Origin: a virus
Reading direction: 5' to 3' (one strand)
Virus record (IMG/VR): IMGVR_UViG_3300029791_000191
DNA length: 64,000 nt
Shown one piece after another: positions 1-64,000 of this stretch. The notes below the pieces were generated by a model. The model saw nothing but the letters and a program-made list of their open reading frames with translations. It had not been told where the DNA came from and did not search any database. How positions within the stretch are numbered: position 1 is the stretch's first letter; each line of letters starts with the position of its first letter. A program made the position numbers and the translations under genes.

Positions 1-166
1 ATTATAAAGCAAATATATGAATTTGTTAAGACGTAAAGTGGAAATTAATCCTGCAGAATTACAGGGATAATCCACAGCTGGAAATTAGTTTTTCATTTAA
101 GTAGAGAGACTTTATGAATGTTTTGGAACTGAGGAGAGAATTGGATTAATTTGTCACATAAATGGC

Positions 167-364
167 ATGGAAATGGGGTGGATGAACTTTGTAATTGAAA
201 ATATATATGAAGAGGGAGATGTTGTAAGAGTAGAAACCGGAGATTCCTACATAAGACTGGAGCCGAAGCTTTATGAAGAGGTTCCAGTTGGAGAAGGGGA
301 AAAATTTGTTCATGGTAAAGATTATGTTATATTGTATAAAATGGAGGAAGAAGAGTGCTTTTAA
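167..364 (+). CDS. hypothetical small protein (65 aa)
   Basis: ORF overlapping ligA start by 10 nt; no recognisable motif. Confidence 0.3.
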   Translation: MEMGWMNFVIENIYEEGDVVRVETGDSYIRLEPKLYEEVPVGEGEKFVHGKDYVILYKMEEEECF

Positions 365-2400
365 AAGAAATGCGTGAATTAGTGGAAGAATTAAATATAT
401 ATGCTCATGCGTATTATATGGAAGATACTTCTCTAATTTCTGATTATGAATATGATAAAAAATATGATCGACTTAAAGAACTTGAGAAAGTTACAGGTAT
501 TATTTTAGCCAACAGTCCCACTATCAATGTTGGCTCAGAAACAGTTAGTGAGTTAGAAAAAGTCGAACATGATCATCCAATGTTGTCCTTAGACAAAACA
601 AAGGATATAAATGAAGTTGAAAGTTTTATGAATGGTTTGCCAGGATTAGCCATGCTAAAAATGGATGGGCTTACTATTTCAGTAAAATATATAGATGGTA
701 AATTGGTTGCTGCAGAAACTAGAGGGAATGGAATCATCGGAGAGAATGTTTTACATACAGCAAACAGTTTTGTAAATCTTCCAAAGGAAATTCCTTATAA
801 AGATGAAGTAGTAGTTGATGGAGAAGCTGTCATGGAAATCCATCATTATACTTATCTTAAAGAGCTAAAAGATATTGATCTGAAAAAAGATGGAGAAAGA
901 AAGGGACTTTTTGGTGAAGAATTAGAAAAATATATTAAAGATAATGGTATTAAGAATATCAGAAATTTAACTGCTGGCTCTGTTAGACAGCTTGATAACT
1001 CCGTTACAAAAGAAAGAAAAATCAAGTTCATTGCTTGGAAGGCCGTTCGTGGAATAGATGGAAATAGTTTCATGAAAAGATTACAGATATTAGATCTGTT
1101 AGGATTTGAAGTGGTCCCTTGGGTAAAAGTTGATAATATTGAAGAGAATATTAAAGAACTTAGAAAAACCGCAAGAGAAAAAGATGTTCCTATTGATGGA
1201 ATCGTATTTTCATATGATGATATTGATTATAGTGAAAGCTTAGGAAACACATCACATCATGTTCGATCACAATTGGCATATAAATTTGCAGATGATAAGT
1301 TTGAAACAGTAATTAGAGATGTGGAATGGAGCATGGGAAAGACTGGACAGTTGACACCTGTGGCAGTTTTTGATCCGGTTGAAATAGATGATACTATTGT
1401 TGAAAGAGCTAGCTTACATAATGTGAGTATTTTCAAAAGTTATGAACTGTCAGTAGGAGATACGATTACGGTATATAAGGCAAACATGATCATTCCGCAG
1501 ATCGCAGAGAATTTGACCAGAAACGGTGACAAATTGTTTACTGTGCCTGACAAGTGCCCTATTTGTGGTGGTCATGTAAAAATTACAGGTGAAAATGAGA
1601 CAGAAGAGCTTCAGTGCATGAACCTTGAATGTAAAGGGAAACTTCTTGGTGAATTATGTACTTTTGTAAGCAAAGAAGCACATGATATTACAGGGCTTTC
1701 TAAATCTACTCTGAGTCTATTAATAGAGAAAGAATTTATTAAAGGGCCTTTAGACTTATTTTATCTAAAAGACTGCCGGGGAATGTTAGTGACATTACAA
1801 GGGCTAGGAGCAAAAAAGGTTGATAAAATCCTGGAATCAATAGAAAAATGCCGCAAGACAACTCTGCCTAAATTCCTTTATGGGCTGTCCATACCTTTAA
1901 TCGGTCGAAGTGTTAGTAAGCAGCTAAACATTGTTGAAGAGAAGAGAGCAAGAGAAAAAGGGTTAAAAACAGCTTTTGATAGCTTTATTAAAGATATGGA
2001 TTCTCAGTATGATTTTACATGTTTGGAAGACTTTGGTTTTGCGAAAACTTCTTCTTTGAAAAATTATTTTGAAGAAAATCAAAGATACATAACTGAGCTT
2101 GCTGCGGAATTCCAGTTTGAAGAAATTTCTCAGGAGACGGTAAAAGATGTTTTGAATGGGGCAATATTCTGTATTACTGGGACACTCACCGAGTTTGCCA
2201 ATAGAGCAGCTCTAGTAGAGAAAATAGAGTCTCTTGGAGGTAAAGTCACAGGATCAGTAACTAAAAAAACTAACTACCTTATTAATAATGATACATTGTC
2301 AAAGAGTAGCAAGAATGTGAAAGCTATGCAGCTTGGTATCCCGATAATTTCAGAAAAAGAATTTTTAAACAAGTTTGTAAAAAAAGTGTTGACAAGGTAG
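355..2400 (+). CDS. ligA: NAD-dependent DNA ligase, phage-encoded copy
   Basis: GTG start with GGAGGAAG RBS at 343-350. N-terminal Ia region YYMEDTSLISDYEYD, adenylation lysine motif KMDG, Zn-finger CPICGGH, C-terminal BRCT (ITGTL..GGKVTGSVTKKTNYLINND). Long blocks identical to the host LigA at 56248 (e.g. GDTITVYKANMIIPQIAENLTR) despite different GC content. Confidence 0.85.
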   Translation: MLLKEMRELVEELNIYAHAYYMEDTSLISDYEYDKKYDRLKELEKVTGIILANSPTINVGSETVSELEKVEHDHPMLSLDKTKDINEVESFMNGLPGLAMLKMDGLTISVKYIDGKLVAAETRGNGIIGENVLHTANSFVNLPKEIPYKDEVVVDGEAVMEIHHYTYLKELKDIDLKKDGERKGLFGEELEKYIKDNGIKNIRNLTAGSVRQLDNSVTKERKIKFIAWKAVRGIDGNSFMKRLQILDLLGFEVVPWVKVDNIEENIKELRKTAREKDVPIDGIVFSYDDIDYSESLGNTSHHVRSQLAYKFADDKFETVIRDVEWSMGKTGQLTPVAVFDPVEIDDTIVERASLHNVSIFKSYELSVGDTITVYKANMIIPQIAENLTRNGDKLFTVPDKCPICGGHVKITGENETEELQCMNLECKGKLLGELCTFVSKEAHDITGLSKSTLSLLIEKEFIKGPLDLFYLKDCRGMLVTLQGLGAKKVDKILESIEKCRKTTLPKFLYGLSIPLIGRSVSKQLNIVEEKRAREKGLKTAFDSFIKDMDSQYDFTCLEDFGFAKTSSLKNYFEENQRYITELAAEFQFEEISQETVKDVLNGAIFCITGTLTEFANRAALVEKIESLGGKVTGSVTKKTNYLINNDTLSKSSKNVKAMQLGIPIISEKEFLNKFVKKVLTR

Positions 2401-2416
2401 AATGACTATGGTATAC
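2388..2416 (+). promoter_or_regulatory. sigma70-like promoter TTGACA-17-TATACT overlapping the ligA 3' end, preceded by the AACAAGTTTGTAAAAAA motif (2368-2385)
   Basis: TTGACA at 2388-2393, 17-nt spacer, TATACT at 2411-2416. Confidence 0.5.
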
Positions 2417-2457
2417 TTAGAGCAAGTTAAGAGAAAGGAGAACAGTTTCAAGCAATA

Positions 2458-2507
2458 AACAAGTTTGTAAAAAACTTGTTGACACAGAATACGGAGTATG
2501 TTATAAT
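2458..2507 (+). promoter_or_regulatory. Consensus sigma70 promoter TTGACA-18-TATAAT with upstream inverted repeat AACAAGT..ACTTGTT (second copy of the AACAAGTTTGTAAAAAA motif)
   Basis: TTGACA 2478-2483, TATAAT 2502-2507; motif AACAAGTTTGTAAAAAACTTGTT at 2458-2480; lies upstream of the 2534 ORF. Confidence 0.6.
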
Positions 2508-2533
2508 ACATATATCACAAAAGGAAGAGGAAA

Positions 2534-3169
2534 ATGAGATATGTTTTAGAAAGTGAAAAATATCCTGGAAATTATTTGGTGTTTAAACATGGAAGTCCTC
2601 CTCATGTGGTGGATTTAAAATCTGCTCAGAAGTTTGACAATGTACCGAAAGCTTTAAACAGGATATCAACAATTCCTAAAAATTTAAGCATATACGCCCC
2701 TTGGAAAGTAACATCAGTTGATGAGAGAGTTGGTTTTGTACAGCAGAATAAATCTCTTGTAGAGATTGGTGATTATAAAAAGAAAATAGATGACAGCATA
2801 TTGCCTATTAAAGAAATATTAGGTAATAGAAAACCTTTAGAAAAACAGCTAAAGGAACTGGAGCTTATATCTCAGGATCTTGATCACTATATAGAATTTA
2901 ATAAACTGAATGTTACTTCTGGATATTGGGCCTATAAAATAAAAAAAGCAATTAGAGAGAAACGAAGAAGTATAAAAGAAGATCTATATTATATAGATTA
3001 TCTTCAGACAGCTTCATTACCTCAAATTGTAAACGGGGAAGGGAGGCCTAATTTAGATAATCAAAAATATCGAATTAGATCAGATATTGGACAAGAGTTT
3101 TTTAATCAGAAGTACATATCTAAAGAAATAGCAGAGAAGATTTGCAAAGAAATAGAGGAGATTACATAA
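2534..3169 (+). CDS. hypothetical protein (211 aa)
   Basis: ORF with RBS AAGGAAGAGG upstream; no recognisable motif. Confidence 0.45.
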   Translation: MRYVLESEKYPGNYLVFKHGSPPHVVDLKSAQKFDNVPKALNRISTIPKNLSIYAPWKVTSVDERVGFVQQNKSLVEIGDYKKKIDDSILPIKEILGNRKPLEKQLKELELISQDLDHYIEFNKLNVTSGYWAYKIKKAIREKRRSIKEDLYYIDYLQTASLPQIVNGEGRPNLDNQKYRIRSDIGQEFFNQKYISKEIAEKICKEIEEIT

Positions 3170-4074
3170 TGAATGAATTAATTATGCTGGTAGGTTTACC
3201 TGCTTCCGGTAAAAGTACATGGGCTAAAGAGTATTCAGAAACTCATCCTGATTATATAGTGCACTCTTCTGATAAACTCAGAGAAGAAATGTATGGAGAT
3301 AATTATGATGACGCAGACAACAGTAAAGTATTTGAAGAACTGCATCGTAGAATACTGGAAGATTTGAAAATGCATTCGGTTATTTATGATGCTACTAATT
3401 TGGTAAAGAAAAGAAGAGTGCATTTTTTAAAAGGAGTTCCTAAACATGTTTATAAAACATGTATTATGTTTTTGAAAACGTATGAAAAATGTTTAAAGGA
3501 TAACTCAAAAAGGGAAAATTCAGTTCCAGACGAAGTGATTACAAGAATGAGGAAAGTATTTTCTCCACCAATGTACCATGAAGGGTTCAATGAAATTAGA
3601 GTTGTACAAGATGATCATAAAGATATAAAAGAATTAATAGATATGGCTCGTGACTTCGATCAAGAGAATCCACATCATTCTCTTACTCTTTATGAACATC
3701 TGAAAAAGGTTTCAGAAGGAGTACCTAGAGAAGAAAAAAATTTATGGGTGGCGGCCTGTCTCCATGATATTGGAAAGCTTTTCACTAAATCAAGAATTAA
3801 TGGAAAAGGTGAAGAGGATGATTACTGTCACTATTATCAACATCATTGTGTTGGAGCTTATGAATGTTTAACATGTTTTGATTTTTCCGGTGCACTTACA
3901 GGAAAAGATATATATGATGCTTTTTATACAGCAAATTTGATTTATTATCATATGCATCCCTATTTATCATGGTCGCAATCAAACAAGGCAAAGAATAAAG
4001 ATAAGTATTTAATTGGAAAACAGATGTTTTCAGATGTGATGTTATTACATGAAGCAGATGTTAAAGGGCATTGA
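3169..4074 (+). CDS. polynucleotide 5'-kinase (P-loop) fused to a C-terminal HD-domain phosphohydrolase, Pnkp-like end-healing enzyme
   Basis: ATG at 3169 after RBS AGAGGAG (ATAATG stop-start overlap). N-terminus LIMLVGLPASGKSTWAKEY resembles the T4 Pnk kinase Walker A; C-terminal half has the HD signature (AACLHDIGK) and further His/Asp residues. Confidence 0.6.
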   Translation: MNELIMLVGLPASGKSTWAKEYSETHPDYIVHSSDKLREEMYGDNYDDADNSKVFEELHRRILEDLKMHSVIYDATNLVKKRRVHFLKGVPKHVYKTCIMFLKTYEKCLKDNSKRENSVPDEVITRMRKVFSPPMYHEGFNEIRVVQDDHKDIKELIDMARDFDQENPHHSLTLYEHLKKVSEGVPREEKNLWVAACLHDIGKLFTKSRINGKGEEDDYCHYYQHHCVGAYECLTCFDFSGALTGKDIYDAFYTANLIYYHMHPYLSWSQSNKAKNKDKYLIGKQMFSDVMLLHEADVKGH

Positions 4075-4114
4075 TTTTCGATATAAACAATGATATAAAA
4101 CAGGAGAATAAAAA

Positions 4115-5215
4115 ATGAGAATTATTAAGGTAGGAAACACATTTAGAACTTACGACGATTCATTAGAAACTTTCGACAAGCTTCCGGCTCAGAATTATGT
4201 CGTGAGGTTTCAAAAGAATTCTGGTTTCTTTTTAGAAAAATATGCAGACATAGAAATCAAAGAAAAAACCTACGGAGTACATATGAGTAAGGTTGAAAAA
4301 GTTCTTAAGGCTTTTCCAAAAGCAGAAAAGAACCTTGGCGTTATCCTGTCAGGCAATAAAGGAATCGGCAAATCATTGTTTGCAAAGACATTGGCTGTGG
4401 AAGCAACAAAAGTTGGTTTACCAGTTATCATTGTAGACACGTATATTCCTGGAATTGCAAGTTTCATAGAAGAAATTGAACAGGAAGTAATGATACTGTT
4501 TGATGAATTTGATAAAACATTTGGCAGTATTAAAGCTGCTGATGGCATGGCAGATCCTCAAACAGAAATGCTTACATTGTTTGATGGATTGTCTCAAGGG
4601 AAGAAAATGTTTGTGATTACTTGTAATGACCTCAACTCGTTAAATAGTTATTTAGTAAACAGACCTGGAAGATTCCACTATCATTTTAGATTTGAGTATC
4701 CGTCAGATGCTGAAATTACAGAGTACTTAGAAGATAAGTTAGATAAACAGTATTACAGTGAAATTGAAAAAGTAATTTCTTTCGCTCACAAAGTAGATTT
4801 AAACTATGACTGCCTGAGAGCAATTGCATTCGAGTTGAATTTTGGAGAGCCTTTTGAGATAGCAATCAAAGATTTGAACATTATTAATCTGAATAGTGTT
4901 ATATATGAAGTCATTTTACATCTTGAAGATGGTTCTGAAGCAACTACAAAATTGACTATTGATTTCTTTGATAAGAGCGCAACGATTGAACCAGAATTCT
5001 GCTTTAAAGGAACCTATGTAGATGCTTCTTGTAAAGTTCTTGATTGTGAGTTTGATCATAAAAAAGGCATCATTTATGTATCTGGAAATGATATTAAATT
5101 AGAAAGTGATAATTACTACAATGATGAAGAAGATAAAAAGATCATCAAAACAATGAAGCCAGCATATATGACTTTTGTAAGAGCAAAAAGTAGAGAATTG
5201 CATTATGCAGTATAA
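4115..5215 (+). CDS. classical-clade AAA+ ATPase (366 aa)
   Basis: Walker A GNKGIGKS, Walker B ILFDEFDK, sensor-2-like VNRPGRFHY. Confidence 0.55.
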   Translation: MRIIKVGNTFRTYDDSLETFDKLPAQNYVVRFQKNSGFFLEKYADIEIKEKTYGVHMSKVEKVLKAFPKAEKNLGVILSGNKGIGKSLFAKTLAVEATKVGLPVIIVDTYIPGIASFIEEIEQEVMILFDEFDKTFGSIKAADGMADPQTEMLTLFDGLSQGKKMFVITCNDLNSLNSYLVNRPGRFHYHFRFEYPSDAEITEYLEDKLDKQYYSEIEKVISFAHKVDLNYDCLRAIAFELNFGEPFEIAIKDLNIINLNSVIYEVILHLEDGSEATTKLTIDFFDKSATIEPEFCFKGTYVDASCKVLDCEFDHKKGIIYVSGNDIKLESDNYYNDEEDKKIIKTMKPAYMTFVRAKSRELHYAV

Positions 5216-5251
5216 ATAATCTGTATATAGATACCTTCATAGGTATCTATA

Positions 5252-5324
5252 GAGGGTAGTGGCCAAGCGGTAAGGCACAGCACTTTGACTGCTGCATTCA
5301 TGGGTTCGAATCCCATCTACCCCG
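5252..5324 (+). tRNA. tRNA-Gln (anticodon UUG)
   Basis: Hand-folded cloverleaf: anticodon stem CAGCA/TGCTG with loop CTTTGAC, T arm ATGGG-TTCGAAT-CCCAT, 7-bp acceptor with a 1:72 mismatch; 5' boundary +/-1 nt. Confidence 0.65.
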
Positions 5325-5745
5325 TAGTTCTAAGTTAGCTCTGAAGGCCAAAGAGGTAACCGATAGAACTAAGGTATACCTACTTATGTTCATGGCGAAC
5401 ATAGATAAAACTTAAGTGAAAATTTGGATGGTTTAATAACTGGAACCTGTTCAAAAAAGGGAACACAGTACATTGGTAGCAATGGTTTGAATGTACAAAA
5501 CATTTATATAGATGTGCTTTGTGCTAATGAGGTTGTAAGTGGGAAGTTGGAGGATGATCTGGTTAAGCAGATGTGTAGATTAGTTATGAAGCAAAAAAGT
5601 AATTGAGTCAGTGAGGTAGAAATAATGTGGGAGGGCTTTTGAGAGTGATGACGATCGTTCGTGTAACTGACACGATTGCATAAAAGTTTTTTACAGATAT
5701 TGTTACATTTCTATATTGTGGGTGTAATTATAACGCCCACTACAT

Positions 5746-5819
5746 GGAAACTTAGCTCAGTTGGTTAGAGCAACCGGCTCATAACCGGTCGGTCCTGGGT
5801 TCGAGTCCCAGAGTTTCCA
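5746..5819 (+). tRNA. tRNA-Met (anticodon CAU; could be initiator, elongator or Ile-lysidine type)
   Basis: Perfect acceptor GGAAACT/AGTTTCC, D arm GCTC-AGTTGGTTAG-AGC, anticodon stem ACCGG/CCGGT with loop CTCATAA, T arm CTGGG-TTCGAGT-CCCAG. Confidence 0.75.
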
Positions 5820-6042
5820 TTTCTCCTGACGAAGGAGTGACTTTTGAGAGCTCTAATTTTCAATAGTAAAGAGCCGTTGCTGATTTGGTAGTGAGAATCA
5901 GATGGCGCTGGAAAGACAGATAGTTTTTGAGATGTTTTGTAATGAGACAAACATTCAGCTTTAGAGAAAATGTAGGGAATTGAGCTGATCAAAGAACACA
6001 TAATCCTGTTGTGACTGCAGCATGACAGGTCATGCATGAAAA

Positions 6043-6117
6043 GTGATAAGTAGCTCAGTTGGGAGAAAGAGCGCACTACAAAAGTGAGGTCGGTGGTTCG
6101 AGTCCACTCTTATCACA
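6043..6117 (+). tRNA. tRNA-like gene with aberrant D and anticodon arms (possible degenerate or unusual tRNA; anticodon not assignable by eye)
   Basis: 8-bp acceptor complementarity GTGATAAG/CTTATCAC, D stem GCTC..GAGC with 12-nt loop, canonical T arm GGTGG-TTCGAGT-CCACT and variable AGGTC as in tRNA-Ile/Ala. Only 13 nt remain for the anticodon arm, where 17 are expected. Confidence 0.4.
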
Positions 6118-6158
6118 GGCAATTAAATTAAAGTTTAAAATTCAGGAGGTATTTATCA

Positions 6159-6796
6159 TGACAACAGAAAAAATGAATGTACACAAAGCATTAGCGGAAC
6201 TGAAGATCTTAGATGATCGTATTGTAAAAGCAATTAACAGTGTAGAAGCTTGTATTTCAAATAAGCATTCTAACACAAAAGTCAAAGGTGTAGATATCAA
6301 AGTTTACACAGGGGTTATGAAATCTTCTTATGATAAAGCAACTGATTTAATCAAGAGAAGAGAAGCTATTAAAAGAGCTGTAGTTCTTTCAAATGCAGTA
6401 ACTAAAGTCACTGTTGCTGATAAAGAGTATACAGTAGCTGAAGCTATTGAAATGAAAAATCATGGAATGGACTTCAAGAAACTTTTAAAACAGAAAATCA
6501 AAAAACAGTATGATGCTGCTATGGCTCAGATCATAACTGAGAATGGTAAATTGGAAGATAAAGCTGAAAATTATGTTGTAGGGCTCTATGGTAGCAAAGA
6601 AGGTAAAACCTCTACTGAAGAGTTTACAAAAACTAGAGAAGCTTATATAGAAGCTCAGACAATGGAACTTGTTGATCCAATTGGTGTTCTTAAAGAAATG
6701 GAGGATTTAGAAACAGAAATTGCAGAATTTACTGCTGAAGTAGATGCGGCACTTTCAGTAAGTAATTCTCTGACAGAAATAGAAATTACATACTAA
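6159..6796 (+). CDS. hypothetical protein (about 212 aa from the ATG at 6159)
   Basis: RBS AGGAGG 7 nt before ATG 6159; the track ORF begins upstream and overlaps the tRNA-like gene, so the later start is preferred. Confidence 0.45.
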
Positions 6797-7238
6797 GATA
6801 TATTCACTGCTTATCGAAAACTTTAAACTATAATCTATATGTCTTTTTAGCTGGGTTAGACATATATAAAACAATAAAGAAACCACAGCATTACTTATAC
6901 AGTAGATAATAGTATAAAATACAAAATGGATTAGGATTACGTGGTCGTATAGGACCTGTAAGCTTAATATATTATATTATTGGATGAGGCAGATAGCCAT
7001 AGTACTGTAAAGTTCAAAGATTAAAACTCAAATCTTAAAATTCAAAATTCAAAGTTTATCCCAGTTTAAAGATTAAAGAATAAAGCATAAAGAATAAAGA
7101 TTTATCAAATCCTTGGTAAAAGTTTATGAGCATGATTATACTTGGCTCTTAGTTTGTACAAGGCTGGTAAGTAGTGAATAAGTAAATATAATAGTCGCTT
7201 TCATTATTAACAATTGGCAGTTGAACTGCCAGTTGTAC
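6797..7238. repeat. 440-bp AT-rich noncoding region with short direct repeats (AAAGAATAAAG, TTAAAATTCAAAATTCAAAG)
   Basis: No ORF; iterated A-rich motifs between a CDS and tRNA-Leu. Confidence 0.4.
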
Positions 7239-7320
7239 CCACCCATGGTGGAATTGGCAGACACGTTAGATTTAGGTTCTAATGCTTAATAGCGTGAGAG
7301 TTCGAGTCTCTCTGGGTGGA
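7239..7320 (+). tRNA. tRNA-Leu (anticodon UAG), type II with long variable arm
   Basis: Acceptor CCACCCA/TGGGTGG, anticodon stem TTAGA/TCTAA with loop TTTAGGT, variable arm TGCTTAATAGCG, T arm GAGAG-TTCGAGT-CTCTC. Confidence 0.7.
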
Positions 7321-7344
7321 TTAATAAATAGAAAGGAGTAAAAA

Positions 7345-7944
7345 ATGTTTCAAGTAGGAGATATAGTACAAGTAATAATAGTGCCTAAAAAATATAAACA
7401 ATATGATATTGCAGGTGCTACAGGCGTTGTAAAAACAGTTTATTCTAACAATATAAGAATACATATCTCTAGTTATTACAATGAAGAATCAGAAGAAGGA
7501 GATTTTTATTTTAAAGAAAATGAGCTAAATAATTTTACAAGAAAGGAAAATGATATGTCAATTATAGAACTTTGGGAGAAAAGAAGTATTGAAAAGATTG
7601 ATAAGGAAGCTGAAATTAAATTAATGGAATTGCTTGCAGAAGATGAATATACTCATGATTTAATTTTACACATGAATGATCTAAAAGATGCCGGGTTTAA
7701 AGTTGAAATACCAAATAATATTTATGATATGACTTCTGATTATACCAGAGGAATGAGAACTATTACTTTAAGTTCAGCAGAAGAGAAAAAAGTTGAAATT
7801 AAAAAAGTAGCAGAAGAAGTTGGTGTCTTATTAGAGATGTGTAAAGGAGACGTTGTTAAAGAAATGGAGATTCTTTGTAGCTATAGAGTTGTAGAGTACC
7901 CATTCGGGAGAATGACTGTTGGAGGTAATGCTTGTGGGAAATAA
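7345..7944 (+). CDS. hypothetical protein (199 aa)
   Basis: RBS AAAGGAG upstream; no motif recognised. Confidence 0.45.
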   Translation: MFQVGDIVQVIIVPKKYKQYDIAGATGVVKTVYSNNIRIHISSYYNEESEEGDFYFKENELNNFTRKENDMSIIELWEKRSIEKIDKEAEIKLMELLAEDEYTHDLILHMNDLKDAGFKVEIPNNIYDMTSDYTRGMRTITLSSAEEKKVEIKKVAEEVGVLLEMCKGDVVKEMEILCSYRVVEYPFGRMTVGGNACGK

Positions 7945-8494
7945 AAAGAAAGTTCTGATTGTAGTTGATGTGCAGAATGATTTTGTAACTGGCTCACTAG
8001 GTACGCCGGAAGCTCAAGCTATTGTACCTAAAATTAAAGAAAAGTTTGAAGAATATAAAAATAATGGGGATTATGTAGTGTATACAATGGATACACATAA
8101 TTCAGATTATTTGAATACTTCTGAGGGTAAAAAACTTCCTGTTGAACATTGTATATATCGAACTTCAGGGTGGGAGGTTATAGATGAAATTCATCCTGTA
8201 AAAAATAATTATAACAATTTTATGGTATGTAAAAAGTCAACTTTTGGTTATGAAGGCTGGGATTGGGAAGAAATATTTGGGACAGACAGTGATATAGACA
8301 ATTTAAACATTGAAATCATAGGTGTGTGTACAGACATCTGCGTTATCACAAATGCTCTTCTTATCAAAACTTATTATCCGGAGGCAGAGATCACAGTAGA
8401 TGCGTCATGTTGCGCTGGAACTACACCGGAGAAGCATAAAGCAGCTTTAGAGGTGATGAAAAGTTGTCAGATTAATGTGATAGGAGAGAAATAA
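7934..8494 (+). CDS. pncA: isochorismatase-family hydrolase, nicotinamidase (PncA)-like
   Basis: VLIVVDVQNDF N-terminal signature and catalytic-cysteine context GVCTDICV. Start ambiguous: GTG 7934 after GGAGGT, or TTG 7919. Confidence 0.65.
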   Translation: MGNKKKVLIVVDVQNDFVTGSLGTPEAQAIVPKIKEKFEEYKNNGDYVVYTMDTHNSDYLNTSEGKKLPVEHCIYRTSGWEVIDEIHPVKNNYNNFMVCKKSTFGYEGWDWEEIFGTDSDIDNLNIEIIGVCTDICVITNALLIKTYYPEAEITVDASCCAGTTPEKHKAALEVMKSCQINVIGEK

Positions 8495-8495
8495 G

Positions 8496-8957
8496 ATGGT
8501 AGGAGAAAATACTGTGGAAATGAAGAAATTAGAAGAAATTACATTAGAGGATATTCAGAACTACTTACGTAAATATGACTGTGATGGAGTGATCACTACA
8601 AAACTTGTTGAAAAAAACAATACAGAAACCTTACAAGTATTTGAGTTTGATGGGCTTTATGACGATACTATTTGGGTGTGCTCAATTTATAAAAATGAGG
8701 ATAATGATTTTTATATAAAAACAGCTGACGCAACCTCACCGTTTAATCATGCAGATGGCGTTGAATACGATGATAAAGAAAATGAACTGTTTAAGATTAG
8801 TACAATTGTCGCAGGATTATTAAGCGAAGCGAAAACTTCATTATGTGAATCTATTGATTACTTTCAAAGACAGGTGGATTTTATTAATAATTTCTGCAAT
8901 GGTAATCATTTGAATAATCCGTCTGTAATAACTACCTGTGATATTGAGCATAAGTAA
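8496..8957 (+). CDS. hypothetical protein (153 aa)
   Basis: ORF only. Confidence 0.4.
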   Translation: MVGENTVEMKKLEEITLEDIQNYLRKYDCDGVITTKLVEKNNTETLQVFEFDGLYDDTIWVCSIYKNEDNDFYIKTADATSPFNHADGVEYDDKENELFKISTIVAGLLSEAKTSLCESIDYFQRQVDFINNFCNGNHLNNPSVITTCDIEHK

Positions 8958-9010
8958 AAGTTAAGTAAGGATTATTAAACAGTAAGAAATAAATTATAAG
9001 GAGATTTGGA

Positions 9011-9814
9011 ATGATTAAATTAAACGGTGTAGAAATCAAACTTGATAAATATCCGGATGGGACATTCTTATTTAAGAATATCCCACCCATCGGAGGATGG
9101 TGTAGAGATAATATTGAATGGTTCTTTGAATCAATGGAAGAATTAACAGCAGTTGAATATATTACTAGATATTGTTGGGATCATAGAGTAGTGCCTAATT
9201 TATATATGCCTTATATCCCAGATGCACGTATGGATCGAGTCAAGCATGAGAACGAATTATTTACTTTAAAATATTTTGCTCAGACTATTAATTCATTACA
9301 TTTTGGAAAAGTAGAAGTTTTAGATCCGCATTCTGATGTATCTGCCGCATTATTTAATAAAGTACATGTAGAATCCCCGAATCGAATGATTGAGGATGCT
9401 GTTAAGAAGATTGCGAGTAATAACCTTATGATGTTTTATCCGGATGCGGGATCCATGAAGCGATATTCTTCAGCAGTACATCTTCCATATGCTTTCGGTA
9501 TTAAGAATAGAGATTGGGAGACTGGAGAAATTAAAGGTTTAGATTTATCAGGTGAAATTAATCAACTGCCAGGTAAAGATATCCTTATTGTAGATGATAT
9601 CTGCAGCAGAGGTGGTACTTTTTATTATAGTGCTAAGAAACTAAAAGAAACAGGAGTAAATAAGATTTATCTTTATATAACTCATTGTGAGAATACTATT
9701 TATGAAGGAGAACTTCTGAAAAACAATGGACTGATTGAGAAGATTTATACGACAGATACGATTCTAACAAATCTGGAAAGTCCTAAGATTGAACTGGTTG
9801 AAAGGTTTAGATAA
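9011..9814 (+). CDS. Prs-family (ribose-phosphate pyrophosphokinase fold) phosphoribosyl-pyrophosphate enzyme; Prs or Adps-like
   Basis: Matches Prs motifs: MPYIPDARMDR (PYxxYARQDR), VEVLDPHS, FYPDAGSMKRY, PRPP loop ILIVDDICSRGGT; 267 aa. Confidence 0.65.
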   Translation: MIKLNGVEIKLDKYPDGTFLFKNIPPIGGWCRDNIEWFFESMEELTAVEYITRYCWDHRVVPNLYMPYIPDARMDRVKHENELFTLKYFAQTINSLHFGKVEVLDPHSDVSAALFNKVHVESPNRMIEDAVKKIASNNLMMFYPDAGSMKRYSSAVHLPYAFGIKNRDWETGEIKGLDLSGEINQLPGKDILIVDDICSRGGTFYYSAKKLKETGVNKIYLYITHCENTIYEGELLKNNGLIEKIYTTDTILTNLESPKIELVERFR

Positions 9815-10203
9815 TGAATATTGCATATAAAATATTTATATTATTTACAATGATTTTCTGCCACATTGTAGATGATTATTATTTACAAGGATGGTTGGCA
9901 TCTGCAAAACAAAAATCATGGTGGGAAAAGAATGCACCAGGAAAATTATATAAATATGATTATTTAGCAGCGTTGTTTATGCATAGCTTTAGTTGGTCAT
10001 TTATGATTATGTTACCACCAACAATTGCGCTTATGATTATTGGCGGTAAATGGAATCCTTTATTATTGGTTATGAATTTATTGATACATATGTTAGTAGA
10101 TGATATGAAAGCCAATAAAAAGAAAATTAATTTAATTCAAGATCAGATAACTCATATGTTTCAGATTGCTTTTACTTGGGGCTGTTTGATAGGAAAGTTA
10201 TAA
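9814..10203 (+). CDS. small integral membrane protein (129 aa)
   Basis: Several hydrophobic helices; translationally coupled (TAATG) to the upstream gene. Confidence 0.4.
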   Translation: MNIAYKIFILFTMIFCHIVDDYYLQGWLASAKQKSWWEKNAPGKLYKYDYLAALFMHSFSWSFMIMLPPTIALMIIGGKWNPLLLVMNLLIHMLVDDMKANKKKINLIQDQITHMFQIAFTWGCLIGKL

Positions 10204-10216
10204 GGGAGATAAAAAT

Positions 10217-10585
10217 ATGAAACCGATTATTAGTCCTTGGTTGATTTATTCTGCTAGTAGAGCAGATAATTTAACAACATTTTTTGGAATGATCGCAGGA
10301 ATATGCGGAGTTATTGCTATGTGTGCTTTATTTGCTGGATTAACCGGATATAACGAACCATTTAAGTTTAGAAAAACTATTAGCAAATTAATTATCGGAT
10401 GTGTTGTAATGACTATCATTACAATCATGACACCTAATACAGAAACAATATATACGATGGCAGTTGTAAATGAAATCACACCAGATAATATTCAAACAAT
10501 TGGCAAAACTGGTAAAGATGTAGTTGATTATATCACAGATCAGATTGATAAAATTGTAAATGACAAAGAGGAGGATAAAAAATAA
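10217..10585 (+). CDS. small integral membrane protein (122 aa)
   Basis: Hydrophobic segments; RBS GGGAGAT upstream. Confidence 0.4.
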   Translation: MKPIISPWLIYSASRADNLTTFFGMIAGICGVIAMCALFAGLTGYNEPFKFRKTISKLIIGCVVMTIITIMTPNTETIYTMAVVNEITPDNIQTIGKTGKDVVDYITDQIDKIVNDKEEDKK

Positions 10586-12060
10586 TGGATACCTTAGCAA
10601 TTCTGTTAAGCGATACTTACAAACAAGTACACCACAATATGTTTCCGAGAGGATTGACGAAGTTAGTCTCTTATTGGACTCCGAGAAGATCAATGTTAAA
10701 GGAGCAGGATCATATGGTTTTCTTCGGACTGCAGGCTTTTATTAAAGAATATCTTATTACATATTTTAAAAGAGATTTCTTTAAATTAAGCACTGATGAA
10801 GTTCAAGAACTTTATACAATTAGTATGGACATTCAGTTAGGAGAAGGAAATTACGATATTTCTCCAATCCTTAAACTTCACGAATTAGGGTATCTTCCGA
10901 TTCAGATCCGTGCATTACCGGAAGGTACATTAGTGCCTATGGGAGTGCCATGCATTGAAATCACGAATACACATCCAGATTTTGCATGGGTTGTGCAGTG
11001 GATTGAGTGTATTCTGCAGGTTGAGCTTTGGAAGCCGTGTGCTCATGCAACAATTGGACATATGTACAGAGAACTGGCAAATTTCTACTATAAAAAGACC
11101 TGCGACGACATTTTAAGACCTGAAATGGCCTGCTCAGACTTTGGAATGCGTGGAATGTCCTGTATGGAAGAAGCAGAGAGATGCTCCGTTGCTTGGCTAT
11201 TATCCTTTGATAAGACAAGTACGATCCCGGCAATTGATTATTTGGACAAATATTATTTCAATGACTGTAGCGTGAGTCATATTGGAATTGGTGCGATTTC
11301 TACCGAACATGCGGTCATGGCTTCAAATTATGCTGTGGACGGAGACGAAATTACATTTGTGAAAAGACTACTTACAGAATTATATCCGAATGCATCTTTC
11401 AGCATGGTATCTGATACATATGATTACTGGAACATGATTGACAATATTCTTCCAGCTTGCAAAAAAGAAATTATGCAGCACAATGGTAAGCTCTTGGTTC
11501 GTCCGGATTCTGGTGATATGGTAGAGATTTCAGTTAAGACTATCGAAAAACTCTGGAATACATTTGAAGGATCAGTAAATAGCAAAGGTTACAAAGTACT
11601 GGACCCTCATATTGGAATTATCTATGGTGATGGCTGTACTCTTAACAATGTAAAAAAGGTATGGGAAGAACTTGAGAAGAAAGGATTCGCTGCAAACAAC
11701 ATTGTATTTGGAGTTGGGGCTTTTTGTTTCTCGGCAGTTGTAGAACCTGATGGACGTATGGTCGTTGTAACCAGAGATATGTTCGGCATTGCTATGAAAG
11801 CTACATTTGGAGAAGTTAACGGACAACCGATTATGATTTACAAAGATCCAAAGACAGATGTAAGCCATTTAAAGAAATCTCATAAAGGATGTTGTCATGT
11901 ATATTACGATGAAAATGGAGAATTAAGGTGCAGAGATGGATATGACAGCTTTGTTTATGATGGGGCATTAAAAACTGTATTTAAAGACGGTGAAATATAT
12001 CATACAGAAATATTTAAAGAAATCAGAGACAGATTAAACGGAAGAAACAAAGATGAGTAA
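10585..12060 (+). CDS. NAMPT-family phosphoribosyltransferase (NadV / Namat-like)
   Basis: 491 aa; N-terminal LAILLSDTYKQVHHNMFP resembles the NAMPT signature LLATDSYKVTHYKQYP; size and position next to the Prs-like gene. Confidence 0.6.
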   Translation: MDTLAILLSDTYKQVHHNMFPRGLTKLVSYWTPRRSMLKEQDHMVFFGLQAFIKEYLITYFKRDFFKLSTDEVQELYTISMDIQLGEGNYDISPILKLHELGYLPIQIRALPEGTLVPMGVPCIEITNTHPDFAWVVQWIECILQVELWKPCAHATIGHMYRELANFYYKKTCDDILRPEMACSDFGMRGMSCMEEAERCSVAWLLSFDKTSTIPAIDYLDKYYFNDCSVSHIGIGAISTEHAVMASNYAVDGDEITFVKRLLTELYPNASFSMVSDTYDYWNMIDNILPACKKEIMQHNGKLLVRPDSGDMVEISVKTIEKLWNTFEGSVNSKGYKVLDPHIGIIYGDGCTLNNVKKVWEELEKKGFAANNIVFGVGAFCFSAVVEPDGRMVVVTRDMFGIAMKATFGEVNGQPIMIYKDPKTDVSHLKKSHKGCCHVYYDENGELRCRDGYDSFVYDGALKTVFKDGEIYHTEIFKEIRDRLNGRNKDE

Positions 12061-12526
12061 AATTACAGATTATTTATTAAAAGATGATGTGATTGTAGTA
12101 ATGGATGTAGATGGAGTACTTGCTCCGTATGAGTTTTCTGAATTAAGTCATAGTATGACTGACGATGAATGGGACAGACTTGTAGCTTCCGGTGAGAATC
12201 CGTATAAAGATGTGCGTCCGATTAAATTAATGCAAGAGTTTATTCAGAAGAAAGGCGTGGATAAAGTATATACATGTTCAAAGAGTCCTCTAAGTGAAAT
12301 CCCTGGCAAAAAAGCTTTTATCAAAGACAATTACAATCTTCCAGATGATAATATCTATTTCACTTTAGAAAAAACAGAAAAACTTACTGTGCTTCAGACG
12401 TTACAGCAAAAGCTTGGGCTTAAGCCATCTCAGATTGCAATTGTAGAGGATACAGTAAAAACTTTGGATTATATTCGTGCACATAGTGATTTTGTAACCG
12501 TACATGTTTCATCATTTATGGAGTAG
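12053..12526 (+). CDS. HAD-superfamily hydrolase (5'-nucleotidase-like)
   Basis: Motif I VMDVDGVLA (DxDG) near the N-terminus; 157 aa. Confidence 0.45.
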   Translation: MSKITDYLLKDDVIVVMDVDGVLAPYEFSELSHSMTDDEWDRLVASGENPYKDVRPIKLMQEFIQKKGVDKVYTCSKSPLSEIPGKKAFIKDNYNLPDDNIYFTLEKTEKLTVLQTLQQKLGLKPSQIAIVEDTVKTLDYIRAHSDFVTVHVSSFME

Positions 12527-12543
12527 ATATGGAGGTATAAAAA

Positions 12544-12951
12544 ATGAGTAGAACATATTTTACTGATTCCGTTTCAGATCTTTGTCAGGGGATTATTGAT
12601 AAAATAGATACTTATGAAAAACGAATTAAATACCTAGAAAAAGAAAACAAGAAGCTCAAAGATGAGCATTATAAAGATTCTGAAATGCAGAGAATGGAAG
12701 TAGAACTGAAAAAAGCGAAAGAGGATCTGTATAGAGGATTTCCAATTTCAGAAAAAGAACAAGAGAAAATCAGAGAGTGGGAATTAAAACATGATGCTGA
12801 GAAACATGGTCTGAAAACTTCTAAACAGAGAGCAATGGGGCATGGTTGCATAGGCGGCTCTCTTACATGGTGCTTTACACCAACATCAATCGGAACTATT
12901 GGAGAAGTGATTTGCTCCTGTGGCGAGAAGTTTACATTTCAGGATTTATAG
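12544..12951 (+). CDS. hypothetical coiled-coil protein with C-terminal Cys cluster (135 aa)
   Basis: ORF with RBS; CxxC-like spacing at the C-terminus. Confidence 0.4.
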   Translation: MSRTYFTDSVSDLCQGIIDKIDTYEKRIKYLEKENKKLKDEHYKDSEMQRMEVELKKAKEDLYRGFPISEKEQEKIREWELKHDAEKHGLKTSKQRAMGHGCIGGSLTWCFTPTSIGTIGEVICSCGEKFTFQDL

Positions 12952-12961
12952 GAAAAGATTT

Positions 12962-13462
12962 ATGATTAAAATTATTGAAGGTAACATTGTAGATGCACAG
13001 ACCGATTATATAATTCATCAAGTTAATTGCCAAGGAGAAATGAATACTGGAGTCGCTAAAGCATTAAGAGATTATGACGAAGGTATTTATATACATTATA
13101 GAAACGTCTGTAAATTACGTGAGTTTAATCCAGAATTACTTCTTGGAACATATGACGAGTACTTTATCAGAAGGAAAAATCAAGAGATATTGTCCTTATT
13201 TGCACAAGACAAGTATGGATATGATGGAAAACAGTATACTGATGTTAAAGCTTTTCGAGAAGGATTAAATTTTATTCGACAACAAATACCTGTTTATTGG
13301 TTTGATGCTGATAACAGACCTCACAAGACAACCATTGCACTCCCATATAAAATAGGCTGCGGAAGAGGAGGAGCAGACTGGGAAGTGGTTTATAAGATTA
13401 TAGAAGAAGAATTAAGTAGTTTTGAAGTAGAACTGTGGAAATTGGAGGAGCAGAATGTTTAA
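12962..13462 (+). CDS. macro domain protein (ADP-ribose binding or hydrolysing)
   Basis: IIHQVNCQGEMNTGVAKAL matches the macro domain N-terminal glycine-rich motif; about 167 aa. Confidence 0.6.
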   Translation: MIKIIEGNIVDAQTDYIIHQVNCQGEMNTGVAKALRDYDEGIYIHYRNVCKLREFNPELLLGTYDEYFIRRKNQEILSLFAQDKYGYDGKQYTDVKAFREGLNFIRQQIPVYWFDADNRPHKTTIALPYKIGCGRGGADWEVVYKIIEEELSSFEVELWKLEEQNV

Positions 13463-14600
13463 TGTAGAAAAAGCAACAAATGATTGTATTCAGTGGATTA
13501 GAGATTGGAGAGAAGAGAATGGTCCTGGATGTAATCTCATAGTAGGTATTTCCGGTGGCGTTGACTCTTTAGTAGCTGCTGAGCTATGTGTGGAAGCCGT
13601 TGGAGCTGACAAAGTTCTCGGAGTAATCATGCCGAACTATAAACAGGATGATATTGATGTGGCTTATGATATTTGCCAGCATGTATTAAACATTGATTAT
13701 CTTACTATTAATATTGGATCAGCTTATGATGATATTATTGATCAAATTGATGCTGCATTTAATGTAACAGATCAGACATTAATTAATCTCGCTCCTAGAC
13801 TAAGAATGACCACTCTATACGGGGTGTCACAGTCACACAATGGAAGAGTGGTTAATACATGTAACCTCAGTGAGGATTACATTGGATATGCCACTAGATA
13901 TGGAGACGCAGCTGGAGATTTTGCTCCATTGGCACAGTTTACAAAGGGAGAGGTAAAAAGAATCGGGCATTATTTAGGATTGCCTAAAAATTATGTAGAG
14001 AAGACCCCGTCGGATGGTTTATGTGGTAAATCAGACGAAGATAACTTTGGATTCACCTATGCAGTATTAGATAAATACATCCGTACAGGAGTGTGTGACG
14101 ATCCAGAAGTAAAAAGACGGATTGATCGTTTACATGAGAAGAATGAGTTTAAACTGAAACCAATGCAGTATTTTAATTATAAAGAGGAGAAAACAGATAT
14201 GAATATGTCACCAGATGAGATTTTAAAAGCATTTGAAAAAGCAGTAGCGAAAAAAGAAAAAGAGCATACTATTGGAGAAGAGCTTAGAAGCTGTGAGCGC
14301 CAGATTAAAGATGCTTTAGGCATTGATGTATATATTGTACCTAAAAATAAAACTGATAAACAGGTTTGTAAAACACTTTCGAAAGATGATATCACATTTG
14401 TAGGAAGAACAAAAGATATTGCTACAGGAAAAATTAGAACTACTGTAGGATTTAAAGATGGTACACAGACTTCTGTAGTCTTAAATGATTGGGAAGATGA
14501 AGATGATACTGAAAAAGCCATTATGTGGTGTTTGCTTAAGAAGTGTTTCAAATCAAAAAGAAGCTTAGAAAAAGTAATTTATTCAATGGAGGACATGTAA
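13455..14600 (+). CDS. nadE: NH3-dependent NAD+ synthetase (NadE) with about 110-aa C-terminal extension of unknown function
   Basis: PP-loop LIVGISGGVDSLVAA, then NadE-like core; extra C-terminal domain. Confidence 0.7.
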   Translation: MFNVEKATNDCIQWIRDWREENGPGCNLIVGISGGVDSLVAAELCVEAVGADKVLGVIMPNYKQDDIDVAYDICQHVLNIDYLTINIGSAYDDIIDQIDAAFNVTDQTLINLAPRLRMTTLYGVSQSHNGRVVNTCNLSEDYIGYATRYGDAAGDFAPLAQFTKGEVKRIGHYLGLPKNYVEKTPSDGLCGKSDEDNFGFTYAVLDKYIRTGVCDDPEVKRRIDRLHEKNEFKLKPMQYFNYKEEKTDMNMSPDEILKAFEKAVAKKEKEHTIGEELRSCERQIKDALGIDVYIVPKNKTDKQVCKTLSKDDITFVGRTKDIATGKIRTTVGFKDGTQTSVVLNDWEDEDDTEKAIMWCLLKKCFKSKRSLEKVIYSMEDM

Positions 14601-14601
14601 T

Positions 14602-14790
14602 ATGAGATCAAAGAATTCCTGGAACAAAGAGTATGAGACAAAAGTAGATAAAAACGGAAAGAAACATACTAGAATGGTTAAACATGGGATGAAGCAGTCT
14701 AAGAAATCACTTGCTTTTTCTAAACATGTAAATAAAATGAAAACTGATAAACCTAAGTGGAATAAGAAATCTAGTGGCGAGAGCCACTAG
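14602..14790 (+). CDS. small lysine-rich basic protein (62 aa)
   Basis: ORF; highly basic composition. Confidence 0.35.
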   Translation: MRSKNSWNKEYETKVDKNGKKHTRMVKHGMKQSKKSLAFSKHVNKMKTDKPKWNKKSSGESH

Positions 14791-14802
14791 AAAGGAGGGC
14801 TC

Positions 14803-15198
14803 ATGAAAATACGGAAAGGATTTGTTACTAATTCAAGCTCTAGCAGTTTCATTATTTGCTTTGCAAGGATTGCTGACAAAGAAAAAGCTCAGAAGATAAT
14901 TGATCAGTTCAATCTTGATGTATTAGATGTTACTGGTGTAAATGATGAAAGAAACTGGTCTGGTGAGCTTGGTGCTAGTTGGTGCGGAGCGGTCATTTAT
15001 GGGGTTGATGACATTTTAGAAAAGCACCCTGATGGAGAATATATCGTAATTGAGGACAGGAACGATGCTTATTATGATGAATGGGGTGATGCTGTATATG
15101 ATTATGATTTCTCTATGAATGAAGCAATAGATGCTATTACGGAAGTAAATGGATTTGCTGATATAGAAGTTGCTGAAGGAGAAGGGAGAGATGGTTAA
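14803..15198 (+). CDS. hypothetical acidic protein, paralog A (N-terminus MKIRKGFVTNSSSSSFII)
   Basis: RBS AAGGAGGG; shares a conserved N-terminal 18-aa motif with the next gene. Confidence 0.5.
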   Translation: MKIRKGFVTNSSSSSFIICFARIADKEKAQKIIDQFNLDVLDVTGVNDERNWSGELGASWCGAVIYGVDDILEKHPDGEYIVIEDRNDAYYDEWGDAVYDYDFSMNEAIDAITEVNGFADIEVAEGEGRDG

Positions 15199-15581
15199 TG
15201 AAAATAAGAAGAGGATTTGTTACTAATAGTTCGTCTTCAAGTTATATCATTGCAAAAAAGAAAGATGCAACATTAGCAGACATTAAAAATTCACTGTTGA
15301 AAGTAAGAGACAACGCTAAATCTTTTTTGATTGAACAGCATAAATGGATTGATCTTGAGCCGGATGTAGAAGAGTCAATAAGAAAAGAAGATTATGATAA
15401 GGCTGTGGATGCGTTTTTAGAACACACAGCAGATTATTTATACGGTAACTTTAATGATGGAACATTAGGTGATTGGGAAGTTGGATCAGATGAATTCTGG
15501 AGTGAAAACGGGGATCCATATGAAAATTTTATTTTAGATTCTGCATGGCTTATTGGTGATGAAAACTTACAGATTATCTGA
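15198..15581 (+). CDS. hypothetical acidic protein, paralog B (N-terminus MKIRRGFVTNSSSSSYII)
   Basis: Tandem paralog of 14803-15198; TAATG overlap coupling. Confidence 0.5.
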   Translation: MKIRRGFVTNSSSSSYIIAKKKDATLADIKNSLLKVRDNAKSFLIEQHKWIDLEPDVEESIRKEDYDKAVDAFLEHTADYLYGNFNDGTLGDWEVGSDEFWSENGDPYENFILDSAWLIGDENLQII

Positions 15582-15590
15582 GGAGTAAAC

Positions 15591-16109
15591 ATGAAAATAA
15601 AAGCAAAGCAAATAATTGTAGATGGGAGCACATCTTATAAATATTATAAACCTAAATTCTGTTGCAAAGCATTGGAAGAGAATCCTAGGATAGTTATTTC
15701 TAATGAATATCCTGATAACTACTTATGTAGAACTTGTGAAACTATAGAATGCCATGGTTGTGACTATAAAACTGATGAAACTTTTGGAATTTTCTTTTAC
15801 ATAAGCGAAGAAGTCCAAGACTGGGAAGATACATGGCCTGAAGACTATTATTACCCTCTTAAATTCTGTCCATTTTGCGGAGAACCAATTGAAGTTGATG
15901 TCATAGAAACCATTGATAAAACAGAAGAAGCAGAAAAGGTATCTGAGGTTGCAACGAAGCTACGAAAACAGTTATGGACATGTGATAGCAAGAAAAAGTG
16001 TGCAGAGTTAGAAAAAGAGATAAGGAACTTAGACGATATAGTAAATTATTATTATTCAACAGGAGAAATTGATGAAAATAGAGAAAATCAAAAAATTGTT
16101 GAAAAGTGA
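15591..16109 (+). CDS. Cys-rich zinc-ribbon protein (172 aa)
   Basis: CxxC and CPFCG motifs: CRTCETIECHGC and CPFCGEP. Confidence 0.45.
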   Translation: MKIKAKQIIVDGSTSYKYYKPKFCCKALEENPRIVISNEYPDNYLCRTCETIECHGCDYKTDETFGIFFYISEEVQDWEDTWPEDYYYPLKFCPFCGEPIEVDVIETIDKTEEAEKVSEVATKLRKQLWTCDSKKKCAELEKEIRNLDDIVNYYYSTGEIDENRENQKIVEK

Positions 16110-17103
16110 ACACTATGATTTCTTAAGAGCGAACGAGCACCTGGGGAGTAACATAATTCTATTAGGCTTAGGTGGGTCTCATGCTTATGGTACAGATACA
16201 GAAAACTCCGATCTGGATATTAGGGGTTGTGCTTTAAATAAAAGAGAAGAAATCCTGATTCCTACACATAATTTTGATCAGGTAACGGAAGAAACAACAG
16301 ATACAACAATCTATTCTTTTAATAAATTGATAACTCTATTGTCAAACTGCAACCCAAACACAATTGAGCTGATAGGATTGAAGCCAGAACATTATCTTTA
16401 TATTCATCCAATTGGTCAAGAACTTCTTGATAATGCTGAAATGTTTTTATCTAAGAAAGCGATCTATTCTTTTGGAGGCTATGCTACAAGCCAGCTAAGA
16501 AGGCTCGATAATAAATCTGCCAGGAAATTGGGACAAGAAGAAAGAATGCAGCATGTTCTTAATAGTATTATGAATGCTTTTTATACTTTCCCTGAAAAGT
16601 ATTTCAATTTTCCAGAAGATGCAATAAAGCTTTATGTAGATAAAGGTATTCAGGAAGATTATGAAACAGAAGTATTTATGGATATCCAGTTGAAGCATTA
16701 CCCTTTGAATGATTATCAGGGGATGTGGGCCGAAATGAAAAACATTGTTAGGGATTATTCCAAAATTGGGAAGAGAAATAAGCATGCCATAGAACATAAT
16801 AAGTTAGGAAAGCATATGTGCCATTTAGTGAGATTGTATCTTATGTGTTTTGATATTCTTGAAAAAGGCAAAATTATTACATATAGAGAAGATGATCATG
16901 AGCTTCTTATGGCTCTACGTAATGGAGAATATTTGGATGCAAACAGTCAGCCTATCCCAGAATTTTTTGAAATGGTAAACGAGTTAGAGAAAAGACTTGA
17001 GTATGATTCAAAGAATACCTCATTGCCTGATAAACCAAATTATAAAGCTATAGAAGAATTTGTAATGTCTGTCAATGAAAGAATTGTATTAGGAGAGATT
17101 TAA
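16069..17103 (+). CDS. Pol-beta superfamily nucleotidyltransferase
   Basis: GLGGSHAYGTDTENSDLDIRG = GS..G..(n)DxD NTase active-site signature; 344 aa. Confidence 0.55.
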   Translation: MMKIEKIKKLLKSEHYDFLRANEHLGSNIILLGLGGSHAYGTDTENSDLDIRGCALNKREEILIPTHNFDQVTEETTDTTIYSFNKLITLLSNCNPNTIELIGLKPEHYLYIHPIGQELLDNAEMFLSKKAIYSFGGYATSQLRRLDNKSARKLGQEERMQHVLNSIMNAFYTFPEKYFNFPEDAIKLYVDKGIQEDYETEVFMDIQLKHYPLNDYQGMWAEMKNIVRDYSKIGKRNKHAIEHNKLGKHMCHLVRLYLMCFDILEKGKIITYREDDHELLMALRNGEYLDANSQPIPEFFEMVNELEKRLEYDSKNTSLPDKPNYKAIEEFVMSVNERIVLGEI

Positions 17104-17105
17104 GA

Positions 17106-19727
17106 ATGAATTTTAATGGATTAAAAAGTAGCGAAGTAGAGGTTAGTAGGACTACATATGGAAGTAATAAGCTTCCGGAACCTGAATTGAAAAAATGGTA
17201 TCATTTTGCTAAGGAAGCATTAACTGAACCAATTACTATGATTCTAATAATAATTGCTTTGTTTCAGTTGGTTTTAGGCGCTATGGGAGTAATGTCTCTT
17301 TCTGAACCTGTAATGATTATAGTGGTTTTAGCTATTGTTACTGGAATTGCTATTAAGACAGGTCTAGGCGTACAGAAATCTGCAGCAGAGCTAAGAGCAA
17401 AAACGGCAGTTAGATATTGTGATGTTGTCCGAGATGGAAACGTACAGACAATTAATAAAGATGATCTGGTAGTAGGTGATTTAGTTCTATTGAGAACTGG
17501 ACAAGAGATTTTTGCAGATGGATTTATTGTTGATGGAGAAATTTCTGTTAATAACGCCGCTATCAATGGAGAGACAAAAGAATGTAGAAAAATTCCTAGT
17601 GCTAATTATAAGCATGTTAAAACAACATCAACTACTGCATATACGGATCAGTGTTCTCTCTTTGCAGGAACAGTTATCATGTCTGGTGAAGGAAAAATGA
17701 TTGTTACAGATGTTGGTGTTAATACAGTTAATGGTGATACTCTTGTCAAAATGCAGACTTTAGAGCCTCCTAAGACAGCTCTTGATATTGCTCTGGATCA
17801 TTTGTGTGATTTTATTTCAAAATGGGGAACAATTGCGGCAGCATTAGCATTTGTAATTATGACAATTACAGGTATCTTAAATGCTGGAAGCTTAAGTCAG
17901 TATTTCTTAGGAAGTATTCTTGAAAGTATTCAGAAGGTAGCACAGAATGTCTCAAATGCATTGACAATTATTGTTGCGGCTGTACCGGAAGGTCTGCCAC
18001 TCATTGTAAAACTTGTAACTAAACAGAATGTATCGACAATGGAAAAATTCAATATTCTTGCGAAGAATACTGGTAAAATTCCTGAATTGGCGTATGTTAA
18101 TTTAATTTGTACGGATAAGACAGGAACTCTCACAACAGGTGAAATGACCTCTACAGTTATGATTAACGGTAACTGTCAGGATATTTTTAATAAGGAAAGT
18201 TCGCTCAACGAGCTAATTGATTTAAACATTTGCATGAACAATAGCGCAGTGTTTGACTCTAATGGAAACATCACTGGTGGTAATTCGATTGATCGAGCAG
18301 TGCTTGATATGCTTTCTCCTGAAGATGCACAAAAAATACAGAATAAAGCTATCATAAAGAAACGTGTTCCATTTAGTAGTGAAAATAAATTCTCTGCAAT
18401 TACTTTAAGTAATGGAGCAAATGATTTTACTGTTTATAAGGGTGCACCAGAAAAACTGATTGAGAAATGCAAAACTTATCTCGATAATGATGGCAATGTA
18501 ACTGAGCTAACAGAAGAAAAACGAAAAGCTTTGAAAAGTCATATTAAGGGATTAACAGAGAAAGCAATGAGGTGTATTGCATTGACTATCTCAGATAAAG
18601 CTGATGATGGTCTCCCTGATGAAATGAATTTCCTTGGAGTCATTGGAGTTGTTGACCCGGTTAGGAATGAAGTTCCAGAAGCAGTAAAAATTGCTCATAA
18701 AGCTGGAATTCAGGTAATTGAAATTACTGGTGATTGCATGGAGACGGCTAAGGCTGTTGCTATGGAAGCTGGCATTTATAAGCCTGGAGACTTAGCAGTT
18801 ACTAATGATGAGTTTGAGGCAATGTCAGATGTAAAAGTAAAAGAAATTATTCCACAGTTAAGAGTAATTTCCAGATGCTCACCGAATACGAAACTTCGTC
18901 TTGTAACATTAGCGCAAGAAATTGGAATGTCTGTAGCAATGACAGGTGATGGTGTGAACGATGCTCCTGCATTAAAGAAAGCAGATGTAGGCTTTGGAAT
19001 GCAAGACGGATCTGATGTAGCAAAAGAAGCAGCAGACATTGTTTTGACGGACAATAATTTTGCAAGTGTAGTAAAAGCAGTCGAACTTGGTAGAACATTT
19101 ATGCATAACATTATGATGTTCCTTGAATTCCAGCTGCCTATCAATATTTCGTTGTTGATCTTAAGTATGGTATTTCCAATTATTTCTGGTGGCTCTGCTC
19201 TATTAGCAGCAGTTCAGATCCTTATTGTAAATATCATCATGGATTCACTTAACTCATTAAGCTTTGGTGGAGAACCGCCAAAAGAAGAATATATGAATGA
19301 AGAGCCTATCATGAAAGGATCCGGATTATTTATCCGTGGAGCGAAAGGGAGAATTGCATTAAGTTCAATTGTATTTATTGCTTTATTTGGTGTAATTACA
19401 TTTGGTCCAGTTGGAAATATGTTTGCAACAAAACTTTCGGCTATGACAGCGAGATTCGCTTTATTGTGTCTAATGGCAGTATTTAATGGATTCACTATTA
19501 GAACAGATAGTATAAATCTTTTCAAAGGAATTAAAAATAACAAATTATTTATGTATATCGCATTGGGTATTTTTGCAATGACTGTAGTTTTGTGTAACTT
19601 TGTAGGAAATCTAGTACAGACAACTCCAATGGATGTTAAACAGTGGATTGTAGTCCTTATGACAGCATTTATGGTTGTGCCTGTAGATTGGATTAGAAAA
19701 GCAATTTGTAAGAAAGGAAGTAAGTAA
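17106..19727 (+). CDS. P-type cation-transporting ATPase (type II, Ca2+/Mg2+-like)
   Basis: Phosphorylation motif ICTDKTGTLT, hinge MTGDGVNDAPALKKADVG, multiple TM helices; 873 aa. Confidence 0.8.
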   Translation: MNFNGLKSSEVEVSRTTYGSNKLPEPELKKWYHFAKEALTEPITMILIIIALFQLVLGAMGVMSLSEPVMIIVVLAIVTGIAIKTGLGVQKSAAELRAKTAVRYCDVVRDGNVQTINKDDLVVGDLVLLRTGQEIFADGFIVDGEISVNNAAINGETKECRKIPSANYKHVKTTSTTAYTDQCSLFAGTVIMSGEGKMIVTDVGVNTVNGDTLVKMQTLEPPKTALDIALDHLCDFISKWGTIAAALAFVIMTITGILNAGSLSQYFLGSILESIQKVAQNVSNALTIIVAAVPEGLPLIVKLVTKQNVSTMEKFNILAKNTGKIPELAYVNLICTDKTGTLTTGEMTSTVMINGNCQDIFNKESSLNELIDLNICMNNSAVFDSNGNITGGNSIDRAVLDMLSPEDAQKIQNKAIIKKRVPFSSENKFSAITLSNGANDFTVYKGAPEKLIEKCKTYLDNDGNVTELTEEKRKALKSHIKGLTEKAMRCIALTISDKADDGLPDEMNFLGVIGVVDPVRNEVPEAVKIAHKAGIQVIEITGDCMETAKAVAMEAGIYKPGDLAVTNDEFEAMSDVKVKEIIPQLRVISRCSPNTKLRLVTLAQEIGMSVAMTGDGVNDAPALKKADVGFGMQDGSDVAKEAADIVLTDNNFASVVKAVELGRTFMHNIMMFLEFQLPINISLLILSMVFPIISGGSALLAAVQILIVNIIMDSLNSLSFGGEPPKEEYMNEEPIMKGSGLFIRGAKGRIALSSIVFIALFGVITFGPVGNMFATKLSAMTARFALLCLMAVFNGFTIRTDSINLFKGIKNNKLFMYIALGIFAMTVVLCNFVGNLVQTTPMDVKQWIVVLMTAFMVVPVDWIRKAICKKGSK

Positions 19728-19728
19728 A

Positions 19729-20496
19729 ATGGGATTTTTGGGAAAATTATTCGGAAAAAAAGATGAGGAAGCAGCAGTAGAGTTATCTTCTGCTGTAACT
19801 CAGCAACCTGTATATGAAGAAAAGTTACAGACAATTGATATGTCTAAGCACAATGAAAATCTTGGCAAAGTACTTATTGATATGTCTAAGGGAAGCAAGA
19901 TTGATATGACAAAACATACGGCTAGAGTAGCTCTTGCAATGGATTATTCAGGAAGTATGGATTGGCTGTATGATAATGGATCTGTACAGGAAACCATTTC
20001 TCGTTTGTTGCCTATTGCTCTAAGATTTGACGATAATGGAGAACTTGAGAGTTGGCTGTTCTCAAATGGAGCAGAGCGCTTAAAAGCTGCTAACGCTGAT
20101 AATTATAGTAGCTATGTTAAAAATGTTATGAAAAAAGCTCATATGTATATGGGTGGTACTAATTATGCTCCTGTATTGAAAGAAATGGTTACATATTATA
20201 AAGATATCGAGCCAAGTGAGATTCCAGCATTTATCATCTTTATTACAGATGGTGAGAACAGTGATACTTTTGCCACCAATGCAGCTATTAAAGAGCTTTC
20301 AGAGTACAACATCTTCGTGCAGTTCATAGGAATTGGAGATGAAGATTTTGACTATTTGAAATCTCTTGATGATATGAAAGGTAGAAAACATGACAACACC
20401 GGTTTTACAGCAGTAAAAGACATGAATAAAATGTCTGATGAACAGTTATATACAGAGATTCTTCGTCAGTATAAAGACTGGCTGAATAATAAATAA
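19729..20496 (+). CDS. von Willebrand factor A (vWA) domain protein, TerY-like
   Basis: MIDAS motif DYSGSM, GGTNY, ITDGE. Confidence 0.6.
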   Translation: MGFLGKLFGKKDEEAAVELSSAVTQQPVYEEKLQTIDMSKHNENLGKVLIDMSKGSKIDMTKHTARVALAMDYSGSMDWLYDNGSVQETISRLLPIALRFDDNGELESWLFSNGAERLKAANADNYSSYVKNVMKKAHMYMGGTNYAPVLKEMVTYYKDIEPSEIPAFIIFITDGENSDTFATNAAIKELSEYNIFVQFIGIGDEDFDYLKSLDDMKGRKHDNTGFTAVKDMNKMSDEQLYTEILRQYKDWLNNK

Positions 20497-20513
20497 AAAG
20501 GAGATAAAGAGAT

Positions 20514-21152
20514 ATGGCAGTAATCAACATGAGTAAAAACCAGAAAATTAGTATGGTAAAAGAGGATGGTACAGGTATTAAGAACTTCTTCATTGGAGTC
20601 AATTGGGATCAGAACCGTTATGCTGGTGAAGCAGATATTGACTTTGATATCAATGGATTTTTAACAGATTCAAGTCGCAAAGTAGTATACCCAGAAGATT
20701 TAGTAAACTATAAAACCTATGAAGATGGCTCTGCATATCCTTGGGTAGATTATTCAGGAGACAATAAAACTGGTGACGATTCTCAGGGAATGATTTTCAA
20801 TGGAAAGCATTATGACGAATATTTCATTGTGCATGCTGATACTTTCCCGAAAGATAAAACAGAATTTACTATCTGCTTAACAATTTTTAGGGCCTTACAG
20901 CGTATGCAGAATTTTGGAATGGTCTCCAATGCAATTATGACAATTTGTGATTACGACAATCCAGATGGTGATAAGTATGAATATGATCTGTCTGAGAATG
21001 AAAACTTTGAAAAATTGAATGCAGTAGAAATGGGTAAATTATACCGTTACGGAGATGGATTCAAATTCCAGGCATTAGGTTCCGGCTATGTAGGAGGTAT
21101 GACAGAACTGTTTAAAAACTTTGGGCTTGATATTGATGAGGGGAGAGACTAA
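20514..21152 (+). CDS. TerD-family protein (tellurite resistance / Ca2+-binding stress protein family)
   Basis: Strong TerD signatures: MAVINMSKNQKISM.., GVNWD, DIDFDINGFL, LQRMQNFGMVSNA, LYRYGDGFKFQALGSGYVGGM. Confidence 0.8.
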   Translation: MAVINMSKNQKISMVKEDGTGIKNFFIGVNWDQNRYAGEADIDFDINGFLTDSSRKVVYPEDLVNYKTYEDGSAYPWVDYSGDNKTGDDSQGMIFNGKHYDEYFIVHADTFPKDKTEFTICLTIFRALQRMQNFGMVSNAIMTICDYDNPDGDKYEYDLSENENFEKLNAVEMGKLYRYGDGFKFQALGSGYVGGMTELFKNFGLDIDEGRD

Positions 21153-21901
21153 TGAATATTACAGCTGGAGCAATTATTATAATTGTTATTTTAGTACTCG
21201 TAGGACTTTGTTTCTTTTTTAATAGTAAAATTGGAAAGAGAGTAAGGATAAGAGCATCTGGCACGGCAAACGAAGCTATTCAGAAAGATGCGTCTACACC
21301 TGAAGGAGCTAAAGCATATTATAATGCCGCTATTGAAAAGAAAGAAGATGAACTTCAGCAGGAAAATGTAAGATATCAACAGATGCTTGGTAAGATTTCC
21401 AATTATGAAGATGACCTGTTCCATTTGAAGAAAGATGCCATGAAAGCAGATGTAAATGTAAATGCTTGTGTGGATCGAGGAGATGACGAAGCAGCAAAAG
21501 TCTACTTAAAAGAACAACAGGAGCTGAATGATAAGATTGATTTTATTAAAAATACATTAAAAGAATGGAAAGAGAATGCTGATGTGCAGAAAGAAAAAGT
21601 AGAAGTACTACAGCAACAGCTTAATGATTTAAAAGCAGAAAAAGAAAGTGCAGTTTTAACTCTGGAAACAGCTCAGGCATCAAAAGCTTTTAATGTAACA
21701 CCGGGAGTATCTTCTAGTGAAGAGGAAAAGATGCTAGAGAAAGTACGTGACGGAGTTAAAAAGCAAAAAGAGGCTGCTGATGGAGCTAGGATCGTTTATG
21801 AAAGTTCTACTATTGTGCAAAAACAGCGTCTGGATAAGAAAATGAAAGATGATGAAATTAATAAAAAGTTGCAGGAACTGAAAACAAAGAAAGGCAAATA
21901 A
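21152..21901 (+). CDS. membrane-anchored coiled-coil protein (249 aa)
   Basis: N-terminal TM helix followed by long heptad-like region. Confidence 0.4.
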   Translation: MNITAGAIIIIVILVLVGLCFFFNSKIGKRVRIRASGTANEAIQKDASTPEGAKAYYNAAIEKKEDELQQENVRYQQMLGKISNYEDDLFHLKKDAMKADVNVNACVDRGDDEAAKVYLKEQQELNDKIDFIKNTLKEWKENADVQKEKVEVLQQQLNDLKAEKESAVLTLETAQASKAFNVTPGVSSSEEEKMLEKVRDGVKKQKEAADGARIVYESSTIVQKQRLDKKMKDDEINKKLQELKTKKGK

Positions 21902-22134
21902 AATGATAGTGTTAAATATAGGCGTGTTTGTAGTATGCTTATTAACCTGTTTCTTAGTTGGATTCTTTGTAGGGAAGAGAAAATAAGTGTAGTAACAAAA
22001 GGTTAAGGTGGGGTTCAATTCCTCACCTACACTTAAGGAGGTTAAACAATGAAATAAAATATGGAGGTGATATTACGCAAAGAGGAAAACGAATATTAAA
22101 TAAACCAATTGATGACGCATGTGAAAAGGAAATT

Positions 22135-22317
22135 TTGGCACCAACAAAAAGAGTGATCACTGTAGAAGCTGAATACGACTTGACTGATCCTAAATTAATT
22201 GGAGCAAAAATAACTGACAGAGATATAGTAGAAGAATTGGTAAAAGATGAGTTTATTACATCTTTTGAGCAAAATGATGGATTTGTAAGTTTGACAGTAA
22301 CTTGTAGTGATTATTAG
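22135..22317 (+). CDS. hypothetical small protein (60 aa)
   Basis: ORF only. Confidence 0.25.
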   Translation: MAPTKRVITVEAEYDLTDPKLIGAKITDRDIVEELVKDEFITSFEQNDGFVSLTVTCSDY

Positions 22318-22328
22318 GAAGGAGAAAA

Positions 22329-22751
22329 ATGATTAATAGTTTTACTGGAGATTATTACTTTTTAAGTAACTTTTATATGGCCCCGGTAAGTTATAACGGA
22401 TGGGACTATACAAATAATGAAGCAGCTTTTCAAGCACAGAAAACAAAAAATCGTAGACTAAAATTTCAGTTATTCTCTCAAGCTAGCCCATCAGAAGCAA
22501 AGGCAGCAGGTAGAAAGATTGATTTGAGATCAGATTGGGAAGAAGTGAAAGATAAAGTAATGTATGAAATCGTACTGGCTAAATTCACTCAGAATCCAGA
22601 CCTTAAGGAAAAATTACTTGCTACAGGAGATGAATATTTGGAAGAGGGTAATACTTGGGGAGATACTATTTGGGGAACTGTAGATGGAGTTGGAGAAAAT
22701 AGGCTTGGGAAGATACTTATGAGAGTGAGAGATGAATTAAATGAAACTTAA
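22329..22751 (+). CDS. NADAR / YbiA-like (DUF1768) domain protein
   Basis: FTGDYYFLSNFY signature (FxGxYxFLSNF) and overall 140-aa size. Confidence 0.65.
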   Translation: MINSFTGDYYFLSNFYMAPVSYNGWDYTNNEAAFQAQKTKNRRLKFQLFSQASPSEAKAAGRKIDLRSDWEEVKDKVMYEIVLAKFTQNPDLKEKLLATGDEYLEEGNTWGDTIWGTVDGVGENRLGKILMRVRDELNET

Positions 22752-22900
22752 CATATTTTTTATCATTCTTGATGCTATTTTTATAGCAGTATCATTGGTA
22801 GACCTTATTACTTATAAAAATTTATTTAGTTTAATGCTAGTAGCTTTTTTCGCTTGGACATTTGTAATTGATATTAAAGAATATAAAGGAGACAAATAAC

Positions 22901-23152
22901 ATGGTAAAAACATTAAAAGAAACAACAGAAATGATGGTTAGCCCAGATTATAAAGAAAGATTCAAAGCTGAATATTACCAGTTAATGCTTAGATTCAGAG
23001 GTTTACAGTCTATGCTCTTTAAATGGGACAATGGAACTCTTAGTTTTGAACCAACATGCCCAAGAAGTACTTATAATATTCAGATTGATGCTATGGCAAG
23101 CTATTTAGCTATCTTAGAAGCTAGGGCTGTTATGGAAGGTATTGAATTATAA
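22901..23152 (+). CDS. hypothetical protein (about 83 aa)
   Basis: ATG 22901 with AAGGAG 7 nt upstream. Confidence 0.35.
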   Translation: MVKTLKETTEMMVSPDYKERFKAEYYQLMLRFRGLQSMLFKWDNGTLSFEPTCPRSTYNIQIDAMASYLAILEARAVMEGIEL

Positions 23153-23161
23153 AGGAGAGAG

Positions 23162-23330
23162 TATGAATCCAGTATTTGTATTTTTAATATTGGTTGGAGC
23201 TGTAGTTTTATGGTTCCTATTATCTGCATTGTTTTATCCATTCGGACGATTCTTGCATAGAATTTGGAAAGATGCAGTAGACGAAATAAACAGAGAAGAA
23301 AATAAAGAAAAAGATAAGGAGAATGAGTAA
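23162..23330 (+). CDS. small single-pass membrane protein
   Basis: ATG 23162 after AAGGAGAGAG; hydrophobic helix VFVFLILVGAVVLWFLL. Confidence 0.35.
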
Positions 23331-24301
23331 TGAAAAAGAAAAAAGGTTTTTTAGGTGGGGTTGGATTAGCAGTAATAATTGCAGCAGGATTAATTTGTGT
23401 AGCAAAGTGCACAGTAAGAGTTCCTGCTGGTTATGTAGCTGTAGAATACAAGATGAACGGTGGAATTTCAAAAGATACTCTTTCACAGGGATGGAATTTG
23501 ATTTCACCTACAGTAAAAACATCACTGTATTCAATTGGTATTGAACAGTCTTATCTGACTTCAGAAGATAAAGGTGATTCACCAAAAGATGAGAGTTTTA
23601 AAACTCCTACCGCAGATGGGAAACAGCTTCTTGTTGATTTGGAATTCTCTTATAAATTCGATCAGGATCAAGTTGCTGATGTATTTACAAGATTTAAAGG
23701 TCAGTCCGGAGAAAGTGTAAAAAATACTTTCATTAAACCAAAGATGAAAGCGTGGACACAGGAAGTAACTGCTAAGTATCCGGTAACAGATGTATTTGGT
23801 GATAAACGCCAGGAACTGAATGAAGCACTTGACAAATACTTGAAAAAGAAATTTGAGCCATATGGAATCATCATTGATACTGTAAACTTTACTTCAATTT
23901 CTACAGATGATGAAACTCAGGCTGCTATTCAGAAGAAGGTAAATGCACAGCAGGAACTGGAACTTGCAAATATTGAAGCTAAGACTGCAAAGGTACAGGC
24001 AGATAAAGATAAGGAAGTTGCTCTCATCGCAGCGGAGCAGGATAAAGAGAAAGCCGCTATTGAAGCTGAACAGGCGAAAATCACTGCGGAAGGTAAAGCT
24101 GAAGCTACAAGAATTAAAGCGGATGCTGAAGCAGAAGCAAATAAAAAGATCGCTGAGTCACTTACTCCAGAACTTATTGAGAAACAGAAGATTGATAAGT
24201 GGAATGGTGATGTGCCGAAGGTACAAGGTGGAAATGCTGCAACAATTGTTGACGCAGGAGAATTAACATCAGGCAATGTAGCAACTGTTGAAAATAAATA
24301 A
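23330..24301 (+). CDS. SPFH / band-7 (prohibitin-flotillin-HflK-like) membrane protein
   Basis: N-terminal TM, SPFH core (VPAGYVAVEYKMNGG...), C-terminal Ala/Glu/Lys-rich coiled coil. Confidence 0.65.
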   Translation: MKKKKGFLGGVGLAVIIAAGLICVAKCTVRVPAGYVAVEYKMNGGISKDTLSQGWNLISPTVKTSLYSIGIEQSYLTSEDKGDSPKDESFKTPTADGKQLLVDLEFSYKFDQDQVADVFTRFKGQSGESVKNTFIKPKMKAWTQEVTAKYPVTDVFGDKRQELNEALDKYLKKKFEPYGIIIDTVNFTSISTDDETQAAIQKKVNAQQELELANIEAKTAKVQADKDKEVALIAAEQDKEKAAIEAEQAKITAEGKAEATRIKADAEAEANKKIAESLTPELIEKQKIDKWNGDVPKVQGGNAATIVDAGELTSGNVATVENK

Positions 24302-24589
24302 TTAATAATGAGGGTAACGTATAGTGAGAACTGTGGACATATACCACACTGACGGTAGTGTAGGGATTTTGCGTCAGTATAAAGAGGTGGCTGCGTAGGG
24401 TGAGGATAACGTTAACAACTACGAATTGTAATGTTGGCCCAAAGCAAGTAAGTATAGTTATGATATCTGCTGCCATAGGCAACACCTCCTTCAAAAATAA
24501 TGTGTGATACAATCCCATATCACATTACCCATTCAGAAGATCCTCACCCGGTACAGACCTGGGATCAATAGTATTGTACTTTAGGTGAG

Positions 24590-24793
24590 GTGGTTTGTCA
24601 ATATAAGGAGAGTACAATGATAAAAACTACGATTACGGAGACAACTAAAAAATATGATAAAGAAGGCCATCTTATTGAGGAGACAACTAGAACTGAAACT
24701 ACTGAGGATAATACTATAACATTTAGTTCTTACCCCTATGGGACAACTCAGAAGGATTGGACCTTAACTACAAATGTAGGAGAGAGTTTATGA
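24590..24793 (+). CDS. hypothetical small Thr-rich protein (67 aa)
   Basis: ORF only. Confidence 0.25.
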   Translation: MVCQYKESTMIKTTITETTKKYDKEGHLIEETTRTETTEDNTITFSSYPYGTTQKDWTLTTNVGESL

Positions 24794-25155
24794 AAAAGAA
24801 AGTATTAAGTATTTTAGGAGTTCTATTGATAAGTATTTCAACATTAACTGGTTGCGCTAAATGCATTGATAAAAAAGAGGAAAGTGTGAAGGTCACAGTT
24901 GTAAATGAATATTATAAACCTAAAGAAACCCGTTTTACAGGTATGGTTAATCATGTTCCGCAATTTCGAACTGATTATGCTGAATATGAAATTACGGTAA
25001 ATTATAACGGAACTGAATATTCACTTAATGATGAAAGTACATATCGTAAATATCATGGAAGAATAGGGCAAACAGTGTCTGCCGTATTGATTACAAAAAC
25101 ATACGATAATGGCAAGGTAAAACAATGGATTGATAGTTTAGGAGGAATTAAGTGA
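24790..25155 (+). CDS. putative lipoprotein
   Basis: Signal peptide with lipobox LTGC; start ATG 24790 after GGAGAGAG. Confidence 0.45.
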   Translation: MKKKVLSILGVLLISISTLTGCAKCIDKKEESVKVTVVNEYYKPKETRFTGMVNHVPQFRTDYAEYEITVNYNGTEYSLNDESTYRKYHGRIGQTVSAVLITKTYDNGKVKQWIDSLGGIK

Positions 25156-25394
25156 TTAAGCAAACCATGGGATGGATTTCTGCTATATGTGGAGTAATTG
25201 GAGCTATATGTAGTGGTTGGAAGTTAATGCTTTTGCCAGTAGTAACAATATTAAACATGATTGCAGATAAAAAATTAAACCTGTGTATTTTACTAATTTC
25301 AATTATGAAAATGTTCTTTGCGATACCTATAGCATATTTCATGATTCTTGTAGGATTTTCATTTGCTACATATTGTTGGAGGTGGTGGAAATAA
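25152..25394 (+). CDS. small membrane protein (80 aa)
   Basis: Two hydrophobic helices. Confidence 0.35.
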   Translation: MIKQTMGWISAICGVIGAICSGWKLMLLPVVTILNMIADKKLNLCILLISIMKMFFAIPIAYFMILVGFSFATYCWRWWK

Positions 25395-26128
25395 TTTGGA
25401 TTACGGGTGATACACATGGGGGTTGGATCCATAGATTAAATATGGACTCGTTCCCGGAACAAAGAGAGATGACTAAAGAAGATTATGTAATTGTTCTTGG
25501 AGATTTTGGGATATGGAGAGATTCACCTCAGCAAAGGTGGTATCTGAATTGGCTTGAAGAGAGAAACTTTACTACACTCTTTATTGATGGTAATCATGAA
25601 TGTTACGATATATTAGATGCTTATCCGGTAGAAGAATGGCATGGTGGTAAGGTACATTTTATTAAGCCATCAGTAATTCATCTTATGAGAGGACAAGTAT
25701 TTGATATAGACGATTTAAAATTTTTTACTTTTGGCGGAGCTGCCAGTCATGATATTTCAGATGGAGTATTAGAGATTGACGATCCAAGAGTAAAAGAATG
25801 GAGGGATGATCCGGATAAAATGTACCGCATCAATCACATTTCATGGTGGGAGCGAGAAATGCCCAATCAAGAAGAGATGGATGAGGGCATAGAGAATCTG
25901 GCAAAACATAATAATAAGGTAGATTTTATCCTGACACATTGTACAGCTTCTTCTACAGCAGCATTATTATCACATGGATTATATAAACCGGATAAGCTAA
26001 CTGATTATTTGGAAGAAATAAGGTGTAATGTTGATTATAGAAAAAATATTTTTGGACATTATCATCAAAATCTTGCAGTTTCTGATAAGGATATTTGTTT
26101 GTATGAACAGATTATAAGGGTGAATTAA
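25385..26128 (+). CDS. calcineurin-like metallophosphoesterase
   Basis: GDTHGG, GDFGIWRD, GNHE motifs; start uncertain (GTG 25385 tentative; track ORF begins 25283). Confidence 0.55.
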   Translation: MEIIWITGDTHGGWIHRLNMDSFPEQREMTKEDYVIVLGDFGIWRDSPQQRWYLNWLEERNFTTLFIDGNHECYDILDAYPVEEWHGGKVHFIKPSVIHLMRGQVFDIDDLKFFTFGGAASHDISDGVLEIDDPRVKEWRDDPDKMYRINHISWWEREMPNQEEMDEGIENLAKHNNKVDFILTHCTASSTAALLSHGLYKPDKLTDYLEEIRCNVDYRKNIFGHYHQNLAVSDKDICLYEQIIRVN

Positions 26129-26130
26129 CT

Positions 26131-26907
26131 ATGCAAAAAATAGACCGAACCGGAGAAGAAAATATTAATAAACAAGGATTAAAGATGCAAATTATTAGAT
26201 ATAAAAATGTCCACGATATTGATATCCAATTCGAAGATGGAATTATTGTGAGACACACTTATTATCAATATTTCAAAAAAGGAAATATTATAAACTATAA
26301 TATTCCCACTTATTTAGGTGTTGGTTATAGAGGTTATGGTCCTTTTAAAACTAAAGTTGGTGTTTCTCATACAGAAGAATATACAAAATGGGGATCTATG
26401 TTAACAAGATGTTATAGCGATAAATATATTAAAAATCAAAATTATATTGATTGCTATGTATGCGACGAATGGAAAAATTATCAAAATTTTGCAAAATGGT
26501 ACAGCGAACATAAATATATCTTATCAAAGGGCGACTCACTTGAATTGGACAAAGATATAAAAGTTATTGGAAATAAAATATATAGTCCCGACACCTGTTT
26601 GTTATTACCCCATAGATTAAATACAATTGTGCTAGATAGAAAAAATGATAGAGGTAATTATGCTTTAGGAGTACAAAAAATAAAGTCCGGAGCATATATA
26701 GCAAGTTGCAATGGAGTTAATGGAGAAAAAATTTATTTGGGACGTTTCGAGTCAGAAGAGGAAGCAAGTAATTCATATAACATTGCTAAAAAGAAAATTA
26801 TAGAAATTGTCGTCAAACAATATAAAAATATAATTCCAGATGAAGTGTATGATGCAGTTATGAAATATAAAGAAATTTGTTATTCAGCACGAAAATTACA
26901 GGAGTAG
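26131..26907 (+). CDS. AP2-domain DNA-binding protein, homing-endonuclease-associated type
   Basis: C-terminal AP2-like YALGVQKIKSGAYIASCNGVNGEKIYLGRFESEEEASNSYN; N-terminal W..M..RC / CDEW..F..F DNA-binding module. Confidence 0.5.
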   Translation: MQKIDRTGEENINKQGLKMQIIRYKNVHDIDIQFEDGIIVRHTYYQYFKKGNIINYNIPTYLGVGYRGYGPFKTKVGVSHTEEYTKWGSMLTRCYSDKYIKNQNYIDCYVCDEWKNYQNFAKWYSEHKYILSKGDSLELDKDIKVIGNKIYSPDTCLLLPHRLNTIVLDRKNDRGNYALGVQKIKSGAYIASCNGVNGEKIYLGRFESEEEASNSYNIAKKKIIEIVVKQYKNIIPDEVYDAVMKYKEICYSARKLQE

Positions 26908-26911
26908 AACG

Positions 26912-27133
26912 ATGACGGATACATTAAAACTTACGAAAAGTGCCAAAACTTATATTGAAGCTTTGAAAGATACATTAAAAACAAAATATCAGTTGTCAGA
27001 CAGTAAAGTATCAAGTTTAGTTATGGATTCTTATGTAATAGAATCTCTTATTGATTACCCAGAAGAGACATTACATGATGATATTGAAGCACATGCAGAT
27101 AATATTTATGAAGATTGGGTAGGTGAGCTATGA
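26912..27133 (+). CDS. hypothetical small protein (73 aa)
   Basis: ORF only. Confidence 0.3.
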   Translation: MTDTLKLTKSAKTYIEALKDTLKTKYQLSDSKVSSLVMDSYVIESLIDYPEETLHDDIEAHADNIYEDWVGEL

Positions 27134-27278
27134 AAACATTTTTATCAATTTTAAATATTCTATGCTGGGGTATTCTAGGAGCTTATTGTTCATCAATAGG
27201 GATACATGGAACAAGATTTTATATAGTATTACTAATTGTTGGCGTTATTGATATACTTAGTGTTGTGGTGAGTAGTTT

Positions 27279-27836
27279 ATGAATTATTATATTTCAGACT
27301 TACATATCGGTCACACAAATGCATTGGCATTCGATGCTAGACCATTTAAGACAATAGAAGAGAACGATGAAACTATTAAAAATAATTGGAATTCAGTAGT
27401 TGGCTTAGATGATGATGTTTATCTTTTGGGAGATATTAGTTGGTATGGCTCAACTAAAACATTGGAGTATTATAGTCAGTTAAATGGTAGGATTCATTTA
27501 ATAAAAGGAAATCATGATAATAAGATTCTGAAAAACAAAGATTTACAGAATTTATTTGTAGAAATAGTTGATTATAAAGAACTATACCTTAATCCAAAAG
27601 AGAGTATTATTCTTTGTCATTATCCGATTCCTTGTTTTAAGAATCATTACTATGGTTGGTATCATTTATATGGACATGTACATACAGGTTTTGAAAACAA
27701 TATGATGCAAAGAACAAAGTATGAAATGGAAAATCTATATAATACACCATGTAAAATGTATAATGTCGGAGCAATGCTGCTGAATTATACTCCTAGAACT
27801 TTAGAAGAAATAACAGGAGGAGCTACGTGTTTATAA
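27279..27836 (+). CDS. calcineurin-like metallophosphoesterase (second copy)
   Basis: ISDLHIGH, LLGDIS, GNHDN motifs. Confidence 0.55.
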   Translation: MNYYISDLHIGHTNALAFDARPFKTIEENDETIKNNWNSVVGLDDDVYLLGDISWYGSTKTLEYYSQLNGRIHLIKGNHDNKILKNKDLQNLFVEIVDYKELYLNPKESIILCHYPIPCFKNHYYGWYHLYGHVHTGFENNMMQRTKYEMENLYNTPCKMYNVGAMLLNYTPRTLEEITGGATCL

Positions 27837-28002
27837 CTAGAAAAAAGATGAAAAAGAAAATTATTGATACATATAACAAAGGATTCCATATAGGAAAACT
27901 TTATGGTGTTACTAAAATATATAACGAAGTAAAAGGAGGCAACACAGATGTAATTGATCTGTGCAAGAGAATTATGAGTGAGAAAGAGGTATTCAATACT
28001 TA

Positions 28003-29301
28003 ATGTATTGTGCTTACATTACTGAGCTTAAGCAACTTCGTAAACACAGCAATGCTGATAGGCTCCAGCTTGGTACCGTTTTTGGAAATACGGTTATTGT
28101 TGATTTAAGTTATTACGAAGGGCAGAAAGTTGTATTTTTCCCGGTTGATGGTCAGCTAGGAGAAGAATTTGCAAAAGAAAACAATTTACTGCGTATTAAA
28201 AATGAAGATGGAACAACTACAGGTGGATATCTTGATCCTGTAAAACGAAACATTAAAGCTATGAGACTGCGAGGTGAAAAATCAGAAGGATTGGTTTTAC
28301 CAGTAGAATCTCTTAGTAAATGGACTGATATAAATAAATTATCTTTAGGAGATCAAATTACTGTACTTGATGGGACAGTTATCTGTAAAAAATATATTCC
28401 AAGATCAAATCATAAAAAATCTAACAATGGTCCGAAAGTAAAAACTCCAAATTTAAAAAACAAATTTCCTTATTTTAAAGAACATGCTGATACAGAACAG
28501 TTAGCATATAACTTAAATGCCTTTAAACCAGGAGATACTTGTTACATTACTTTGAAAATGCATGGCACATCTGGTCGAACAGCAAATGCAATAGAAGTAA
28601 CTACTAAGAAAAAGACTCTACTACAGAAACTTTTTTGTAGACCGGCTCCTGTTATCAAAGAATGGAAAATAGTTACTGGAACAAGAAGAGTTGTACTCAA
28701 TACATTTGAAGGCGGTTACTATGGGAATGATAAATTTAGACAAAAATATCATGACTACTTTATTGACAGACTGCCAAAAGGAATGGAAGTGTTTTATGAA
28801 ATCGTAGGGTGGGTTGATGGTACAGAGCAGACCATTATGGGAACCTGTTCCAACACTAAAATTAAAGATAAAGAAGTTAAGAAGCTTTACGGTGGTGAAA
28901 CAGTGTTCTCTTATGGGTGTACTCCTGGTACTTCTGATATTTATGTTTATAGAATGACTATGACCAATGAAGATGGGATTATTACAGAGATTCCATGGGA
29001 AGAAGTAAAGAATTGGTGTGATCGTTTAGGAGTTAAACATGTACCTGAATTTGATAAATTCCTGTTTACTACTAAAGAAGATCTTATGGAGCGTGTAGAA
29101 AAATACTATGATGGGCCTGATCCAATAGGGGCGACACATGTTAGAGAAGGTGTAGTTGTAAGAATTGATAATAGAAGTAGCTTTAAGGCTTATAAACATA
29201 AGAATTTCACTTTCAAGGTCCTTGAAGGATTGATAAAAGATTCCTCTGATACACCGGATATGGAAGAGGCGCAAGAAATTATTGAGGAGGAAACTGTATG
29301 A
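28003..29301 (+). CDS. ATP-dependent RNA ligase (Rnl2/Rnl5-like nucleotidyltransferase with N-terminal extra domain)
   Basis: Motif I lysine ITLKMHGTSG (KxHG as in T4 Rnl2 KIHGTN), motif IV VREGVVVR, motif V KAYKHKNFTFK. Confidence 0.65.
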   Translation: MYCAYITELKQLRKHSNADRLQLGTVFGNTVIVDLSYYEGQKVVFFPVDGQLGEEFAKENNLLRIKNEDGTTTGGYLDPVKRNIKAMRLRGEKSEGLVLPVESLSKWTDINKLSLGDQITVLDGTVICKKYIPRSNHKKSNNGPKVKTPNLKNKFPYFKEHADTEQLAYNLNAFKPGDTCYITLKMHGTSGRTANAIEVTTKKKTLLQKLFCRPAPVIKEWKIVTGTRRVVLNTFEGGYYGNDKFRQKYHDYFIDRLPKGMEVFYEIVGWVDGTEQTIMGTCSNTKIKDKEVKKLYGGETVFSYGCTPGTSDIYVYRMTMTNEDGIITEIPWEEVKNWCDRLGVKHVPEFDKFLFTTKEDLMERVEKYYDGPDPIGATHVREGVVVRIDNRSSFKAYKHKNFTFKVLEGLIKDSSDTPDMEEAQEIIEEETV

Positions 29302-30068
29302 CATTAGCAGAGAGATTTTTTAAGGAAGAATTAGAAGTATTTGAAAATGATGATATTCAAGAATTTTGTATTGAATTACTAGATACTGCGCCTACATATT
29401 TCTGGCAAGTATCTGCTTCAAGTACTAACAAATATCACCCTGATTATACAGTTGGTTTTATGGGACTTGCTAAACATGTAAAAGGGGCAACTAGATTCTT
29501 AAATCATATGCTGTCAATTGATTGTATCAAGAGTCAGTTTACATCAAGAGAAAGAGATATGCTACGAACAGCTATTATGAATCATGATGATGAAAAACTT
29601 GGGCGTAATGGCAGTCAATATACTCTTTTTAAACACCCGTTACTTATAGCTGAGAGAATAAAATCCTATAAAGGATTTGAATGGTTGCCAGATGAAGAAT
29701 TGGATTATATTGCAGACTGTTGCGCCTCACATATGGGTGAATGGAACACAGATAAAAGAAGTAAAGATGAGCTGCCATTACCAGAAACAAAAGGTCAGAT
29801 GATAGTTCACTTAGCAGATTATTTAGCATCAAGAAAAGATTTAACAGTATCTTTTGATGAAACTGAAGTAGATGAACTGATGAAAGAATTCAAACCTACA
29901 CCAGAAACATATCTTATGCCATTCGGCAAACATAAGGGAGAACCACTCTCTGAAATTCCAGATAGTTATTTAGGATGGTTGAATGATCAGAATCCATCAG
30001 AACCTCTGAAAACACTACTTGCTGAAGCCTTAGGTATTAGCGGAAGCATCTTTGAAGAGGAGGCATGA
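29298..30068 (+). CDS. HD-like phosphohydrolase candidate with C-terminal DUF3820-like FGKHKGEPLSEIP..YLGWL motif
   Basis: His/Asp pattern KYHPD..AKH..NHDDEK..ASH; C-terminal motif common on phage nuclease/repair proteins; coupled to the RNA ligase gene. Confidence 0.4.
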   Translation: MTLAERFFKEELEVFENDDIQEFCIELLDTAPTYFWQVSASSTNKYHPDYTVGFMGLAKHVKGATRFLNHMLSIDCIKSQFTSRERDMLRTAIMNHDDEKLGRNGSQYTLFKHPLLIAERIKSYKGFEWLPDEELDYIADCCASHMGEWNTDKRSKDELPLPETKGQMIVHLADYLASRKDLTVSFDETEVDELMKEFKPTPETYLMPFGKHKGEPLSEIPDSYLGWLNDQNPSEPLKTLLAEALGISGSIFEEEA

Positions 30069-30243
30069 GATGGAAACACGAACAACATTATGCCAGTGCA
30101 CTCGTTGTGCTTCAGTATTTGAATGGAATGAAAGAAAAAATAATAGATGCCCAGAATGCAAAGGCATATATACAGTTATTAGATTCGCTAATCCGTCAGA
30201 TGAAGAATATTTAGATAGAGTTAGCATGAGATTTAGTGAATAA
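30052..30243 (+). CDS. small zinc-ribbon protein (63 aa)
   Basis: CQCTRC ... CPECKG. Confidence 0.35.
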   Translation: MKRRHEMETRTTLCQCTRCASVFEWNERKNNRCPECKGIYTVIRFANPSDEEYLDRVSMRFSE

Positions 30244-30308
30244 GTCGTTCAATCATGAACGCTTATCAATATACCAAACAATATTATTTATAAGAGGAGA
30301 CATTATTT

Positions 30309-31229
30309 ATGAGTGAAAAAACAAATTTAAGACAGGCAGACACAAAAGTAGAAGTAGTTGGTATTGTAAGCGAAAACACACTGGAAGAATCAGTAAGAGA
30401 TGGTAAAAAAGTCATTAGTGGTGACATTACAGTACAGACAGGAGACATTAATTTTGTAACATTCAGAGTATATGTCAATGAGAAAAAGAATGATGGCACA
30501 GATAATGGCTGTTATGCAGGCATTGAAACTGTAATGAGAGAATATCAGTCTATTGCCAAAGTTGGTAAAGATGCAGCTACAAGAGTAACTGTTACGAATG
30601 GTCAGATCAGACCTCGCTCCTATGTCGGAAAAGACAAACAGGTGCATGTAGGTGTCTCTTACCAGACAATGTTTTTTAACCGTTATGATGGAGATCCAGA
30701 GAAATTTGAGCCTCGTGCTTGGTTTGAAGTAGAAATGGCAATTGCTTCTATTACACCGGAACTTTATACATCTGGTGAGAATAAAGGTGAAGAGACAGGT
30801 CGTGCTATCGTAAAAGGATGGGTTCCTACTTATTCAGGAATTGAACCAATGACTTTAGTTGCTCCAGCAGAAGATGGAATTGCAGAAGCAATTTTAGATG
30901 ACTATGCACCAAATCAGACTGTTAAGTTCTATGGTGATATTGTAAATAGTCGTGCAGAAATCACAAAAGAAATTCCTGTAAAAATTGGTAAACCAAGATT
31001 TGAGAAGAAAACGATCTATAAAAATGAGATGATTATTACAAATGCTTCTGATGCTTACGGCGAGGATAGTGAAACACCAACTCCAGAACCATATGACATT
31101 GGTGCAATTTCTCAGGCAATTACTGATAGAGAAGTTCGCTTAGAGGAAGAGAAAGCAAAAGCTAAACAGCCAGAGACAGCAACCTCTGCTGCAACAACTA
31201 AAGCTAGACCAAAACTTCCTAATTTTTAA
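30309..31229 (+). CDS. hypothetical protein, possible ssDNA-binding / recombination mediator (306 aa)
   Basis: Position immediately upstream of the Sak4-like ATPase; acidic C-terminal tail; no firm motif. Confidence 0.35.
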   Translation: MSEKTNLRQADTKVEVVGIVSENTLEESVRDGKKVISGDITVQTGDINFVTFRVYVNEKKNDGTDNGCYAGIETVMREYQSIAKVGKDAATRVTVTNGQIRPRSYVGKDKQVHVGVSYQTMFFNRYDGDPEKFEPRAWFEVEMAIASITPELYTSGENKGEETGRAIVKGWVPTYSGIEPMTLVAPAEDGIAEAILDDYAPNQTVKFYGDIVNSRAEITKEIPVKIGKPRFEKKTIYKNEMIITNASDAYGEDSETPTPEPYDIGAISQAITDREVRLEEEKAKAKQPETATSAATTKARPKLPNF

Positions 31230-31281
31230 TCTATAAACAAGTTTGTAAAAATATAAATAGTAAAATTAAAGGAGATTACAT

Positions 31282-32280
31282 ATGACAGATAGTATTTTTG
31301 AACCAGAAGTAAGCGTTGTAGCACATGGCCTTGAAGGAAAAGTAATTATGCTTTATGGCACAAACAATACGGGAAAAACTTATAATTGCGCAAAGATGAA
31401 GAATGCTTTGTTCTTCATGTGTGAGAATGGTTTAGGTGCTCAGGCAGGAGTTAAACATAAAATGATTAACAACTGGAGAATGTTCACTAAGTACATCAAA
31501 GAACTTACTGATCCTAAAACAGTAGAAAGAGCTAAAGAGATTTATTCCACTATTGTTATTGATGAAGTATATGCTTCCTCTCTGTTTTGCCAGAAATTCG
31601 TATGTGACACATATGGTGGAGGATGCATTTCTCTTGGAGCCAATGAAAACAGCAAAGTAAATCTTTATCAGATTTATGAACGTATTTATTGGGAACAGAT
31701 TCAGAAATTAGTAACTTCCGGGTATACAGTGGTATTCGTTGCGCATGCAGACGAAAAAGATGGCTTTATTCAGCCTAAGGGAGACAAGCGCTGTATTAAA
31801 CCAATTGTAGATAATTGTGACGTAGTGGCTTACCTTGAGCCAAATGGCGTAGATGAAGATGGACATGTAATTAAATCTTCTGCTTATTTTGCACAGACAG
31901 ATAAGTTCTTCGCTCGTTCAAGATATGATTTCATGGTAACTAAAATTGAAGAGTTTACAGCAGATAATTTAGAGAAAGCAATTTCTGATGCAATCACTAA
32001 ACAGGAAGAAGCTGACGGTATTAAATCAGTATCCTATGATGAGCAGCAGTCTATGTATGAAGAAAAAGAAACAATGTCCTTTGAACAGCTTCAGGAAGAG
32101 ATTGCCCTTTGGGGAGGTAAACTAGCTGCCTCAGATCATATGGAAACATTGACAGATATTGTAGAGCAGACTCTTGGTGTTGGGAAGAAAGTATCTCAGT
32201 GTACTAAAAAGCAGACTGAGGCTATGAGTATTATTCTTGAAGATATTAAGGATGCTTGTGCTGAATTAGGAGTGGCGTAA
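31282..32280 (+). CDS. RecA-fold AAA ATPase, Sak4-like phage recombination/replication protein
   Basis: Walker A LYGTNNTGKT, Walker B VIDEV, size 332 aa. Confidence 0.5.
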   Translation: MTDSIFEPEVSVVAHGLEGKVIMLYGTNNTGKTYNCAKMKNALFFMCENGLGAQAGVKHKMINNWRMFTKYIKELTDPKTVERAKEIYSTIVIDEVYASSLFCQKFVCDTYGGGCISLGANENSKVNLYQIYERIYWEQIQKLVTSGYTVVFVAHADEKDGFIQPKGDKRCIKPIVDNCDVVAYLEPNGVDEDGHVIKSSAYFAQTDKFFARSRYDFMVTKIEEFTADNLEKAISDAITKQEEADGIKSVSYDEQQSMYEEKETMSFEQLQEEIALWGGKLAASDHMETLTDIVEQTLGVGKKVSQCTKKQTEAMSIILEDIKDACAELGVA

Positions 32281-32873
32281 TGCCAAGGGCAATGTACATT
32301 TGCCCGGTATGTCATAAGAATGTACTTGCTTCGAAAGCTATTCATATAAAAACCAGATACTATCATAAAGCTTGTCTTGATAAAAAAATCAAGAAAGAAA
32401 AAGAAAAGATTGACAATGATAAGCTGACAAAAAAGCAAAGGGAACAATATGAGAGAGCGCTGAAACAAAGTGCTCTCCCTGAAATCCCTGAAGCAGTTCC
32501 AGAAAGTGAAGCCCAGGCAGCAGAAAAATTCTTTAGTAAAGTGGAGCAAATACAGGGTAAATGCACAGCGAAAAGTTCAGCAATGGCTTATAAATACAAA
32601 AAAATGTATGAAGGATTTACTTGGGAAGGAATGGAACAGACTTTAGAATATTGTTTTTCTATAGTTGGATTAGAAGCCAGGAAAGATGAAGATAGTGACA
32701 TTGTTGGATTAATTCCTTGGTATTATGACCAAGCTCAGGCATTTTATGCACAGCTAGACAGTATAGAACCTTCAAAAGTAGATTTGGATAAGATTTATAA
32801 AAAGAAGCATATAAAAGTATCGCCTAAAAAGAAAAATGTAGATTTGATTGATATAAGCAAAATAGGGGAGTGA
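32280..32873 (+). CDS. hypothetical protein with N-terminal zinc finger (197 aa)
   Basis: CPVCHK..HKAC; lysine-rich linker. Confidence 0.4.
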   Translation: MPRAMYICPVCHKNVLASKAIHIKTRYYHKACLDKKIKKEKEKIDNDKLTKKQREQYERALKQSALPEIPEAVPESEAQAAEKFFSKVEQIQGKCTAKSSAMAYKYKKMYEGFTWEGMEQTLEYCFSIVGLEARKDEDSDIVGLIPWYYDQAQAFYAQLDSIEPSKVDLDKIYKKKHIKVSPKKKNVDLIDISKIGE

Positions 32874-34486
32874 ATATGTTAATTGACAAACACGCCACTC
32901 TTCAATGTTTAGGATGTATTATGAAGAAACCTTCCCTTTTGGAAGAATACACACTTACACAGTATGACTTTGAAGAAGAACAATTTTACGCAATATTATT
33001 TTCATGTGTGTATAATCTCTACAACCAAGGGGTAGAGATTATAGATACATTTGCTATAGATAGTTTTCTTTCAAGATATGAGAAACAATATAAAATTTTC
33101 AACGATAATCAAGGAATTGATTATTGTGACGATGCCATTCGTTTGGCTGAATTGGAAAATTTTAGTTACTACCTGGAACGTTTGAAGAAATTTAGTCTTT
33201 TAAGATACTGGGATTCATGTGGAGTAGACATAAGGAACATCTATGATCAAACAATCATTGATCCTAGCAGACAAGAACAGCAAGCAGCTAAATTAGATGC
33301 AACTTCAATAAATGATATGATTCTGGAAGAAGAGGATCTGCTCATTACGAAAGCAAAAATGCTCTATGGAATGGATTCTTCGAGAAGGGGTCAGCTTGCC
33401 GGTAAGGGAATGAAAGAACTGAAAGAAAGATTGAAAGAAGAACCAGAGTTTGGAATACCTTTACAGAGTCCTATGATGACTACTATTGCTAGAGGGGCGA
33501 GACTTAAAAAGGTCTATCTTCGTTCTGCTGATTCTGGTGGAGGAAAGACAAGGACTGCATTGGCAGATATCTGTAATATTTCAATCCCTTATTTCTATGA
33601 TACAGATAAAAAAGAATGGATTTACACTGGGTGTGAGGAACCATCTCTATTCATCTCTACTGAGTTAGAGGAAGACGAAGTACAGACTATCATTATGGCA
33701 TACGTTTCCGGAGTACCAGAGAACAAGATTCTTGATGGAGACTATGAAGGAGATGAGGAAGAACGAGTAGATAAAGCTATTGAATATATTGCTACTTATC
33801 CTTTATATATAGAAATTATTAATGATTTTGGTATAGAAGATATATCAAATATCATTAAAACTTATAAGAGAGAAAAAGGATGTCATTATTTCGTATTCGA
33901 TTATATACATATGTCAGCTAAATTAATTGCTGAAGTTGCTTCTATGAGTAAAGGAATGAAATTGAGAGAAGATCAGACTTTGTTCTTATTCATGGACACT
34001 CTTAAGAATTTGGCTATGAAATTGGATATCTTTATTCTAACAATGACTCAGTTAAATGGTACATACAAAGATAGTCAGATTAAAGACGAAACAATGTTAA
34101 GAGGTGCAAAATCTCTAGCAGATAGAATTGACTTAGGTGAAATTTCACTGAGACCAACAAGTGCAGAGTTAGAGTGTGTAAAGAAACTTATGCACAATAT
34201 GTATGGAGTACCGATACCCAATCTTGTAAGACACATATATAAAGTACGAAGAGGAAAACTGACAAAAATCCGTTTATGGCAATATGCTGATCTCTCTACT
34301 GGTAGAACTAAAGATTTATTTATTACAGACAACTATTATAACCTGATCGAAACTGAAGTGGCTGTAGCTCAAATTGAGAAAGTAATTGAGGAACATTCTG
34401 AGAGCCTTGATGATATCCAGATTACTGATGATGAGCAACAAGAAGCTACGAGTACTTTATTGGGATCAATGCCATTTGATTTTTAG
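32870..34486 (+). CDS. DnaB-like replicative DNA helicase
   Basis: DnaB-like N-terminal domain, RecA-like C-domain with Walker A RSADSGGGKTRTAL and Walker B hFVFDYIH. Confidence 0.6.
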   Translation: MNMLIDKHATLQCLGCIMKKPSLLEEYTLTQYDFEEEQFYAILFSCVYNLYNQGVEIIDTFAIDSFLSRYEKQYKIFNDNQGIDYCDDAIRLAELENFSYYLERLKKFSLLRYWDSCGVDIRNIYDQTIIDPSRQEQQAAKLDATSINDMILEEEDLLITKAKMLYGMDSSRRGQLAGKGMKELKERLKEEPEFGIPLQSPMMTTIARGARLKKVYLRSADSGGGKTRTALADICNISIPYFYDTDKKEWIYTGCEEPSLFISTELEEDEVQTIIMAYVSGVPENKILDGDYEGDEEERVDKAIEYIATYPLYIEIINDFGIEDISNIIKTYKREKGCHYFVFDYIHMSAKLIAEVASMSKGMKLREDQTLFLFMDTLKNLAMKLDIFILTMTQLNGTYKDSQIKDETMLRGAKSLADRIDLGEISLRPTSAELECVKKLMHNMYGVPIPNLVRHIYKVRRGKLTKIRLWQYADLSTGRTKDLFITDNYYNLIETEVAVAQIEKVIEEHSESLDDIQITDDEQQEATSTLLGSMPFDF

Positions 34487-34494
34487 GTGTACTG

Positions 34495-35631
34495 ATGCCT
34501 TACTATGATAAAAATGCAATATTAAAGGCTCTTACAAAGGAACAGGTAATCAAGATAGTTACCGATTTAGGATCAAAAGGATATAGAACAGACTCATCTG
34601 GGAATCTTATCTTTCAAACAATCTGTCATGGTGGCGATAGTTATAAGCTTTATTACTATCATGAACCTACAGATCAGTATTCTGGAAGAACATTTCATTG
34701 CTACACCTCATGTAGCGAATCATTCTCTATTTTTGAATTAGTAATCAGAGCTAAAAGAGTACAAGGGATTACTTATACTTGGTATCAGGCGGTATCTTAT
34801 ATTGCTAATCAAATAGATATGAAAGCTGTTGAACATATTGAGAGACCAAAACATATATGTGATATGTCGTGGCTCAAGAAGTTTGGGAAAAACAAATCTA
34901 CAGACATTATAGACTGTGAACCTATAGATGAGCATGTATTAGAAATGTTTGAATATACTCCTCATGAAGTGTTTTTAAACGACCATATTTCCAGAGAGAC
35001 GTTATCTACATTTGAAATATCTTATTGGGGTAATACAAATCAAATAGTTATTCCTCATAGAGATAGACATCAAAATCTTATTGGTATAAGAGGAAGATAT
35101 CTCGATGAAGAAGACGTAGAGAACATTGGAAAATATGTACCTCTTAATATAGAAGGAAAATTTCTAAGCCACAAGTTATCACATAATCTTTATGGTATTC
35201 ATATTAACCAGAATAAGATTAAGACTTGTAGGAAATGTTTACTACTTGAGTCTGAGAAAGGAGTTATGCAAAATCATTCGTATTTTGGTGATGATGACTT
35301 TTCTTTAGCTGTATGTGGCAGTGAAATTTCAGATGAACAAATCAAATTGCTACTCGATTATTTGAAGATAGAAGAATTAATTCTTGGTTTTGACAAAGAA
35401 TATAAGGATCCGTATGGATGGGACGGTGAGCTGTACAAAAATAAATTATTTAAGAAAATACGTCCGATTATTCCATATTGTAAAGTATCAATCTTATGGG
35501 ATAAAGATGGGGTGTTAGATTATAAGGATGCGCCTACAGATAAAGGCAAAGAAACATTATTAAAACTGCTTGATGACAAAGTAGAAATAACTATGGAAGA
35601 TATCACGTTGGAGGGAACGTATTATGTATAG
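34495..35631 (+). CDS. DNA primase (zinc-binding CHC2-like N-terminus + TOPRIM-like core)
   Basis: CHGGDS...HCYTSCSES zinc motif; acidic cluster ESEKG..GDDD; position after helicase. Confidence 0.5.
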   Translation: MPYYDKNAILKALTKEQVIKIVTDLGSKGYRTDSSGNLIFQTICHGGDSYKLYYYHEPTDQYSGRTFHCYTSCSESFSIFELVIRAKRVQGITYTWYQAVSYIANQIDMKAVEHIERPKHICDMSWLKKFGKNKSTDIIDCEPIDEHVLEMFEYTPHEVFLNDHISRETLSTFEISYWGNTNQIVIPHRDRHQNLIGIRGRYLDEEDVENIGKYVPLNIEGKFLSHKLSHNLYGIHINQNKIKTCRKCLLLESEKGVMQNHSYFGDDDFSLAVCGSEISDEQIKLLLDYLKIEELILGFDKEYKDPYGWDGELYKNKLFKKIRPIIPYCKVSILWDKDGVLDYKDAPTDKGKETLLKLLDDKVEITMEDITLEGTYYV

Positions 35632-35642
35632 AAAGGCATTAA

Positions 35643-36629
35643 TTGACTGAAATCAGTCAGAAAATCCGACAAGTAACTGAGGAGGATAAGGGGTTACCTT
35701 ATCTCTCCTACAGTAAAGAGAGTAACTTTGATCACTGTCCACTGAGCCACAAATTAAAGTATATAGACAAAAACTTTTCAAAGAAATCGTCTCTTCCTAT
35801 GGAAATTGGTTCTATTTTACATAAGGCATTAGAGCTTAAAGGAAGAATGATAATGGAAGGTAAGACAGTAGATTATGACTATCTTAAAAGCATTACAGAA
35901 GAGGGCTATTTAGAGACTGATGAGAAGTCGGATAATCACATTCTCGGTATAAAAGACCTCAAAAAGAAATATTTTGATGAGTTTTTTACTGCTGATAGTA
36001 AGTCAGGTATGAACTATTCAGAAAAGATGGATATCTTTTATAACAAAGTATTGCCATCTAGGATTGATAGTAAAGAGTGGACTCCCGTAGCAGTAGAACA
36101 GAGATTTGAATTTGTATATGACGACAGAGTTATTATACATGGTTTTATTGATAGAGTGGATAAGAATGCAAAAGAGCAGCTAAGGATTACTGACTATAAA
36201 TCCTCAAAGGCCGTGTTTAGAGATGCAGATATAAAAACACCTATGCAACATGTAATTTATGATCTGGCATGTATTCATTTATATGGACAGCCTGCAACAG
36301 ACCATGTGTATGATTTTATTCTTATAGATGCTATTCAAGGAGCTGACGAAGGTGTATGTACCAAAGGCTATCTTAACAGAGGAATTAAGAAACTGGACAA
36401 GGTGTTAAATGAAATGGATGAAATGGAAATTAAAGGCGAGTATCCTCCCAAACCAACTCCATTATGCTACTGGTGTCCATTCCACAGCACTTCCCCAAAT
36501 GCTGATCCTAAGTTTTCTGGTCTATGTCAGTATCATAGCTTATGGACACCTGAGAAAAAATCATTTGCAGTACTTAATCCTTATGGACAAGAAATAAAGA
36601 AAGAAACTAAGAGAAAGTTGGTGTTCTAG
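35643..36629 (+). CDS. PD-(D/E)xK nuclease, Cas4/RecB-like with C-terminal Fe-S cysteine cluster
   Basis: HGFIDRVD..DYKSS nuclease motifs; C-terminal CYWCPF...C...C. Confidence 0.55.
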   Translation: MTEISQKIRQVTEEDKGLPYLSYSKESNFDHCPLSHKLKYIDKNFSKKSSLPMEIGSILHKALELKGRMIMEGKTVDYDYLKSITEEGYLETDEKSDNHILGIKDLKKKYFDEFFTADSKSGMNYSEKMDIFYNKVLPSRIDSKEWTPVAVEQRFEFVYDDRVIIHGFIDRVDKNAKEQLRITDYKSSKAVFRDADIKTPMQHVIYDLACIHLYGQPATDHVYDFILIDAIQGADEGVCTKGYLNRGIKKLDKVLNEMDEMEIKGEYPPKPTPLCYWCPFHSTSPNADPKFSGLCQYHSLWTPEKKSFAVLNPYGQEIKKETKRKLVF

Positions 36630-39193
36630 TGAGAATAGAGACACATGCGCATACAGAATTTAGTCAGCTTCGTATGTTGGACTGCATCGTAAAAGTACCT
36701 CAATTAATAAAACAAGCTGCATCTCTTGGACTTTCAGGAGTTGCTATCACTGACCATGAGTCTGTATCTGGTCATGTGAGATTTATTCAAACAATTAAAT
36801 CCATGAAGTCTTCCGGTGAACTGCCGGAAGATTTCAAAGGAATACTTGGTAATGAAATATATTTAGTTGACAAATTAAATATATCAGAAGATGGAAAGAA
36901 GTCTTGTGATTCTCCATTTTATCATTATATTCTTCTGGCTAAAGATGAAATAGGGCATAAGCAGTTAAGAGAACTTAGTTCATTAGCATGGGACAACAGT
37001 TTTTATACAGGAAGGATGGAACGTGTTCCTACATTGAAAAGTGATCTGGAACATGTAGTTAAATCTAATCCTGGACATCTGATTTCAACGACAGCATGTT
37101 TAGGAGGAGAATTAGGCAAGTCTCTATTAGCAGGAGAAAATTATATGGATTTTCTTCTCTGGAACCAGCAGTTATTTGGTAAAGATTTTTACTTGGAAAT
37201 GCAACCGGGACTGTCAGAAGAACAGATAAAGTTGAATCGAGAGATTGTAAAATTAAAGCATCAATTAGGAATAAAAGCTACTATTGCCTGTGATGTCCAC
37301 TATTTGAAACAAGAGGATAGAGAAATTCATGCTGCTTATCTTAATAGTCGCGATGATGAAGAAAGAGAGTTAGGTGATTTCTATGAATCAACTTGGATGA
37401 TGACCAATGAGCAAATTCATCAGAGGATGGATTATCTTGGGTATGAAGAAGTGGAAGATGCATTGAAGTGTTCTCTGGAGATTGGTGAGAAGGTTGAAGA
37501 GTATGATTTGTATTGTCCAACTATTGTTCCTGGAGCTGACATCCCTGATTTTGAGTTAAGTGATTTCTTTGGCAATTATTATGATCGCTATGAATACATA
37601 TCTAAATTCGCTCATAGTGATAATGTTTATGATAGATATTTATTAAAACTGATAGAAGATGGATATTATGAAAAGATTCCTTATACTACTTTCGGTAAAG
37701 TAAAATTTTTTGAGACTTTAGATAGAATTGAAGTTGAATTAAAAGAAATGTGGCTTGTTACTGAAAAGCTTGGTACAAGTATTTCTTCCTATTATATATC
37801 AACACTTGAGTTGGTTAATATTATGTGGGAAGAAGGAGATTCTTTAGTGGGTGTAGCCAGAGGTTCAGTAACAGGAATGTTTACAATGTATCTCATTGGC
37901 ATTACTCAGATGAATCCTTTACAGTGGGGACTGCCTCATTGGAGACATATTTCCCATGAAAAAGTTGAACTCAGTGACGTAGATATCGACACACAGCAAG
38001 ATAGAAGAGTAAAAATCATTGAAGCTGTGAAACGTCGCAGAGGTGAAAGAAAAGTACTTAATTGTAGTACTTTTAAAACAGAAGGTAGTAAATCAGCTAT
38101 TATTACTGCTGGTAGAGGATTAGGCTTAGATTCAGATATCACTCAGTATTTATCTAATCTTATCCCTGTTACCAGAGGTCAAACTTGGAGTTTGCATGAT
38201 TGTCTTTATGGGAACGAAGAGAAAGAACGTCAGAGACAAACTGAATTTGCAAATGAAGTCAAAAAATACGACAAACTTTTAGAAACGGCTATGACTATTG
38301 AAGGGCTTATATGTGGAAGAAGTATACATGCTTCAGCAGTATATTTGTTTAATGAAGATTTTTTGGCTCACAATGCTAGGATGAAAGCTCCAAACGGTAT
38401 TTATATCACTCAATTTAATATGAAAGATTCTGATTATTGTTCTGGTCTTAAAATGGATTTCTTAACCATTCAGGCATTAGATAAGATTAGAACTTGTATG
38501 AATTTGCTAATTGATGCGGGATATATGAAATGGCAAGGATCACTGAGAGCTACATATAATAAATATTTACATCCAGATGTACTTGATTATGATACTAAAG
38601 AAATGTGGGATATGGTTGCAAAGAATGATGTGACAGATCTCTTTCAGTTTGATACTGCAGTTGGGCTTCAGGCAGCTAAACGAATCAAACCCCATTCCTT
38701 AGTAGAGCTTGCAACTGCGAACTCAATTATGAGACTTATGGTATCAGGAGAAGGCGCTGAACAGCCCATTGACACTTATATTAGGTATAAGAATGATATT
38801 AATGAATGGTACAAATGCATGAGAGATGAGTACCGTTTGACAGAAAGTGAAATAAAAATATTAGAGAAATATCTATTACCTGTATATGGAGTAGGAGATA
38901 CACAGGAAATTGTAATGGAAATTTCTATGGATGATCATATTTCAGGATTCAATGTTACACAGAGTAATAAGTTAAGAAAAGGTATTGCTAAAAAAGATGA
39001 AAAACTGCAGGAAGCTATGAAAAAGATGTTCTTTGAACATGGCAAAGAGATTGGAACTTCAGAGAATCTGCTGAACTATATCTGGAAAGAAGTTATAGGA
39101 AAGCAGCTTGGGTTGAATACGGCTCAAGTAAAACCTTGTGAACGTATGCAAAAACGGTGTCCGTACTTTTTACGGGCTAACGGTGGACGCTGA
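36629..39193 (+). CDS. DNA polymerase III alpha-type (DnaE/PolC family) replicative polymerase, N-terminal part (PHP + catalytic core), exon 1 or split gene part 1
   Basis: PHP domain MRIETHAHTEFS..AITDHESVSG; finger motif GLKMDFL; ORF stops at 39193 immediately before an HNH insertion. Confidence 0.7.
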   Translation: MRIETHAHTEFSQLRMLDCIVKVPQLIKQAASLGLSGVAITDHESVSGHVRFIQTIKSMKSSGELPEDFKGILGNEIYLVDKLNISEDGKKSCDSPFYHYILLAKDEIGHKQLRELSSLAWDNSFYTGRMERVPTLKSDLEHVVKSNPGHLISTTACLGGELGKSLLAGENYMDFLLWNQQLFGKDFYLEMQPGLSEEQIKLNREIVKLKHQLGIKATIACDVHYLKQEDREIHAAYLNSRDDEERELGDFYESTWMMTNEQIHQRMDYLGYEEVEDALKCSLEIGEKVEEYDLYCPTIVPGADIPDFELSDFFGNYYDRYEYISKFAHSDNVYDRYLLKLIEDGYYEKIPYTTFGKVKFFETLDRIEVELKEMWLVTEKLGTSISSYYISTLELVNIMWEEGDSLVGVARGSVTGMFTMYLIGITQMNPLQWGLPHWRHISHEKVELSDVDIDTQQDRRVKIIEAVKRRRGERKVLNCSTFKTEGSKSAIITAGRGLGLDSDITQYLSNLIPVTRGQTWSLHDCLYGNEEKERQRQTEFANEVKKYDKLLETAMTIEGLICGRSIHASAVYLFNEDFLAHNARMKAPNGIYITQFNMKDSDYCSGLKMDFLTIQALDKIRTCMNLLIDAGYMKWQGSLRATYNKYLHPDVLDYDTKEMWDMVAKNDVTDLFQFDTAVGLQAAKRIKPHSLVELATANSIMRLMVSGEGAEQPIDTYIRYKNDINEWYKCMRDEYRLTESEIKILEKYLLPVYGVGDTQEIVMEISMDDHISGFNVTQSNKLRKGIAKKDEKLQEAMKKMFFEHGKEIGTSENLLNYIWKEVIGKQLGLNTAQVKPCERMQKRCPYFLRANGGR

Positions 39194-40024
39194 TAATGCC
39201 AATACCGTGCCAAGTTAAATCGGGTGTAACGACTATTAGTACTGATGAGATTAGCACATTGGGAAGCGCAAGGATAGGGTGACTGTGCTCTGGAGGTTAC
39301 GATGGAAGAATGGAAGGATATTGAAGGATGGGAAGGAAAATATCAAGTATCCAATTATGGAGACATTAAAAGATTAGAACGAGATATTACAGATAGTTTA
39401 GGAAGAACCAAGCATTATACTGAAAAAATATTTCATCCTCATAAAGCAAATAACGGATATACGAGAGTAAGTTTTGGAACAGAAAGAGATTTGACTCATA
39501 GGGTTGTAGCAAAAGCTTTTTTGCCGAATCCTCGAAATTTACCGGAAGTAAATCATAAAGATGGACATAGGAAAGATTTCAATTTTGCAGGGACCAAAGA
39601 AAATAATTATGAAGACGGAAATTTGGAATGGGTTGACAGAAAAGAAAATATGCTTCATGCCTCTCGTACAGGTTTGATTAATAAAGATAGTAAAAAACGG
39701 AAAATATCAACAGCATTAAATCAGAAAAAGTCAGTTGAAAAAGCACTAAGACCTGTAGCATTGCTTGATGATGAAAATAATATTTTGAGTATTTTTCGAA
39801 GTATAAAAATTGCTGGTGAGATTACAAACATTCCTCAACAAAATATAGGAGAAGTATGTAGAGGGAATAGAGACTCAGCTGGCGGGTTTAAATGGGAATA
39901 TGTGGACAAAGATTTATTTAATACAGTCACTCAAGAGATAGTCTAGTCCGAACAAATACTACGAAAGTAGCGGTACACCGATTCATTTTCTAAAAACCAC
40001 ACTTTCCCTTATTCCTGTATTGGT
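39194..40024 (+). other. Intervening sequence in the polymerase gene carrying an HNH homing endonuclease; probable group I intron (structured noncoding flanks 39194-39301 and 39947-40024)
   Basis: Polymerase reading frame interrupted; flanks GC-richer than surroundings and ORF-free. Confidence 0.5.
39302..39946 (+). CDS. HNH homing endonuclease with NUMOD4-type N-terminus
   Basis: MEEWKDIEGWEGKYQVSNYGDIKR (NUMOD4), HNH core EVNHKDGHRKD...NLEWVDRKEN. Confidence 0.8.
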   Translation: MEEWKDIEGWEGKYQVSNYGDIKRLERDITDSLGRTKHYTEKIFHPHKANNGYTRVSFGTERDLTHRVVAKAFLPNPRNLPEVNHKDGHRKDFNFAGTKENNYEDGNLEWVDRKENMLHASRTGLINKDSKKRKISTALNQKKSVEKALRPVALLDDENNILSIFRSIKIAGEITNIPQQNIGEVCRGNRDSAGGFKWEYVDKDLFNTVTQEIV

Positions 40025-41413
40025 TTGCAAGAGTTGAATTTAGGATATCACTATCCAATTATCTATTGGAATACAGCATGTTTAATTATCAATGCCGGAG
40101 CCAACGAAGAGCTTGATGATAATAAGTCCACTCAATATGGGAAAATTGCGAAAGCAATAGCCAATTTTAAGCAGCGTTCAATCATAGTAGACAGACCTCT
40201 TATCAATGAAGCAAAGTTTTCTTTTGTCCCAGATGAAAAGAACAATCGTATTATTTTCTCTTTTAAAGGACTTTGTGGAATAGGTGATGATATAGCTCGT
40301 GCCATTGTGGAGCACCAGCCTTATGGTTCATTTGAAGATTTCTGTAAACGTATGGTAGACACTAAGATTATTGGTACTGCTAAAATGATTATTCTAATTA
40401 AAGCTGGTTGTTTCAATGAACTTGATTCTCCAGATCGCATGGAAACAATGAAAAAGTTTCTTTCTCGTAATGTATTCACGCCTACAGATAAGCTGACTAT
40501 GCAACAGTTTAACTCAGCATTAGAATATGACATCTTCCCAAAAGAGATGGAAACAATGATTAGAATCAAGAATTTCAAAGCGTATGCTTTACATGAGAGT
40601 TTCTTTTTAAAAAATATAATAGATGAAGGAAAAAAGGTACCTAAAAAAGGATATCATGACAGATATTTTGCTCTTGATGAAAGAGGTACAGAATTTTTGA
40701 TGGAGCACTTTAATACATGTATTGTGGGTACAAAGGAGGATGGAGTAATTATTTCAGAGAAGCTCTTTAATAAAGAATGGGATGCTCTTATCCAACCATT
40801 GAAAGATTATATGGCTTTACCTGAGACACTTCAATTATATAACCAGAAAAAACTTGACTCAACAATGGAATCTTATGCATCTGGATCATTAGAACAATGG
40901 GATATGGAATCATTAAGCTATTACCCGGATCGGCATGAGTTGTGGAATTTGAATGAGCCAAAGTATGGAGTGGTTGATTATAATTCACTCCCAGAGATTC
41001 CTGAAGTATATGATTATACCACAAGAAGAGTTAGAGGAGAAATTAAACATTTTCCTAAATATAAAATATTTCGCTTAGCTGGAACTGTTTTAGACTCTGA
41101 TAATAATAAACATTTGGTGACGTTGCTGACTAACCATAGTGTCGTAACCTGTAAATATAACAAAGGTCAGTATAGTTATTATAATAAAAGAATTTCTGAA
41201 CAGACACCTGCAGGCAAGAAAAAAGTTCTGGAAGAGTCTTGGTTTAAAAGAGGTTCTAAAATTATTGTTTGTGGTTATAGGCGTGAGGATCAATTTGTTG
41301 TCACGAAATATGCAGACACTGTTTATACTCATACAACTAATAGAATTGAGGAAATTTACAATGATGGAACAATATTGGCTCAAACAGATAGAAAGAAAGT
41401 TGGTGAAGAATAA
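40025..41413 (+). CDS. DNA polymerase III alpha-type polymerase, C-terminal part (exon 2 or split gene part 2)
   Basis: Continues the polymerase after the insertion; true exon boundary probably upstream of the first ATG. Confidence 0.6.
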   Translation: MQELNLGYHYPIIYWNTACLIINAGANEELDDNKSTQYGKIAKAIANFKQRSIIVDRPLINEAKFSFVPDEKNNRIIFSFKGLCGIGDDIARAIVEHQPYGSFEDFCKRMVDTKIIGTAKMIILIKAGCFNELDSPDRMETMKKFLSRNVFTPTDKLTMQQFNSALEYDIFPKEMETMIRIKNFKAYALHESFFLKNIIDEGKKVPKKGYHDRYFALDERGTEFLMEHFNTCIVGTKEDGVIISEKLFNKEWDALIQPLKDYMALPETLQLYNQKKLDSTMESYASGSLEQWDMESLSYYPDRHELWNLNEPKYGVVDYNSLPEIPEVYDYTTRRVRGEIKHFPKYKIFRLAGTVLDSDNNKHLVTLLTNHSVVTCKYNKGQYSYYNKRISEQTPAGKKKVLEESWFKRGSKIIVCGYRREDQFVVTKYADTVYTHTTNRIEEIYNDGTILAQTDRKKVGEE

Positions 41414-41421
41414 TAGAAACT

Positions 41422-43668
41422 GTAGTTGAACAGGTACAGTTCAAAGGTCTTTTAGAAGAGCAAAAATACTATAATGATTCTACTCACTGGGGCATATTTT
41501 ATGCAACAGTGAGAGAAATAACTGTAGGAAATCTTACAAAAGGCATGAGATATTGTATTAAAGGAAATATTCATACGCCTATTATAGGAAAAGTTTACGA
41601 CATAAAAGGTGAAATGGACTACAGCCCCACCTGGGGAGAGCAAATTAGTATTCTTGAAAGCTCTATGAATAATGATTTAGCTGAAACTGATATTAGAGGT
41701 CAAAAATATATTCTCTGCAAACTATTCCCCAAACATGTACAAAGAATGTATGAGACTTTAGATAATCCTTACTTAGCTTTAAAAGAAGGGAACGTAAAAG
41801 AACTTACAAAAATTAAAGGATGTGGCCCTAACGTAGCTACTAAGTGGATTGAGAGATTTAATGATACCTATGATAAACACAAAGCGTATATTGATTTAGC
41901 TAGGTACTCCATTAGTGATAAATTGATAGAAAAGATTATCAAATACTATCATGAAGACGTAGATAAAGCTGTTGATGTAGTAAAAAATCATCCATATGAT
42001 TTGACAATCATAAGAGGGATAGGTTGGAAAACAGCCGATGATATAGCACTGCAGAATGGAGCTGATCCTTATGGCATAGATCGGATTGAAACTTGTATTA
42101 AAATGTTTCTAAGGAATCAAGGAGAGAATGGAAAATCATTTAGTTATTCAGAAGAAATCATGCAAGAGTTAATAGATAAAATAGGAGAAGAAGTACCTGA
42201 TTTGAATATCGCTGAAGCGATACATGATTTACAAGATTCCCAAATGATTGTATGGAATAAAGAAAAAACTAAGATAGGATTGAAATGGTATTATGACTTA
42301 GAATATTCGATAGCTGAACATTTAGTAAGATTAAAAAATGCCCCTAATAAATTTAAGTATAGTAACTGGCTAGAGATAATTAAAAAGAAAGAAAAAGCTC
42401 AAGGATGGGATTATACAGAGCAACAGCTTGAGGGTATTAAAATGGTTCTCGATAATCAGTTATGCTGTATCTCCGGTTACGGCGGAACAGGTAAGACGAG
42501 TATTATTGATGGTATTCTTACTATCCTGCAAGATTATAAAAGTGTAACAGTAGCTTTAGCCGGAAGAGCTGCGGCGAGAATTAGTGAAGCTTCTGGTAAA
42601 GAAAGTCAAACAATTCATAAGTTACTCAAACTCAAATATGGAGACCCAAGAACACCATTTGACTATGAGTATGATCCTTTAGATTATGACATTATTGTAG
42701 TGGACGAAATGTCTATGATTGATGGTTATCTTTTTAAGCAATTACTGAAAGCGTGTGCTACTGGAACAAAAGTAATCTTTATTGGAGATGTGGGGCAGCT
42801 AGAATCTATAGGTTCCTGTGCAGTAGCTGCTGATATGCTTGAATCTAAATATATATCTTCAATTTTCCTTGATAAAATTCATAGACAAGCTCAGAAATCA
42901 GCGATTATTACTGAAAGTATTCGAGTGAGACAAGGAAAACAATTAACTTCTGATGGGTGGACTGGAGAAGAAACAAGAGGTGAACTTCAGGACATGATTC
43001 TTAATTGCTATACTGATAAATCTAATACATATCATAATATAGTGCAGTATTTTAAAGAAGAAATCAAACATGCTAAATCTATTCTGAATGTGCAAATCAT
43101 TGTTCCTTGTAGACAAGGAGTGTCTTCAGTAGCTTCTTTAAATCATATAGCTCAACAGATATATAATCCCAAATCAAAAAAGCAATACAAAATTATGAAA
43201 AGCGGAGTAGTTCAATGGGTATTAAAAGTAGGAGATAAAGTTATAAACAAACTGAATAAGTACCAGATAATTAATTCTGATGGTTCAGTTGTAGATATCT
43301 TTAATGGAAACTTAGGCATCATAAAAGATATAAAAAATGACTATATCCTGATAGATTTTCAAGGAATTGGCTATGTAGAAGTACCTAAATCACATGCTCC
43401 TTATATAGAGCTTGGATATGCAATAACTTGTCATTCAGCTCAAGGAAGTCAGTTTGATACAGTTATTGGAGGAATAGACTTTTCAATGTTTATTATGCTT
43501 AATAAAGAACTCTTATACACCATGATTACTAGAGCCAGTAAAAAATTTATACTATGTGCTCAGACTAAGGCTCTGCAATACGCAATTACTAAAGAACAGA
43601 TTATCCATAGACAAACTTATCTTATGGATGATTTAGATGAATTATGTAACAAGAAATTTGATTTTTAG
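41422..43668 (+). CDS. RecD/Dda-like superfamily 1 DNA helicase
   Basis: Walker A ISGYGGTGKTSII, Walker B IVVDEMSM, C-terminal GYAITCHSAQGSQFD; start uncertain (GTG 41422 or 41509). Confidence 0.7.
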   Translation, partial: VVEQVQFKGLLEEQKYYNDSTHWGIFYATVREITVGNLTKGMRYCIKGNIHTPIIGKVYDIKGEMDYSPTWGEQISILESSMNNDLAETDIRGQKYILCKLFPKHVQRMYETLDNPYLALKEGNVKELTKIKGCGPNVATKWIERFNDTYDKHKAYIDLARYSISDKLIEKIIKYYHEDVDKAVDVVKNHPYDLTIIRGIGWKTADDIALQNGADPYGIDRIETCIKMFLRNQGENGKSFSYSEEIMQELIDKIGEEVPDLNIAEAIHDLQDSQMIVWNKEKTKIGLKWYYDLEYSIAEHLVRLKNAPNKFKYSNWLEIIKKKEKAQGWDYTEQQLEGIKMVLDNQLCCISGYGGTGKTSIIDGILTILQDYKSVTVALAGRAAARISEASGKESQTIHKLLKLKYGDPRTPFDYEYDPLDYDIIVVDEMSMIDGYLFKQLLKACATGTKVIFIGDVGQLESIGSCAVAADMLESKYISSIFLDKIHRQAQKSAIITESIRVRQGKQLTSDGWTGEETRGELQDMILNCYTDKSNTYHNIVQYFKEEIKHAKSILNVQIIVPCRQGVSSVASLNHIAQQIYNPKSKKQYKIMKSGVVQWVLKVGDKVINKLNKYQIINSDGSVVDIFNGNLGIIKDIKNDYILIDFQGIGYVEVPKSHAPYIELGYAITCHSAQGSQFDTVIGGIDFSMFIMLNKELLYTMITRASKKFILCAQTKALQYAITKEQIIHRQTYLMDDLDELCNKKFDF

Positions 43669-43679
43669 GAGGTATAAAT

Positions 43680-43877
43680 ATGGATGAATACAAAGAGCCA
43701 TCATATAAGAATATGACAATTACACAGGTGATTGATAGATTATCAGATATTGCTGATAGTGCTCAATATTGTGAAATAGAAGGCATCTTATGTAGAGCAA
43801 TTGCTATGCTTAAAGACTATAGATCAATAGATGAATTTATTAATGAACCGATGGGAGGCGGGTATTATGGCGTTTAG
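43680..43877 (+). CDS. hypothetical small protein (65 aa)
   Basis: RBS GGAGGT upstream. Confidence 0.35.
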   Translation: MDEYKEPSYKNMTITQVIDRLSDIADSAQYCEIEGILCRAIAMLKDYRSIDEFINEPMGGGYYGV

Positions 43878-44070
43878 TCACGATATTACTTTCTGTGCAG
43901 GAGAGTTAGTGGATTGTCCTAAAAAAGAATCCTGTTATAGATACAAAGAAGTAGATAGATTCCAGCCAGGAGAAGTATTTTCTATGGCTACTCTATATAA
44001 AGCAGCTTGTTGTGAAGTTAATGATTTTCAGTTGTTTATAAAAGATAAGGAGGACAAGAGTGAAAATTAA
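43831..44070 (+). CDS. hypothetical small Cys-containing protein (79 aa)
   Basis: ORF only. Confidence 0.3.
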   Translation: MNLLMNRWEAGIMAFSHDITFCAGELVDCPKKESCYRYKEVDRFQPGEVFSMATLYKAACCEVNDFQLFIKDKEDKSEN

Positions 44071-44296
44071 TAGAATTAAAGATTTTGAATCATTTTTTAA
44101 AGTAGTAGATAAATGTAAAGGAAGAGTAGATATTGTCTCACCGGAAGGTGACAATATTGTCCTTAACAGTCAGTTATGCAGATTTGTTTTAACTGCTTTG
44201 GTACAGTCAGGGGACACTTTATTAGATACTCTTGAATTGCATTGTGAGAACCCTGATGATGCAGCTTTGTTTATTAAATATATGATGGAGGAATAA
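44060..44296 (+). CDS. hypothetical small protein (78 aa)
   Basis: ORF only. Confidence 0.3.
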   Translation: MKINRIKDFESFFKVVDKCKGRVDIVSPEGDNIVLNSQLCRFVLTALVQSGDTLLDTLELHCENPDDAALFIKYMMEE

Positions 44297-44297
44297 A

Positions 44298-44723
44298 ATG
44301 AAAAGATTAAATATTTATTTAGCTGGTGCTTGCAAAGGATTAGTTGATGAAGGGACATCTTGGAGGAATGAAGCTTTTGAGAGATTTATTTTAGCACAAA
44401 AGTATTTAGATCTTATTGCATATCACTTATATGATCCAACAGAGTATTTTCCTAGAGATGGCTCTAAATCTATTACAGCCAAGCAGACAAAAAATTTCTA
44501 TATAAAGTATCTCATCGCCAATAGTGATTTGATTTTAGTAAACCTTAATAATACTGAAAATTCTGTGGGAACTGGACAGGAATTACAATATGCAGTTGAT
44601 AAAGGGATACCTGTTATTGGATTTGGGAAACAGAATGTATATGAATGGCTTCCTGAAGATTGTGATGTAGTGTTTGATACTCTTGAAGAAGCTGTTGATT
44701 ATATTATTAATTATTACGATTAA
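44298..44723 (+). CDS. nucleoside 2-deoxyribosyltransferase-like protein
   Basis: N-terminal IYLAGA motif typical of the family; 141 aa. Confidence 0.35.
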   Translation: MKRLNIYLAGACKGLVDEGTSWRNEAFERFILAQKYLDLIAYHLYDPTEYFPRDGSKSITAKQTKNFYIKYLIANSDLILVNLNNTENSVGTGQELQYAVDKGIPVIGFGKQNVYEWLPEDCDVVFDTLEEAVDYIINYYD

Positions 44724-44734
44724 GGAGAATGTGT

Positions 44735-46978
44735 ATGACAGTACAGGAATGGTTAGGAACAGAGAATCAATTAGGACAAGATATTTGGGAAAGAAAATAC
44801 AGATATGAAAATGAAACTTTTGATGAGTGGATTAATCGTGTATCTGGTGGAAATTCAGAAATTGCTAATTTAATTAAAGAGAAAAAGTTCTTATTTGGAG
44901 GTCGCATTCTTGCTAATAGAGGTCTTGAGAATAAAGGACGTAAAATTAGTCTCAGTAATTGCTATGTAATTGAACCACCGGAAGACAATATTGAAAGTAT
45001 CTTTGACTGCGCTAAAAAACTTGCTCGTACATATAGCTATGGTGGTGGATGTGGAGTTGATATTAGTAAATTATCTCCAAGAGGTGCAAAGGTCAATAAT
45101 GCCGCTAAAGAAACAACTGGTTCTGTATCATTTATGGACTTATATTCTATGGTTACTGGATTAATCGGGCAAGCGGGACGTAGAGGAGCTTTAATGCTTA
45201 GTCTTTCATGTGAGCATCCAGACTTAGAAGAGTTTATTGGTATTAAATCAGACCTTGATAGAGTCACAAAAGCTAATATTTCTATTAGAATTACAGACAA
45301 GTTTATGGCTGCGGTAAAGAATAAAACTCCATTTACTTTATCATTTACTAGGTTAGAAACAGGAGAAACCATCACTAAAGAAATTGATGCATATGAAATG
45401 TTTCATAAAATGTGTGAAATGAACTGGGATTATGCTGAACCTGGAATGCTTTTCTGGGACAGAATCAATAACTGGAATTTACTTAGTTGTGATGATGAGT
45501 TTGAATATGCAGGAACAAATCCATGCGCAGAAGAACCTTTGCCAGCGGGAGGTTCATGCCTTCTTGGTAGCATTAACCTAGCTGAATTTGCATGTGATAC
45601 AGGATTTGATTTTGAGAGTTTTAAGCATTGTGTCAAATCGTCTGTTATTGCATTAAATGAAGTATTAGATGAAGGACTTCCACTCCATCCATTAAAAGAA
45701 CAAAGAGAATCTGTATATGATTGGAGACAGATTGGACTTGGAATCTTTGGTCTTGCCGATTTGCTTATTAAACTGGGAATTAAATATGGTAGTCCAGAAG
45801 CCATTGATTTATGCGACATGATTGGACATACTATGGCAGATATGGCAATTAAAACATCTGCTGTGTTAGCAAAAGAATATGGTGTATATCCTAAATATAA
45901 ACCAGAAGCGGTAGAACAATCAGCGTTTTATAGTAAAAATGCATTAGGTGAAACAAAAGAATTAGTAGAATCATTTGGACTTAGAAACTCTCAGTTACTT
46001 ACAATTGCACCAACTGGATCTCTTTCAACTATGCTTGGTGTGTCTGGTGGTATTGAACCTATTTTTGCAAACTACTATACAAGAAAAACAGAGTCTCTTA
46101 AAGGTCATGATGAATATTATAAAGTCTACACTCCAATTGTAAAAGAATATATGGATAAACATGGATTAAAAGATGATTCTGAATTACCAGATTACTTTGT
46201 AACAGCTCAGACACTGGATTATAAGAACAGAATCTATATGCAAAGTATTTGGCAGTCACACATTGATGCATCTATCAGTTCTACTGTTAATGTTCCAAAT
46301 GATTTTACAGTTGAACAGGTGGAAGGGTTATACATGACTGCATGGGATGCAGGATTAAAAGGTGTAACTATCTTTAGAGATGGATGTAAACGTGCAGGTA
46401 TTCTTACTATTAAAGAGAATGTAGAAGATATTGTAGAAAAACCTCACAGATTAGAAAGAGGAATGATCATCAAAGCAGATGATAACTGCATTGGCAAAAA
46501 GAGAACTCTTAGGACAGGTTGTGGAACACTCCATTGTGAAGCTTTCTTTGATCCAGACAATGGCCAGTTACTTGAAACTTATTTCAGTAAAGGGTCTTCC
46601 GGTGGGTGTAATAATTTTATGATTGGACTTTCGAGAATGATTTCTTTGGCAGCTAGAGGCGGAATTGATGTTTATTCCATAGTAGATCAGTTAAAATCTT
46701 CTGGTACCTGTCCATCATATGCGGTTAGAACAGCTACTAAACACGATACATCTAAAGGCAGCAGTTGCCCTGTAGCTATTGGAAATGCTCTTCTTGAAAT
46801 GTATGAAGAGATGATGGATGAAGTAGGTTTTTCAGATGTTGAAGAAAAAGAATTAGAAGTTATTACACCTAAGATTGTACCAGTTTCTAAGGCGAAATGC
46901 CCTCAGTGCGGTGGAGAATTAGTCTTTGAAGGTGGCTGTAACACTTGCAAGAATTGTGGATGGAGTAAATGTGATTAA
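44735..46978 (+). CDS. nrdJ: ribonucleotide reductase, class II (adenosylcobalamin-dependent, NrdJ-like)
   Basis: ATG 44735 after AAGGAG; catalytic NPCAEEPL, C-terminal zinc ribbon CPQCGG...CNTCKNCGWSKC. Confidence 0.7.
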   Translation: MTVQEWLGTENQLGQDIWERKYRYENETFDEWINRVSGGNSEIANLIKEKKFLFGGRILANRGLENKGRKISLSNCYVIEPPEDNIESIFDCAKKLARTYSYGGGCGVDISKLSPRGAKVNNAAKETTGSVSFMDLYSMVTGLIGQAGRRGALMLSLSCEHPDLEEFIGIKSDLDRVTKANISIRITDKFMAAVKNKTPFTLSFTRLETGETITKEIDAYEMFHKMCEMNWDYAEPGMLFWDRINNWNLLSCDDEFEYAGTNPCAEEPLPAGGSCLLGSINLAEFACDTGFDFESFKHCVKSSVIALNEVLDEGLPLHPLKEQRESVYDWRQIGLGIFGLADLLIKLGIKYGSPEAIDLCDMIGHTMADMAIKTSAVLAKEYGVYPKYKPEAVEQSAFYSKNALGETKELVESFGLRNSQLLTIAPTGSLSTMLGVSGGIEPIFANYYTRKTESLKGHDEYYKVYTPIVKEYMDKHGLKDDSELPDYFVTAQTLDYKNRIYMQSIWQSHIDASISSTVNVPNDFTVEQVEGLYMTAWDAGLKGVTIFRDGCKRAGILTIKENVEDIVEKPHRLERGMIIKADDNCIGKKRTLRTGCGTLHCEAFFDPDNGQLLETYFSKGSSGGCNNFMIGLSRMISLAARGGIDVYSIVDQLKSSGTCPSYAVRTATKHDTSKGSSCPVAIGNALLEMYEEMMDEVGFSDVEEKELEVITPKIVPVSKAKCPQCGGELVFEGGCNTCKNCGWSKCD

Positions 46979-47247
46979 TGAAAGTAATAGAGAAAGGTGA
47001 CAAGCTCTATTATACAAGAATTTTCCCTACAGTAGGTATCTATGATGTCTGTGATTTGACTGTTCGTACAGTCACAGACACCTACTTTGTAGGTATGGAT
47101 AAAAGAGATAAACATGAGTATCTCTTAGGATTTAATACTGTAGGAGAAGTAGTATTTGATAGTAAAAAAGTCGCATTGAATAAAGTACATGAAGCTGAGA
47201 AACATAAATTAAATATCAGTGATGAGACTGACTATGAGGAATATTAA
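46978..47247 (+). CDS. hypothetical small protein (89 aa)
   Basis: ORF coupled to nrdJ stop. Confidence 0.35.
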   Translation: MKVIEKGDKLYYTRIFPTVGIYDVCDLTVRTVTDTYFVGMDKRDKHEYLLGFNTVGEVVFDSKKVALNKVHEAEKHKLNISDETDYEEY

Positions 47248-47249
47248 CA

Positions 47250-47471
47250 ATGATTGATAAAGAAGTTATTTATAAAGAAAGAATGTATGCTGAAAATCAG
47301 CTTAAAGAAAAATCTGGCAGTAATATTGTTGTAGAATGGATGTCTGAAATAAAAGAGCTTGCGAAAAATGGATATGAGATATCTAGCGCAAATGCTTGTA
47401 TGAAGGATGAAAAATTTCAAAGAATTATTGGTATCTGTGATGCAGTAATTATGGTATTGAAGGAGAATTAG
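47250..47471 (+). CDS. hypothetical small protein (73 aa)
   Basis: ORF only. Confidence 0.3.
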   Translation: MIDKEVIYKERMYAENQLKEKSGSNIVVEWMSEIKELAKNGYEISSANACMKDEKFQRIIGICDAVIMVLKEN

Positions 47472-47649
47472 GATATGGAATTTGCAAAAGCAATAGCATG
47501 GATTTCAACTGCAGTAACAGTAATAATAGGTATGAAAATTACAGAATCTCCATGGTGTTTATGGGCGTTTTTATTACCATTATTAATGAGTTAAAGTTAC
47601 GTGATAATGTGGATGTGGAATTTGAAATCTTAGCAGAGGAGTTTAAAAG

Positions 47650-47868
47650 ATGAAGGATAATATATATTTAGTTATAAGAGAAAAAGATAATGTAGTTGTG
47701 TCTATTATGATGAATAAATTAGACCATACATATTCTTTCGTAAATCTTACAAAAGGACACATTTGCACTTGTAAATTTGATTCAATTGAAGATGCTATAA
47801 AGGATATGGAAGAGAAGAAAGACAATGGTGAGATTATAGATTTTATAAATATGGAGGCAAGGATTTAA
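47650..47868 (+). CDS. hypothetical small protein (72 aa)
   Basis: ORF only. Confidence 0.3.
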   Translation: MKDNIYLVIREKDNVVVSIMMNKLDHTYSFVNLTKGHICTCKFDSIEDAIKDMEEKKDNGEIIDFINMEARI

Positions 47869-48125
47869 TGGATTGGAGAAATAGAAAGTATTATCAAGTG
47901 AATCCAGTATATTCATATCACGACTGTATCAAAAGACTAAAAAAGATTAATTCAGTAAAAATTAGTCCTCCATTTAGAGTATCAGGAGGTATATTATTTC
48001 CTAAATTTACGCTTGGATTTAATACAGACAAAGAAACATTGGTCTTAGAAATTTTGCAATCAAGTAAATATAAAGATTGCAATCCAATATATAAAGAAAT
48101 TACTAAGGAAATGAGAGGACAGTGA
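47868..48125 (+). CDS. hypothetical small protein (85 aa)
   Basis: ORF only. Confidence 0.3.
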   Translation: MDWRNRKYYQVNPVYSYHDCIKRLKKINSVKISPPFRVSGGILFPKFTLGFNTDKETLVLEILQSSKYKDCNPIYKEITKEMRGQ

Positions 48126-48129
48126 TTTA

Positions 48130-48336
48130 ATGAATTGTCTCAATTGTGATTATTATAGAGAAAGCTATTTATTTAACTGTTGTGAGTTAACGCAAGAGGA
48201 ATGCTTCTTTATAAAAACAAAAGAGCATCCATGTTACTATATTAATGATGATTATATTTTTAAAGAAGATGTTCCGTTCTTTGGATTTAAGAAAGGAACT
48301 GATTCTAAAGAGGTTTTTAAATGGCAAAATATCTAA
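48130..48336 (+). CDS. hypothetical small Cys-rich protein (68 aa)
   Basis: CLNCDYY..C motifs. Confidence 0.3.
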   Translation: MNCLNCDYYRESYLFNCCELTQEECFFIKTKEHPCYYINDDYIFKEDVPFFGFKKGTDSKEVFKWQNI

Positions 48337-49013
48337 TGAAATATAAAGGTACTTACAGACTAAAAGCTGCAATAGATCAAAGTACCAATGATTATCCCAG
48401 AGATGATTCTGGAGGAATAGATCCAAGTTTTGATGATATTTATATTAAATGTTATGGCGGTGCTCAGATATATCATTATGGTTTTTCTACTCTTGTAGCT
48501 TATATCCCATCTATAGGAAGAGGACACAATATTTTAAAAGCTATAGCTAATGATATTGGCTTACCGGAATATAAGACTTATGAAGAATTATACAAAGCAC
48601 TTGAGGATGAAGGAACTGTACGAAGCATCATGGAAAATGATAAAGAAATAGAATTTAAGTTCCATGCTCGTAAGTTAGAATACATAGCATCTTTTCTTAA
48701 GCCTGCAACTGCGGGATCAGATATTAGTCCTTTCTCGACTAAGAACTTACCCAAATGTGATTACCCTATTCCTGAGGAAGATTTGGCAAAATACAATGCT
48801 ATTTTGGATTCTATGGACAACAAGGATTACTTGTTAATCTCTAGGGTAACTGACGCTTTTTTGACCAATAAACTTCAAAAAAGTAAGCAGTATAGGACAA
48901 TTGATTTGAAAAAAGATATGAAGAAAAAATGTTTAAAAACTAAAGAATATATCCATTCATTAGGTGAATGGGACAAATATATTGAATATTTAAAAAAGGA
49001 GATTTGTAAATGA
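48321..49013 (+). CDS. hypothetical protein (230 aa)
   Basis: ORF only. Confidence 0.4.
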   Translation: MAKYLMKYKGTYRLKAAIDQSTNDYPRDDSGGIDPSFDDIYIKCYGGAQIYHYGFSTLVAYIPSIGRGHNILKAIANDIGLPEYKTYEELYKALEDEGTVRSIMENDKEIEFKFHARKLEYIASFLKPATAGSDISPFSTKNLPKCDYPIPEEDLAKYNAILDSMDNKDYLLISRVTDAFLTNKLQKSKQYRTIDLKKDMKKKCLKTKEYIHSLGEWDKYIEYLKKEICK

Positions 49014-49525
49014 AAAGAGTAGCTAAATTTGAAAAAGTATCTTATGAACAGTTTGAAGCAGCATGGAAAGATTCATTTGGTAAACCGTCAATGATTACTG
49101 ATAAAGCAATTAAAGATGCGTATTATCCTATTGAACTTCCTCAGAGAGCGACTAAAGGCAGCGCTGGTTATGATTTCTATTCTCCATTGTCATTTGTGTT
49201 AGAACCTGGAGAGACAATTAAGATTCCAACTGGTGTCCGTTGCGGAATGAATGATGACTGGGTTCTGATGTTATTTCCGAGAAGTGGCCTTGGATTTAAG
49301 TATAGACTAAGATTAGAAAATACAGTTGGTATCATTGACAGTGATTATTTCTATTCAGATAACGAAGGACATATTATGGTTAAAATTACCAATGAAGGGG
49401 TTAAAACTATGAAAGTAGCTAAAGGTGATGGCTTCTGTCAGGGGATTTTCTTACCTTATGGAATTACAGAAGATGATAAAACTGAGGGTACTCGTAATGG
49501 TGGATTTGGAAGTACAGATAAATAA
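49010..49525 (+). CDS. dut: dUTP diphosphatase (dUTPase)
   Basis: Motifs GSAGYDF, PRSGLG, VGIIDSDY, conserved C-terminal arm. Confidence 0.75.
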   Translation: MKRVAKFEKVSYEQFEAAWKDSFGKPSMITDKAIKDAYYPIELPQRATKGSAGYDFYSPLSFVLEPGETIKIPTGVRCGMNDDWVLMLFPRSGLGFKYRLRLENTVGIIDSDYFYSDNEGHIMVKITNEGVKTMKVAKGDGFCQGIFLPYGITEDDKTEGTRNGGFGSTDK

Positions 49526-49530
49526 AAAAT

Positions 49531-49554
49531 AGAGGCACTGAATAGAGTGCCTCT
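49531..49554. terminator. hairpin AGAGGCACT-GAATAG-AGTGCCTCT flanked by A-runs; possible bidirectional terminator
   Basis: 9-bp perfect stem immediately after the dut stop. Confidence 0.4.
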
Positions 49555-49646
49555 AAAGAAAAATGTGTGTTGGTTGTGTACAAGTGAAGTGTATAGAACA
49601 ACCATCTACACTATATCATACTATTTAACAAAAAGAAAGGATAAAG

Positions 49647-49874
49647 ATGAAAATTCGACTAAATGATTCGACAGATGCTACAGAAATTGTCAGTATTGCC
49701 AATAGATTTAAAAATTGTGATATTGATGCACAGTTCGGAAGATATGTTATTGATTTAAAGTCTATTCTGGGAGTCTTATCTTTTGGATTACCAAAAGATA
49801 TTGACATAAATATTATGGGTCCAGAAATAGATATAGAAATTTTTAATAAAGCTATTAAAAAGTGGAGGGTTTAA
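49647..49874 (+). CDS. hypothetical small protein (75 aa)
   Basis: RBS AAAGGA upstream. Confidence 0.35.
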   Translation: MKIRLNDSTDATEIVSIANRFKNCDIDAQFGRYVIDLKSILGVLSFGLPKDIDINIMGPEIDIEIFNKAIKKWRV

Positions 49875-50554
49875 CTATGAAATTTGAAAGAACACATGTA
49901 TATAACTTTGAAGAAGCACTTTATGGAATGAGACTGCCGTTAATGTCTCATAGTAAGAGTGATAGTACTAATTGTATTGATAAAGAATGCGATCATTGTC
50001 CTTTTGTATACGAAGATTATAACTGTGATATGATGGATTATATTATTGGCCCAAACGATATGGATTTATGTCAGAGACTTATCAGTGCCGGACCAGAGCA
50101 TAGAAAATTTTTAAGACAGATTTCTGTAGCTGTTACTATTACAGCACCGCTTTATTGGTGGAAAGAGTACGATACATACAAAGTAGGAACAGTAGCTAAT
50201 AGTTCCAGTACAATGCACAAACTTGCTAGTACATCTATTACTTTGGAATGTTTTGAAACAGACGATTTCGATTCAGAGATTGAAGACCCAACAACTATTA
50301 TTAATCAGTGTGAGCATTATAGACAGAAATATCTTGAGACTAAAGACAAACGCTATTGGAAAGCTTTAGTACGTTGGTTGCCTAATGGATGGCTTCAGAC
50401 AAGAACTCTCAGTTTGAATTATGAGAATCTTCGTTCTATGTATTTTCAGAGGAAGTCTCATAAATTAACTGAATGGCATCAGTTTTGTGACTGGATTTTA
50501 ACTCTTCCTTATGCTAAGGAGTTAATTACTTATACAAAGGAGACTAAAGAATGA
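49862..50554 (+). CDS. hypothetical protein, possibly divergent ThyX-like
   Basis: Region FLRQISVAVTIT..SSSTMHKLAS loosely resembles the ThyX core but lacks the RHR motif. Confidence 0.3.
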   Translation: MEGLTMKFERTHVYNFEEALYGMRLPLMSHSKSDSTNCIDKECDHCPFVYEDYNCDMMDYIIGPNDMDLCQRLISAGPEHRKFLRQISVAVTITAPLYWWKEYDTYKVGTVANSSSTMHKLASTSITLECFETDDFDSEIEDPTTIINQCEHYRQKYLETKDKRYWKALVRWLPNGWLQTRTLSLNYENLRSMYFQRKSHKLTEWHQFCDWILTLPYAKELITYTKETKE

Positions 50555-51084
50555 TAGTACTTGTAGGAGAATCAGCATCAGGTAAAAGTTCTATTGAAAG
50601 AGAGCTTATTGCTTTAGGTTTTAATAAAATAGTTACATATACTACTAGACCTATGAGAAAAGAAGATGTAGATGGAGAAACATATCATTTTATTACAGAA
50701 GAGCAATTTAATGATATGATAGAAAAAGATCTTTTTGCTGAACATGCTTCTTACAATGGTTGGCAATATGGAACAGCCAAAGAAGACTGTACAGATGATA
50801 AAGTAGTTGTCTTGACTCCTCATGGGCTCAGACAATTAAGGAAGAACAAAGATTTGCATATTATATCTTTCTATATTGATGTTCCTCGAAGGGATAGATT
50901 AATTAAAATTCTGGAACGTGGTGATGATATAGAAGAGTCTTATAGAAGGAATTTATCTGATGTGGGTCAATTTGATGGTATTAAGGATGAAGTAGATTAT
51001 GTAATTTCAAATAAAGGCTATTCATGGAGTCCTTTAAATATGGCTCATATAATCAAAAGGAGTATGGAATGGATGAAATGTTAA
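50551..51084 (+). CDS. guanylate-kinase-fold (d)NMP kinase
   Basis: P-loop GESASGKSS, TTRPMRKEDVDGETYHF (Gmk-like TTR..R..E..G..Y.F). Confidence 0.6.
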   Translation: MIVLVGESASGKSSIERELIALGFNKIVTYTTRPMRKEDVDGETYHFITEEQFNDMIEKDLFAEHASYNGWQYGTAKEDCTDDKVVVLTPHGLRQLRKNKDLHIISFYIDVPRRDRLIKILERGDDIEESYRRNLSDVGQFDGIKDEVDYVISNKGYSWSPLNMAHIIKRSMEWMKC

Positions 51085-51254
51085 CTCCAACAGATATACA
51101 AAAACATCTAAAAATAGGACGTAACAAAACATATCAGCTTATTCAATTAAGTTCTTTTCCTAAAATAAAAATAGGAAATACATATAGAATTCCTAAAGAA
51201 AAGTATCTTAAATGGATATCTGATAATATACGTAAAACAATATTTTTATATTAA
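51069..51254 (+). CDS. xis: excisionase / helix-turn-helix DNA-binding protein
   Basis: LTPTDIQKHLKIGRNKTYQLI...KIGNTYRIPKEKYLKWI Xis-family HTH; adjacent to int; start may be 51024. Confidence 0.55.
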   Translation: MDEMLTPTDIQKHLKIGRNKTYQLIQLSSFPKIKIGNTYRIPKEKYLKWISDNIRKTIFLY

Positions 51255-51298
51255 AAAATGGGAGCTATATCGAAATGATATAACTCCCTTATTTTTAA
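51253..51298. terminator. bidirectional intrinsic terminator between xis (+) and int (-)
   Basis: Hairpin GGGAGCTATATC-GAAAT-GATATAACTCCC flanked by AAAAAA and TTATTTTT. Confidence 0.6.
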
Positions 51299-52557
51299 TC
51301 AAGTAAATTTATGACTTCTGATTTATGTTTATTCATGATATGCATATATATGTTATAAGTTGTGGAAACATCTTCATGTCCAAGTATCTCTGATATTACT
51401 TTGATATCTACAGGTTGGTTCTGTTCCCATCCTTTCTGCAGCAGCATAGATCCGAACGAATGCCTAAGATCATGCAGGCCGAAGCCATTAGATTCGATGC
51501 CAGCTCTCTTGAGGATCGCTTTAAGCGTCCTGGTAAGAGTTGACTGTGATGGTGGAATATTATTTTCAGTTACGAATATGTGATCATCTCCGGATGCTTT
51601 TAAGCCAGGAGAGACAGTTTTAAGCCAGAGCAGCTGTTCCTTTGCACGATTTGCCAGAGGAATGACTCTGATTGACTTAGGACGCTTTGGTGTATCTATG
51701 AGCCACTGATATTTGCCATCTACTTTGATACGCTCCATTGTCTTATCTATGTTAATGGTATTATTCTTAAAATCTATATCTTTCCATGTGAGAGCATAAG
51801 CTTCTCCTATACGCATGCCAGTATAAAGAACTAACAGACAGAACCTGGCATTACGTCCATAGATGTAATCACCTGTCCTTACGCCTGGCAAAGCAGAATC
51901 TGCTTTCATAAGAGCCGTATTATAAAACTTCTCAGCTTCTTCTAAAGATAAGAAAGAGTGTTCTTTCTTCTGTACTGCATATTTTGACTTATGCGGCATC
52001 TTAATCCCTTTTGCAGGATTCTCTGTGATGATGTTACAGGATACAAGATAGTCGAAAACAATATTGAAAAGAGTGCGTGTCTTTTTAACAGTACTCTCAG
52101 AATATTTCTTCGACATATTTGTATAGTATGTTTGAATGACAATCTTGTCTATAGCAGCCATCTGGACATCAGCAATCGGATTAGTTTTAATATAGCAGCG
52201 ATTTGTAGACTGAAGAGTAGCATAGTTATTTGTCTTGAAAGTCGGCTCCAACGTCTGCAGGATATTATCTATACATTCCCCAAGAGTCATCTTACGATAA
52301 TCTTTTTGGTTAACCCTCATACTCTTAGCTTCAAATTCTTGTATCTTGCGTTTTACATCAGCTTTTGTCCTTCCTACAAATTCTTTCCGGCTTGTCATAC
52401 CATCATATTTCTTACGGTACCTATAGTATGTAATGTCATTCTTTGTTACAGTATCCCATGATCCTGAACCTTTTTCCCTTCTTGCCATATACATCCCTCC
52501 GTTGTGCAAATTTACACTAATTTTACTTACAAAATAAAAAACTTTACTTTTTCCCAA
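51295..52557 (-). CDS. int: tyrosine-type site-specific integrase
   Basis: C-terminal catalytic region HDLRHSFGSMLLQKG...Y, N-terminal SAM-like domain; 420 aa. Confidence 0.85.
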   Translation of the reverse strand: MGKSKVFYFVSKISVNLHNGGMYMARREKGSGSWDTVTKNDITYYRYRKKYDGMTSRKEFVGRTKADVKRKIQEFEAKSMRVNQKDYRKMTLGECIDNILQTLEPTFKTNNYATLQSTNRCYIKTNPIADVQMAAIDKIVIQTYYTNMSKKYSESTVKKTRTLFNIVFDYLVSCNIITENPAKGIKMPHKSKYAVQKKEHSFLSLEEAEKFYNTALMKADSALPGVRTGDYIYGRNARFCLLVLYTGMRIGEAYALTWKDIDFKNNTINIDKTMERIKVDGKYQWLIDTPKRPKSIRVIPLANRAKEQLLWLKTVSPGLKASGDDHIFVTENNIPPSQSTLTRTLKAILKRAGIESNGFGLHDLRHSFGSMLLQKGWEQNQPVDIKVISEILGHEDVSTTYNIYMHIMNKHKSEVINLLD

Positions 52558-52622
52558 AATTATGATAATATGAATTATGTGTTAAGTAAATTATAGCATA
52601 CGGATAAGGATGAAGCAATAAT

Positions 52623-52678
52623 TATTTCCCCCTTATCAATGCGGGAAATGAAATATTCCCCCTTATTTCCCCCTTATG
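52623..52678. repeat. three direct TTCCCCCTTAT repeats plus inverted ATTTCCC/GGGAAAT; putative integrase arm-type binding sites
   Basis: Direct repeats at 52625, 52655, 52667, between int and the host junction. Confidence 0.45.
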
Positions 52679-52830
52679 AATTAAATTTAATAGGGTGAAA
52701 AGGGTATAAACTAACACGACTAGGTATCAAGTTTGATAACTGAATATCTCTTATAAAGTGGCTTTAAAGCCAGTAAAATCAATGCTTTTCAGTATTTACA
52801 AAGGTTTCAAAAGATTGATTTTCAAGATAC

Positions 52831-52902
52831 GCGCCTGTAGCTCAGTGGATAGAGCAGTGGTTTCCGGTACCATGTGCGGGGGTTCGATTCCCTTCAGGCG
52901 TG
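52831..52902 (+). tRNA. tRNA-Arg (anticodon CCG)
   Basis: Acceptor GCGCCTG/CAGGCGT (G1-U72), D arm GCTC-AGTGGATA-GAGC, anticodon stem GTGGT/ACCAT with loop TTCCGGT, T arm with TTCGATT loop. Confidence 0.65.
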
Positions 52903-53025
52903 CTGCCTGGGACGTATGTACAGTTCCGGTGCGTTGTATCACAGGAGTTATCAGAATCGGGAACTGTCAGAAATCGTATGCGGCAGTGAACGGAGCAAAC
53001 GGTAACTCATAAGGAGGACAAGAAC

Positions 53026-53931
53026 TTGGATGATTTTAGAGAATGGTTATCAGATAATCTCCGGTATTTTATGCTGGGTGGAGCTATTCTGATAATTGTG
53101 GTTGTCCTGTTTTGCGGCATTCGAGCCTGTTCCGGAAGTAATAAGGGGAATTCCGGAGATGAACAGAAAACCACATCCGAAGACCAGGGAAATGTTCCTT
53201 CTTCTCCGATAAGTGAAGGGGAGTCTGACGAGAAGAAAGAAGACGCCAATCCCATGGAAACAGCAGATGCAGATGTTACTGCATTGATCACGAGCTATTA
53301 TCAGGCTCTGGGGGAAAAAGATATTGCAACGCTGAAGACTCTGGAAGATGATTTTACACCGTCTGACGAGTCAAAAGTCACAAATTTGAAAGATTATATC
53401 GAAGGGTATGAAGTAGGCGATGTGTACACGAAGAAAGGTATGACAGATGATTCTTACGTGGTTTACGCCTGTTTCTCGTATATCTGTCAGGGCGTTGAGA
53501 CCAAGGCCCCTGCACTGACTCAGTTCTATGTATATAAGAACAGCGAAGGGAACTGGGTGATCAATAACGGAGCTTTACAGGATTCTGAGATTTCCGCATA
53601 TATGGAAAAACAGTTATCAGACAGTGATGTTTCAGCTCTTATAAAGAAGGTGCAGAATGAACTGGATCAGGCACAGCAATCTGATCCGTCTCTTGAAGAA
53701 TTCCTGAATGGTCTTGGGGAGGAAGCAGGTGTGTCAACAGAGGCAGAAGATGGCACGATGCTTACTGCTTCGGAGGAATGTAATGTACGCGCAGAAGCCA
53801 GCACAGATGCTGATATCCTTGGCGTGATCTCAGCAGGTGATCAGGTTCAGAAGACAGGTACTGATGGTGAATGGGTTCAGATCGACTACGACGGTCAGAC
53901 CGGATACATCAGAGGAGATTTACTTGAATAA
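53026..53931 (+). CDS. membrane-anchored protein with acidic linker and C-terminal bacterial SH3 domain
   Basis: N-terminal TM helix, low-complexity acidic region, C-terminal SH3b-like CNVRAEASTDADILGVISAGDQV...GEWVQIDYDGQTGYI. Confidence 0.55.
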   Translation: MDDFREWLSDNLRYFMLGGAILIIVVVLFCGIRACSGSNKGNSGDEQKTTSEDQGNVPSSPISEGESDEKKEDANPMETADADVTALITSYYQALGEKDIATLKTLEDDFTPSDESKVTNLKDYIEGYEVGDVYTKKGMTDDSYVVYACFSYICQGVETKAPALTQFYVYKNSEGNWVINNGALQDSEISAYMEKQLSDSDVSALIKKVQNELDQAQQSDPSLEEFLNGLGEEAGVSTEAEDGTMLTASEECNVRAEASTDADILGVISAGDQVQKTGTDGEWVQIDYDGQTGYIRGDLLE

Positions 53932-53940
53932 AATTGAATA

Positions 53941-54000
53941 TGGAACGTAAAAAATACAGGCGGTTATCCTTGTGGTAACTGCCTGTATTTTTTACGTTCC
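53941..54000. terminator. bidirectional terminator: 20-bp perfect inverted repeat GGAACGTAAAAAATACAGGC...GCCTGTATTTTTTACGTTCC
   Basis: Between convergent genes; A/T tracts inside the stem arms. Confidence 0.65.
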
Positions 54001-54056
54001 GTTTTTCTGACATTGTTCTTGTCAGCTTCTGCCGGAGATTTTGCTGTTCTTATTAC

Positions 54057-54097
54057 TTTTCGCAACTTCCGCAAGGGACTTACTTGATTCGATTAAA
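54057..54097. repeat. about 42-nt sequence duplicated at 61128-61169 (copy 1, overlaps the deacetylase stop codon)
   Basis: TTTTCGCAACTTCCGCAAGGGACTTACTTGATTCGATTAAA versus TTTTCGCAACTTCTGCAGGGGGACTTACTTGATTCGGTTAAAA. Confidence 0.5.
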
Positions 54098-55324
54098 TTC
54101 ACCGTATGTAACTCCTGTCGATAATTTTGTCTGATGCAGGGAAGCCAGTTCGTGCACTGTTACAAGCTGATAGCCTTCTTCGATAAGCTGCGGAATCAGG
54201 ATCTCGGCTGCATCTACAGAGGTGCTGAAGATATCGTGCATCAGAATAATGGAACCATCTTTTACATTATTCATGACTTCCTCAACCGTAGATTCCACAT
54301 CCTGCGTTTTCCAGTCCAGAGTGTCAATGGACCACAGAATCATCGGGGTTCCCACAGTTGATTTTACCGTATCATTAACAGATCCATATGGCGGGCGGAC
54401 CACCGAAGCTCCCTCACCTGTAAGATTTACAAGCTGTTCATCCACTCTTGCAATTTCTGAACTGATCTCATCCGAAGAAAGAGTCGCCAGATCCTTATGG
54501 TCATAAGTGTGGTTTCCAAGTTCACAGCCCAGTTTTTTCATGCGTTTTACTTCGTCCGGAAAACTGGCAATCTCAGTACCCACCATAAAGAAAGTTGCCT
54601 TTGCATTATTTTCTTCCAGACAGTCCAGAAGACGGTCTGTAAAAGAACTGGGACCATCATCAAAAGTAAGGGCGACCGACTTCTTTGCCGTAGATGTACC
54701 GGACTTGTCAGAGGTGTCTGACTTACCTGAAGATTTCTTCTTCGAGGATTTTTTCTTTGGTGTATAATCTTTCAGAGAACCATCTGTATCCAGTTCATAA
54801 GTTTTCTTATCTATTATCACAGTCCCTGTCTGCAGAATGCCATCCATATCAAAATAATACCGCTTCTTTCCGATATCTGTCCAGCCTGTCTGCATAATAC
54901 CGGTCTCATCCATATAGTACTGTTTCCCGTCTGTATCTGTGAACCATCCTGTGTATGGCTTATCATCTACCAGAAACATCCAGTTACTTCCACTGGAAGC
55001 CCAGCTGCCCTCTGATGCCTCAGGCGAGATATCAGTGCTTAATGCAGGACCGCCCGGAGAAGCTTCAGATGAATCTGAAGAAGTGCGTCCAAACAGTTTC
55101 CCGGAAGAAGAATCCGTAAAATTATCATTGCTATCAGTCAATGTTTCCTCAGAAGTAAACTCCGCAGAATCCTGATCTTCTGACACGAAAGCTCCGGTAT
55201 CGCTGATGGCATCTGCCTGTGAAGTCACAGCGGAAGAACGGGTGAAAATTCCTCCAAGTATCAGACACAGAATAACAGAAAGTGCGATCAGCCACCGGTT
55301 TGTACGTGGTAAATGATCTGACAT
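54080..55324 (-). CDS. polysaccharide (peptidoglycan GlcNAc) deacetylase, NodB family, with N-terminal TM and cell-wall-binding repeats
   Basis: NodB motifs LTFDDGP, HTYDH; repeats YYMDETGIMQTGW / RYYFDMDGILQTG. Confidence 0.75.
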   Translation of the reverse strand: MSDHLPRTNRWLIALSVILCLILGGIFTRSSAVTSQADAISDTGAFVSEDQDSAEFTSEETLTDSNDNFTDSSSGKLFGRTSSDSSEASPGGPALSTDISPEASEGSWASSGSNWMFLVDDKPYTGWFTDTDGKQYYMDETGIMQTGWTDIGKKRYYFDMDGILQTGTVIIDKKTYELDTDGSLKDYTPKKKSSKKKSSGKSDTSDKSGTSTAKKSVALTFDDGPSSFTDRLLDCLEENNAKATFFMVGTEIASFPDEVKRMKKLGCELGNHTYDHKDLATLSSDEISSEIARVDEQLVNLTGEGASVVRPPYGSVNDTVKSTVGTPMILWSIDTLDWKTQDVESTVEEVMNNVKDGSIILMHDIFSTSVDAAEILIPQLIEEGYQLVTVHELASLHQTKLSTGVTYGEFNRIK

Positions 55325-55505
55325 GAAAGCCTCCTTTTTGATAAAATCAGTGACAAAAAAGATATCCTGTCATTCGATATCATACAATAAAATCTGACAA
55401 AATACAAGGCGATTCCCCATTCCTGCCCTTTTGAAAAAAATTCCAGAAAAATTCCATCAAAATTTCACCGTTGATAAGATGTACAAAAAATTATATAATA
55501 GAACA

Positions 55506-56450
55506 ATGGACGAAAAAATCAGAATAAACAAATATTTAAGCGAGGCAGGCATATGCTCCAGACGGGAAGCCGACCGGATGATCGAAGAGGGAAGGATTAC
55601 GGTAAACGGAAAAAAAGCAGAAAGCGGTCAGAAAGTCAGCCTGGAAGATGAGGTCTGTGCAGACAATATACCTGTCCATAAAAATGAAAAAAAAGTACTG
55701 CTTCTTTTTAACAAACCCAGAGGGATCGTGTGCAGTACAAAGCAGCAGTTTGATGAGACGACGGTAACAGATTATCTGGATTATCCTCTGCGTGTTTATC
55801 CTGTGGGCAGACTGGATAAAGAATCACAGGGCCTTCTCCTTCTGACAAATGAAGGAGATCTGGTCAATAAGATCATGCGCGCCGGAAACTATCATGAGAA
55901 AGAATATTTTGTGACAGTGAATAAGCCGGTGGACAGGGAATTTGTCCGAAGGATGAGCAAGGGAGTCCCTGTTCTTGATACAGTGACCAGACCATGCAGA
56001 GTGGTGCAGACAGGAGAATGCAGCTTTCGGATCATTCTGACACAGGGACTGAACCGGCAGATCCGCAGAATGTGCCGGTATCTGGGATATGAGGTACAGA
56101 AGCTGAAAAGGATCAGGATCATGAATCTGACTCTGGACGGGATCAGAGAAGGCGAATACAGAGAGATCACAGCACAGGAGTGGGAAGAACTGAACCATTT
56201 ACTGGAATCTTCCACAAGTGAAACAGTGATCAGAACAGGAGAACAGAATGGAAACAGCAGCGATCATGCGAATGAAAGAGCTGGTGCAAAAGCTGGACAG
56301 GGCGGCAAAGGCGTATTACCAGCAGGATACAGAGATCATAAGCAACAGAGAGTACGATCAGATGTACGACGAGCTTCAGGCTCTGGAGAAAGAGACAGGC
56401 ACTGTTCTGGCAAACAGCCCAACCATAAGCGTAGGGTACGAGGCAGTTGA
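55506..56450 (+). CDS. RsuA/RluB-family pseudouridine synthase with S4 domain; annotated end overlaps ligA
   Basis: S4 (RINKYLSEAGICSRREADRMI), catalytic VYPVGRLDKESQGLLLLT. ORF runs to 56450, about 200 nt into ligA in another frame; basic tail may be a genuine R/K-rich extension or an artefact. Confidence 0.6.
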   Translation: MDEKIRINKYLSEAGICSRREADRMIEEGRITVNGKKAESGQKVSLEDEVCADNIPVHKNEKKVLLLFNKPRGIVCSTKQQFDETTVTDYLDYPLRVYPVGRLDKESQGLLLLTNEGDLVNKIMRAGNYHEKEYFVTVNKPVDREFVRRMSKGVPVLDTVTRPCRVVQTGECSFRIILTQGLNRQIRRMCRYLGYEVQKLKRIRIMNLTLDGIREGEYREITAQEWEELNHLLESSTSETVIRTGEQNGNSSDHANERAGAKAGQGGKGVLPAGYRDHKQQRVRSDVRRASGSGERDRHCSGKQPNHKRRVRGS

Positions 56451-58206
56451 CCAGCTTCCAAAAGAAGAACACGAATCCCCCATGCTGTCTCTGGACAAGA
56501 CTAAGGACAGAGAAGTTCTGAGGGAATTTATCGGGGAACACAAAACGCTTCTGTCATGGAAGCTGGACGGACTGACGATCGTTCTTACCTACGAGAATGG
56601 AGAACTTGCCAAAGCAGTTACACGTGGAAACGGTGTGACAGGAGAGGTTGTCACCAATAATGCCAGAGTATTTAAGAACGTTCCTCTTAAAATCCCGTAT
56701 CAGGGAAGACTGGTGTTGCGTGGGGAAGCGATCATTACCTATTCGGACTTTGAACGGATCAATGAATCCATAGAAGACGTTGATGCGAAATACAAGAATC
56801 CGAGAAACTTATGCAGCGGTTCTGTCCGCCAGTTAAACAATGAGATCACAGCCCGCAGGAATGTGCGTTTCTACGCATTTACGCTGGTAAGCGCCGACGG
56901 GGTTGATTTCCATAATTCAAGAGCCCGGCAGTTTGAATGGCTGAAAGAACAGGGATTTGATGTAGTGGAATACAGGACAGTCACAGCTTTAACGCTGGAT
57001 GAAGCCATGGAATATTTTTCAACTGCGATCACTGAGAATGATTTTCCGTCAGACGGACTGGTTGCTCTTTATGATGATATTGCATACGGAGATTCCCTTG
57101 GAAGAACAGCGAAATTTCCCAGAAATGCTTTTGCATTCAAATGGGCAGATGAGATCAGAGAAACCCATCTTCTTGAGATCGAATGGAGCCCGTCAAGAAC
57201 AGGGCTGATCAATCCAGTGGCTGTTTTTGAACCGGTCGAGCTGGAGGGAACCACTGTGAGCCGCGCCAGCGTACACAATGTAAGCATTCTAAAAGAATTG
57301 CAGCTTGGTATCGGGGATACGATCACTGTATATAAAGCAAATATGATCATTCCGCAGATTGCAGAAAACCTCACACGCAGCAGTAAACTGGAAATTCCGG
57401 ATACTTGCCCTGCATGTGGCCATGGGACACAGATACAGAAGGTAAATGATGTGGAGGCACTTTACTGTACAAATCCTGACTGTGCCGCAAAGAAGATCAA
57501 ATCCTTTGCACTTTTTGCAAGCAGGGATGCCATGAACATTGACGGACTGTCAGAAGCAACACTGGAGAAATTCATTGCAAGAGGCTTTATTCATGATTTC
57601 GGAGATATTTTTGAGATTGGAAAGCATCGTGATGAGATCGTGGAGATGGACGGATTCGGGGAGAAATCCTTTGAGAACCTGATGACCAGCCTTGATAAAG
57701 CTAAGGAGACTACTCTTGCGAAGGTGATCTACAGCCTTGGAATCGCCAATATCGGTCTTGCCAATGCAAAAGTGATCTGCAGGCATTTTGATGATGATCT
57801 GGAGAAGATCCGCCATGCAGATAAAGAGGAGATCAGCTCTATTGATACCATCGGACCGGTAATTGCCGGAAGTCTGACTGATTATTTTTCAAACGAGGAT
57901 AATAACAGAAAACTGGATCATCTGATGAGCCATCTGACTGTTAAGAAAGAAGAAAAGACAGGTGAGCAGATTTTCCGGAACATGAATTTCGTTATCACAG
58001 GAAGTGTGGAGCACTTTGCAAACAGAGCACAGGCAAAGGAATTTATTGAGTCTCTGGGAGGCAAGGTGACCGGATCAGTAACATCGAAGACGAACTACCT
58101 GATCAATAATGACACAACTTCCAATTCTTCAAAGAATAAAAAAGCCAAAGAACTAGGAATTCCGATCCTTTCTGAAGAAGATTTCCTGAAGATGGCACAA
58201 CAATAA
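56248..58206 (+). CDS. ligA: NAD-dependent DNA ligase LigA (host chromosomal copy)
   Basis: KLDG adenylation motif, OB, Zn-finger CPACGH, HhH, BRCT; GC about 52%. Confidence 0.9.
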   Translation: METAAIMRMKELVQKLDRAAKAYYQQDTEIISNREYDQMYDELQALEKETGTVLANSPTISVGYEAVDQLPKEEHESPMLSLDKTKDREVLREFIGEHKTLLSWKLDGLTIVLTYENGELAKAVTRGNGVTGEVVTNNARVFKNVPLKIPYQGRLVLRGEAIITYSDFERINESIEDVDAKYKNPRNLCSGSVRQLNNEITARRNVRFYAFTLVSADGVDFHNSRARQFEWLKEQGFDVVEYRTVTALTLDEAMEYFSTAITENDFPSDGLVALYDDIAYGDSLGRTAKFPRNAFAFKWADEIRETHLLEIEWSPSRTGLINPVAVFEPVELEGTTVSRASVHNVSILKELQLGIGDTITVYKANMIIPQIAENLTRSSKLEIPDTCPACGHGTQIQKVNDVEALYCTNPDCAAKKIKSFALFASRDAMNIDGLSEATLEKFIARGFIHDFGDIFEIGKHRDEIVEMDGFGEKSFENLMTSLDKAKETTLAKVIYSLGIANIGLANAKVICRHFDDDLEKIRHADKEEISSIDTIGPVIAGSLTDYFSNEDNNRKLDHLMSHLTVKKEEKTGEQIFRNMNFVITGSVEHFANRAQAKEFIESLGGKVTGSVTSKTNYLINNDTTSNSSKNKKAKELGIPILSEEDFLKMAQQ

Positions 58207-58231
58207 AATAATAAGAACAGGAGATAAGATA

Positions 58232-59164
58232 ATGCCAATTAAAATACAGAGCGATCTGCCAGTAAAAGAGATTCTGGAAAAAGAAAATATTTTCGTGATG
58301 GATGAGTCACGTGCATCCCATCAGGATATCCGCCCCATTCAGATCCTCATTCTGAACCTGATGCCTCTGAAAGAGGAGACAGAGCTTCAACTTCTGCGTT
58401 CCCTTTCCAACACACCACTGCAGGTAGATGTCACCTTTATGGCAGTACAGAGCCATGAAGCGAAGAATACATCTGTGAGTCATCTGAATAAATTTTATCA
58501 GACATTTCCGGAACTGAAAAATAACAAATATGATGGAATGATCATCACAGGTGCTCCTGTAGAGCAGATGGAATTCGAAGAGGTAGACTACTGGAAGGAA
58601 CTGGTAAAAATCATGGACTGGACAAACACCCATGTTACCTCCACCATTTATCTGTGCTGGGCTGCACAGGCAGGACTCTACCACCACTATGGACTGAAAA
58701 AACGCAAACTTGATAAGAAGATGTTCGGTCTTTTCTGGCATAAAGTGATGAACCGTAAGATTCCGCTGGTACGCGGATTCGACGATATGTTCCTTGCACC
58801 TCATTCCAGACATACGGAAGTTCCCATCGAGGATATCCATAACTGTAAAGAACTGACAGTGCTTGCTGAATCCGATGAAGCAGGGCTTTTCCTTGCAATG
58901 GCAGACGGCGGCCGCAAGATCTTTGTAATGGGACATCCGGAATATGATCGTGTGACTCTTGATGGTGAGTACAAACGTGATGTCAGCAAAAACCTGCCCA
59001 TCGAAATCCCGGAGAATTATTACAAAGACAACAACCCGGAAAACAGACCGCTCCTTATGTGGAGAGCACATGCGAACAACCTGTATACAAACTGGCTGAA
59101 TTACTATGTCTACCAGTCAACTCCGTTCGACCTGTATGGAACACCGGATTTCAGCGAGATTTAA
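58232..59164 (+). CDS. metA: homoserine O-acyltransferase MetA (HTS/HTA family)
   Basis: N-terminal MPIKI..DLP..E.L..ENIFVM, ILNLMP, catalytic Cys region LCWAAQAG. Confidence 0.8.
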   Translation: MPIKIQSDLPVKEILEKENIFVMDESRASHQDIRPIQILILNLMPLKEETELQLLRSLSNTPLQVDVTFMAVQSHEAKNTSVSHLNKFYQTFPELKNNKYDGMIITGAPVEQMEFEEVDYWKELVKIMDWTNTHVTSTIYLCWAAQAGLYHHYGLKKRKLDKKMFGLFWHKVMNRKIPLVRGFDDMFLAPHSRHTEVPIEDIHNCKELTVLAESDEAGLFLAMADGGRKIFVMGHPEYDRVTLDGEYKRDVSKNLPIEIPENYYKDNNPENRPLLMWRAHANNLYTNWLNYYVYQSTPFDLYGTPDFSEI

Positions 59165-59214
59165 AAGGTTTGCGAGAAGTTCAATTTCACTATCTTACCG
59201 TATTTTTACGCATC

Positions 59215-59275
59215 TTTATGAAAAATGGTGTCAAAATGGTGTCAAAACTGTGAGAAAATGGTGTCAAAACTGAAC
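59215..59275. repeat. three direct repeats AAAATGGTGTCAAAA(C) in the intergenic region upstream of the Uma2 gene
   Basis: Copies at 59222, 59234, 59256. Confidence 0.45.
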
Positions 59276-59383
59276 AGTAACCGGATATCTATATTCGTTT
59301 TGTCAGAATCAAAAACAGGTTGCTGAACAGACATAACCTATATTATAATGTACATATAACCAAACTCACTTGGAGGTGATAAT

Positions 59384-59941
59384 ATGCCATTACTTGAAGA
59401 GGAATATAGAAAAGAAGAGAAGATTAATGGTGTAATCTATGATATGTCACCATCACCAAATTATCAGCATGGGCTTGTAGATGGTAATATTTATCGAATC
59501 ATATCAACCGGTTTACAGGGAACACTGTGTTTAGCATTCATGGAGAATCTGGATTATAAATATCATGCACAGGAGAATAATGATTATGTGATACCAGATG
59601 TGATGATTATATGTGATCGTAAGCATTTGAAAGGTGGTTCCTATACTGGTACACCCAGATTTATTGTGGAAACTCTTAGCCCGGCAACAGCATTAAGAGA
59701 TATGACTGTGAAGAAAGAAATTTACCAGGCAGCAGGTGTAGAAGAGTATTGGATCATCTCACCGAAAGAAAGAGCAGTACAGATTTATTATCTTGAGGAT
59801 GGTAAATATGATTTGAAGTATAGCTATATCTTGCAGGATGATCCAGAAGAAGAACATTATAATGCAGATACAGTGGTGACACTGAAAGATTTTCCGAAAA
59901 TCTCCATGACATTGGCAGAGATGTTTGAGAATGTAGAATAA
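59384..59941 (+). CDS. Uma2-family (DUF820) PD-(D/E)xK endonuclease
   Basis: Characteristic N-terminus EEEYRKEEKINGVIYDMSPSP and acidic core; 185 aa. Confidence 0.6.
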   Translation: MPLLEEEYRKEEKINGVIYDMSPSPNYQHGLVDGNIYRIISTGLQGTLCLAFMENLDYKYHAQENNDYVIPDVMIICDRKHLKGGSYTGTPRFIVETLSPATALRDMTVKKEIYQAAGVEEYWIISPKERAVQIYYLEDGKYDLKYSYILQDDPEEEHYNADTVVTLKDFPKISMTLAEMFENVE

Positions 59942-59952
59942 TATGAGCAGCA

Positions 59953-59988
59953 TGAAAGCCCTCGGGAGTTAATCCTGGGGGGCTTTTG
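59953..59988 (+). terminator. rho-independent terminator-like hairpin AAGCCC..GGGCTTTT
   Basis: GC stem followed by CTTTTGG just after the Uma2 stop. Confidence 0.45.
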
Positions 59989-60080
59989 GTATAGCCAAAT
60001 CCGTTGAAGTATGTTATTATATGCATCAGTTCTCAGAATCGGGAATATTCAGTTGAGATAAGAAAGGACACAACAATCAT

Positions 60081-60320
60081 ATGAACATAGGAAACAATAT
60101 AGGAAATATCATGAAGATCACAGGCGCATGGAACACCTTTAAGAGCAATCATCCCAAGTTCCCGGCATTCTGTCAGGCAGTTTCACGCAAAGGGCTTAAA
60201 GAAGGAAGCATCATTGAAATTGCGATCACCACTCCTGAGGGAGAGAAGATTGAGACAAACCTGAAAGTAAAGGACAGTGACCTGGAATTACTGAAACAGT
60301 TGTCTGACCTGAAAATGTGA
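60081..60320 (+). CDS. hypothetical small protein (79 aa)
   Basis: ORF with AAAGGA upstream. Confidence 0.35.
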   Translation: MNIGNNIGNIMKITGAWNTFKSNHPKFPAFCQAVSRKGLKEGSIIEIAITTPEGEKIETNLKVKDSDLELLKQLSDLKM

Positions 60321-60451
60321 AAAAGTTTACAAAAATTTTATTTGAATAACAGGTATAAATCTGCTATAGTATTCTATGTTGGTTAAGTTGATTATTATTC
60401 GTTCCCATATATAAGAATGATAGGTTCTCAAAAGAAAGAAGAGGAAGAAAA

Positions 60452-61042
60452 TTGCGTAAAAAATCACATATTTTATTAGCAAGATACCTTGCGGATCAGA
60501 TGCAGACCACAGCAAGCCTGCAGTCTCACAGAAAGGCTTTCTGTCTGGGCAGCATTCTGCCGGATATCAAACCGTCCTTTATCACCAGAAGGCACGAGTT
60601 CTACGGAACATTTGAAGATGTCAAGAACCGGATGAAAGAACTGGCAGATATCAGACCGGATGAGAGTAACCAGAGAGTTTACTGGCGGCGGTTCGGCGAA
60701 GTGATCCACTATATGGCGGATTATTTTACCTTTCCTCATAACAAAACATATACAGGAAGCTTCAGCCAGCATAATCATTATGAGAAAGTACTTAAGAACA
60801 GACTGAAAGAATGTATACAGCAGGGAGAAGCATATGCATATCTGGAACCGGCCATCCGCTTCGCTGATTTCTCCACCCTGATTGATTATATCGAAGCTAC
60901 TCATGAGAAATACCTCAACAAGCTCCGCAGCGTGGAAGAGGATATCCGCTTTATCCTGAATATGTGTTTTCAGGTAGTGCAGGGACTGATACAGATCTGT
61001 ATTGGTAATAAGAACTTTGCAGGAGCCATTCAGGCAGCCTGA
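60452..61042 (+). CDS. hypothetical protein, possibly zinc-dependent phospholipase C-family-like
   Basis: His-rich motifs HILLARYLA, HYMADYF, HNHYEK. Confidence 0.35.
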   Translation: MRKKSHILLARYLADQMQTTASLQSHRKAFCLGSILPDIKPSFITRRHEFYGTFEDVKNRMKELADIRPDESNQRVYWRRFGEVIHYMADYFTFPHNKTYTGSFSQHNHYEKVLKNRLKECIQQGEAYAYLEPAIRFADFSTLIDYIEATHEKYLNKLRSVEEDIRFILNMCFQVVQGLIQICIGNKNFAGAIQAA

Positions 61043-61053
61043 CAGAGATACGC

Positions 61054-61109
61054 TAAGAATACAGGAAGGCTGTGTGGAAATCATATCCGCACAGCCTTCC
61101 TGCATTCTG
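61054..61109. terminator. long inverted repeat GAATACAGGAAGGCTGTG...CACAGCCTTCCTGCATTC (hairpin, possible terminator without U-tract)
   Basis: About 18-bp stem with one mismatch after the 60452 gene. Confidence 0.4.
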
Positions 61110-61127
61110 AAACATATCTTCCTCACT

Positions 61128-61169
61128 GCTTGTTGCTTTTCGCAACTTCTGCAGGGGGACTTACTTGAT
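61128..61169. repeat. second copy of the 42-nt repeat (see 54057); on the minus strand it encodes the same terminal FNRIK-stop as the deacetylase gene but no long ORF
   Basis: Direct sequence comparison. Confidence 0.5.
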
Positions 61170-61359
61170 TCGGTTAAAATGTGACAAAAAAATGAATTTT
61201 GGTCAAATCTGGAATTTACCTGCCCTGAGCTGTTGATTTCAAAAAATGATTATGCTAGAATAAAACAGGTTAATATTTCGGGATAATTCACTTATGAAAT
61301 AACATAATAATGTGAAAAGTAATTTAGACAGTATGCCCTTATAAACAGGGGGTAAGGAC

Positions 61360-63267
61360 ATGCTCACAGTAAGAAGGGAGCAATTTAGATATATGAAAAA
61401 CAAGTATCTTACCAGATTCTTATGTCTGACATTGATGTCAGGAATGGTATTATCCGGTCCTGCGTCCGTACTTGCAGCAGAGGATACTGCTGCGTATACA
61501 GCAGACGGTTCTGATTTCAGCGATTCCGGTGATTTTGATTCAGGATCAGAGGATCCGGCGCCGGCAGATCCGACTCCTGCAGAGCCAACACCTGCGCCGG
61601 TAGATCCGACACCTGCAGACCCGACACCTGCACCGGTAGATCCGACACCAACACCTGCAGAGCCAACACCTGCACCGGCAGATCCGACTCCGACACCAAC
61701 AGATCCTACTCCGACACCTGCGAATCCTACACCAACACCGTCTTCACAGATTACGAAGGCAGCCCAGGATGTGATCGACAGAATCAAAGAGTTGAACGCA
61801 CAGACCATCACGCTGGAGAAGAAAGCCACTGTTCAGAGCATCCGCACTGCATATAATGCCCTGTCTGATACAGAGAAGGCACAGGTTTCTAATTATAATC
61901 TGCTGGTTCAGGCAGAAGCGACTATTGCTCAGCTGGAAGCGCAGAAGAACAATGCGAATACGAATAATCCATTTACGAGTAATACCAGTGCTGCACAGAC
62001 CGGAACTCCGGTATATTATGCGTCCAATATCCACGCAGGTAAGGATTTCTATCTGGACAGCCTGAAGAATAACTACAATCTGACCTTCTCAGATGATTTC
62101 GCTTCTGTTATGGATGAGATCGAGAAGGAATATAAAGAGAAGAACAAAGTAGCAGATGCCAGCGATGTAAACGGCAGCAAGACCACCACATCTGCAGACA
62201 GTCTTCTGGTAAGAAACTGGCAGGATATCCTTGCAGTCTATGTATATCAGCAGAGCCAGGACGGAAAAACAGAATTTACCCTGGATTCTTCCTGCAAGAA
62301 AGACCTTGCGAAAATCTTTGCAGAGATGAACCCGATCGTAAGGGACAAGCAGGATATCACTCACGTTACATACGCTAATCGTAAAATCAACTACTATATT
62401 AAGAAAAATAAAATCGCAAAAAAGGATCGTACGATCCTTAAGAAATATGTGGAGACAGACTGCAAACTCCTCTGCGCGGTAGTAACAGCTGCCAACGGTT
62501 TTGTCCGCGAGAGTGTAGGGGATGATGTTTCCGAGGAAAGAGTAAATGTTATTTCCGCAGCCTATTCACTGGTTGGTAAAGTCGGTTACTTCTGGGGCGG
62601 CAAATCCACAGTGATCGGTGAAGATCCAGGCTGGGGAACCAGCGAGAAGGTATCAGCCGAGGGAAGCAAGAGCACCGGAACCATCCGCGCATACGGACTG
62701 GACTGCAGTGGTTTTGTCACCTGGGCAGTGATCAACGGATATCAGGATAAAGCAATGCAGGAAGCTGTAGGTGACGGAACTTCCGATCAGTGGGAGAAAG
62801 CAAACGTGGTAACTGAGGCAGATGCACAGCCCGGAGATCTGGTGTTCCAGAAAGGACCGGAAGCAGGAAGCGATAATCATGTAGGTATTCTCTGCGGTAA
62901 AACAGACGCAGGTGACTGGATCGCAGTACACTGCTCCTCCGGCAAGAATGGAGTAACAGTAGGCGAAGCATACAGTGCAAGCTTCCGTTACATCCGCCAG
63001 CCATCCTTCTACCCGACACAGGAACAGGTTCAGGAAATGCAGAGCAGCAGTACGGTAAGCACAACAACAGGTGATGCAGCAGCTTCCACAGGAACAGATA
63101 TCTTTTCTGCAAATGTGACAGTAAGCAATACTCTGCAGGATGCGATGAAGTCAAATACTTCCGACTCAACAGGATTCACAACATTGGAATCCACTGAGAA
63201 GACTTCCATCCTTCCGGATAAGATTGATCTGTCAAAAGAGAAAGTCGCTGTATTTAAGGCAAAATAA
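61360..63267 (+). CDS. secreted NlpC/P60-family cell-wall peptidase with Pro/Thr-rich (PTPAxP) repeat linker
   Basis: Signal peptide, PTPA(E/D)PTPAP repeats, C-terminal NlpC/P60 core (GYFWGGKS, YGLDCSGFVTWA, HVGIL). Confidence 0.7.
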   Translation: MLTVRREQFRYMKNKYLTRFLCLTLMSGMVLSGPASVLAAEDTAAYTADGSDFSDSGDFDSGSEDPAPADPTPAEPTPAPVDPTPADPTPAPVDPTPTPAEPTPAPADPTPTPTDPTPTPANPTPTPSSQITKAAQDVIDRIKELNAQTITLEKKATVQSIRTAYNALSDTEKAQVSNYNLLVQAEATIAQLEAQKNNANTNNPFTSNTSAAQTGTPVYYASNIHAGKDFYLDSLKNNYNLTFSDDFASVMDEIEKEYKEKNKVADASDVNGSKTTTSADSLLVRNWQDILAVYVYQQSQDGKTEFTLDSSCKKDLAKIFAEMNPIVRDKQDITHVTYANRKINYYIKKNKIAKKDRTILKKYVETDCKLLCAVVTAANGFVRESVGDDVSEERVNVISAAYSLVGKVGYFWGGKSTVIGEDPGWGTSEKVSAEGSKSTGTIRAYGLDCSGFVTWAVINGYQDKAMQEAVGDGTSDQWEKANVVTEADAQPGDLVFQKGPEAGSDNHVGILCGKTDAGDWIAVHCSSGKNGVTVGEAYSASFRYIRQPSFYPTQEQVQEMQSSSTVSTTTGDAAASTGTDIFSANVTVSNTLQDAMKSNTSDSTGFTTLESTEKTSILPDKIDLSKEKVAVFKAK

Positions 63268-63552
63268 AATGTATAAAAGAAGAGAAAGTCATACAAAAAA
63301 GTCTGGCTTTCCCTTCTTTTTTCGTGTATAAACTTTTTTATCTGTTAACTTAAACGGTTAAGTAAAACTGACGAATTTGCTTATTGGTCTGCGGAATATG
63401 CTTCAAAAACGAAAAAAATATTCAAAAATATGGAAACCCCTGGAGAGTACAAAAACCTGTGAGTAGATGGATATTTATATCATCAAAAGCATATTCGTTG
63501 AAGTAGGAATGGAACATAAAAGTTTATAATTTTTTATAAGTTTTCAGTAACG

Positions 63553-63765
63553 GTGTCATTAATCTATATGAAGGGATTTGAGAGAGATACGATCATGTAT
63601 GAAAAAGGTCAGGAAGCTGAACGCAAAAATACAGAAAGGGAACGTCAGAGAGCGGATTTTGCTGAAAAAGAAAAAATAAAGGCCCCAAAAGAGACAACAG
63701 AAGCACTTAAAAGAGTAGCTGAACTGGAGAAGATTTTGCAATGTAAAACTACGGAGGGTAAATAA
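63553..63765 (+). CDS. hypothetical small charged protein (70 aa)
   Basis: ORF only. Confidence 0.3.
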   Translation: MSLIYMKGFERDTIMYEKGQEAERKNTERERQRADFAEKEKIKAPKETTEALKRVAELEKILQCKTTEGK

Positions 63766-63833
63766 GATTATCTTAAGATAGCCACAGACTGGCACCCATC
63801 CAGCCTGCGGCTTTTTCACCCACTATTTTTGAG

Positions 63834-63862
63834 TTGACTTTTTGGCACATTGCGCATATACT
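63834..63862 (+). promoter_or_regulatory. sigma70-like promoter TTGACT-17-TATACT preceding an ORF-free, GC-rich structured region running to the window end
   Basis: TTGACT 63834-63839, TATACT 63857-63862. Confidence 0.4.
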
Positions 63863-64000
63863 AACAGTAGCTAAGGAATGTGGTGAGATTCCTTGAAGCA
63901 AAACAAAAACCCTCAGAGTGCCAGCTCTGGGGGCTTTCTTGCTCGTTACGGTGAGCTATTCCGTTTAGACTGTTGCTGTCTATCGTCTGCTGTCCAGCCA

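Follow-up and report, generated by a model that had tools for sequence, protein, structure and literature searches.

Analysis of a 64,000-nucleotide stretch of viral DNA (IMG/VR record IMGVR_UViG_3300029791_000191; the whole stretch is called the window here) revealed a block of ten open reading frames, g1 to g10, all on the plus strand and lying between positions 7919 and 14600 (Table 1). The element is a large temperate Clostridia prophage from the gut, and the NAD block is kept in more than 100 related viral contigs, so the juxtaposition of its genes is not a matter of chance. Six domain assignments made in a sequence-only reading, namely a nicotinamidase, a Prs-fold, a NAMPT-fold and a HAD protein, a macro domain and a NadE extended by a further C-terminal domain, were all verified. 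The same reading had spoken of six consecutive genes; four open reading frames without assigned function (g2, the DUF3307 gene g4, g5 and g8) are in fact interspersed. The two small genes separating the Prs-like and NAMPT-like genes encode hydrophobic proteins, as claimed, and the reported absence of NMNAT was confirmed: no NMNAT/NadD motif was detected in the whole window, and such motifs are nearly absent from the related loci.

Table 1. Genes and features of the NAD block, in window coordinates.
Feature	Position	Strand	Description
g1	7934..8494	+	PncA-like nicotinamidase, isochorismatase family (PF00857, 5e-24)
g2	8496..8957	+	153 aa, no function assigned; closest relatives only
g3	9011..9814	+	Adps-like Prs-fold enzyme (phrog_619, 1e-67)
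g4	9814..10203	+	Small membrane protein, DUF3307 (PF11750, 2.4e-5; phrog_2470, 7e-14)
g5	10217..10585	+	Small membrane protein (phrog_3878, 3.6e-13)
g6	10585..12060	+	Namat-like transferase, NAMPT family (PF04095 and PF18127)
g6 S184	11134-11136	+	Ser for SPbetaL1 H187; codon verified
g6 S212	11218-11220	+	Ser for SPbetaL1 D215; codon verified
g6 S239	11299-11301	+	Ser for SPbetaL1 A242; codon verified
g6 adenine-clamp insertion	11734-11763	+	10 aa
g7	12053..12526	+	HAD-fold phosphatase; 8 nt overlap with g6 stop codon
g8	12544..12951	+	135 aa, coiled coil and Cys-rich C-terminus
g9	12962..13462	+	Macro domain; alternative start GTG at 12920
g10 N-terminal domain	13455..14174	+	NH3-dependent NAD+ synthetase NadE (PF02540, 6e-49)
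g10 C-terminal domain	14175..14600	+	About 140 residues, orphan, fused to NadE

Sequence had been thought unable to tell Adps apart from Prs or Namat apart from NadV, a view that is now outdated, as usable criteria can be taken from the structure papers of 2026 (PMC13586617, PMC12774641). With an HMM built solely from the Adps proteins of canonical loci of NAD+ reconstitution pathway 1 (NARP1), g3 scored 247 bits and E. coli Prs 124 bits, while against the Prs model TIGR01251 g3 reached 89.7 bits and stayed under the cut-off of 113. The protein has about 40% identity with ICP1 Adps, a characterised enzyme, over 61% of its length and, like Adps, lacks the N-terminal helix and the C-terminal alpha11-alpha12. 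Its PP loop, DDICSRGGTF, has the form seen in Adps and is missing the DT pair of the Prs loop DDMIDTGGTL. Judged by these features, g3 belongs in the Adps clade and not with cellular Prs, and is predicted to convert ADPR and ATP to ADPR-PP and AMP.

The best PDB matches of g6 were 9w5x and 9w5w, which agree in sequence and motif with the SPbetaL1 Namat of PMC12774641; they scored 372 bits versus 188 bits for human Nampt. By this comparison the closest relative of g6 is phage Namat and not Nampt, and g6 keeps the Namat catalytic core (F189, R192, R306, the catalytic His and the TRD motif). The base pocket is altered at three positions. S212 is aligned to D215 of SPbetaL1 Namat, which hydrogen-bonds nicotinamide and whose exchange in D215A lowers NAD+ formation about 8-fold (PMC12774641). 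At the position of D215, human NAMPT has D219 and human nicotinate PRTase has S214 (PMC4442680), and D219S is listed as a substrate-switching change of NAMPT (PMC4919578). Family-wide, the pocket switches are H187 to A/S/G, D215 to S/A and A242 to S. A242, a nicotinamide-pocket residue of SPbetaL1 Namat, is Ala in 92/92 canonical and Ser in 188/188 non-Asp sequences. Position H187, occupied by His in all 92 canonical sequences and by Ala, Ser or Gly in the non-Asp ones, lies two residues ahead of the stacking Phe189 and is absent from the published nicotinamide contacts. From the three pocket residues and the gene context we infer that g6 uses nicotinate, and the reaction predicted for it is nicotinate + ADPR-PP to NaAD + PPi.

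The adenine clamp of g6 is partly kept: F392 is retained, R40 is replaced by Met, and Y396 by Val beside the 10-residue insertion. The Ala-type enzymes of Clostridium have the full published clamp, GSYTYQYNTRD plus the loop Arg, and as the clamp is only partly kept in g6, its use of ADPR-PP is less certain than theirs. Namat retains PRPP activity in vitro (PMC12774641), so some NaMN formation is possible.

Two of the enzymes that would act before and after such a transferase are encoded at the two ends of the block. The best PDB relative of g1, which could also start at 7919 (TTG) or 7928 (ATG), is the P. horikoshii pyrazinamidase/nicotinamidase 1ilw (1.8e-16). Aligned to 1ilw, g1 has Asp, Lys and Cys at the catalytic positions and the Asp/His/His set that binds Zn, and all six are invariant across 144 non-redundant homologues taken from loci with a non-Asp Namat; the predicted reaction is deamidation of nicotinamide to nicotinate. 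The NadE domain of g10 scored 167.8 bits against TIGR00552 (cut-off 63.65), has the SGGxDS motif as GISGGVDS and is accompanied by no glutaminase domain in g10; it is predicted to form NAD+ from NaAD, ATP and NH3. The C-terminal extension of g10, which had been singled out earlier, is real. It is no general feature of the pathway, being confined to close relatives (at least 72% identical) and always fused to NadE. Its final 70 residues are almost invariant; the structural model of the domain was poor (pLDDT 62.7) and gave no fold match.

The macro protein g9 matched phrog_335, annotated as phosphatase (7e-37), the DarG macro model NF048014 (4e-13) and, in the PDB, the macro domains 5m31 and 5m3i. 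It also matched (3e-17) a 'phosphatase' of Vibrio phage 184E37-2 whose gene stands between those for Adps and Namat, a gene order that is the published NARP1-AP layout for Adpp (10.64898/2026.01.28.702374). By homology g9 is thus a relative of the phosphatase of NARP1-AP-type operons, with ADPR-1''-phosphate to ADPR as its predicted reaction. The macro gene, the scores of g3 and g6 and the lack of NMNAT together uphold the earlier preference for an Adps/Namat-type, NARP1-like set over Prs plus NadV.

For g7, sequence searches gave sub-threshold matches, and the HAD fold is taken from the structural model alone (pLDDT 92.5; Foldseek matches to MDP-1, 2wm8, and AphA, 1z5g, E 4.5e-5, TM about 0.55); the motifs DxDGV and ED are invariant. 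Fusions of g6 and g7 occur in 6/47 loci and arose by two different indels, and a Namat-HAD fusion of 648 aa is present in BFVD. The fusions show that g7 works with g6; pyrophosphate or a phosphorylated ADPR derivative would be our guess for its substrate. Among the remaining genes, g5 is conserved in the gap separating the Adps-like gene from the Namat-like one in most relatives with 70% identity or more, and g8, with sub-threshold coiled-coil Pfam matches only, is co-conserved in relatives of the same range. A minority of relatives carry g4, and g2, which had no Pfam or PHROG match, was found in about a dozen of the first 64 related loci.

Gene context was counted in 216 related loci whose flanks extend for 3 kb or more in both directions, 146 with a non-Asp Namat and 70 canonical ones with Asp/Glu. 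PncA and NadE were both present in 130/146 non-Asp loci, and at least one of them in all 146; neither gene occurred in any of the 70 Asp/Glu loci. Almost every locus of either kind had Adps, and an Adpp-type macro gene was present in 78/101 Ser-type loci. Ala-type members, with their complete adenine clamp, are likewise accompanied by PncA and NadE. The non-Asp forms fall into one or a few deep clades, and the co-occurrence therefore stands for few independent events with long retention, not for hundreds of trials. Compact operons occur, one of them being PncA-Adps-Namat-NadE with the genes overlapping end to end. On Clostridium chromosomes, adps-pncA-namat(Ala)-nadE operons flanked by housekeeping genes terminate with NrtR, a repressor for which ADPR is the anti-repressor (PMC2330246). 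NrtR homologues adjoin 37 non-Asp loci versus two weak matches (27-30 bits) in Asp-type loci; the phage copy of the module is without NrtR.

From the observed folds and families, active-site residues, pocket substitutions and co-occurrence with PncA, NadE, Adps, macro and NrtR genes, we infer a set of catalytic activities that would make the block a phage-borne, deamidated variant of NARP1 whose transferase uses nicotinate, a reading to which we assign a probability of roughly 60%. Cleavage of NAD+ by a host NADase defence would release ADP-ribose and nicotinamide. Any ADPR-1''-phosphate would be returned to ADPR by g9, ADPR would be pyrophosphorylated with ATP to ADPR-PP by g3, and nicotinamide would be deamidated to nicotinate by g1. 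The transferase g6, without the amide-binding Asp, would then join nicotinate and ADPR-PP directly to NaAD, if it chooses ADPR-PP over PRPP, and g10 would amidate NaAD to NAD+. Adps and the altered Namat would thereby fill the place of PncB and NadD. ADPR is the likely input, judging from the clade of g3, the macro gene, the NrtR linkage and the Ala-type clamp, and the phage brings its own NadE though no NadD/NMNAT lies in the window. PncA and NadE had been taken for an added Preiss-Handler branch; because loss of the Asp in the Namat-like enzyme co-occurs with both genes across the family, they are most likely obligatory steps of a single linear pathway via NaAD. Against this reading counts that the route is longer and costlier in ATP. 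Its anti-defence role is extrapolated from canonical NARP1, and the NrtR-linked chromosomal versions show that ordinary recycling of NAD is another use to which the pathway can be put.

The alternative that survives best, although we consider it unlikely, is a PRPP-based Preiss-Handler module, in which g3 is a true PRPP synthetase, g6 makes NaMN as a nicotinate phosphoribosyltransferase, host NadD converts this to NaAD and phage NadE yields NAD+. The pocket changes indicate nicotinate and are silent on the ribosyl donor, the clamp of g6 has lost R40 and Y396 and is altered by the insertion, Namat enzymes keep PRPP activity, and host NadD is always at hand. However, g3 has the scores and PP loop of Adps, the macro ADPR-1''-P phosphatase homologue of most Ser-type loci is sensible only if ADPR is the input, the chromosomal versions are tied to an ADPR-responsive repressor, Ala-type members with an intact clamp share the PncA and NadE partners, and the module brings NadE but almost never NadD. 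It is still less probable that g6 makes NAD+ from nicotinamide and ADPR-PP in a canonical NARP1-AP, with PncA and NadE independently feeding and speeding host PncB/NadD in parallel. The combination of Adps-like, Namat-like and macro genes is indeed that of NARP1-AP, and the catalytic core of g6 is intact; yet g6 and every relative bearing PncA and NadE lack the amide-binding Asp, the D215A exchange cripples NAD+ synthesis from nicotinamide, and, were Namat to use nicotinamide, a nicotinamidase from the same phage operon would destroy its substrate. A general auxiliary module raising or recycling NAD+ for phage replication or the lysogen, with no counter-defence, would fit a temperate prophage and the same four genes under NrtR on chromosomes, but we hold it very improbable: it concerns selective benefit rather than chemistry and is compatible with the nicotinate-based reading, canonical NARP1 and NARP1-AP have been shown to act against SIR2, DSR2, Nezha and aRES defences, and the phage copies are rid of NrtR and have acquired a macro phosphatase with no described use other than against aRES-type cleavage (10.64898/2026.01.28.702374).

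Compared with known systems, the block shares phage-encoded NAD+ restoration with NARP2 (Nampt plus a bifunctional NMNAT/Nudix) and NARP3 (PnuC-like plus NadR-like; PMC13464706), but the window holds no NMNAT, NadR or PnuC homologue. With the Preiss-Handler operon, ordered nrtR-pncA-pncB-nadD-nadE in C. acetobutylicum (PMC2330246), it has in common PncA as first and NadE as last enzyme, the predicted intermediate NaAD and, in chromosomal relatives, NrtR. It differs in the absence of PncB, NadD and, in the phage copy, NrtR, and the ribose-phosphate-adenylate part would derive from ADPR and not from PRPP and ATP. As in NARP1-AP (Adps, the macro phosphatase Adpp and Namat; bioRxiv 10.64898/2026.01.28.702374), a macro protein of the same family, with predicted ADPR-1''-P activity, is encoded with the Adps/Namat pair; here, however, its gene lies downstream of Namat after two other genes, and PncA, NadE and a HAD phosphatase are added. 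NARP1 itself consists of Adps and Namat (Osterman et al., 2024, bioRxiv 10.1101/2024.02.11.579819; structures PMC13586617, PMC12774641). As in NARP1, enzymes of both clades, with conserved catalytic cores, are encoded close together, NMNAT is not needed and ADPR is the likely input. Unlike in NARP1, the nicotinamide-binding Asp is Ser in g6, the A242 and H187 positions are switched too, and the clamp motif GSxPhixPhixPhiTRD is broken by 10 residues. No nicotinate-based NARP1 variant was described in the literature searched. With nicotinamidase and NadE as obligatory partners and NaAD instead of NAD+ as predicted transferase product, the block would, if our reading is true, represent a new and apparently undescribed NARP1 variant whose base is nicotinic acid rather than nicotinamide.

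Ten ORFs, all on the + strand, fill positions 7919-14600 (see the table of features). The six family assignments of the sequence-only reading all stand: g1 belongs to the isochorismatase family, g3 has the Prs fold, g6 the NAMPT fold, g7 is a HAD protein, g9 a macro domain and g10 a NadE. The remaining four ORFs are g2, g4, g5 and g8, and a Pfam search at permissive thresholds returned nothing usable for g2, g5, g8 or the C-terminus of NadE. The nearest solved relative of g1 is the nicotinamidase/PncA of P. horikoshii (1ilw), with which the catalytic Asp-Lys-Cys triad and the Asp-His-His metal site all align; these six residues are invariant across 144 homologues. The gene misses the NCBIfam equivalog model for E. 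coli-type nicotinamidases (27.9 bits, cut-off 174). The macro domain is of the DarG/TARG1-like kind, and g10 is an NH3-type NadE that passes the curated cut-off and carries 141 extra residues at its C-terminus. Among the ten ORFs, g6 (NAMPT/Namat branch) was the sole type II PRTase-fold gene found. The earlier remark that no NMNAT is visible was confirmed, as the (H/T)xGH motif of NMNAT/NadD is absent from all window ORFs.

Features of the NAD block and its surroundings
Feature	Position	Strand	Description
tRNA genes (four)	5253-7320		Gln(TTG), Met(CAT), Cys with unusual anticodon ACA, Leu(TAG)
g1	7934-8494	+	PncA-like
g2	8496-8957	+	
g3	9011-9814	+	Adps-like
g4	9814-10203	+	DUF3307
g5	10217-10585	+	
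g6	10585-12060	+	Namat-like
g7	12053-12526	+	HAD
g8	12544-12951	+	
g9	12962-13462	+	macro
g10	13455-14600	+	NadE with C-terminal domain
end of g10	14391-14600	+	last 70 residues
paralogous ORF pair	14803-15198, 15198-15581		both start MKIR[KR]GFVTNSSSSS
ORF, 344 aa	16069-17103		nucleotidyltransferase-like by eye; NMNAT motif absent
guanylate-kinase-like gene	50551-51084		adjoins integrase
tyrosine integrase	51295-52557	-	
tRNA-Arg(CCG)	52831-52903		
host genes	past tRNA-Arg, to 64000		PdaB/PgdA-like deacetylase with choline-binding repeats, RluF, NAD-dependent ligase LigA, MetA

Published Adps and Namat structures supply criteria by which Adps can be told from Prs and Namat from Nampt (PMC13586617, PMC12774641). 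The Prs-fold gene g3, located 771 nt upstream of g6, scored below the cut-off of the curated Prs model (TIGR01251, 89.7 bits versus 113). With an Adps HMM trained solely on Prs-like genes at canonical NARP1 (Adps plus Namat) loci, it reached 247 bits, compared with 124 for E. coli Prs. The protein shares about 40% identity with ICP1 Adps, an enzyme characterised biochemically, and has two deletions in common with it, of an N-terminal helix and of C-terminal alpha11-alpha12, ahead of which g3 stops (267 aa versus 315 aa in E. coli Prs). Its PP loop reads DDICSRGGTF, the majority Adps pattern, where Prs reads DDMIDTGGTL (R5P-phosphate loop DD[MI]xDTGGT). All of the ICP1 Adps residues R87, H121, D161, K185, D212 and D213 recur in g3, and none of them varies among 153 Adps-like proteins from non-Asp loci, those whose Namat lacks an Asp or Glu equivalent to D215 of SPbetaL1 Namat. 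These catalytic residues were dropped as a discriminator because they are identical in Prs, leaving PP loop, indels and HMM scores as the sole features that separate the two enzymes.

The best matches of g6 were two phage structures, 9w5x of SPbetaL1 Namat (372 bits) and 9ke8 (311 bits), followed by human Nampt (188) and another Nampt-family structure, 7yqo (150). A cellular NadV or Nampt was ruled out, since g6 is much closer to Namat and no NMNAT motif occurs in the window. The scores and features of g3 and g6 thus identify the pair, at the level of families, as Adps/Namat, and what had been a suspicion is borne out by HMM and structure-sequence comparison.

The substrate pocket of g6 differs from that of SPbetaL1 Namat. 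Residue D215 of the latter, which hydrogen-bonds the nicotinamide amide, aligns with Ser212 of g6. A D215A exchange lowers NAD+ synthesis by SPbetaL1 Namat about 8-fold (PMC12774641); the equivalent human residue is D219 in the enzyme that uses nicotinamide and S214 in the one that uses nicotinate (PMC4442680), and D219S is listed among the changes that switch substrate affinity (PMC4919578). Viral contigs, phage records and genomes taken at one per species yielded 286 related loci, in which we sought alignment columns that separate the two kinds of Namat. Three positions in the active-site region switch jointly (SPbetaL1 numbering). H187 is His in 92/92 canonical proteins and Ala, Ser or Gly in the non-Asp ones; D215 is Asp or Glu in the former and Ser or Ala in 188/188 members of the PncA/NadE-linked clade; A242, listed among the residues that form the nicotinamide pocket (PMC12774641), is Ala in 92/92 and Ser in 188/188, respectively. 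A sub-group of the canonical proteins carries a Glu in place of the amide-binding Asp (G[ST]E[ST]), with the Adps gene lying not upstream but downstream, at +1.5 to +2.6 kb (loci L135, L137, L144, L146, L149, L151-L153, L156, L157, L159, L167, L171, L173-L175, L180, L183, L200, L201 and L203).

The adenine clamp is altered as well. The SPbetaL1 motif GSFTYQYNTRD corresponds in g6 to GAFCFSA, ten inserted residues and VVTRD, with the aromatic residue at position 3 kept and a non-aromatic one at position 7 (Y396 lost). The stacking residue R40 of the SPbetaL1 clamp loop aligns with Met37 of g6; the third position of this loop is expected to be Arg, Lys or Tyr, and the loop is described as variable in the family (PMC12774641). 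The Ala-type Namat-like enzymes of Clostridium retain the entire clamp.

Neighbouring genes were detected by HMMs and counted only where a locus was flanked on each side by 3 kb or more.

Genes found beside each kind of Namat
Namat kind	Loci	PncA	NadE	Adps
Asp/Glu (canonical)	70	0	0	70
Ser-type with insertion	101	98	99	100
Ala-type with insertion	32	31	29	32
Ala-type without insertion	12	11	6	12
Ser-type without insertion	1	1	1	1

PncA and NadE occurred together in 130 of the 146 non-Asp loci, and one or both were present in every one (146/146). Among representatives of less than 70% identity, both genes accompanied 22/25 non-Asp and 0/34 canonical Namats. In a neighbour-joining tree the non-Asp forms branch next to canonical Namat as one or two deep groups, so these counts are not independent events, and the argument rests on the context having been retained among deeply diverged enzymes (42-100% identical to g6) and not on a p-value. 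Compact operons occur as well, for example that of L050, where PncA-Adps-Namat-NadE form the core with overlapping ends throughout. The gut phage Phass-1 (OQ749652, code-15 clade; L288 3480-7918) has the order nicotinamidase, Prs, Nampt (Ala, with canonical clamp), HAD-like (DFDDT) and NadE. NadD/NMNAT motifs were matched in a single non-Asp locus (L209), though NadE is supplied. Overall, ORFs with NMNAT-type motifs close to Namat were rare (L130 11565-12629 and L209 9453-10565; GSFNPVHNAH, GSFDPLHVGH), one in an Asp-type and one in a Ser-type locus.

These observations suggest a deamidated form of NARP1, to which we give a probability of roughly 0.6. The activities, predicted from the families and residues observed, would run as follows: g1 would convert nicotinamide to nicotinate, g9 would dephosphorylate ADPR-1''-P to ADPR, g3 would form ADPR-PP from ADPR and ATP, g6 would join nicotinate and ADPR-PP to NaAD, and g10 would turn NaAD into NAD+. 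The sequence-only reading of an NAD+-reconstitution module is supported in part: the Adps/Namat type stands, and the proposed route is now sharpened to one through nicotinate and NaAD.

The weakest link is the use of ADPR-PP by g6, because its clamp is altered (R40 replaced by Met, Y396 lost, 10-residue insertion). The main rival is a nicotinate route based on PRPP and relying on host NadD, which we regard as unlikely. Several lines of comparative evidence bear on this choice. Partner Prs-like proteins belong to the Adps clade throughout the loci. A g9-type macro gene is found with 78 of the 101 Ser-type loci, and g9 is homologous (3e-17) to the phosphatase whose gene separates Adps from Namat in Vibrio phage 184E37-2. 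Clostridium chromosomes carry an adps-pncA-namat(Ala)-nadE-nrtR operon among housekeeping genes (e.g., C. sartagoforme, L287 8631-13114), and NrtR homologues adjoin 37 non-Asp loci (L287 and 36 other genome loci). ADP-ribose is the most effective releaser of NrtR from DNA, and in C. acetobutylicum the classical NrtR operon has the gene order nrtR-pncA-pncB-nadD-nadE (PMC2330246); adps and namat occupy exactly its pncB and nadD slot. The chromosomal NrtR-linked operon represents a bacterial, non-phage form of the proposed pathway. Together, the Adps-clade partner, the macro gene, the NrtR linkage and the full clamp of the Ala-type enzymes point to ADPR over PRPP as the probable input. Identification of the block as NARP2 or NARP3 was ruled out by the absence of NMNAT, NadR and PnuC from the window and by the closeness of g6 to Namat.

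For the deamidated route as a whole we lean, a little less firmly, towards a wider proposal. A large sister clade of Namat, to which about half of the sampled non-redundant sequences belong, would transfer ADP-ribosyl to nicotinate and yield NaAD directly, in a four-enzyme pathway (PncA-Adps-Namat*-NadE) in which Adps and Namat* replace PncB and NadD. The pathway would be controlled by ADPR and NrtR on chromosomes of Clostridia; large gut phages would have acquired it and added macro and HAD phosphatases to counter NAD+-depleting immunity. The choice of nicotinate might reflect that Clostridia salvage via nicotinate, which would then form the standing base pool, any free nicotinamide being soon deamidated; the ATP-driven NadE step would also render the route irreversible.

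Sequence searches with g7 gave only sub-threshold matches, and a search of its family profile against PDB sequences gave none; the HAD fold was seen only in the predicted structure (pLDDT 92.5), which matched the small-cap HAD phosphatases MDP-1 and AphA. The start of g7 overlaps the stop codon of g6 by 8 nt (12053-12060). In 6/47 loci two different frame-restoring indels at this overlap, one shared by L012, L013, L018, L020 and L027 and another in L023, join g7 and the Namat-like gene into one reading frame, which argues for a joint function. The fusion ORF has 648 aa, and one such protein is present in BFVD. No sequence similarity was detectable between g7 and the HAD-like ORF that takes its place in the Phass-1 operon, so that homology was ruled out in favour of independent recruitment. 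For the C-terminal domain of NadE, a homology search found only relatives at least 72% identical, invariably fused to NadE. The last 70 residues of g10 are almost invariant and the preceding 70 differ by 20-25% among relatives, which suggests that the end of the protein is under strong constraint. The AlphaFold model of the domain was poor (pLDDT 62.7), and Foldseek gave no match at E <=0.001.

With a GC content of about 0.33 the window is AT-rich, and its coding lies on the + strand as far as about 51 kb; GC rises to 0.40-0.46 across the Gram-positive-host genes past the integrase and tRNA-Arg. The integrase, tRNA-Arg and host genes at the window end place the NAD block in the right-hand portion of a large temperate prophage. 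Close relatives are IMG/VR contigs of 100-180 kb, most apparently from gut metagenomes, and the block genes were also found in assemblies of Lachnospiraceae and other Clostridia. The four tRNA genes lie immediately upstream of the block, and the tandem paralogous ORFs directly 3' of NadE. Scanning 6800-15300 gave no more promoter-like sites than expected from shuffled sequence and no convincing terminator on the + strand. A DNA similarity search of phage records returned a single short, uninformative match.

If true, the proposal would add a new reaction to NAD metabolism, the formation of NaAD directly from ADPR-PP and nicotinate, and would bring the known architectures of phage NAD+-restoring pathways to four. 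PncA and NadE beside a 'Prs/NadV' pair would become a readable signature, and H187, D215 and A242 a simple rule for nicotinamide- versus nicotinate-using enzymes. The existence of chromosomal copies linked to NrtR suggests that this route also serves bacteria in their own recycling of ADPR to NAD+. The prediction can be checked with only four purified proteins. Among phages and prophages of Clostridia from the human gut and rumen the route is common, and cultured phages include hardly any of these. NadE occurs in only 37 of 50,697 phage records, so that anti-defence gene surveys of cultured phages would miss the route, and this rarity may be why they did not meet the variant. A full-text search of the literature found no description of a NARP1 variant linked to nicotinamidase and NadE.

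Already published phage NAD+-restoring pathways and extensions are NARP1, NARP1-AP, the RyR-domain extension, NARP2 and NARP3. With the Preiss-Handler pathway the block has PncA and NadE in common; the NadD motif was not found in the window, nor PncB among the ten ORFs. Unlike NARP2/NadV salvage, the Nampt-fold gene has no partner with an NMNAT motif among the window ORFs, and unlike cellular Prs, g3 combines a score below the TIGR01251 cut-off with the Adps-type loop. As in NARP1-AP, a macro-fold homologue of Adpp, predicted to be an ADPR-1''-P phosphatase, accompanies the Adps/Namat pair; however, it is the third gene downstream, whereas the published search criterion was within two genes (bioRxiv 10.64898/2026.01.28.702374). 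The block resembles NARP1 itself in having an Adps-clade Prs-fold gene near a NAMPT-fold gene, with g6 nearer to characterised Namat than to Nampt. It differs in that g6 has lost two of the defining sequence features, the amide-binding Asp and the clamp motif, and from this loss a different substrate and product are predicted.

Follow-up and report, generated by a model that had tools for sequence, protein, structure and literature searches.

We propose, with about even confidence, that two proteins encoded by a prophage, a NADAR and a macrodomain protein, liberate ADP-ribose as accessory enzymes in a NAD+-reconstitution cassette of the NARP1 type, and are not a matched pair of antidotes to DarTG. 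Both enzymes probably help the phage to withstand host defences in which NAD+ is destroyed or misused. The two enzyme types are each already known from other phages, and both proteins belong to ADP-ribose-processing families, as had been stated in a first-pass annotation made from the sequence.

The stretch of DNA analysed here, 64,000 nucleotides long (the window), is phage DNA, specifically an integrated prophage, and its host is a Firmicute-like gut bacterium of 43% GC. The phage source assumed in that annotation is confirmed by an integrase gene (51295-52557, minus strand) beside a tRNA-Arg gene (52831-52903), by a shift in GC content from 0.33-0.35 up to about 52 kb to 0.42-0.43 thereafter, and by viral relatives in IMG/VR, where NADAR genes 97-100% identical to that of the window lie on contigs of 46-163 kb. 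The best nucleotide match among known phages spans only 401 bp, so the known-phage collection holds no annotated close relative. RNA-repair genes are also part of the prophage, coding for a kinase-HD protein (3142-4074), RlaP (16069-17103) and an RNA ligase (28003-29301). A Pfam scan of about 65 window ORFs, which took in only part of the ORFs shorter than 100 aa and of a group of about 10 ORFs of at least 100 aa that includes several antisense overlaps, found no gene for DarT or another ART and, in the same subset, none for KptA/Tpt1 or a 2H phosphoesterase.

The NADAR protein (22329..22751, plus strand, ATG start) is 140 aa long and has a YbiA-type core fold without an N-terminal extension. 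The ORF that had been assigned to a NADAR/YbiA protein proved exact: it matches Pfam NADAR (PF08719) from residue 8 with 103.9 bits (E 1.3e-29, cut-off 35.1) and the NCBIfam model of YbiA-type N-glycosidases, TIGR02464, with 82.5 bits (cut-off 73.7), and its AF2 model (pLDDT 83.9) superposes on E. coli YbiA (2B3W), the closest solved match at 37% identity, with a TM of 0.84, and on the P. nicotianae NADAR (8BAU) with a TM of 0.78. When mapped by alignment on residues E43, K50, R79, W89, R93, E125, D130 and W133 of 8BAU/PnNADAR, the catalytic and ADPr-binding set of the window protein (E31, K38, R62, W70, K74, E106, D112 and W115) is complete; among 30 NADAR homologues R62 is nearly invariant and the other seven residues are invariant. 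E31, K38 and E106 correspond to E88, K95 and D171 of the E. coli C7 NADAR, which mutagenesis has shown to be needed for guanine-ADPr hydrolysis (PMC11543638). As judged from these alignments, the window NADAR keeps every residue required for that reaction.

Its closest validated relative is an orphan NADAR of Escherichia phage IrisVonRoten, AdfN-Bas32 (bas32_0066), which neutralises DarT1 and with which three phages were rescued from DarTG1 (Johannesman et al. 2025, PMC11825919); the two share 45.5% identity over 99% of the length (pairwise E 5e-43). Like AdfN-Bas32 (149 aa), the window NADAR is short and stand-alone and carries the same E...K...E-G-N-T-W-G-D-x-x-W-G motifs; being phage-encoded, homologous to a validated AdfN and intact in its catalytic residues, it would qualify as an AdfN by sequence. 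The two differ in host, E. coli for AdfN-Bas32, and in surroundings: AdfN-Bas32 lies among nucleotide-metabolism genes without a NAD cassette, whereas the clade of the window NADAR is mostly linked to NARP1-like genes. Other NADAR types were considered and rejected. The protein is not of the T4 gp30.3 type, as it stays under the cut-off of the Phage_30_3 model (19.7 bits, cut-off 36). DarG1, the DarT1-associated antitoxin, was set aside because there is no DarT1 or ART-like match among the neighbours and because the protein has 140 aa, no N-terminal extension and a Glu106 as in the YbiA subfamily, not an Asp; DarG1 NADARs are N-terminally extended YbiA cores of about 229-234 aa with Asp at the PnNADAR E125 position, and the extension of DarT1-linked NADARs has been proposed to bind ssDNA (PMC11543638).

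The most likely adduct for this enzyme, by homology to AdfN-Bas32, is guanine-ADPr on phage DNA made by DarT1-like or other guanine-specific transferases; the alternative is a soluble N-linked ADPR derivative. The first-pass annotation had called the guanine modification DarT2-type, which is mistaken: guanine is the target of DarT1, and thymidine that of DarT2 (PMC11543638). Four NADAR subtypes, YbiA among them, have been tested in vitro and all hydrolysed guanosine-ADPr, yet E. coli YbiA and T4 gp30.3, which hydrolyse G-ADPr in vitro, gave no protection from DarT1 in cells (PMC11125620). ADPr activities of NADARs have been measured solely on nucleic acids in which ADPr is linked to guanine or cytidine.

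The macrodomain protein (12962..13462, plus strand, ATG start), of 166 aa, is of the ALC1-like class and a candidate Adpp; the program-made ORF begins at a GTG at 12920, and homologues begin with MIK, which corresponds to 12962. Against the Pfam Macro model (PF01661) it scores 13.2 bits (E 0.086), under the cut-off of 22, although a number of homologues, 41-47% identical to it, do have precomputed PF01661 matches; the call therefore had to come from structure prediction and profile searches. The AF2 model (pLDDT 92.6) matches BT1257, DarG, Poa1p and TARG1 in Foldseek (E 1e-10 to 1e-9, TM 0.7-0.8, probability 1.00), with BT1257 (2FG1) as the top structural match (TM 0.76-0.80). In the PDB the family profile finds DarG macrodomains (E 5e-12) and Poa1p (E 2e-8), and DarG macrodomains are also the best solved match of the single sequence (E 2e-5). 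The macro domain annotated here is thus upheld by fold and profile, though it lies under the Pfam cut-off, and on this predicted structure and these profile matches we assign the ORF to the macrodomains.

The catalytic site of this macrodomain is not that of DarG, to which it had been likened. The family alignment holds the motifs H19-Q-V-N22-C, an invariant Q82 and P-Y-K-I-G-C-G-R-G-G-A-D-W, with N22 and the ADP-ribose-binding loop G132-x-x-G136-G137 invariant. In its ALC1-like character, the ADP-ribose-binding Asn (N22) and the conserved G-x-G-G loop, the protein resembles DarG (5M31/5M3I) and AdfM, the DarG2-like macrodomain of chimalliviruses known as PhiKZ gp104 (Morgan et al. 2026, PMC13309987). 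In contrast to these, which have a catalytic Lys in an F-P-T-K motif, it has the invariant Gln: in the profile alignment Q82 falls at the catalytic Lys position of DarG/TARG1. That Lys is K80 in T. aquaticus DarG, and the K80A mutant is inactive. In place of His19, DarG has Asn and AdfM, which is 20% identical to the window protein, has Thr. A DarG or DarG2-like antitoxin in the strict sense was rejected on the replacement of the Lys, on a score of 49.5 bits with the NCBIfam DarG model (cut-off 250) and on the single 166-aa domain, without a DarT-binding domain or a DarT neighbour. AdfB of ICP1 is no analogue either, being a 77-aa DarT binder without a macrodomain. Of the catalytic residues that the first-pass annotation had proposed to align, the NADAR has the full set, and the macrodomain has Gln for the catalytic Lys of DarG.

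The missing Lys does not by itself argue against activity on DNA, and we rejected it as an argument, since SCO6735, which has Gln at this site, cleaves thymidine-ADPr DNA efficiently, besides acting on Glu/Asp-ADPr proteins (Hlousek-Kasun et al. 2022, PMC9411070); a role of the macrodomain on thymidine-ADPr DNA is by this analogy possible. Features of the SCO6735/Bt_1257 subclass are present: at the catalytic-Lys position Q82 is matched to the Gln of BT1257, with no gaps in the long 'mobile' loop that follows. The window protein is 16-24% identical to SCO6735 and Bt_1257, which, unlike it, are bacterial chromosomal proteins, and no NAD-salvage context has been reported for SCO6735. The isoelectric point was likewise dropped as a proxy for DNA binding, as the DNA-acting AdfM (pI 5.05) is just as acidic as the window protein (pI 5.04). 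Family comparisons with hhalign left the macrodomain unclassified, since it matches the Adpp family with E 1.4e-19 and the AdfM family just as well (E 1.5e-18), while those two families match each other with E 3.8e-5 only, and PHROG 335 ('phosphatase') gave no classification because it contains the window protein, Gary-type Adpp and PhiKZ AdfM alike.

Genomic position points to Adpp. In Vibrio phage Gary this Poa1p-like macrodomain (KNV71_gp137, of NARP1-AP) is encoded in an Adps/Namat operon; it produces ADPR from ADPR-1''-phosphate, and aRES is not overcome without it. Of NARP1 operons, 15% come with a macro gene (10.64898/2026.01.28.702374). The window protein resembles Gary Adpp in being a Poa1p-like single domain of about 160 aa encoded in an Adps-like/Namat-like operon, and has the motifs H-Q-x-N-C and (G/A)-Q in common with Gary-type Adpp, represented in the motif comparison by Cilsick gp173, 98.7% identical to the Gary protein; its identity to Gary Adpp is only 26%. 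Counted from the NAMPT-like gene, the macro gene lies two ORFs downstream, or one when the HAD-like ORF described below is taken as part of the former, with the Prs-like gene upstream, and so falls under the definition of Osterman et al., by which an Adpp gene is a macro gene at most two genes from an Adps/Namat pair. In lineages whose macro proteins are 74%, 50%, 46%, 44% and 42% identical to that of the window, the gene stays between the NAMPT-like gene and NadE, and an isochorismatase gene and a Prs-like gene usually lie upstream of the block. A shared pathway accounts better than counter-defence clustering for a gene that keeps its place between Namat-like and NadE in this way.

The NAD island reported by the first-pass annotation is a conserved, co-oriented cassette in the order nicotinamidase, Adps-like, Namat-like, macro and NadE, all on the plus strand. 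Its first gene (7919..8494) encodes a PncA-type hydrolase of the isochorismatase family (Pfam Isochorismatase, E 5e-24), whose best PDB match is the P. horikoshii nicotinamidase 1ILW (E 2e-16) and in which D17, D58-x-H60, H77, a Lys near position 105 and the Cys within 'TDICV', which we take to be the catalytic and metal-binding residues of nicotinamidases, are identical to those of 1ILW. The Prs-like protein (9011..9814; PHROG 619, E 1e-67) is a candidate Adps, the ADP-ribose pyrophosphokinase of NARP1: every NCBIfam Prs model stays far under its cut-off (for example 89.7 against 113), and its homologues in phages adjoin NAMPT-like genes, including those of the NARP1-AP operons of Thalassavirus. 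The next gene (10585..12060) encodes an atypical, Namat-like transferase of the NAMPT family (Pfam NAMPT_N and NAPRTase; NCBIfam PRK09198, 458.6, cut-off 405), and the last (13455..14600) a NAD+ synthase, NadE, of 381 aa (Pfam NAD_synthase, E 5.9e-49; TIGR00552, 167.8, cut-off 63.65), with a C-terminal extension of about 140 aa that its relatives, of 247-268 aa, do not have. Two further plus-strand ORFs precede the macro gene. A 157-aa ORF with weak HAD matches (12053..12526) overlaps the end of the Namat-like gene and is fused to it in relatives L001-L004, forming one 645-aa gene (tblastn, 98% identity); directly upstream of the macro gene, a conserved 135-aa protein with a coiled coil and a Cys-rich C-terminus (12544..12951) gave no family match in profile searches including NCBIfam, and its position is kept in close relatives (71-100% identity across L024-L045). 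A NARP3 assignment of the island was rejected, as it has no PnuC and NadR genes.

The resemblance to NARP1 (Adps plus Namat; Osterman et al. 2024) lies in a Prs-like gene beside a NAMPT-like gene in a phage, and in the conserved core F186, R189, H242, R306, D308 and TRD of the Namat-like protein (Namat structure, PMC12774641). The published Namat signature is GSX-Phi-X-Phi-X-Phi-TRD, and the nicotinamide-binding residue is Asp215 (PMC12774641). Unlike NARP1, the window cassette carries nicotinamidase and NadE, and its Namat-like enzyme has an insert before the TRD and Ser212 in place of the nicotinamide-binding Asp (D215 in SPbetaL1, D219 in human NAMPT). In our alignment with three Namats and one Nampt, this position holds Ser in the window protein and its L015 counterpart, Ala in those of L011 and L012, and Asp in all four references; the adenine-clamp motif reads G-A-F-C-F-S-A, a 10-residue insert and V-V-T-R-D, retaining the aromatic residue at position 3 and differing clearly from the Nampt form G-G-G-L-L-Q. 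Because the Namat-like enzyme deviates from the signature and has no nicotinamide-binding Asp, the cassette may not run canonical NARP1 chemistry.

In the window itself the NADAR gene stands outside the cassette, 7.7 kb downstream of NadE, parted from it by an unrelated block (RlaP, P-type ATPase, TerF/TerD and PspA-like genes); its neighbours are the PspA-like gene, two ORFs of 60 and 52 aa and a crAss001_48/Sequestin-like gene. The proposed link to NAD+ regeneration is nevertheless real, and stronger than the first-pass annotation knew: cassette genes lie within 10 kb of the NADAR gene in 65 of the 80 closest IMG/VR NADAR loci, and nine of 14 NADAR clusters, formed at 90% identity, are linked to the cassette. 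The order macro-NADAR-NadE is contiguous in 29 of these 80 loci, three others have NamptL-NADAR-NadE without a macro gene, and in close relatives of the prophage a SLOG-domain gene lies between macro and NADAR (macro-SLOG-x-NADAR). Related NADARs, those of AdfN-Bas32, phage FADO and SPbetaL3, sit away from any NARP1 genes; in FADO a macro gene lies two genes from the NADAR gene, and the annotation of about 5 kb around them shows no NARP1 gene.

In the route that we favour, a defence of the RES type would split NAD+ into nicotinamide and ADPR-1''-phosphate, the Adpp-like macrodomain would strip the phosphate, the Adps-like enzyme would pyrophosphorylate the freed ADP-ribose and the Namat-like enzyme would re-attach the pyridine. 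The phosphatase step is supported by the published Adpp precedent for the same Adps/Namat operon arrangement. The NADAR, as an N-glycosidase, would free ADP-ribose from an N-linked adduct; if this is guanine-ADPr, its removal would both repair phage DNA and return ADP-ribose to the pool. The suggestion that the phage counters DarTG accordingly divides between the enzymes: it is supported for the NADAR, given its intact catalytic set and its identity to an anti-DarT1 factor, and is not supported for the macrodomain, whose place between the Namat-like and NadE genes fits an Adpp countering RES-type phosphorolysis of NAD+ and not an ADP-ribosyltransferase antidote.

More tentatively, the cassette may be a 'deamidated' variant of NARP1 with two substrate-funnel enzymes, the macrodomain and the NADAR. 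The nicotinamidase would convert the nicotinamide released by defence NADases to nicotinic acid, the Adps-like enzyme would make ADPR-pyrophosphate, and the Namat-like enzyme, with Ser or Ala for the amide-recognising Asp, would join the two into deamido-NAD, which NadE would amidate to NAD+. ADPR-1''-phosphate would enter this route through the macrodomain, and N-linked ADP-ribose adducts, from ADP-ribosylated DNA bases or from soluble conjugates, through the NADAR.

The NADAR could also act off DNA altogether, as a third 'funnel' enzyme that turns a soluble N-glycosidic ADPR derivative, for example the product of a base exchange or an immune signal that is N-linked, into ADP-ribose for the Adps-like enzyme, parallel to Adpp (ADPR-1P) and RyDEP (2'/3'cADPR). 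This is a possibility that we regard with some doubt. The contiguous macro-NADAR-NadE loci, and those in which NADAR joins NamptL and NadE without a macro gene, are consistent with it, as are the SLOG-domain gene of the relatives, the bare 140-aa YbiA-type core without the proposed ssDNA-binding extension, and the precedent of Adpp and RyDEP, the two other accessory enzymes of NARP1 loci, which work likewise; Iyer et al. (2022) expected soluble ADPr derivatives to be the main targets of NADAR and Macro domains in phages, and noted that NADAR genes adjoin NAD+ salvage genes (PMC9503650). However, the literature shows NADAR activity on nucleic acids only and demonstrates no such soluble substrate, and AdfN-Bas32, equally short, still neutralises DarT1 in cells. 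At the opposite pole, both enzymes might clear phage DNA, the macrodomain reversing the thymidine-ADPr of DarT2 in the manner of DarG2, AdfM or SCO6735 and the NADAR the guanine-ADPr of DarT1 like AdfN, so that the nearby NAD genes would reflect counter-defence clustering only. We think this unlikely, even though DarG macrodomains are the macro protein's closest solved relatives in sequence, its profile matches the AdfM family, its top structural match BT1257 belongs to a Gln-bearing subclass that cleaves dT-ADPr DNA very efficiently, the NADAR resembles a validated AdfN, and the FADO pair has no annotated NARP1 gene nearby: the macro position is conserved down to 42% identity, the Adpp role is experimentally proven for this very arrangement, the missing catalytic Lys, the low DarG score and the low identity to AdfM all speak against a DarG-like enzyme, and no DarT or transferase gene was seen among the window ORFs scanned.

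Two further readings leave defence aside. The enzymes could dispose of by-products of RNA repair, in which ADPR-1''-2''-cyclic phosphate, made by a 2'-phosphotransferase (KptA/Tpt1), becomes ADPR-1''P and is dephosphorylated by a Poa1p-like macrodomain, with the NADAR assisting. Poa1p, the ADPR-1''P phosphatase of yeast tRNA splicing, is indeed similar to the macro protein, the prophage has its RNA ligase, kinase-HD and RlaP genes, and Iyer et al. (2022) linked Macro and NADAR to RNA repair (PMC9503650); yet neither KptA/Tpt1 nor a 2H phosphoesterase was found among the ORFs scanned, and both genes have genes of NAD+ synthesis, and no RNA ligases, as their conserved neighbours, so that we consider this very unlikely. 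That the NADAR is a housekeeping N-glycosidase of the YbiA type, destroying reactive intermediates of the riboflavin pathway without any link to ADP-ribose, seems to us barely probable: although it passes the NCBIfam 'riboflavin biosynthesis intermediates N-glycosidase' model and has YbiA as its best solved match, no riboflavin genes are nearby, its conserved partners are NAD+/ADP-ribose genes, YbiA itself hydrolyses G-ADPr in vitro (PMC11125620), and its closest validated relative is an anti-DarT1 factor.

The pairing of Macro with NADAR and their linkage to NAD salvage were reported bioinformatically in 2022 by Iyer, Burroughs, Anantharaman and Aravind, who found the two co-occurring in phage genomes above chance (PMC9503650), and the macro-SLOG-x-NADAR order of the prophage's close relatives is like the neighbourhoods that they described. 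That survey, bioinformatic only, predates NARP1, Adpp and AdfN, and the part of it drawn on here does not describe the six-gene cassette (PMC9503650). We found no description in the literature of the six-gene cassette, in which the Namat-like enzyme carries Ser for the nicotinamide-binding Asp, and in the NARP1, Adpp and RyDEP literature examined neither nicotinamidase and NadE nor a NADAR between macro and NadE is discussed. NAD+ depletion and ADP-ribosylation are major anti-phage strategies of bacteria, and descriptions of the phage answers NARP1, NARP1-AP, RyDEP, AdfN and AdfM date only from 2024 onwards; such answers are brought together in one operon by this locus and by its many relatives in gut phages. 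A NADAR that feeds the NAD+ pathway, or a Ser-variant transferase that uses nicotinic acid, would enlarge the known viral repertoire for rebuilding NAD+ and would assign a physiological role to part of the widespread NADAR family. Should the deamidated variant prove true, NADAR would be a new class of accessory enzyme in phage NAD+ reconstitution; if neither holds, the locus is one more phage with known AdfN-like and Adpp-like genes.

The published operon nearest in arrangement, that of Gary, differs from the window cassette in gene order and content. The Adpp gene of Gary lies between Adps and Namat, whereas the window macro gene follows the Namat-like gene and precedes NadE, and the window cassette adds nicotinamidase, NadE (and NADAR in relatives) and the atypical Namat-like enzyme. 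Accessory enzymes of another kind also occur in NARP1 loci: RyDEP, an RyR-domain glycosidase inserted in them, turns 2'/3'cADPR signals into ADPR for NAD+ synthesis and is, besides Adpp, their second published accessory 'funnel' enzyme.

We best read the NADAR and macro proteins of this prophage as two putative enzymes that would both release ADP-ribose and that are genomically coupled to an extended cassette for rebuilding NAD+, resembling the phage pathway NARP1; we infer the enzymatic steps of NADAR, macro and cassette from homology, residue conservation, predicted fold and gene neighbourhood. When IMG/VR was scanned with a NADAR alignment and the 10-kb flanks of the 80 closest loci were searched with the cassette proteins of the window, macro, NADAR and NadE genes were contiguous in 29 loci, nearly all of which also have isochorismatase, Prs-like and NAMPT-like genes ahead of them. 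A further 11 of the 80, from close relatives of the prophage (Prs-like proteins 85-98% identical), have the order macro, SLOG-domain gene, unknown gene, NADAR, NadE; 3 have NAMPT-like, NADAR and NadE without macro; 20 show the layout of the window, in which NADAR lies downstream of macro and NadE by more than 3 kb (about 7-9 kb); and 2 are linked to the cassette in other ways. No cassette gene was detected in the 10-kb flanks of the remaining 15, only 6 of which extend for 8 kb or more on each side. At 90% identity, 9 of the 14 NADAR clusters from these loci are cassette-linked. P0184, an abundant homologue (66% identical), occurs in 301 indexed blocks of the assembly collection, and the six-gene order was found at 5 of the 5 places displayed. 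NADAR genes 97-100% identical to that of the window occur in IMG/VR viral contigs of 46-163 kb. Not every related NADAR is linked in this way: those of Bas32 and SPbetaL3 lie apart from NARP1 genes, and in FADO (L022 4195-5471), a phage whose NARP1 was studied experimentally, the COG3236/NADAR gene fado_35 is two genes from the macro gene fado_33, with no Prs- or NAMPT-like annotation within about 5 kb. In the close relatives L035-L045, a SLOG-family (YAcAr) gene lies between macro and NADAR (L035 8722-9147) and an NMN-adenylyltransferase-like cytidylyltransferase gene follows NadE (L035 11783-12358); neither had a tblastn match within the 64-kb window.

The NADAR gene (22329-22751, + strand) was correctly recognised in the first-pass annotation. 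Its 140-aa product (Pfam NADAR, E = 1.3e-29; NCBIfam TIGR02464, above cut-off) has a predicted structure (pLDDT 83.9) that superposes on E. coli YbiA with a TM-score of 0.84 and on the Phytophthora NADAR-ADPr complex with one of 0.78. In a phmmer alignment with 8BAU, using the numbering of Schuller et al. 2023 (PMC11543638), the catalytic set is complete: E31, K38, R62, W70, K74, E106, D112 and W115 correspond to PnNADAR E43, K50, R79, W89, R93, E125, D130 and W133, and all eight are invariant or nearly so across 30 NADAR homologues. The Glu at position 106 is the state of the YbiA subfamily, whereas DarT1-linked NADARs have Asp there and T4-type phage NADARs have His (PMC11543638). The closest experimentally characterised relative is AdfN-Bas32 (bas32_0066, phage IrisVonRoten; 45.5% identity over 99% of the length), ahead of YbiA (37% identity). 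AdfN-Bas32 alone neutralises DarT1, restoring 3 phages on DarTG1 hosts and none on DarTG2 hosts (Johannesman et al. 2025, PMC11825919), and an AdfN-type N-glycosidase releasing ADP-ribose is the function that best fits our protein. An anti-DarT1 role nevertheless calls for caution, because the in vitro hydrolysis of G-ADPr by YbiA and T4 gp30.3 is not matched by protection of cells from DarT1 (PMC11125620), and because the window NADAR lacks the N-terminal extension of the DarT1-linked antitoxins. The proposal that both proteins counter DarTG-type ADP-ribosyltransferases is thus reasonable for NADAR; its assignment of guanine to DarT2 has to be corrected, guanine being the target of DarT1 and thymidine that of DarT2 (PMC11543638).

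The 166-aa product of the other gene (12962-13462, + strand) misses the Pfam Macro threshold (E = 0.086), but by its predicted structure (pLDDT 92.6) it is a macrodomain: Foldseek matched the model to BT1257, the top structural match, and to DarG, Poa1p and TARG1 (E about 1e-10 to 1e-9), and a profile of its 32-member family finds DarG macrodomains (E = 5e-12), BT1257 (7e-10) and Poa1p (2e-8). What such a protein would do is less straightforward. The DarG-like label suggested initially does not hold at the family level, since the catalytic Lys of DarG and TARG1 is replaced in this family by an invariant Gln (DarG K80A is inactive) and the protein scores 49.5 bits against the DarG equivalog model, whose cut-off is 250; we therefore rejected membership of the DarG family. 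Activity on DNA is compatible with the missing Lys, because SCO6735, of which BT1257 is a structural twin, also has Gln at this position and yet outperforms DarG on thymidine-ADPr DNA and rescues cells from DarT (PMC9411070). A validated anti-DarT2 macrodomain exists in AdfM of PhiKZ (Morgan et al. 2026, PMC13309987), 20% identical to ours. The other candidate is Adpp, the Poa1p-like macrodomain of some NARP1 operons. By dephosphorylating the ADPR-1''-phosphate that RES-domain defence proteins produce, Adpp enables NARP1 to rebuild NAD+, and 15% of all NARP1 operons have a Macro gene (Osterman et al., bioRxiv January 2026, 10.64898/2026.01.28.702374). As Adpp reference we took Vibrio phage Cilsick gp173, which shares 98.7% identity with the validated Gary Adpp and, as in Gary, sits in the Adps-x-Namat position; it is 26% identical to the window macro and has the H-Q-x-N-C and (G/A)-Q motifs in common with it.

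Sequence alone is insufficient to decide between these functions: one PHROG holds AdfM, Adpp and the window macro, and in profile-profile comparisons our family matches those of Adpp (E = 1.4e-19) and AdfM (E = 1.5e-18) equally well, whereas these two match each other at only 3.8e-5. Gene context tips the balance towards Adpp. In the contigs examined, macro homologues at 74%, 50%, 46%, 44%, 44% and 42% identity all lie shortly after the NAMPT-like gene and shortly before NadE, usually with isochorismatase and Prs-like genes upstream, which is the arrangement in which function has been demonstrated for Adpp. An Adpp-type phosphatase releasing ADP-ribose is accordingly our best reading of the macro protein, which may combine both activities.

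The surrounding NAD island, also noted initially, encodes a nicotinamidase (7919-8494; best solved relative the P. horikoshii enzyme, E = 2e-16), a Prs-like protein far under every curated Prs cut-off (9011-9814), a NAMPT-family enzyme (10585-12060) and, after macro, a 381-aa NadE (13455-14600); a HAD-like ORF and then a 135-aa unknown protein separate the NAMPT-family and macro genes. The nicotinamidase Asp, Lys, Cys and Asp-His-His positions, which we take to be catalytic or metal-binding, are identical in the aligned P. horikoshii enzyme. In NARP1, a Prs-like and NAMPT-like pair, Adps converts ADP-ribose to ADPR-pyrophosphate and Namat joins nicotinamide to it. The window pair has homologues in Felixounavirus (to which the validated Bas63 belongs), Kayvirus, ICP1 and Thalassavirus, where the pairing is published or was seen here. 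The NAMPT-like ORF overlaps the HAD-like ORF by 8 bases (10585-12526), and the close relatives L001-L004 have both called as a single 645-aa fusion protein; the separation may be either a real split or a sequence frameshift. At its C-terminus NadE is extended by about 140 aa that match no family, while the NadE proteins of related cassettes have 247-268 aa and are only 50-59% identical to it, suggesting replacement of the gene in this lineage.

The Namat-like enzyme is itself atypical. We aligned it with three Namats of Adps-containing operons and one NARP2-type Nampt, all four of which keep the Asp that hydrogen-bonds nicotinamide (SPbetaL1 D215; PMC12774641) and whose human equivalent, D219, is described as fundamental to NAMPT substrate specificity; the window enzyme (Ser212) and that of the gut-phage lineage L015 have Ser, and in two further gut-phage lineages the residue is Ala. 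The published Namat adenine-clamp signature (PMC12774641) is only partial in the window enzyme (residues about 376-398) and is broken by a 10-residue insert. All four Ser/Ala lineages encode nicotinamidase and NadE, which were absent from the canonical NARP1 operons inspected. Human NAMPT carrying D219S accepts nicotinic acid. Together these points hint at a NARP1 variant that would use nicotinic acid in a deamidated route, proceeding from nicotinamide through nicotinic acid and deamido-NAD to NAD+.

As a pattern the pairing was already known, and for both families a phage member has been validated. A bioinformatic survey (Iyer et al. 2022, PMC9503650) reports among its results that DNA-virus genomes carry Macro and NADAR together more often than chance predicts, describes Macro-SLOG-NADAR neighbourhoods and NADAR genes adjoining NAD+ salvage genes, and predicts that the phage proteins act mainly on soluble ADP-ribose derivatives. 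The papers on NARP1, Adpp and RyDEP (a RyR-domain accessory enzyme) do not mention NADAR, and we came across no publication describing the six-gene cassette. The initial observation is confirmed and its interpretation partly supported.

The window is chromosomal DNA of a Firmicute-like host with a large prophage that makes up most of it, as indicated by a tyrosine integrase (51295-52557, - strand) adjoining tRNA-Arg(CCG) (52831-52903), a GC content rising from 0.33-0.35 up to about 52 kb to 0.42-0.43 beyond, and bacterial-type genes past the junction: LigA (56248-58206), MetA (58232-59164), a choline-binding polysaccharide deacetylase and an NlpC/P60 protein. A nucleotide search of the reference collection found no close annotated phage relative. 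Among the phage genes are a replication module, ribonucleotide reductase, RNA-repair genes (an AAA_33 kinase fused to an HD domain, 3142-4074, and an RNA ligase, 28003-29301) and an NAD+-dependent DNA ligase (355-2400), because of which phage replication itself consumes NAD+. Two calcineurin-like phosphoesterases (25283-26128 and 27279-27836) also belong to the RNA-repair set; KptA/Tpt1 was not found among the window ORFs scanned. Four tRNA genes (Gln-TTG, Met-CAT, Cys-ACA, Leu-TAG; 5253-7320) lie just upstream of the NAD cassette. NadE and NADAR are separated by genes for an RlaP nucleotidyltransferase, an 873-aa P-type cation ATPase, vWA-TerF, TerD and a PspA/IM30-like protein (16069-21901), a stress/membrane-type block that is unusual as phage cargo; the close relative L003 has wholly lost it, through a deletion ending inside the NADAR gene, of which the last 40 codons are kept. 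Just downstream of NADAR are a small protein (22868-23152) matching PHROG 774 (function unknown) and PF21825, named crAss001_48 in one Pfam copy and 'Sequestin' in another, and then an SPFH/Band-7 protein (23330-24301). The DNA polymerase is apparently in two ORFs (36629-39193 and 40025-41413), which match successive stretches of a single PHROG polymerase profile and are divided by a NUMOD4 homing-endonuclease-like gene (39302-39946).
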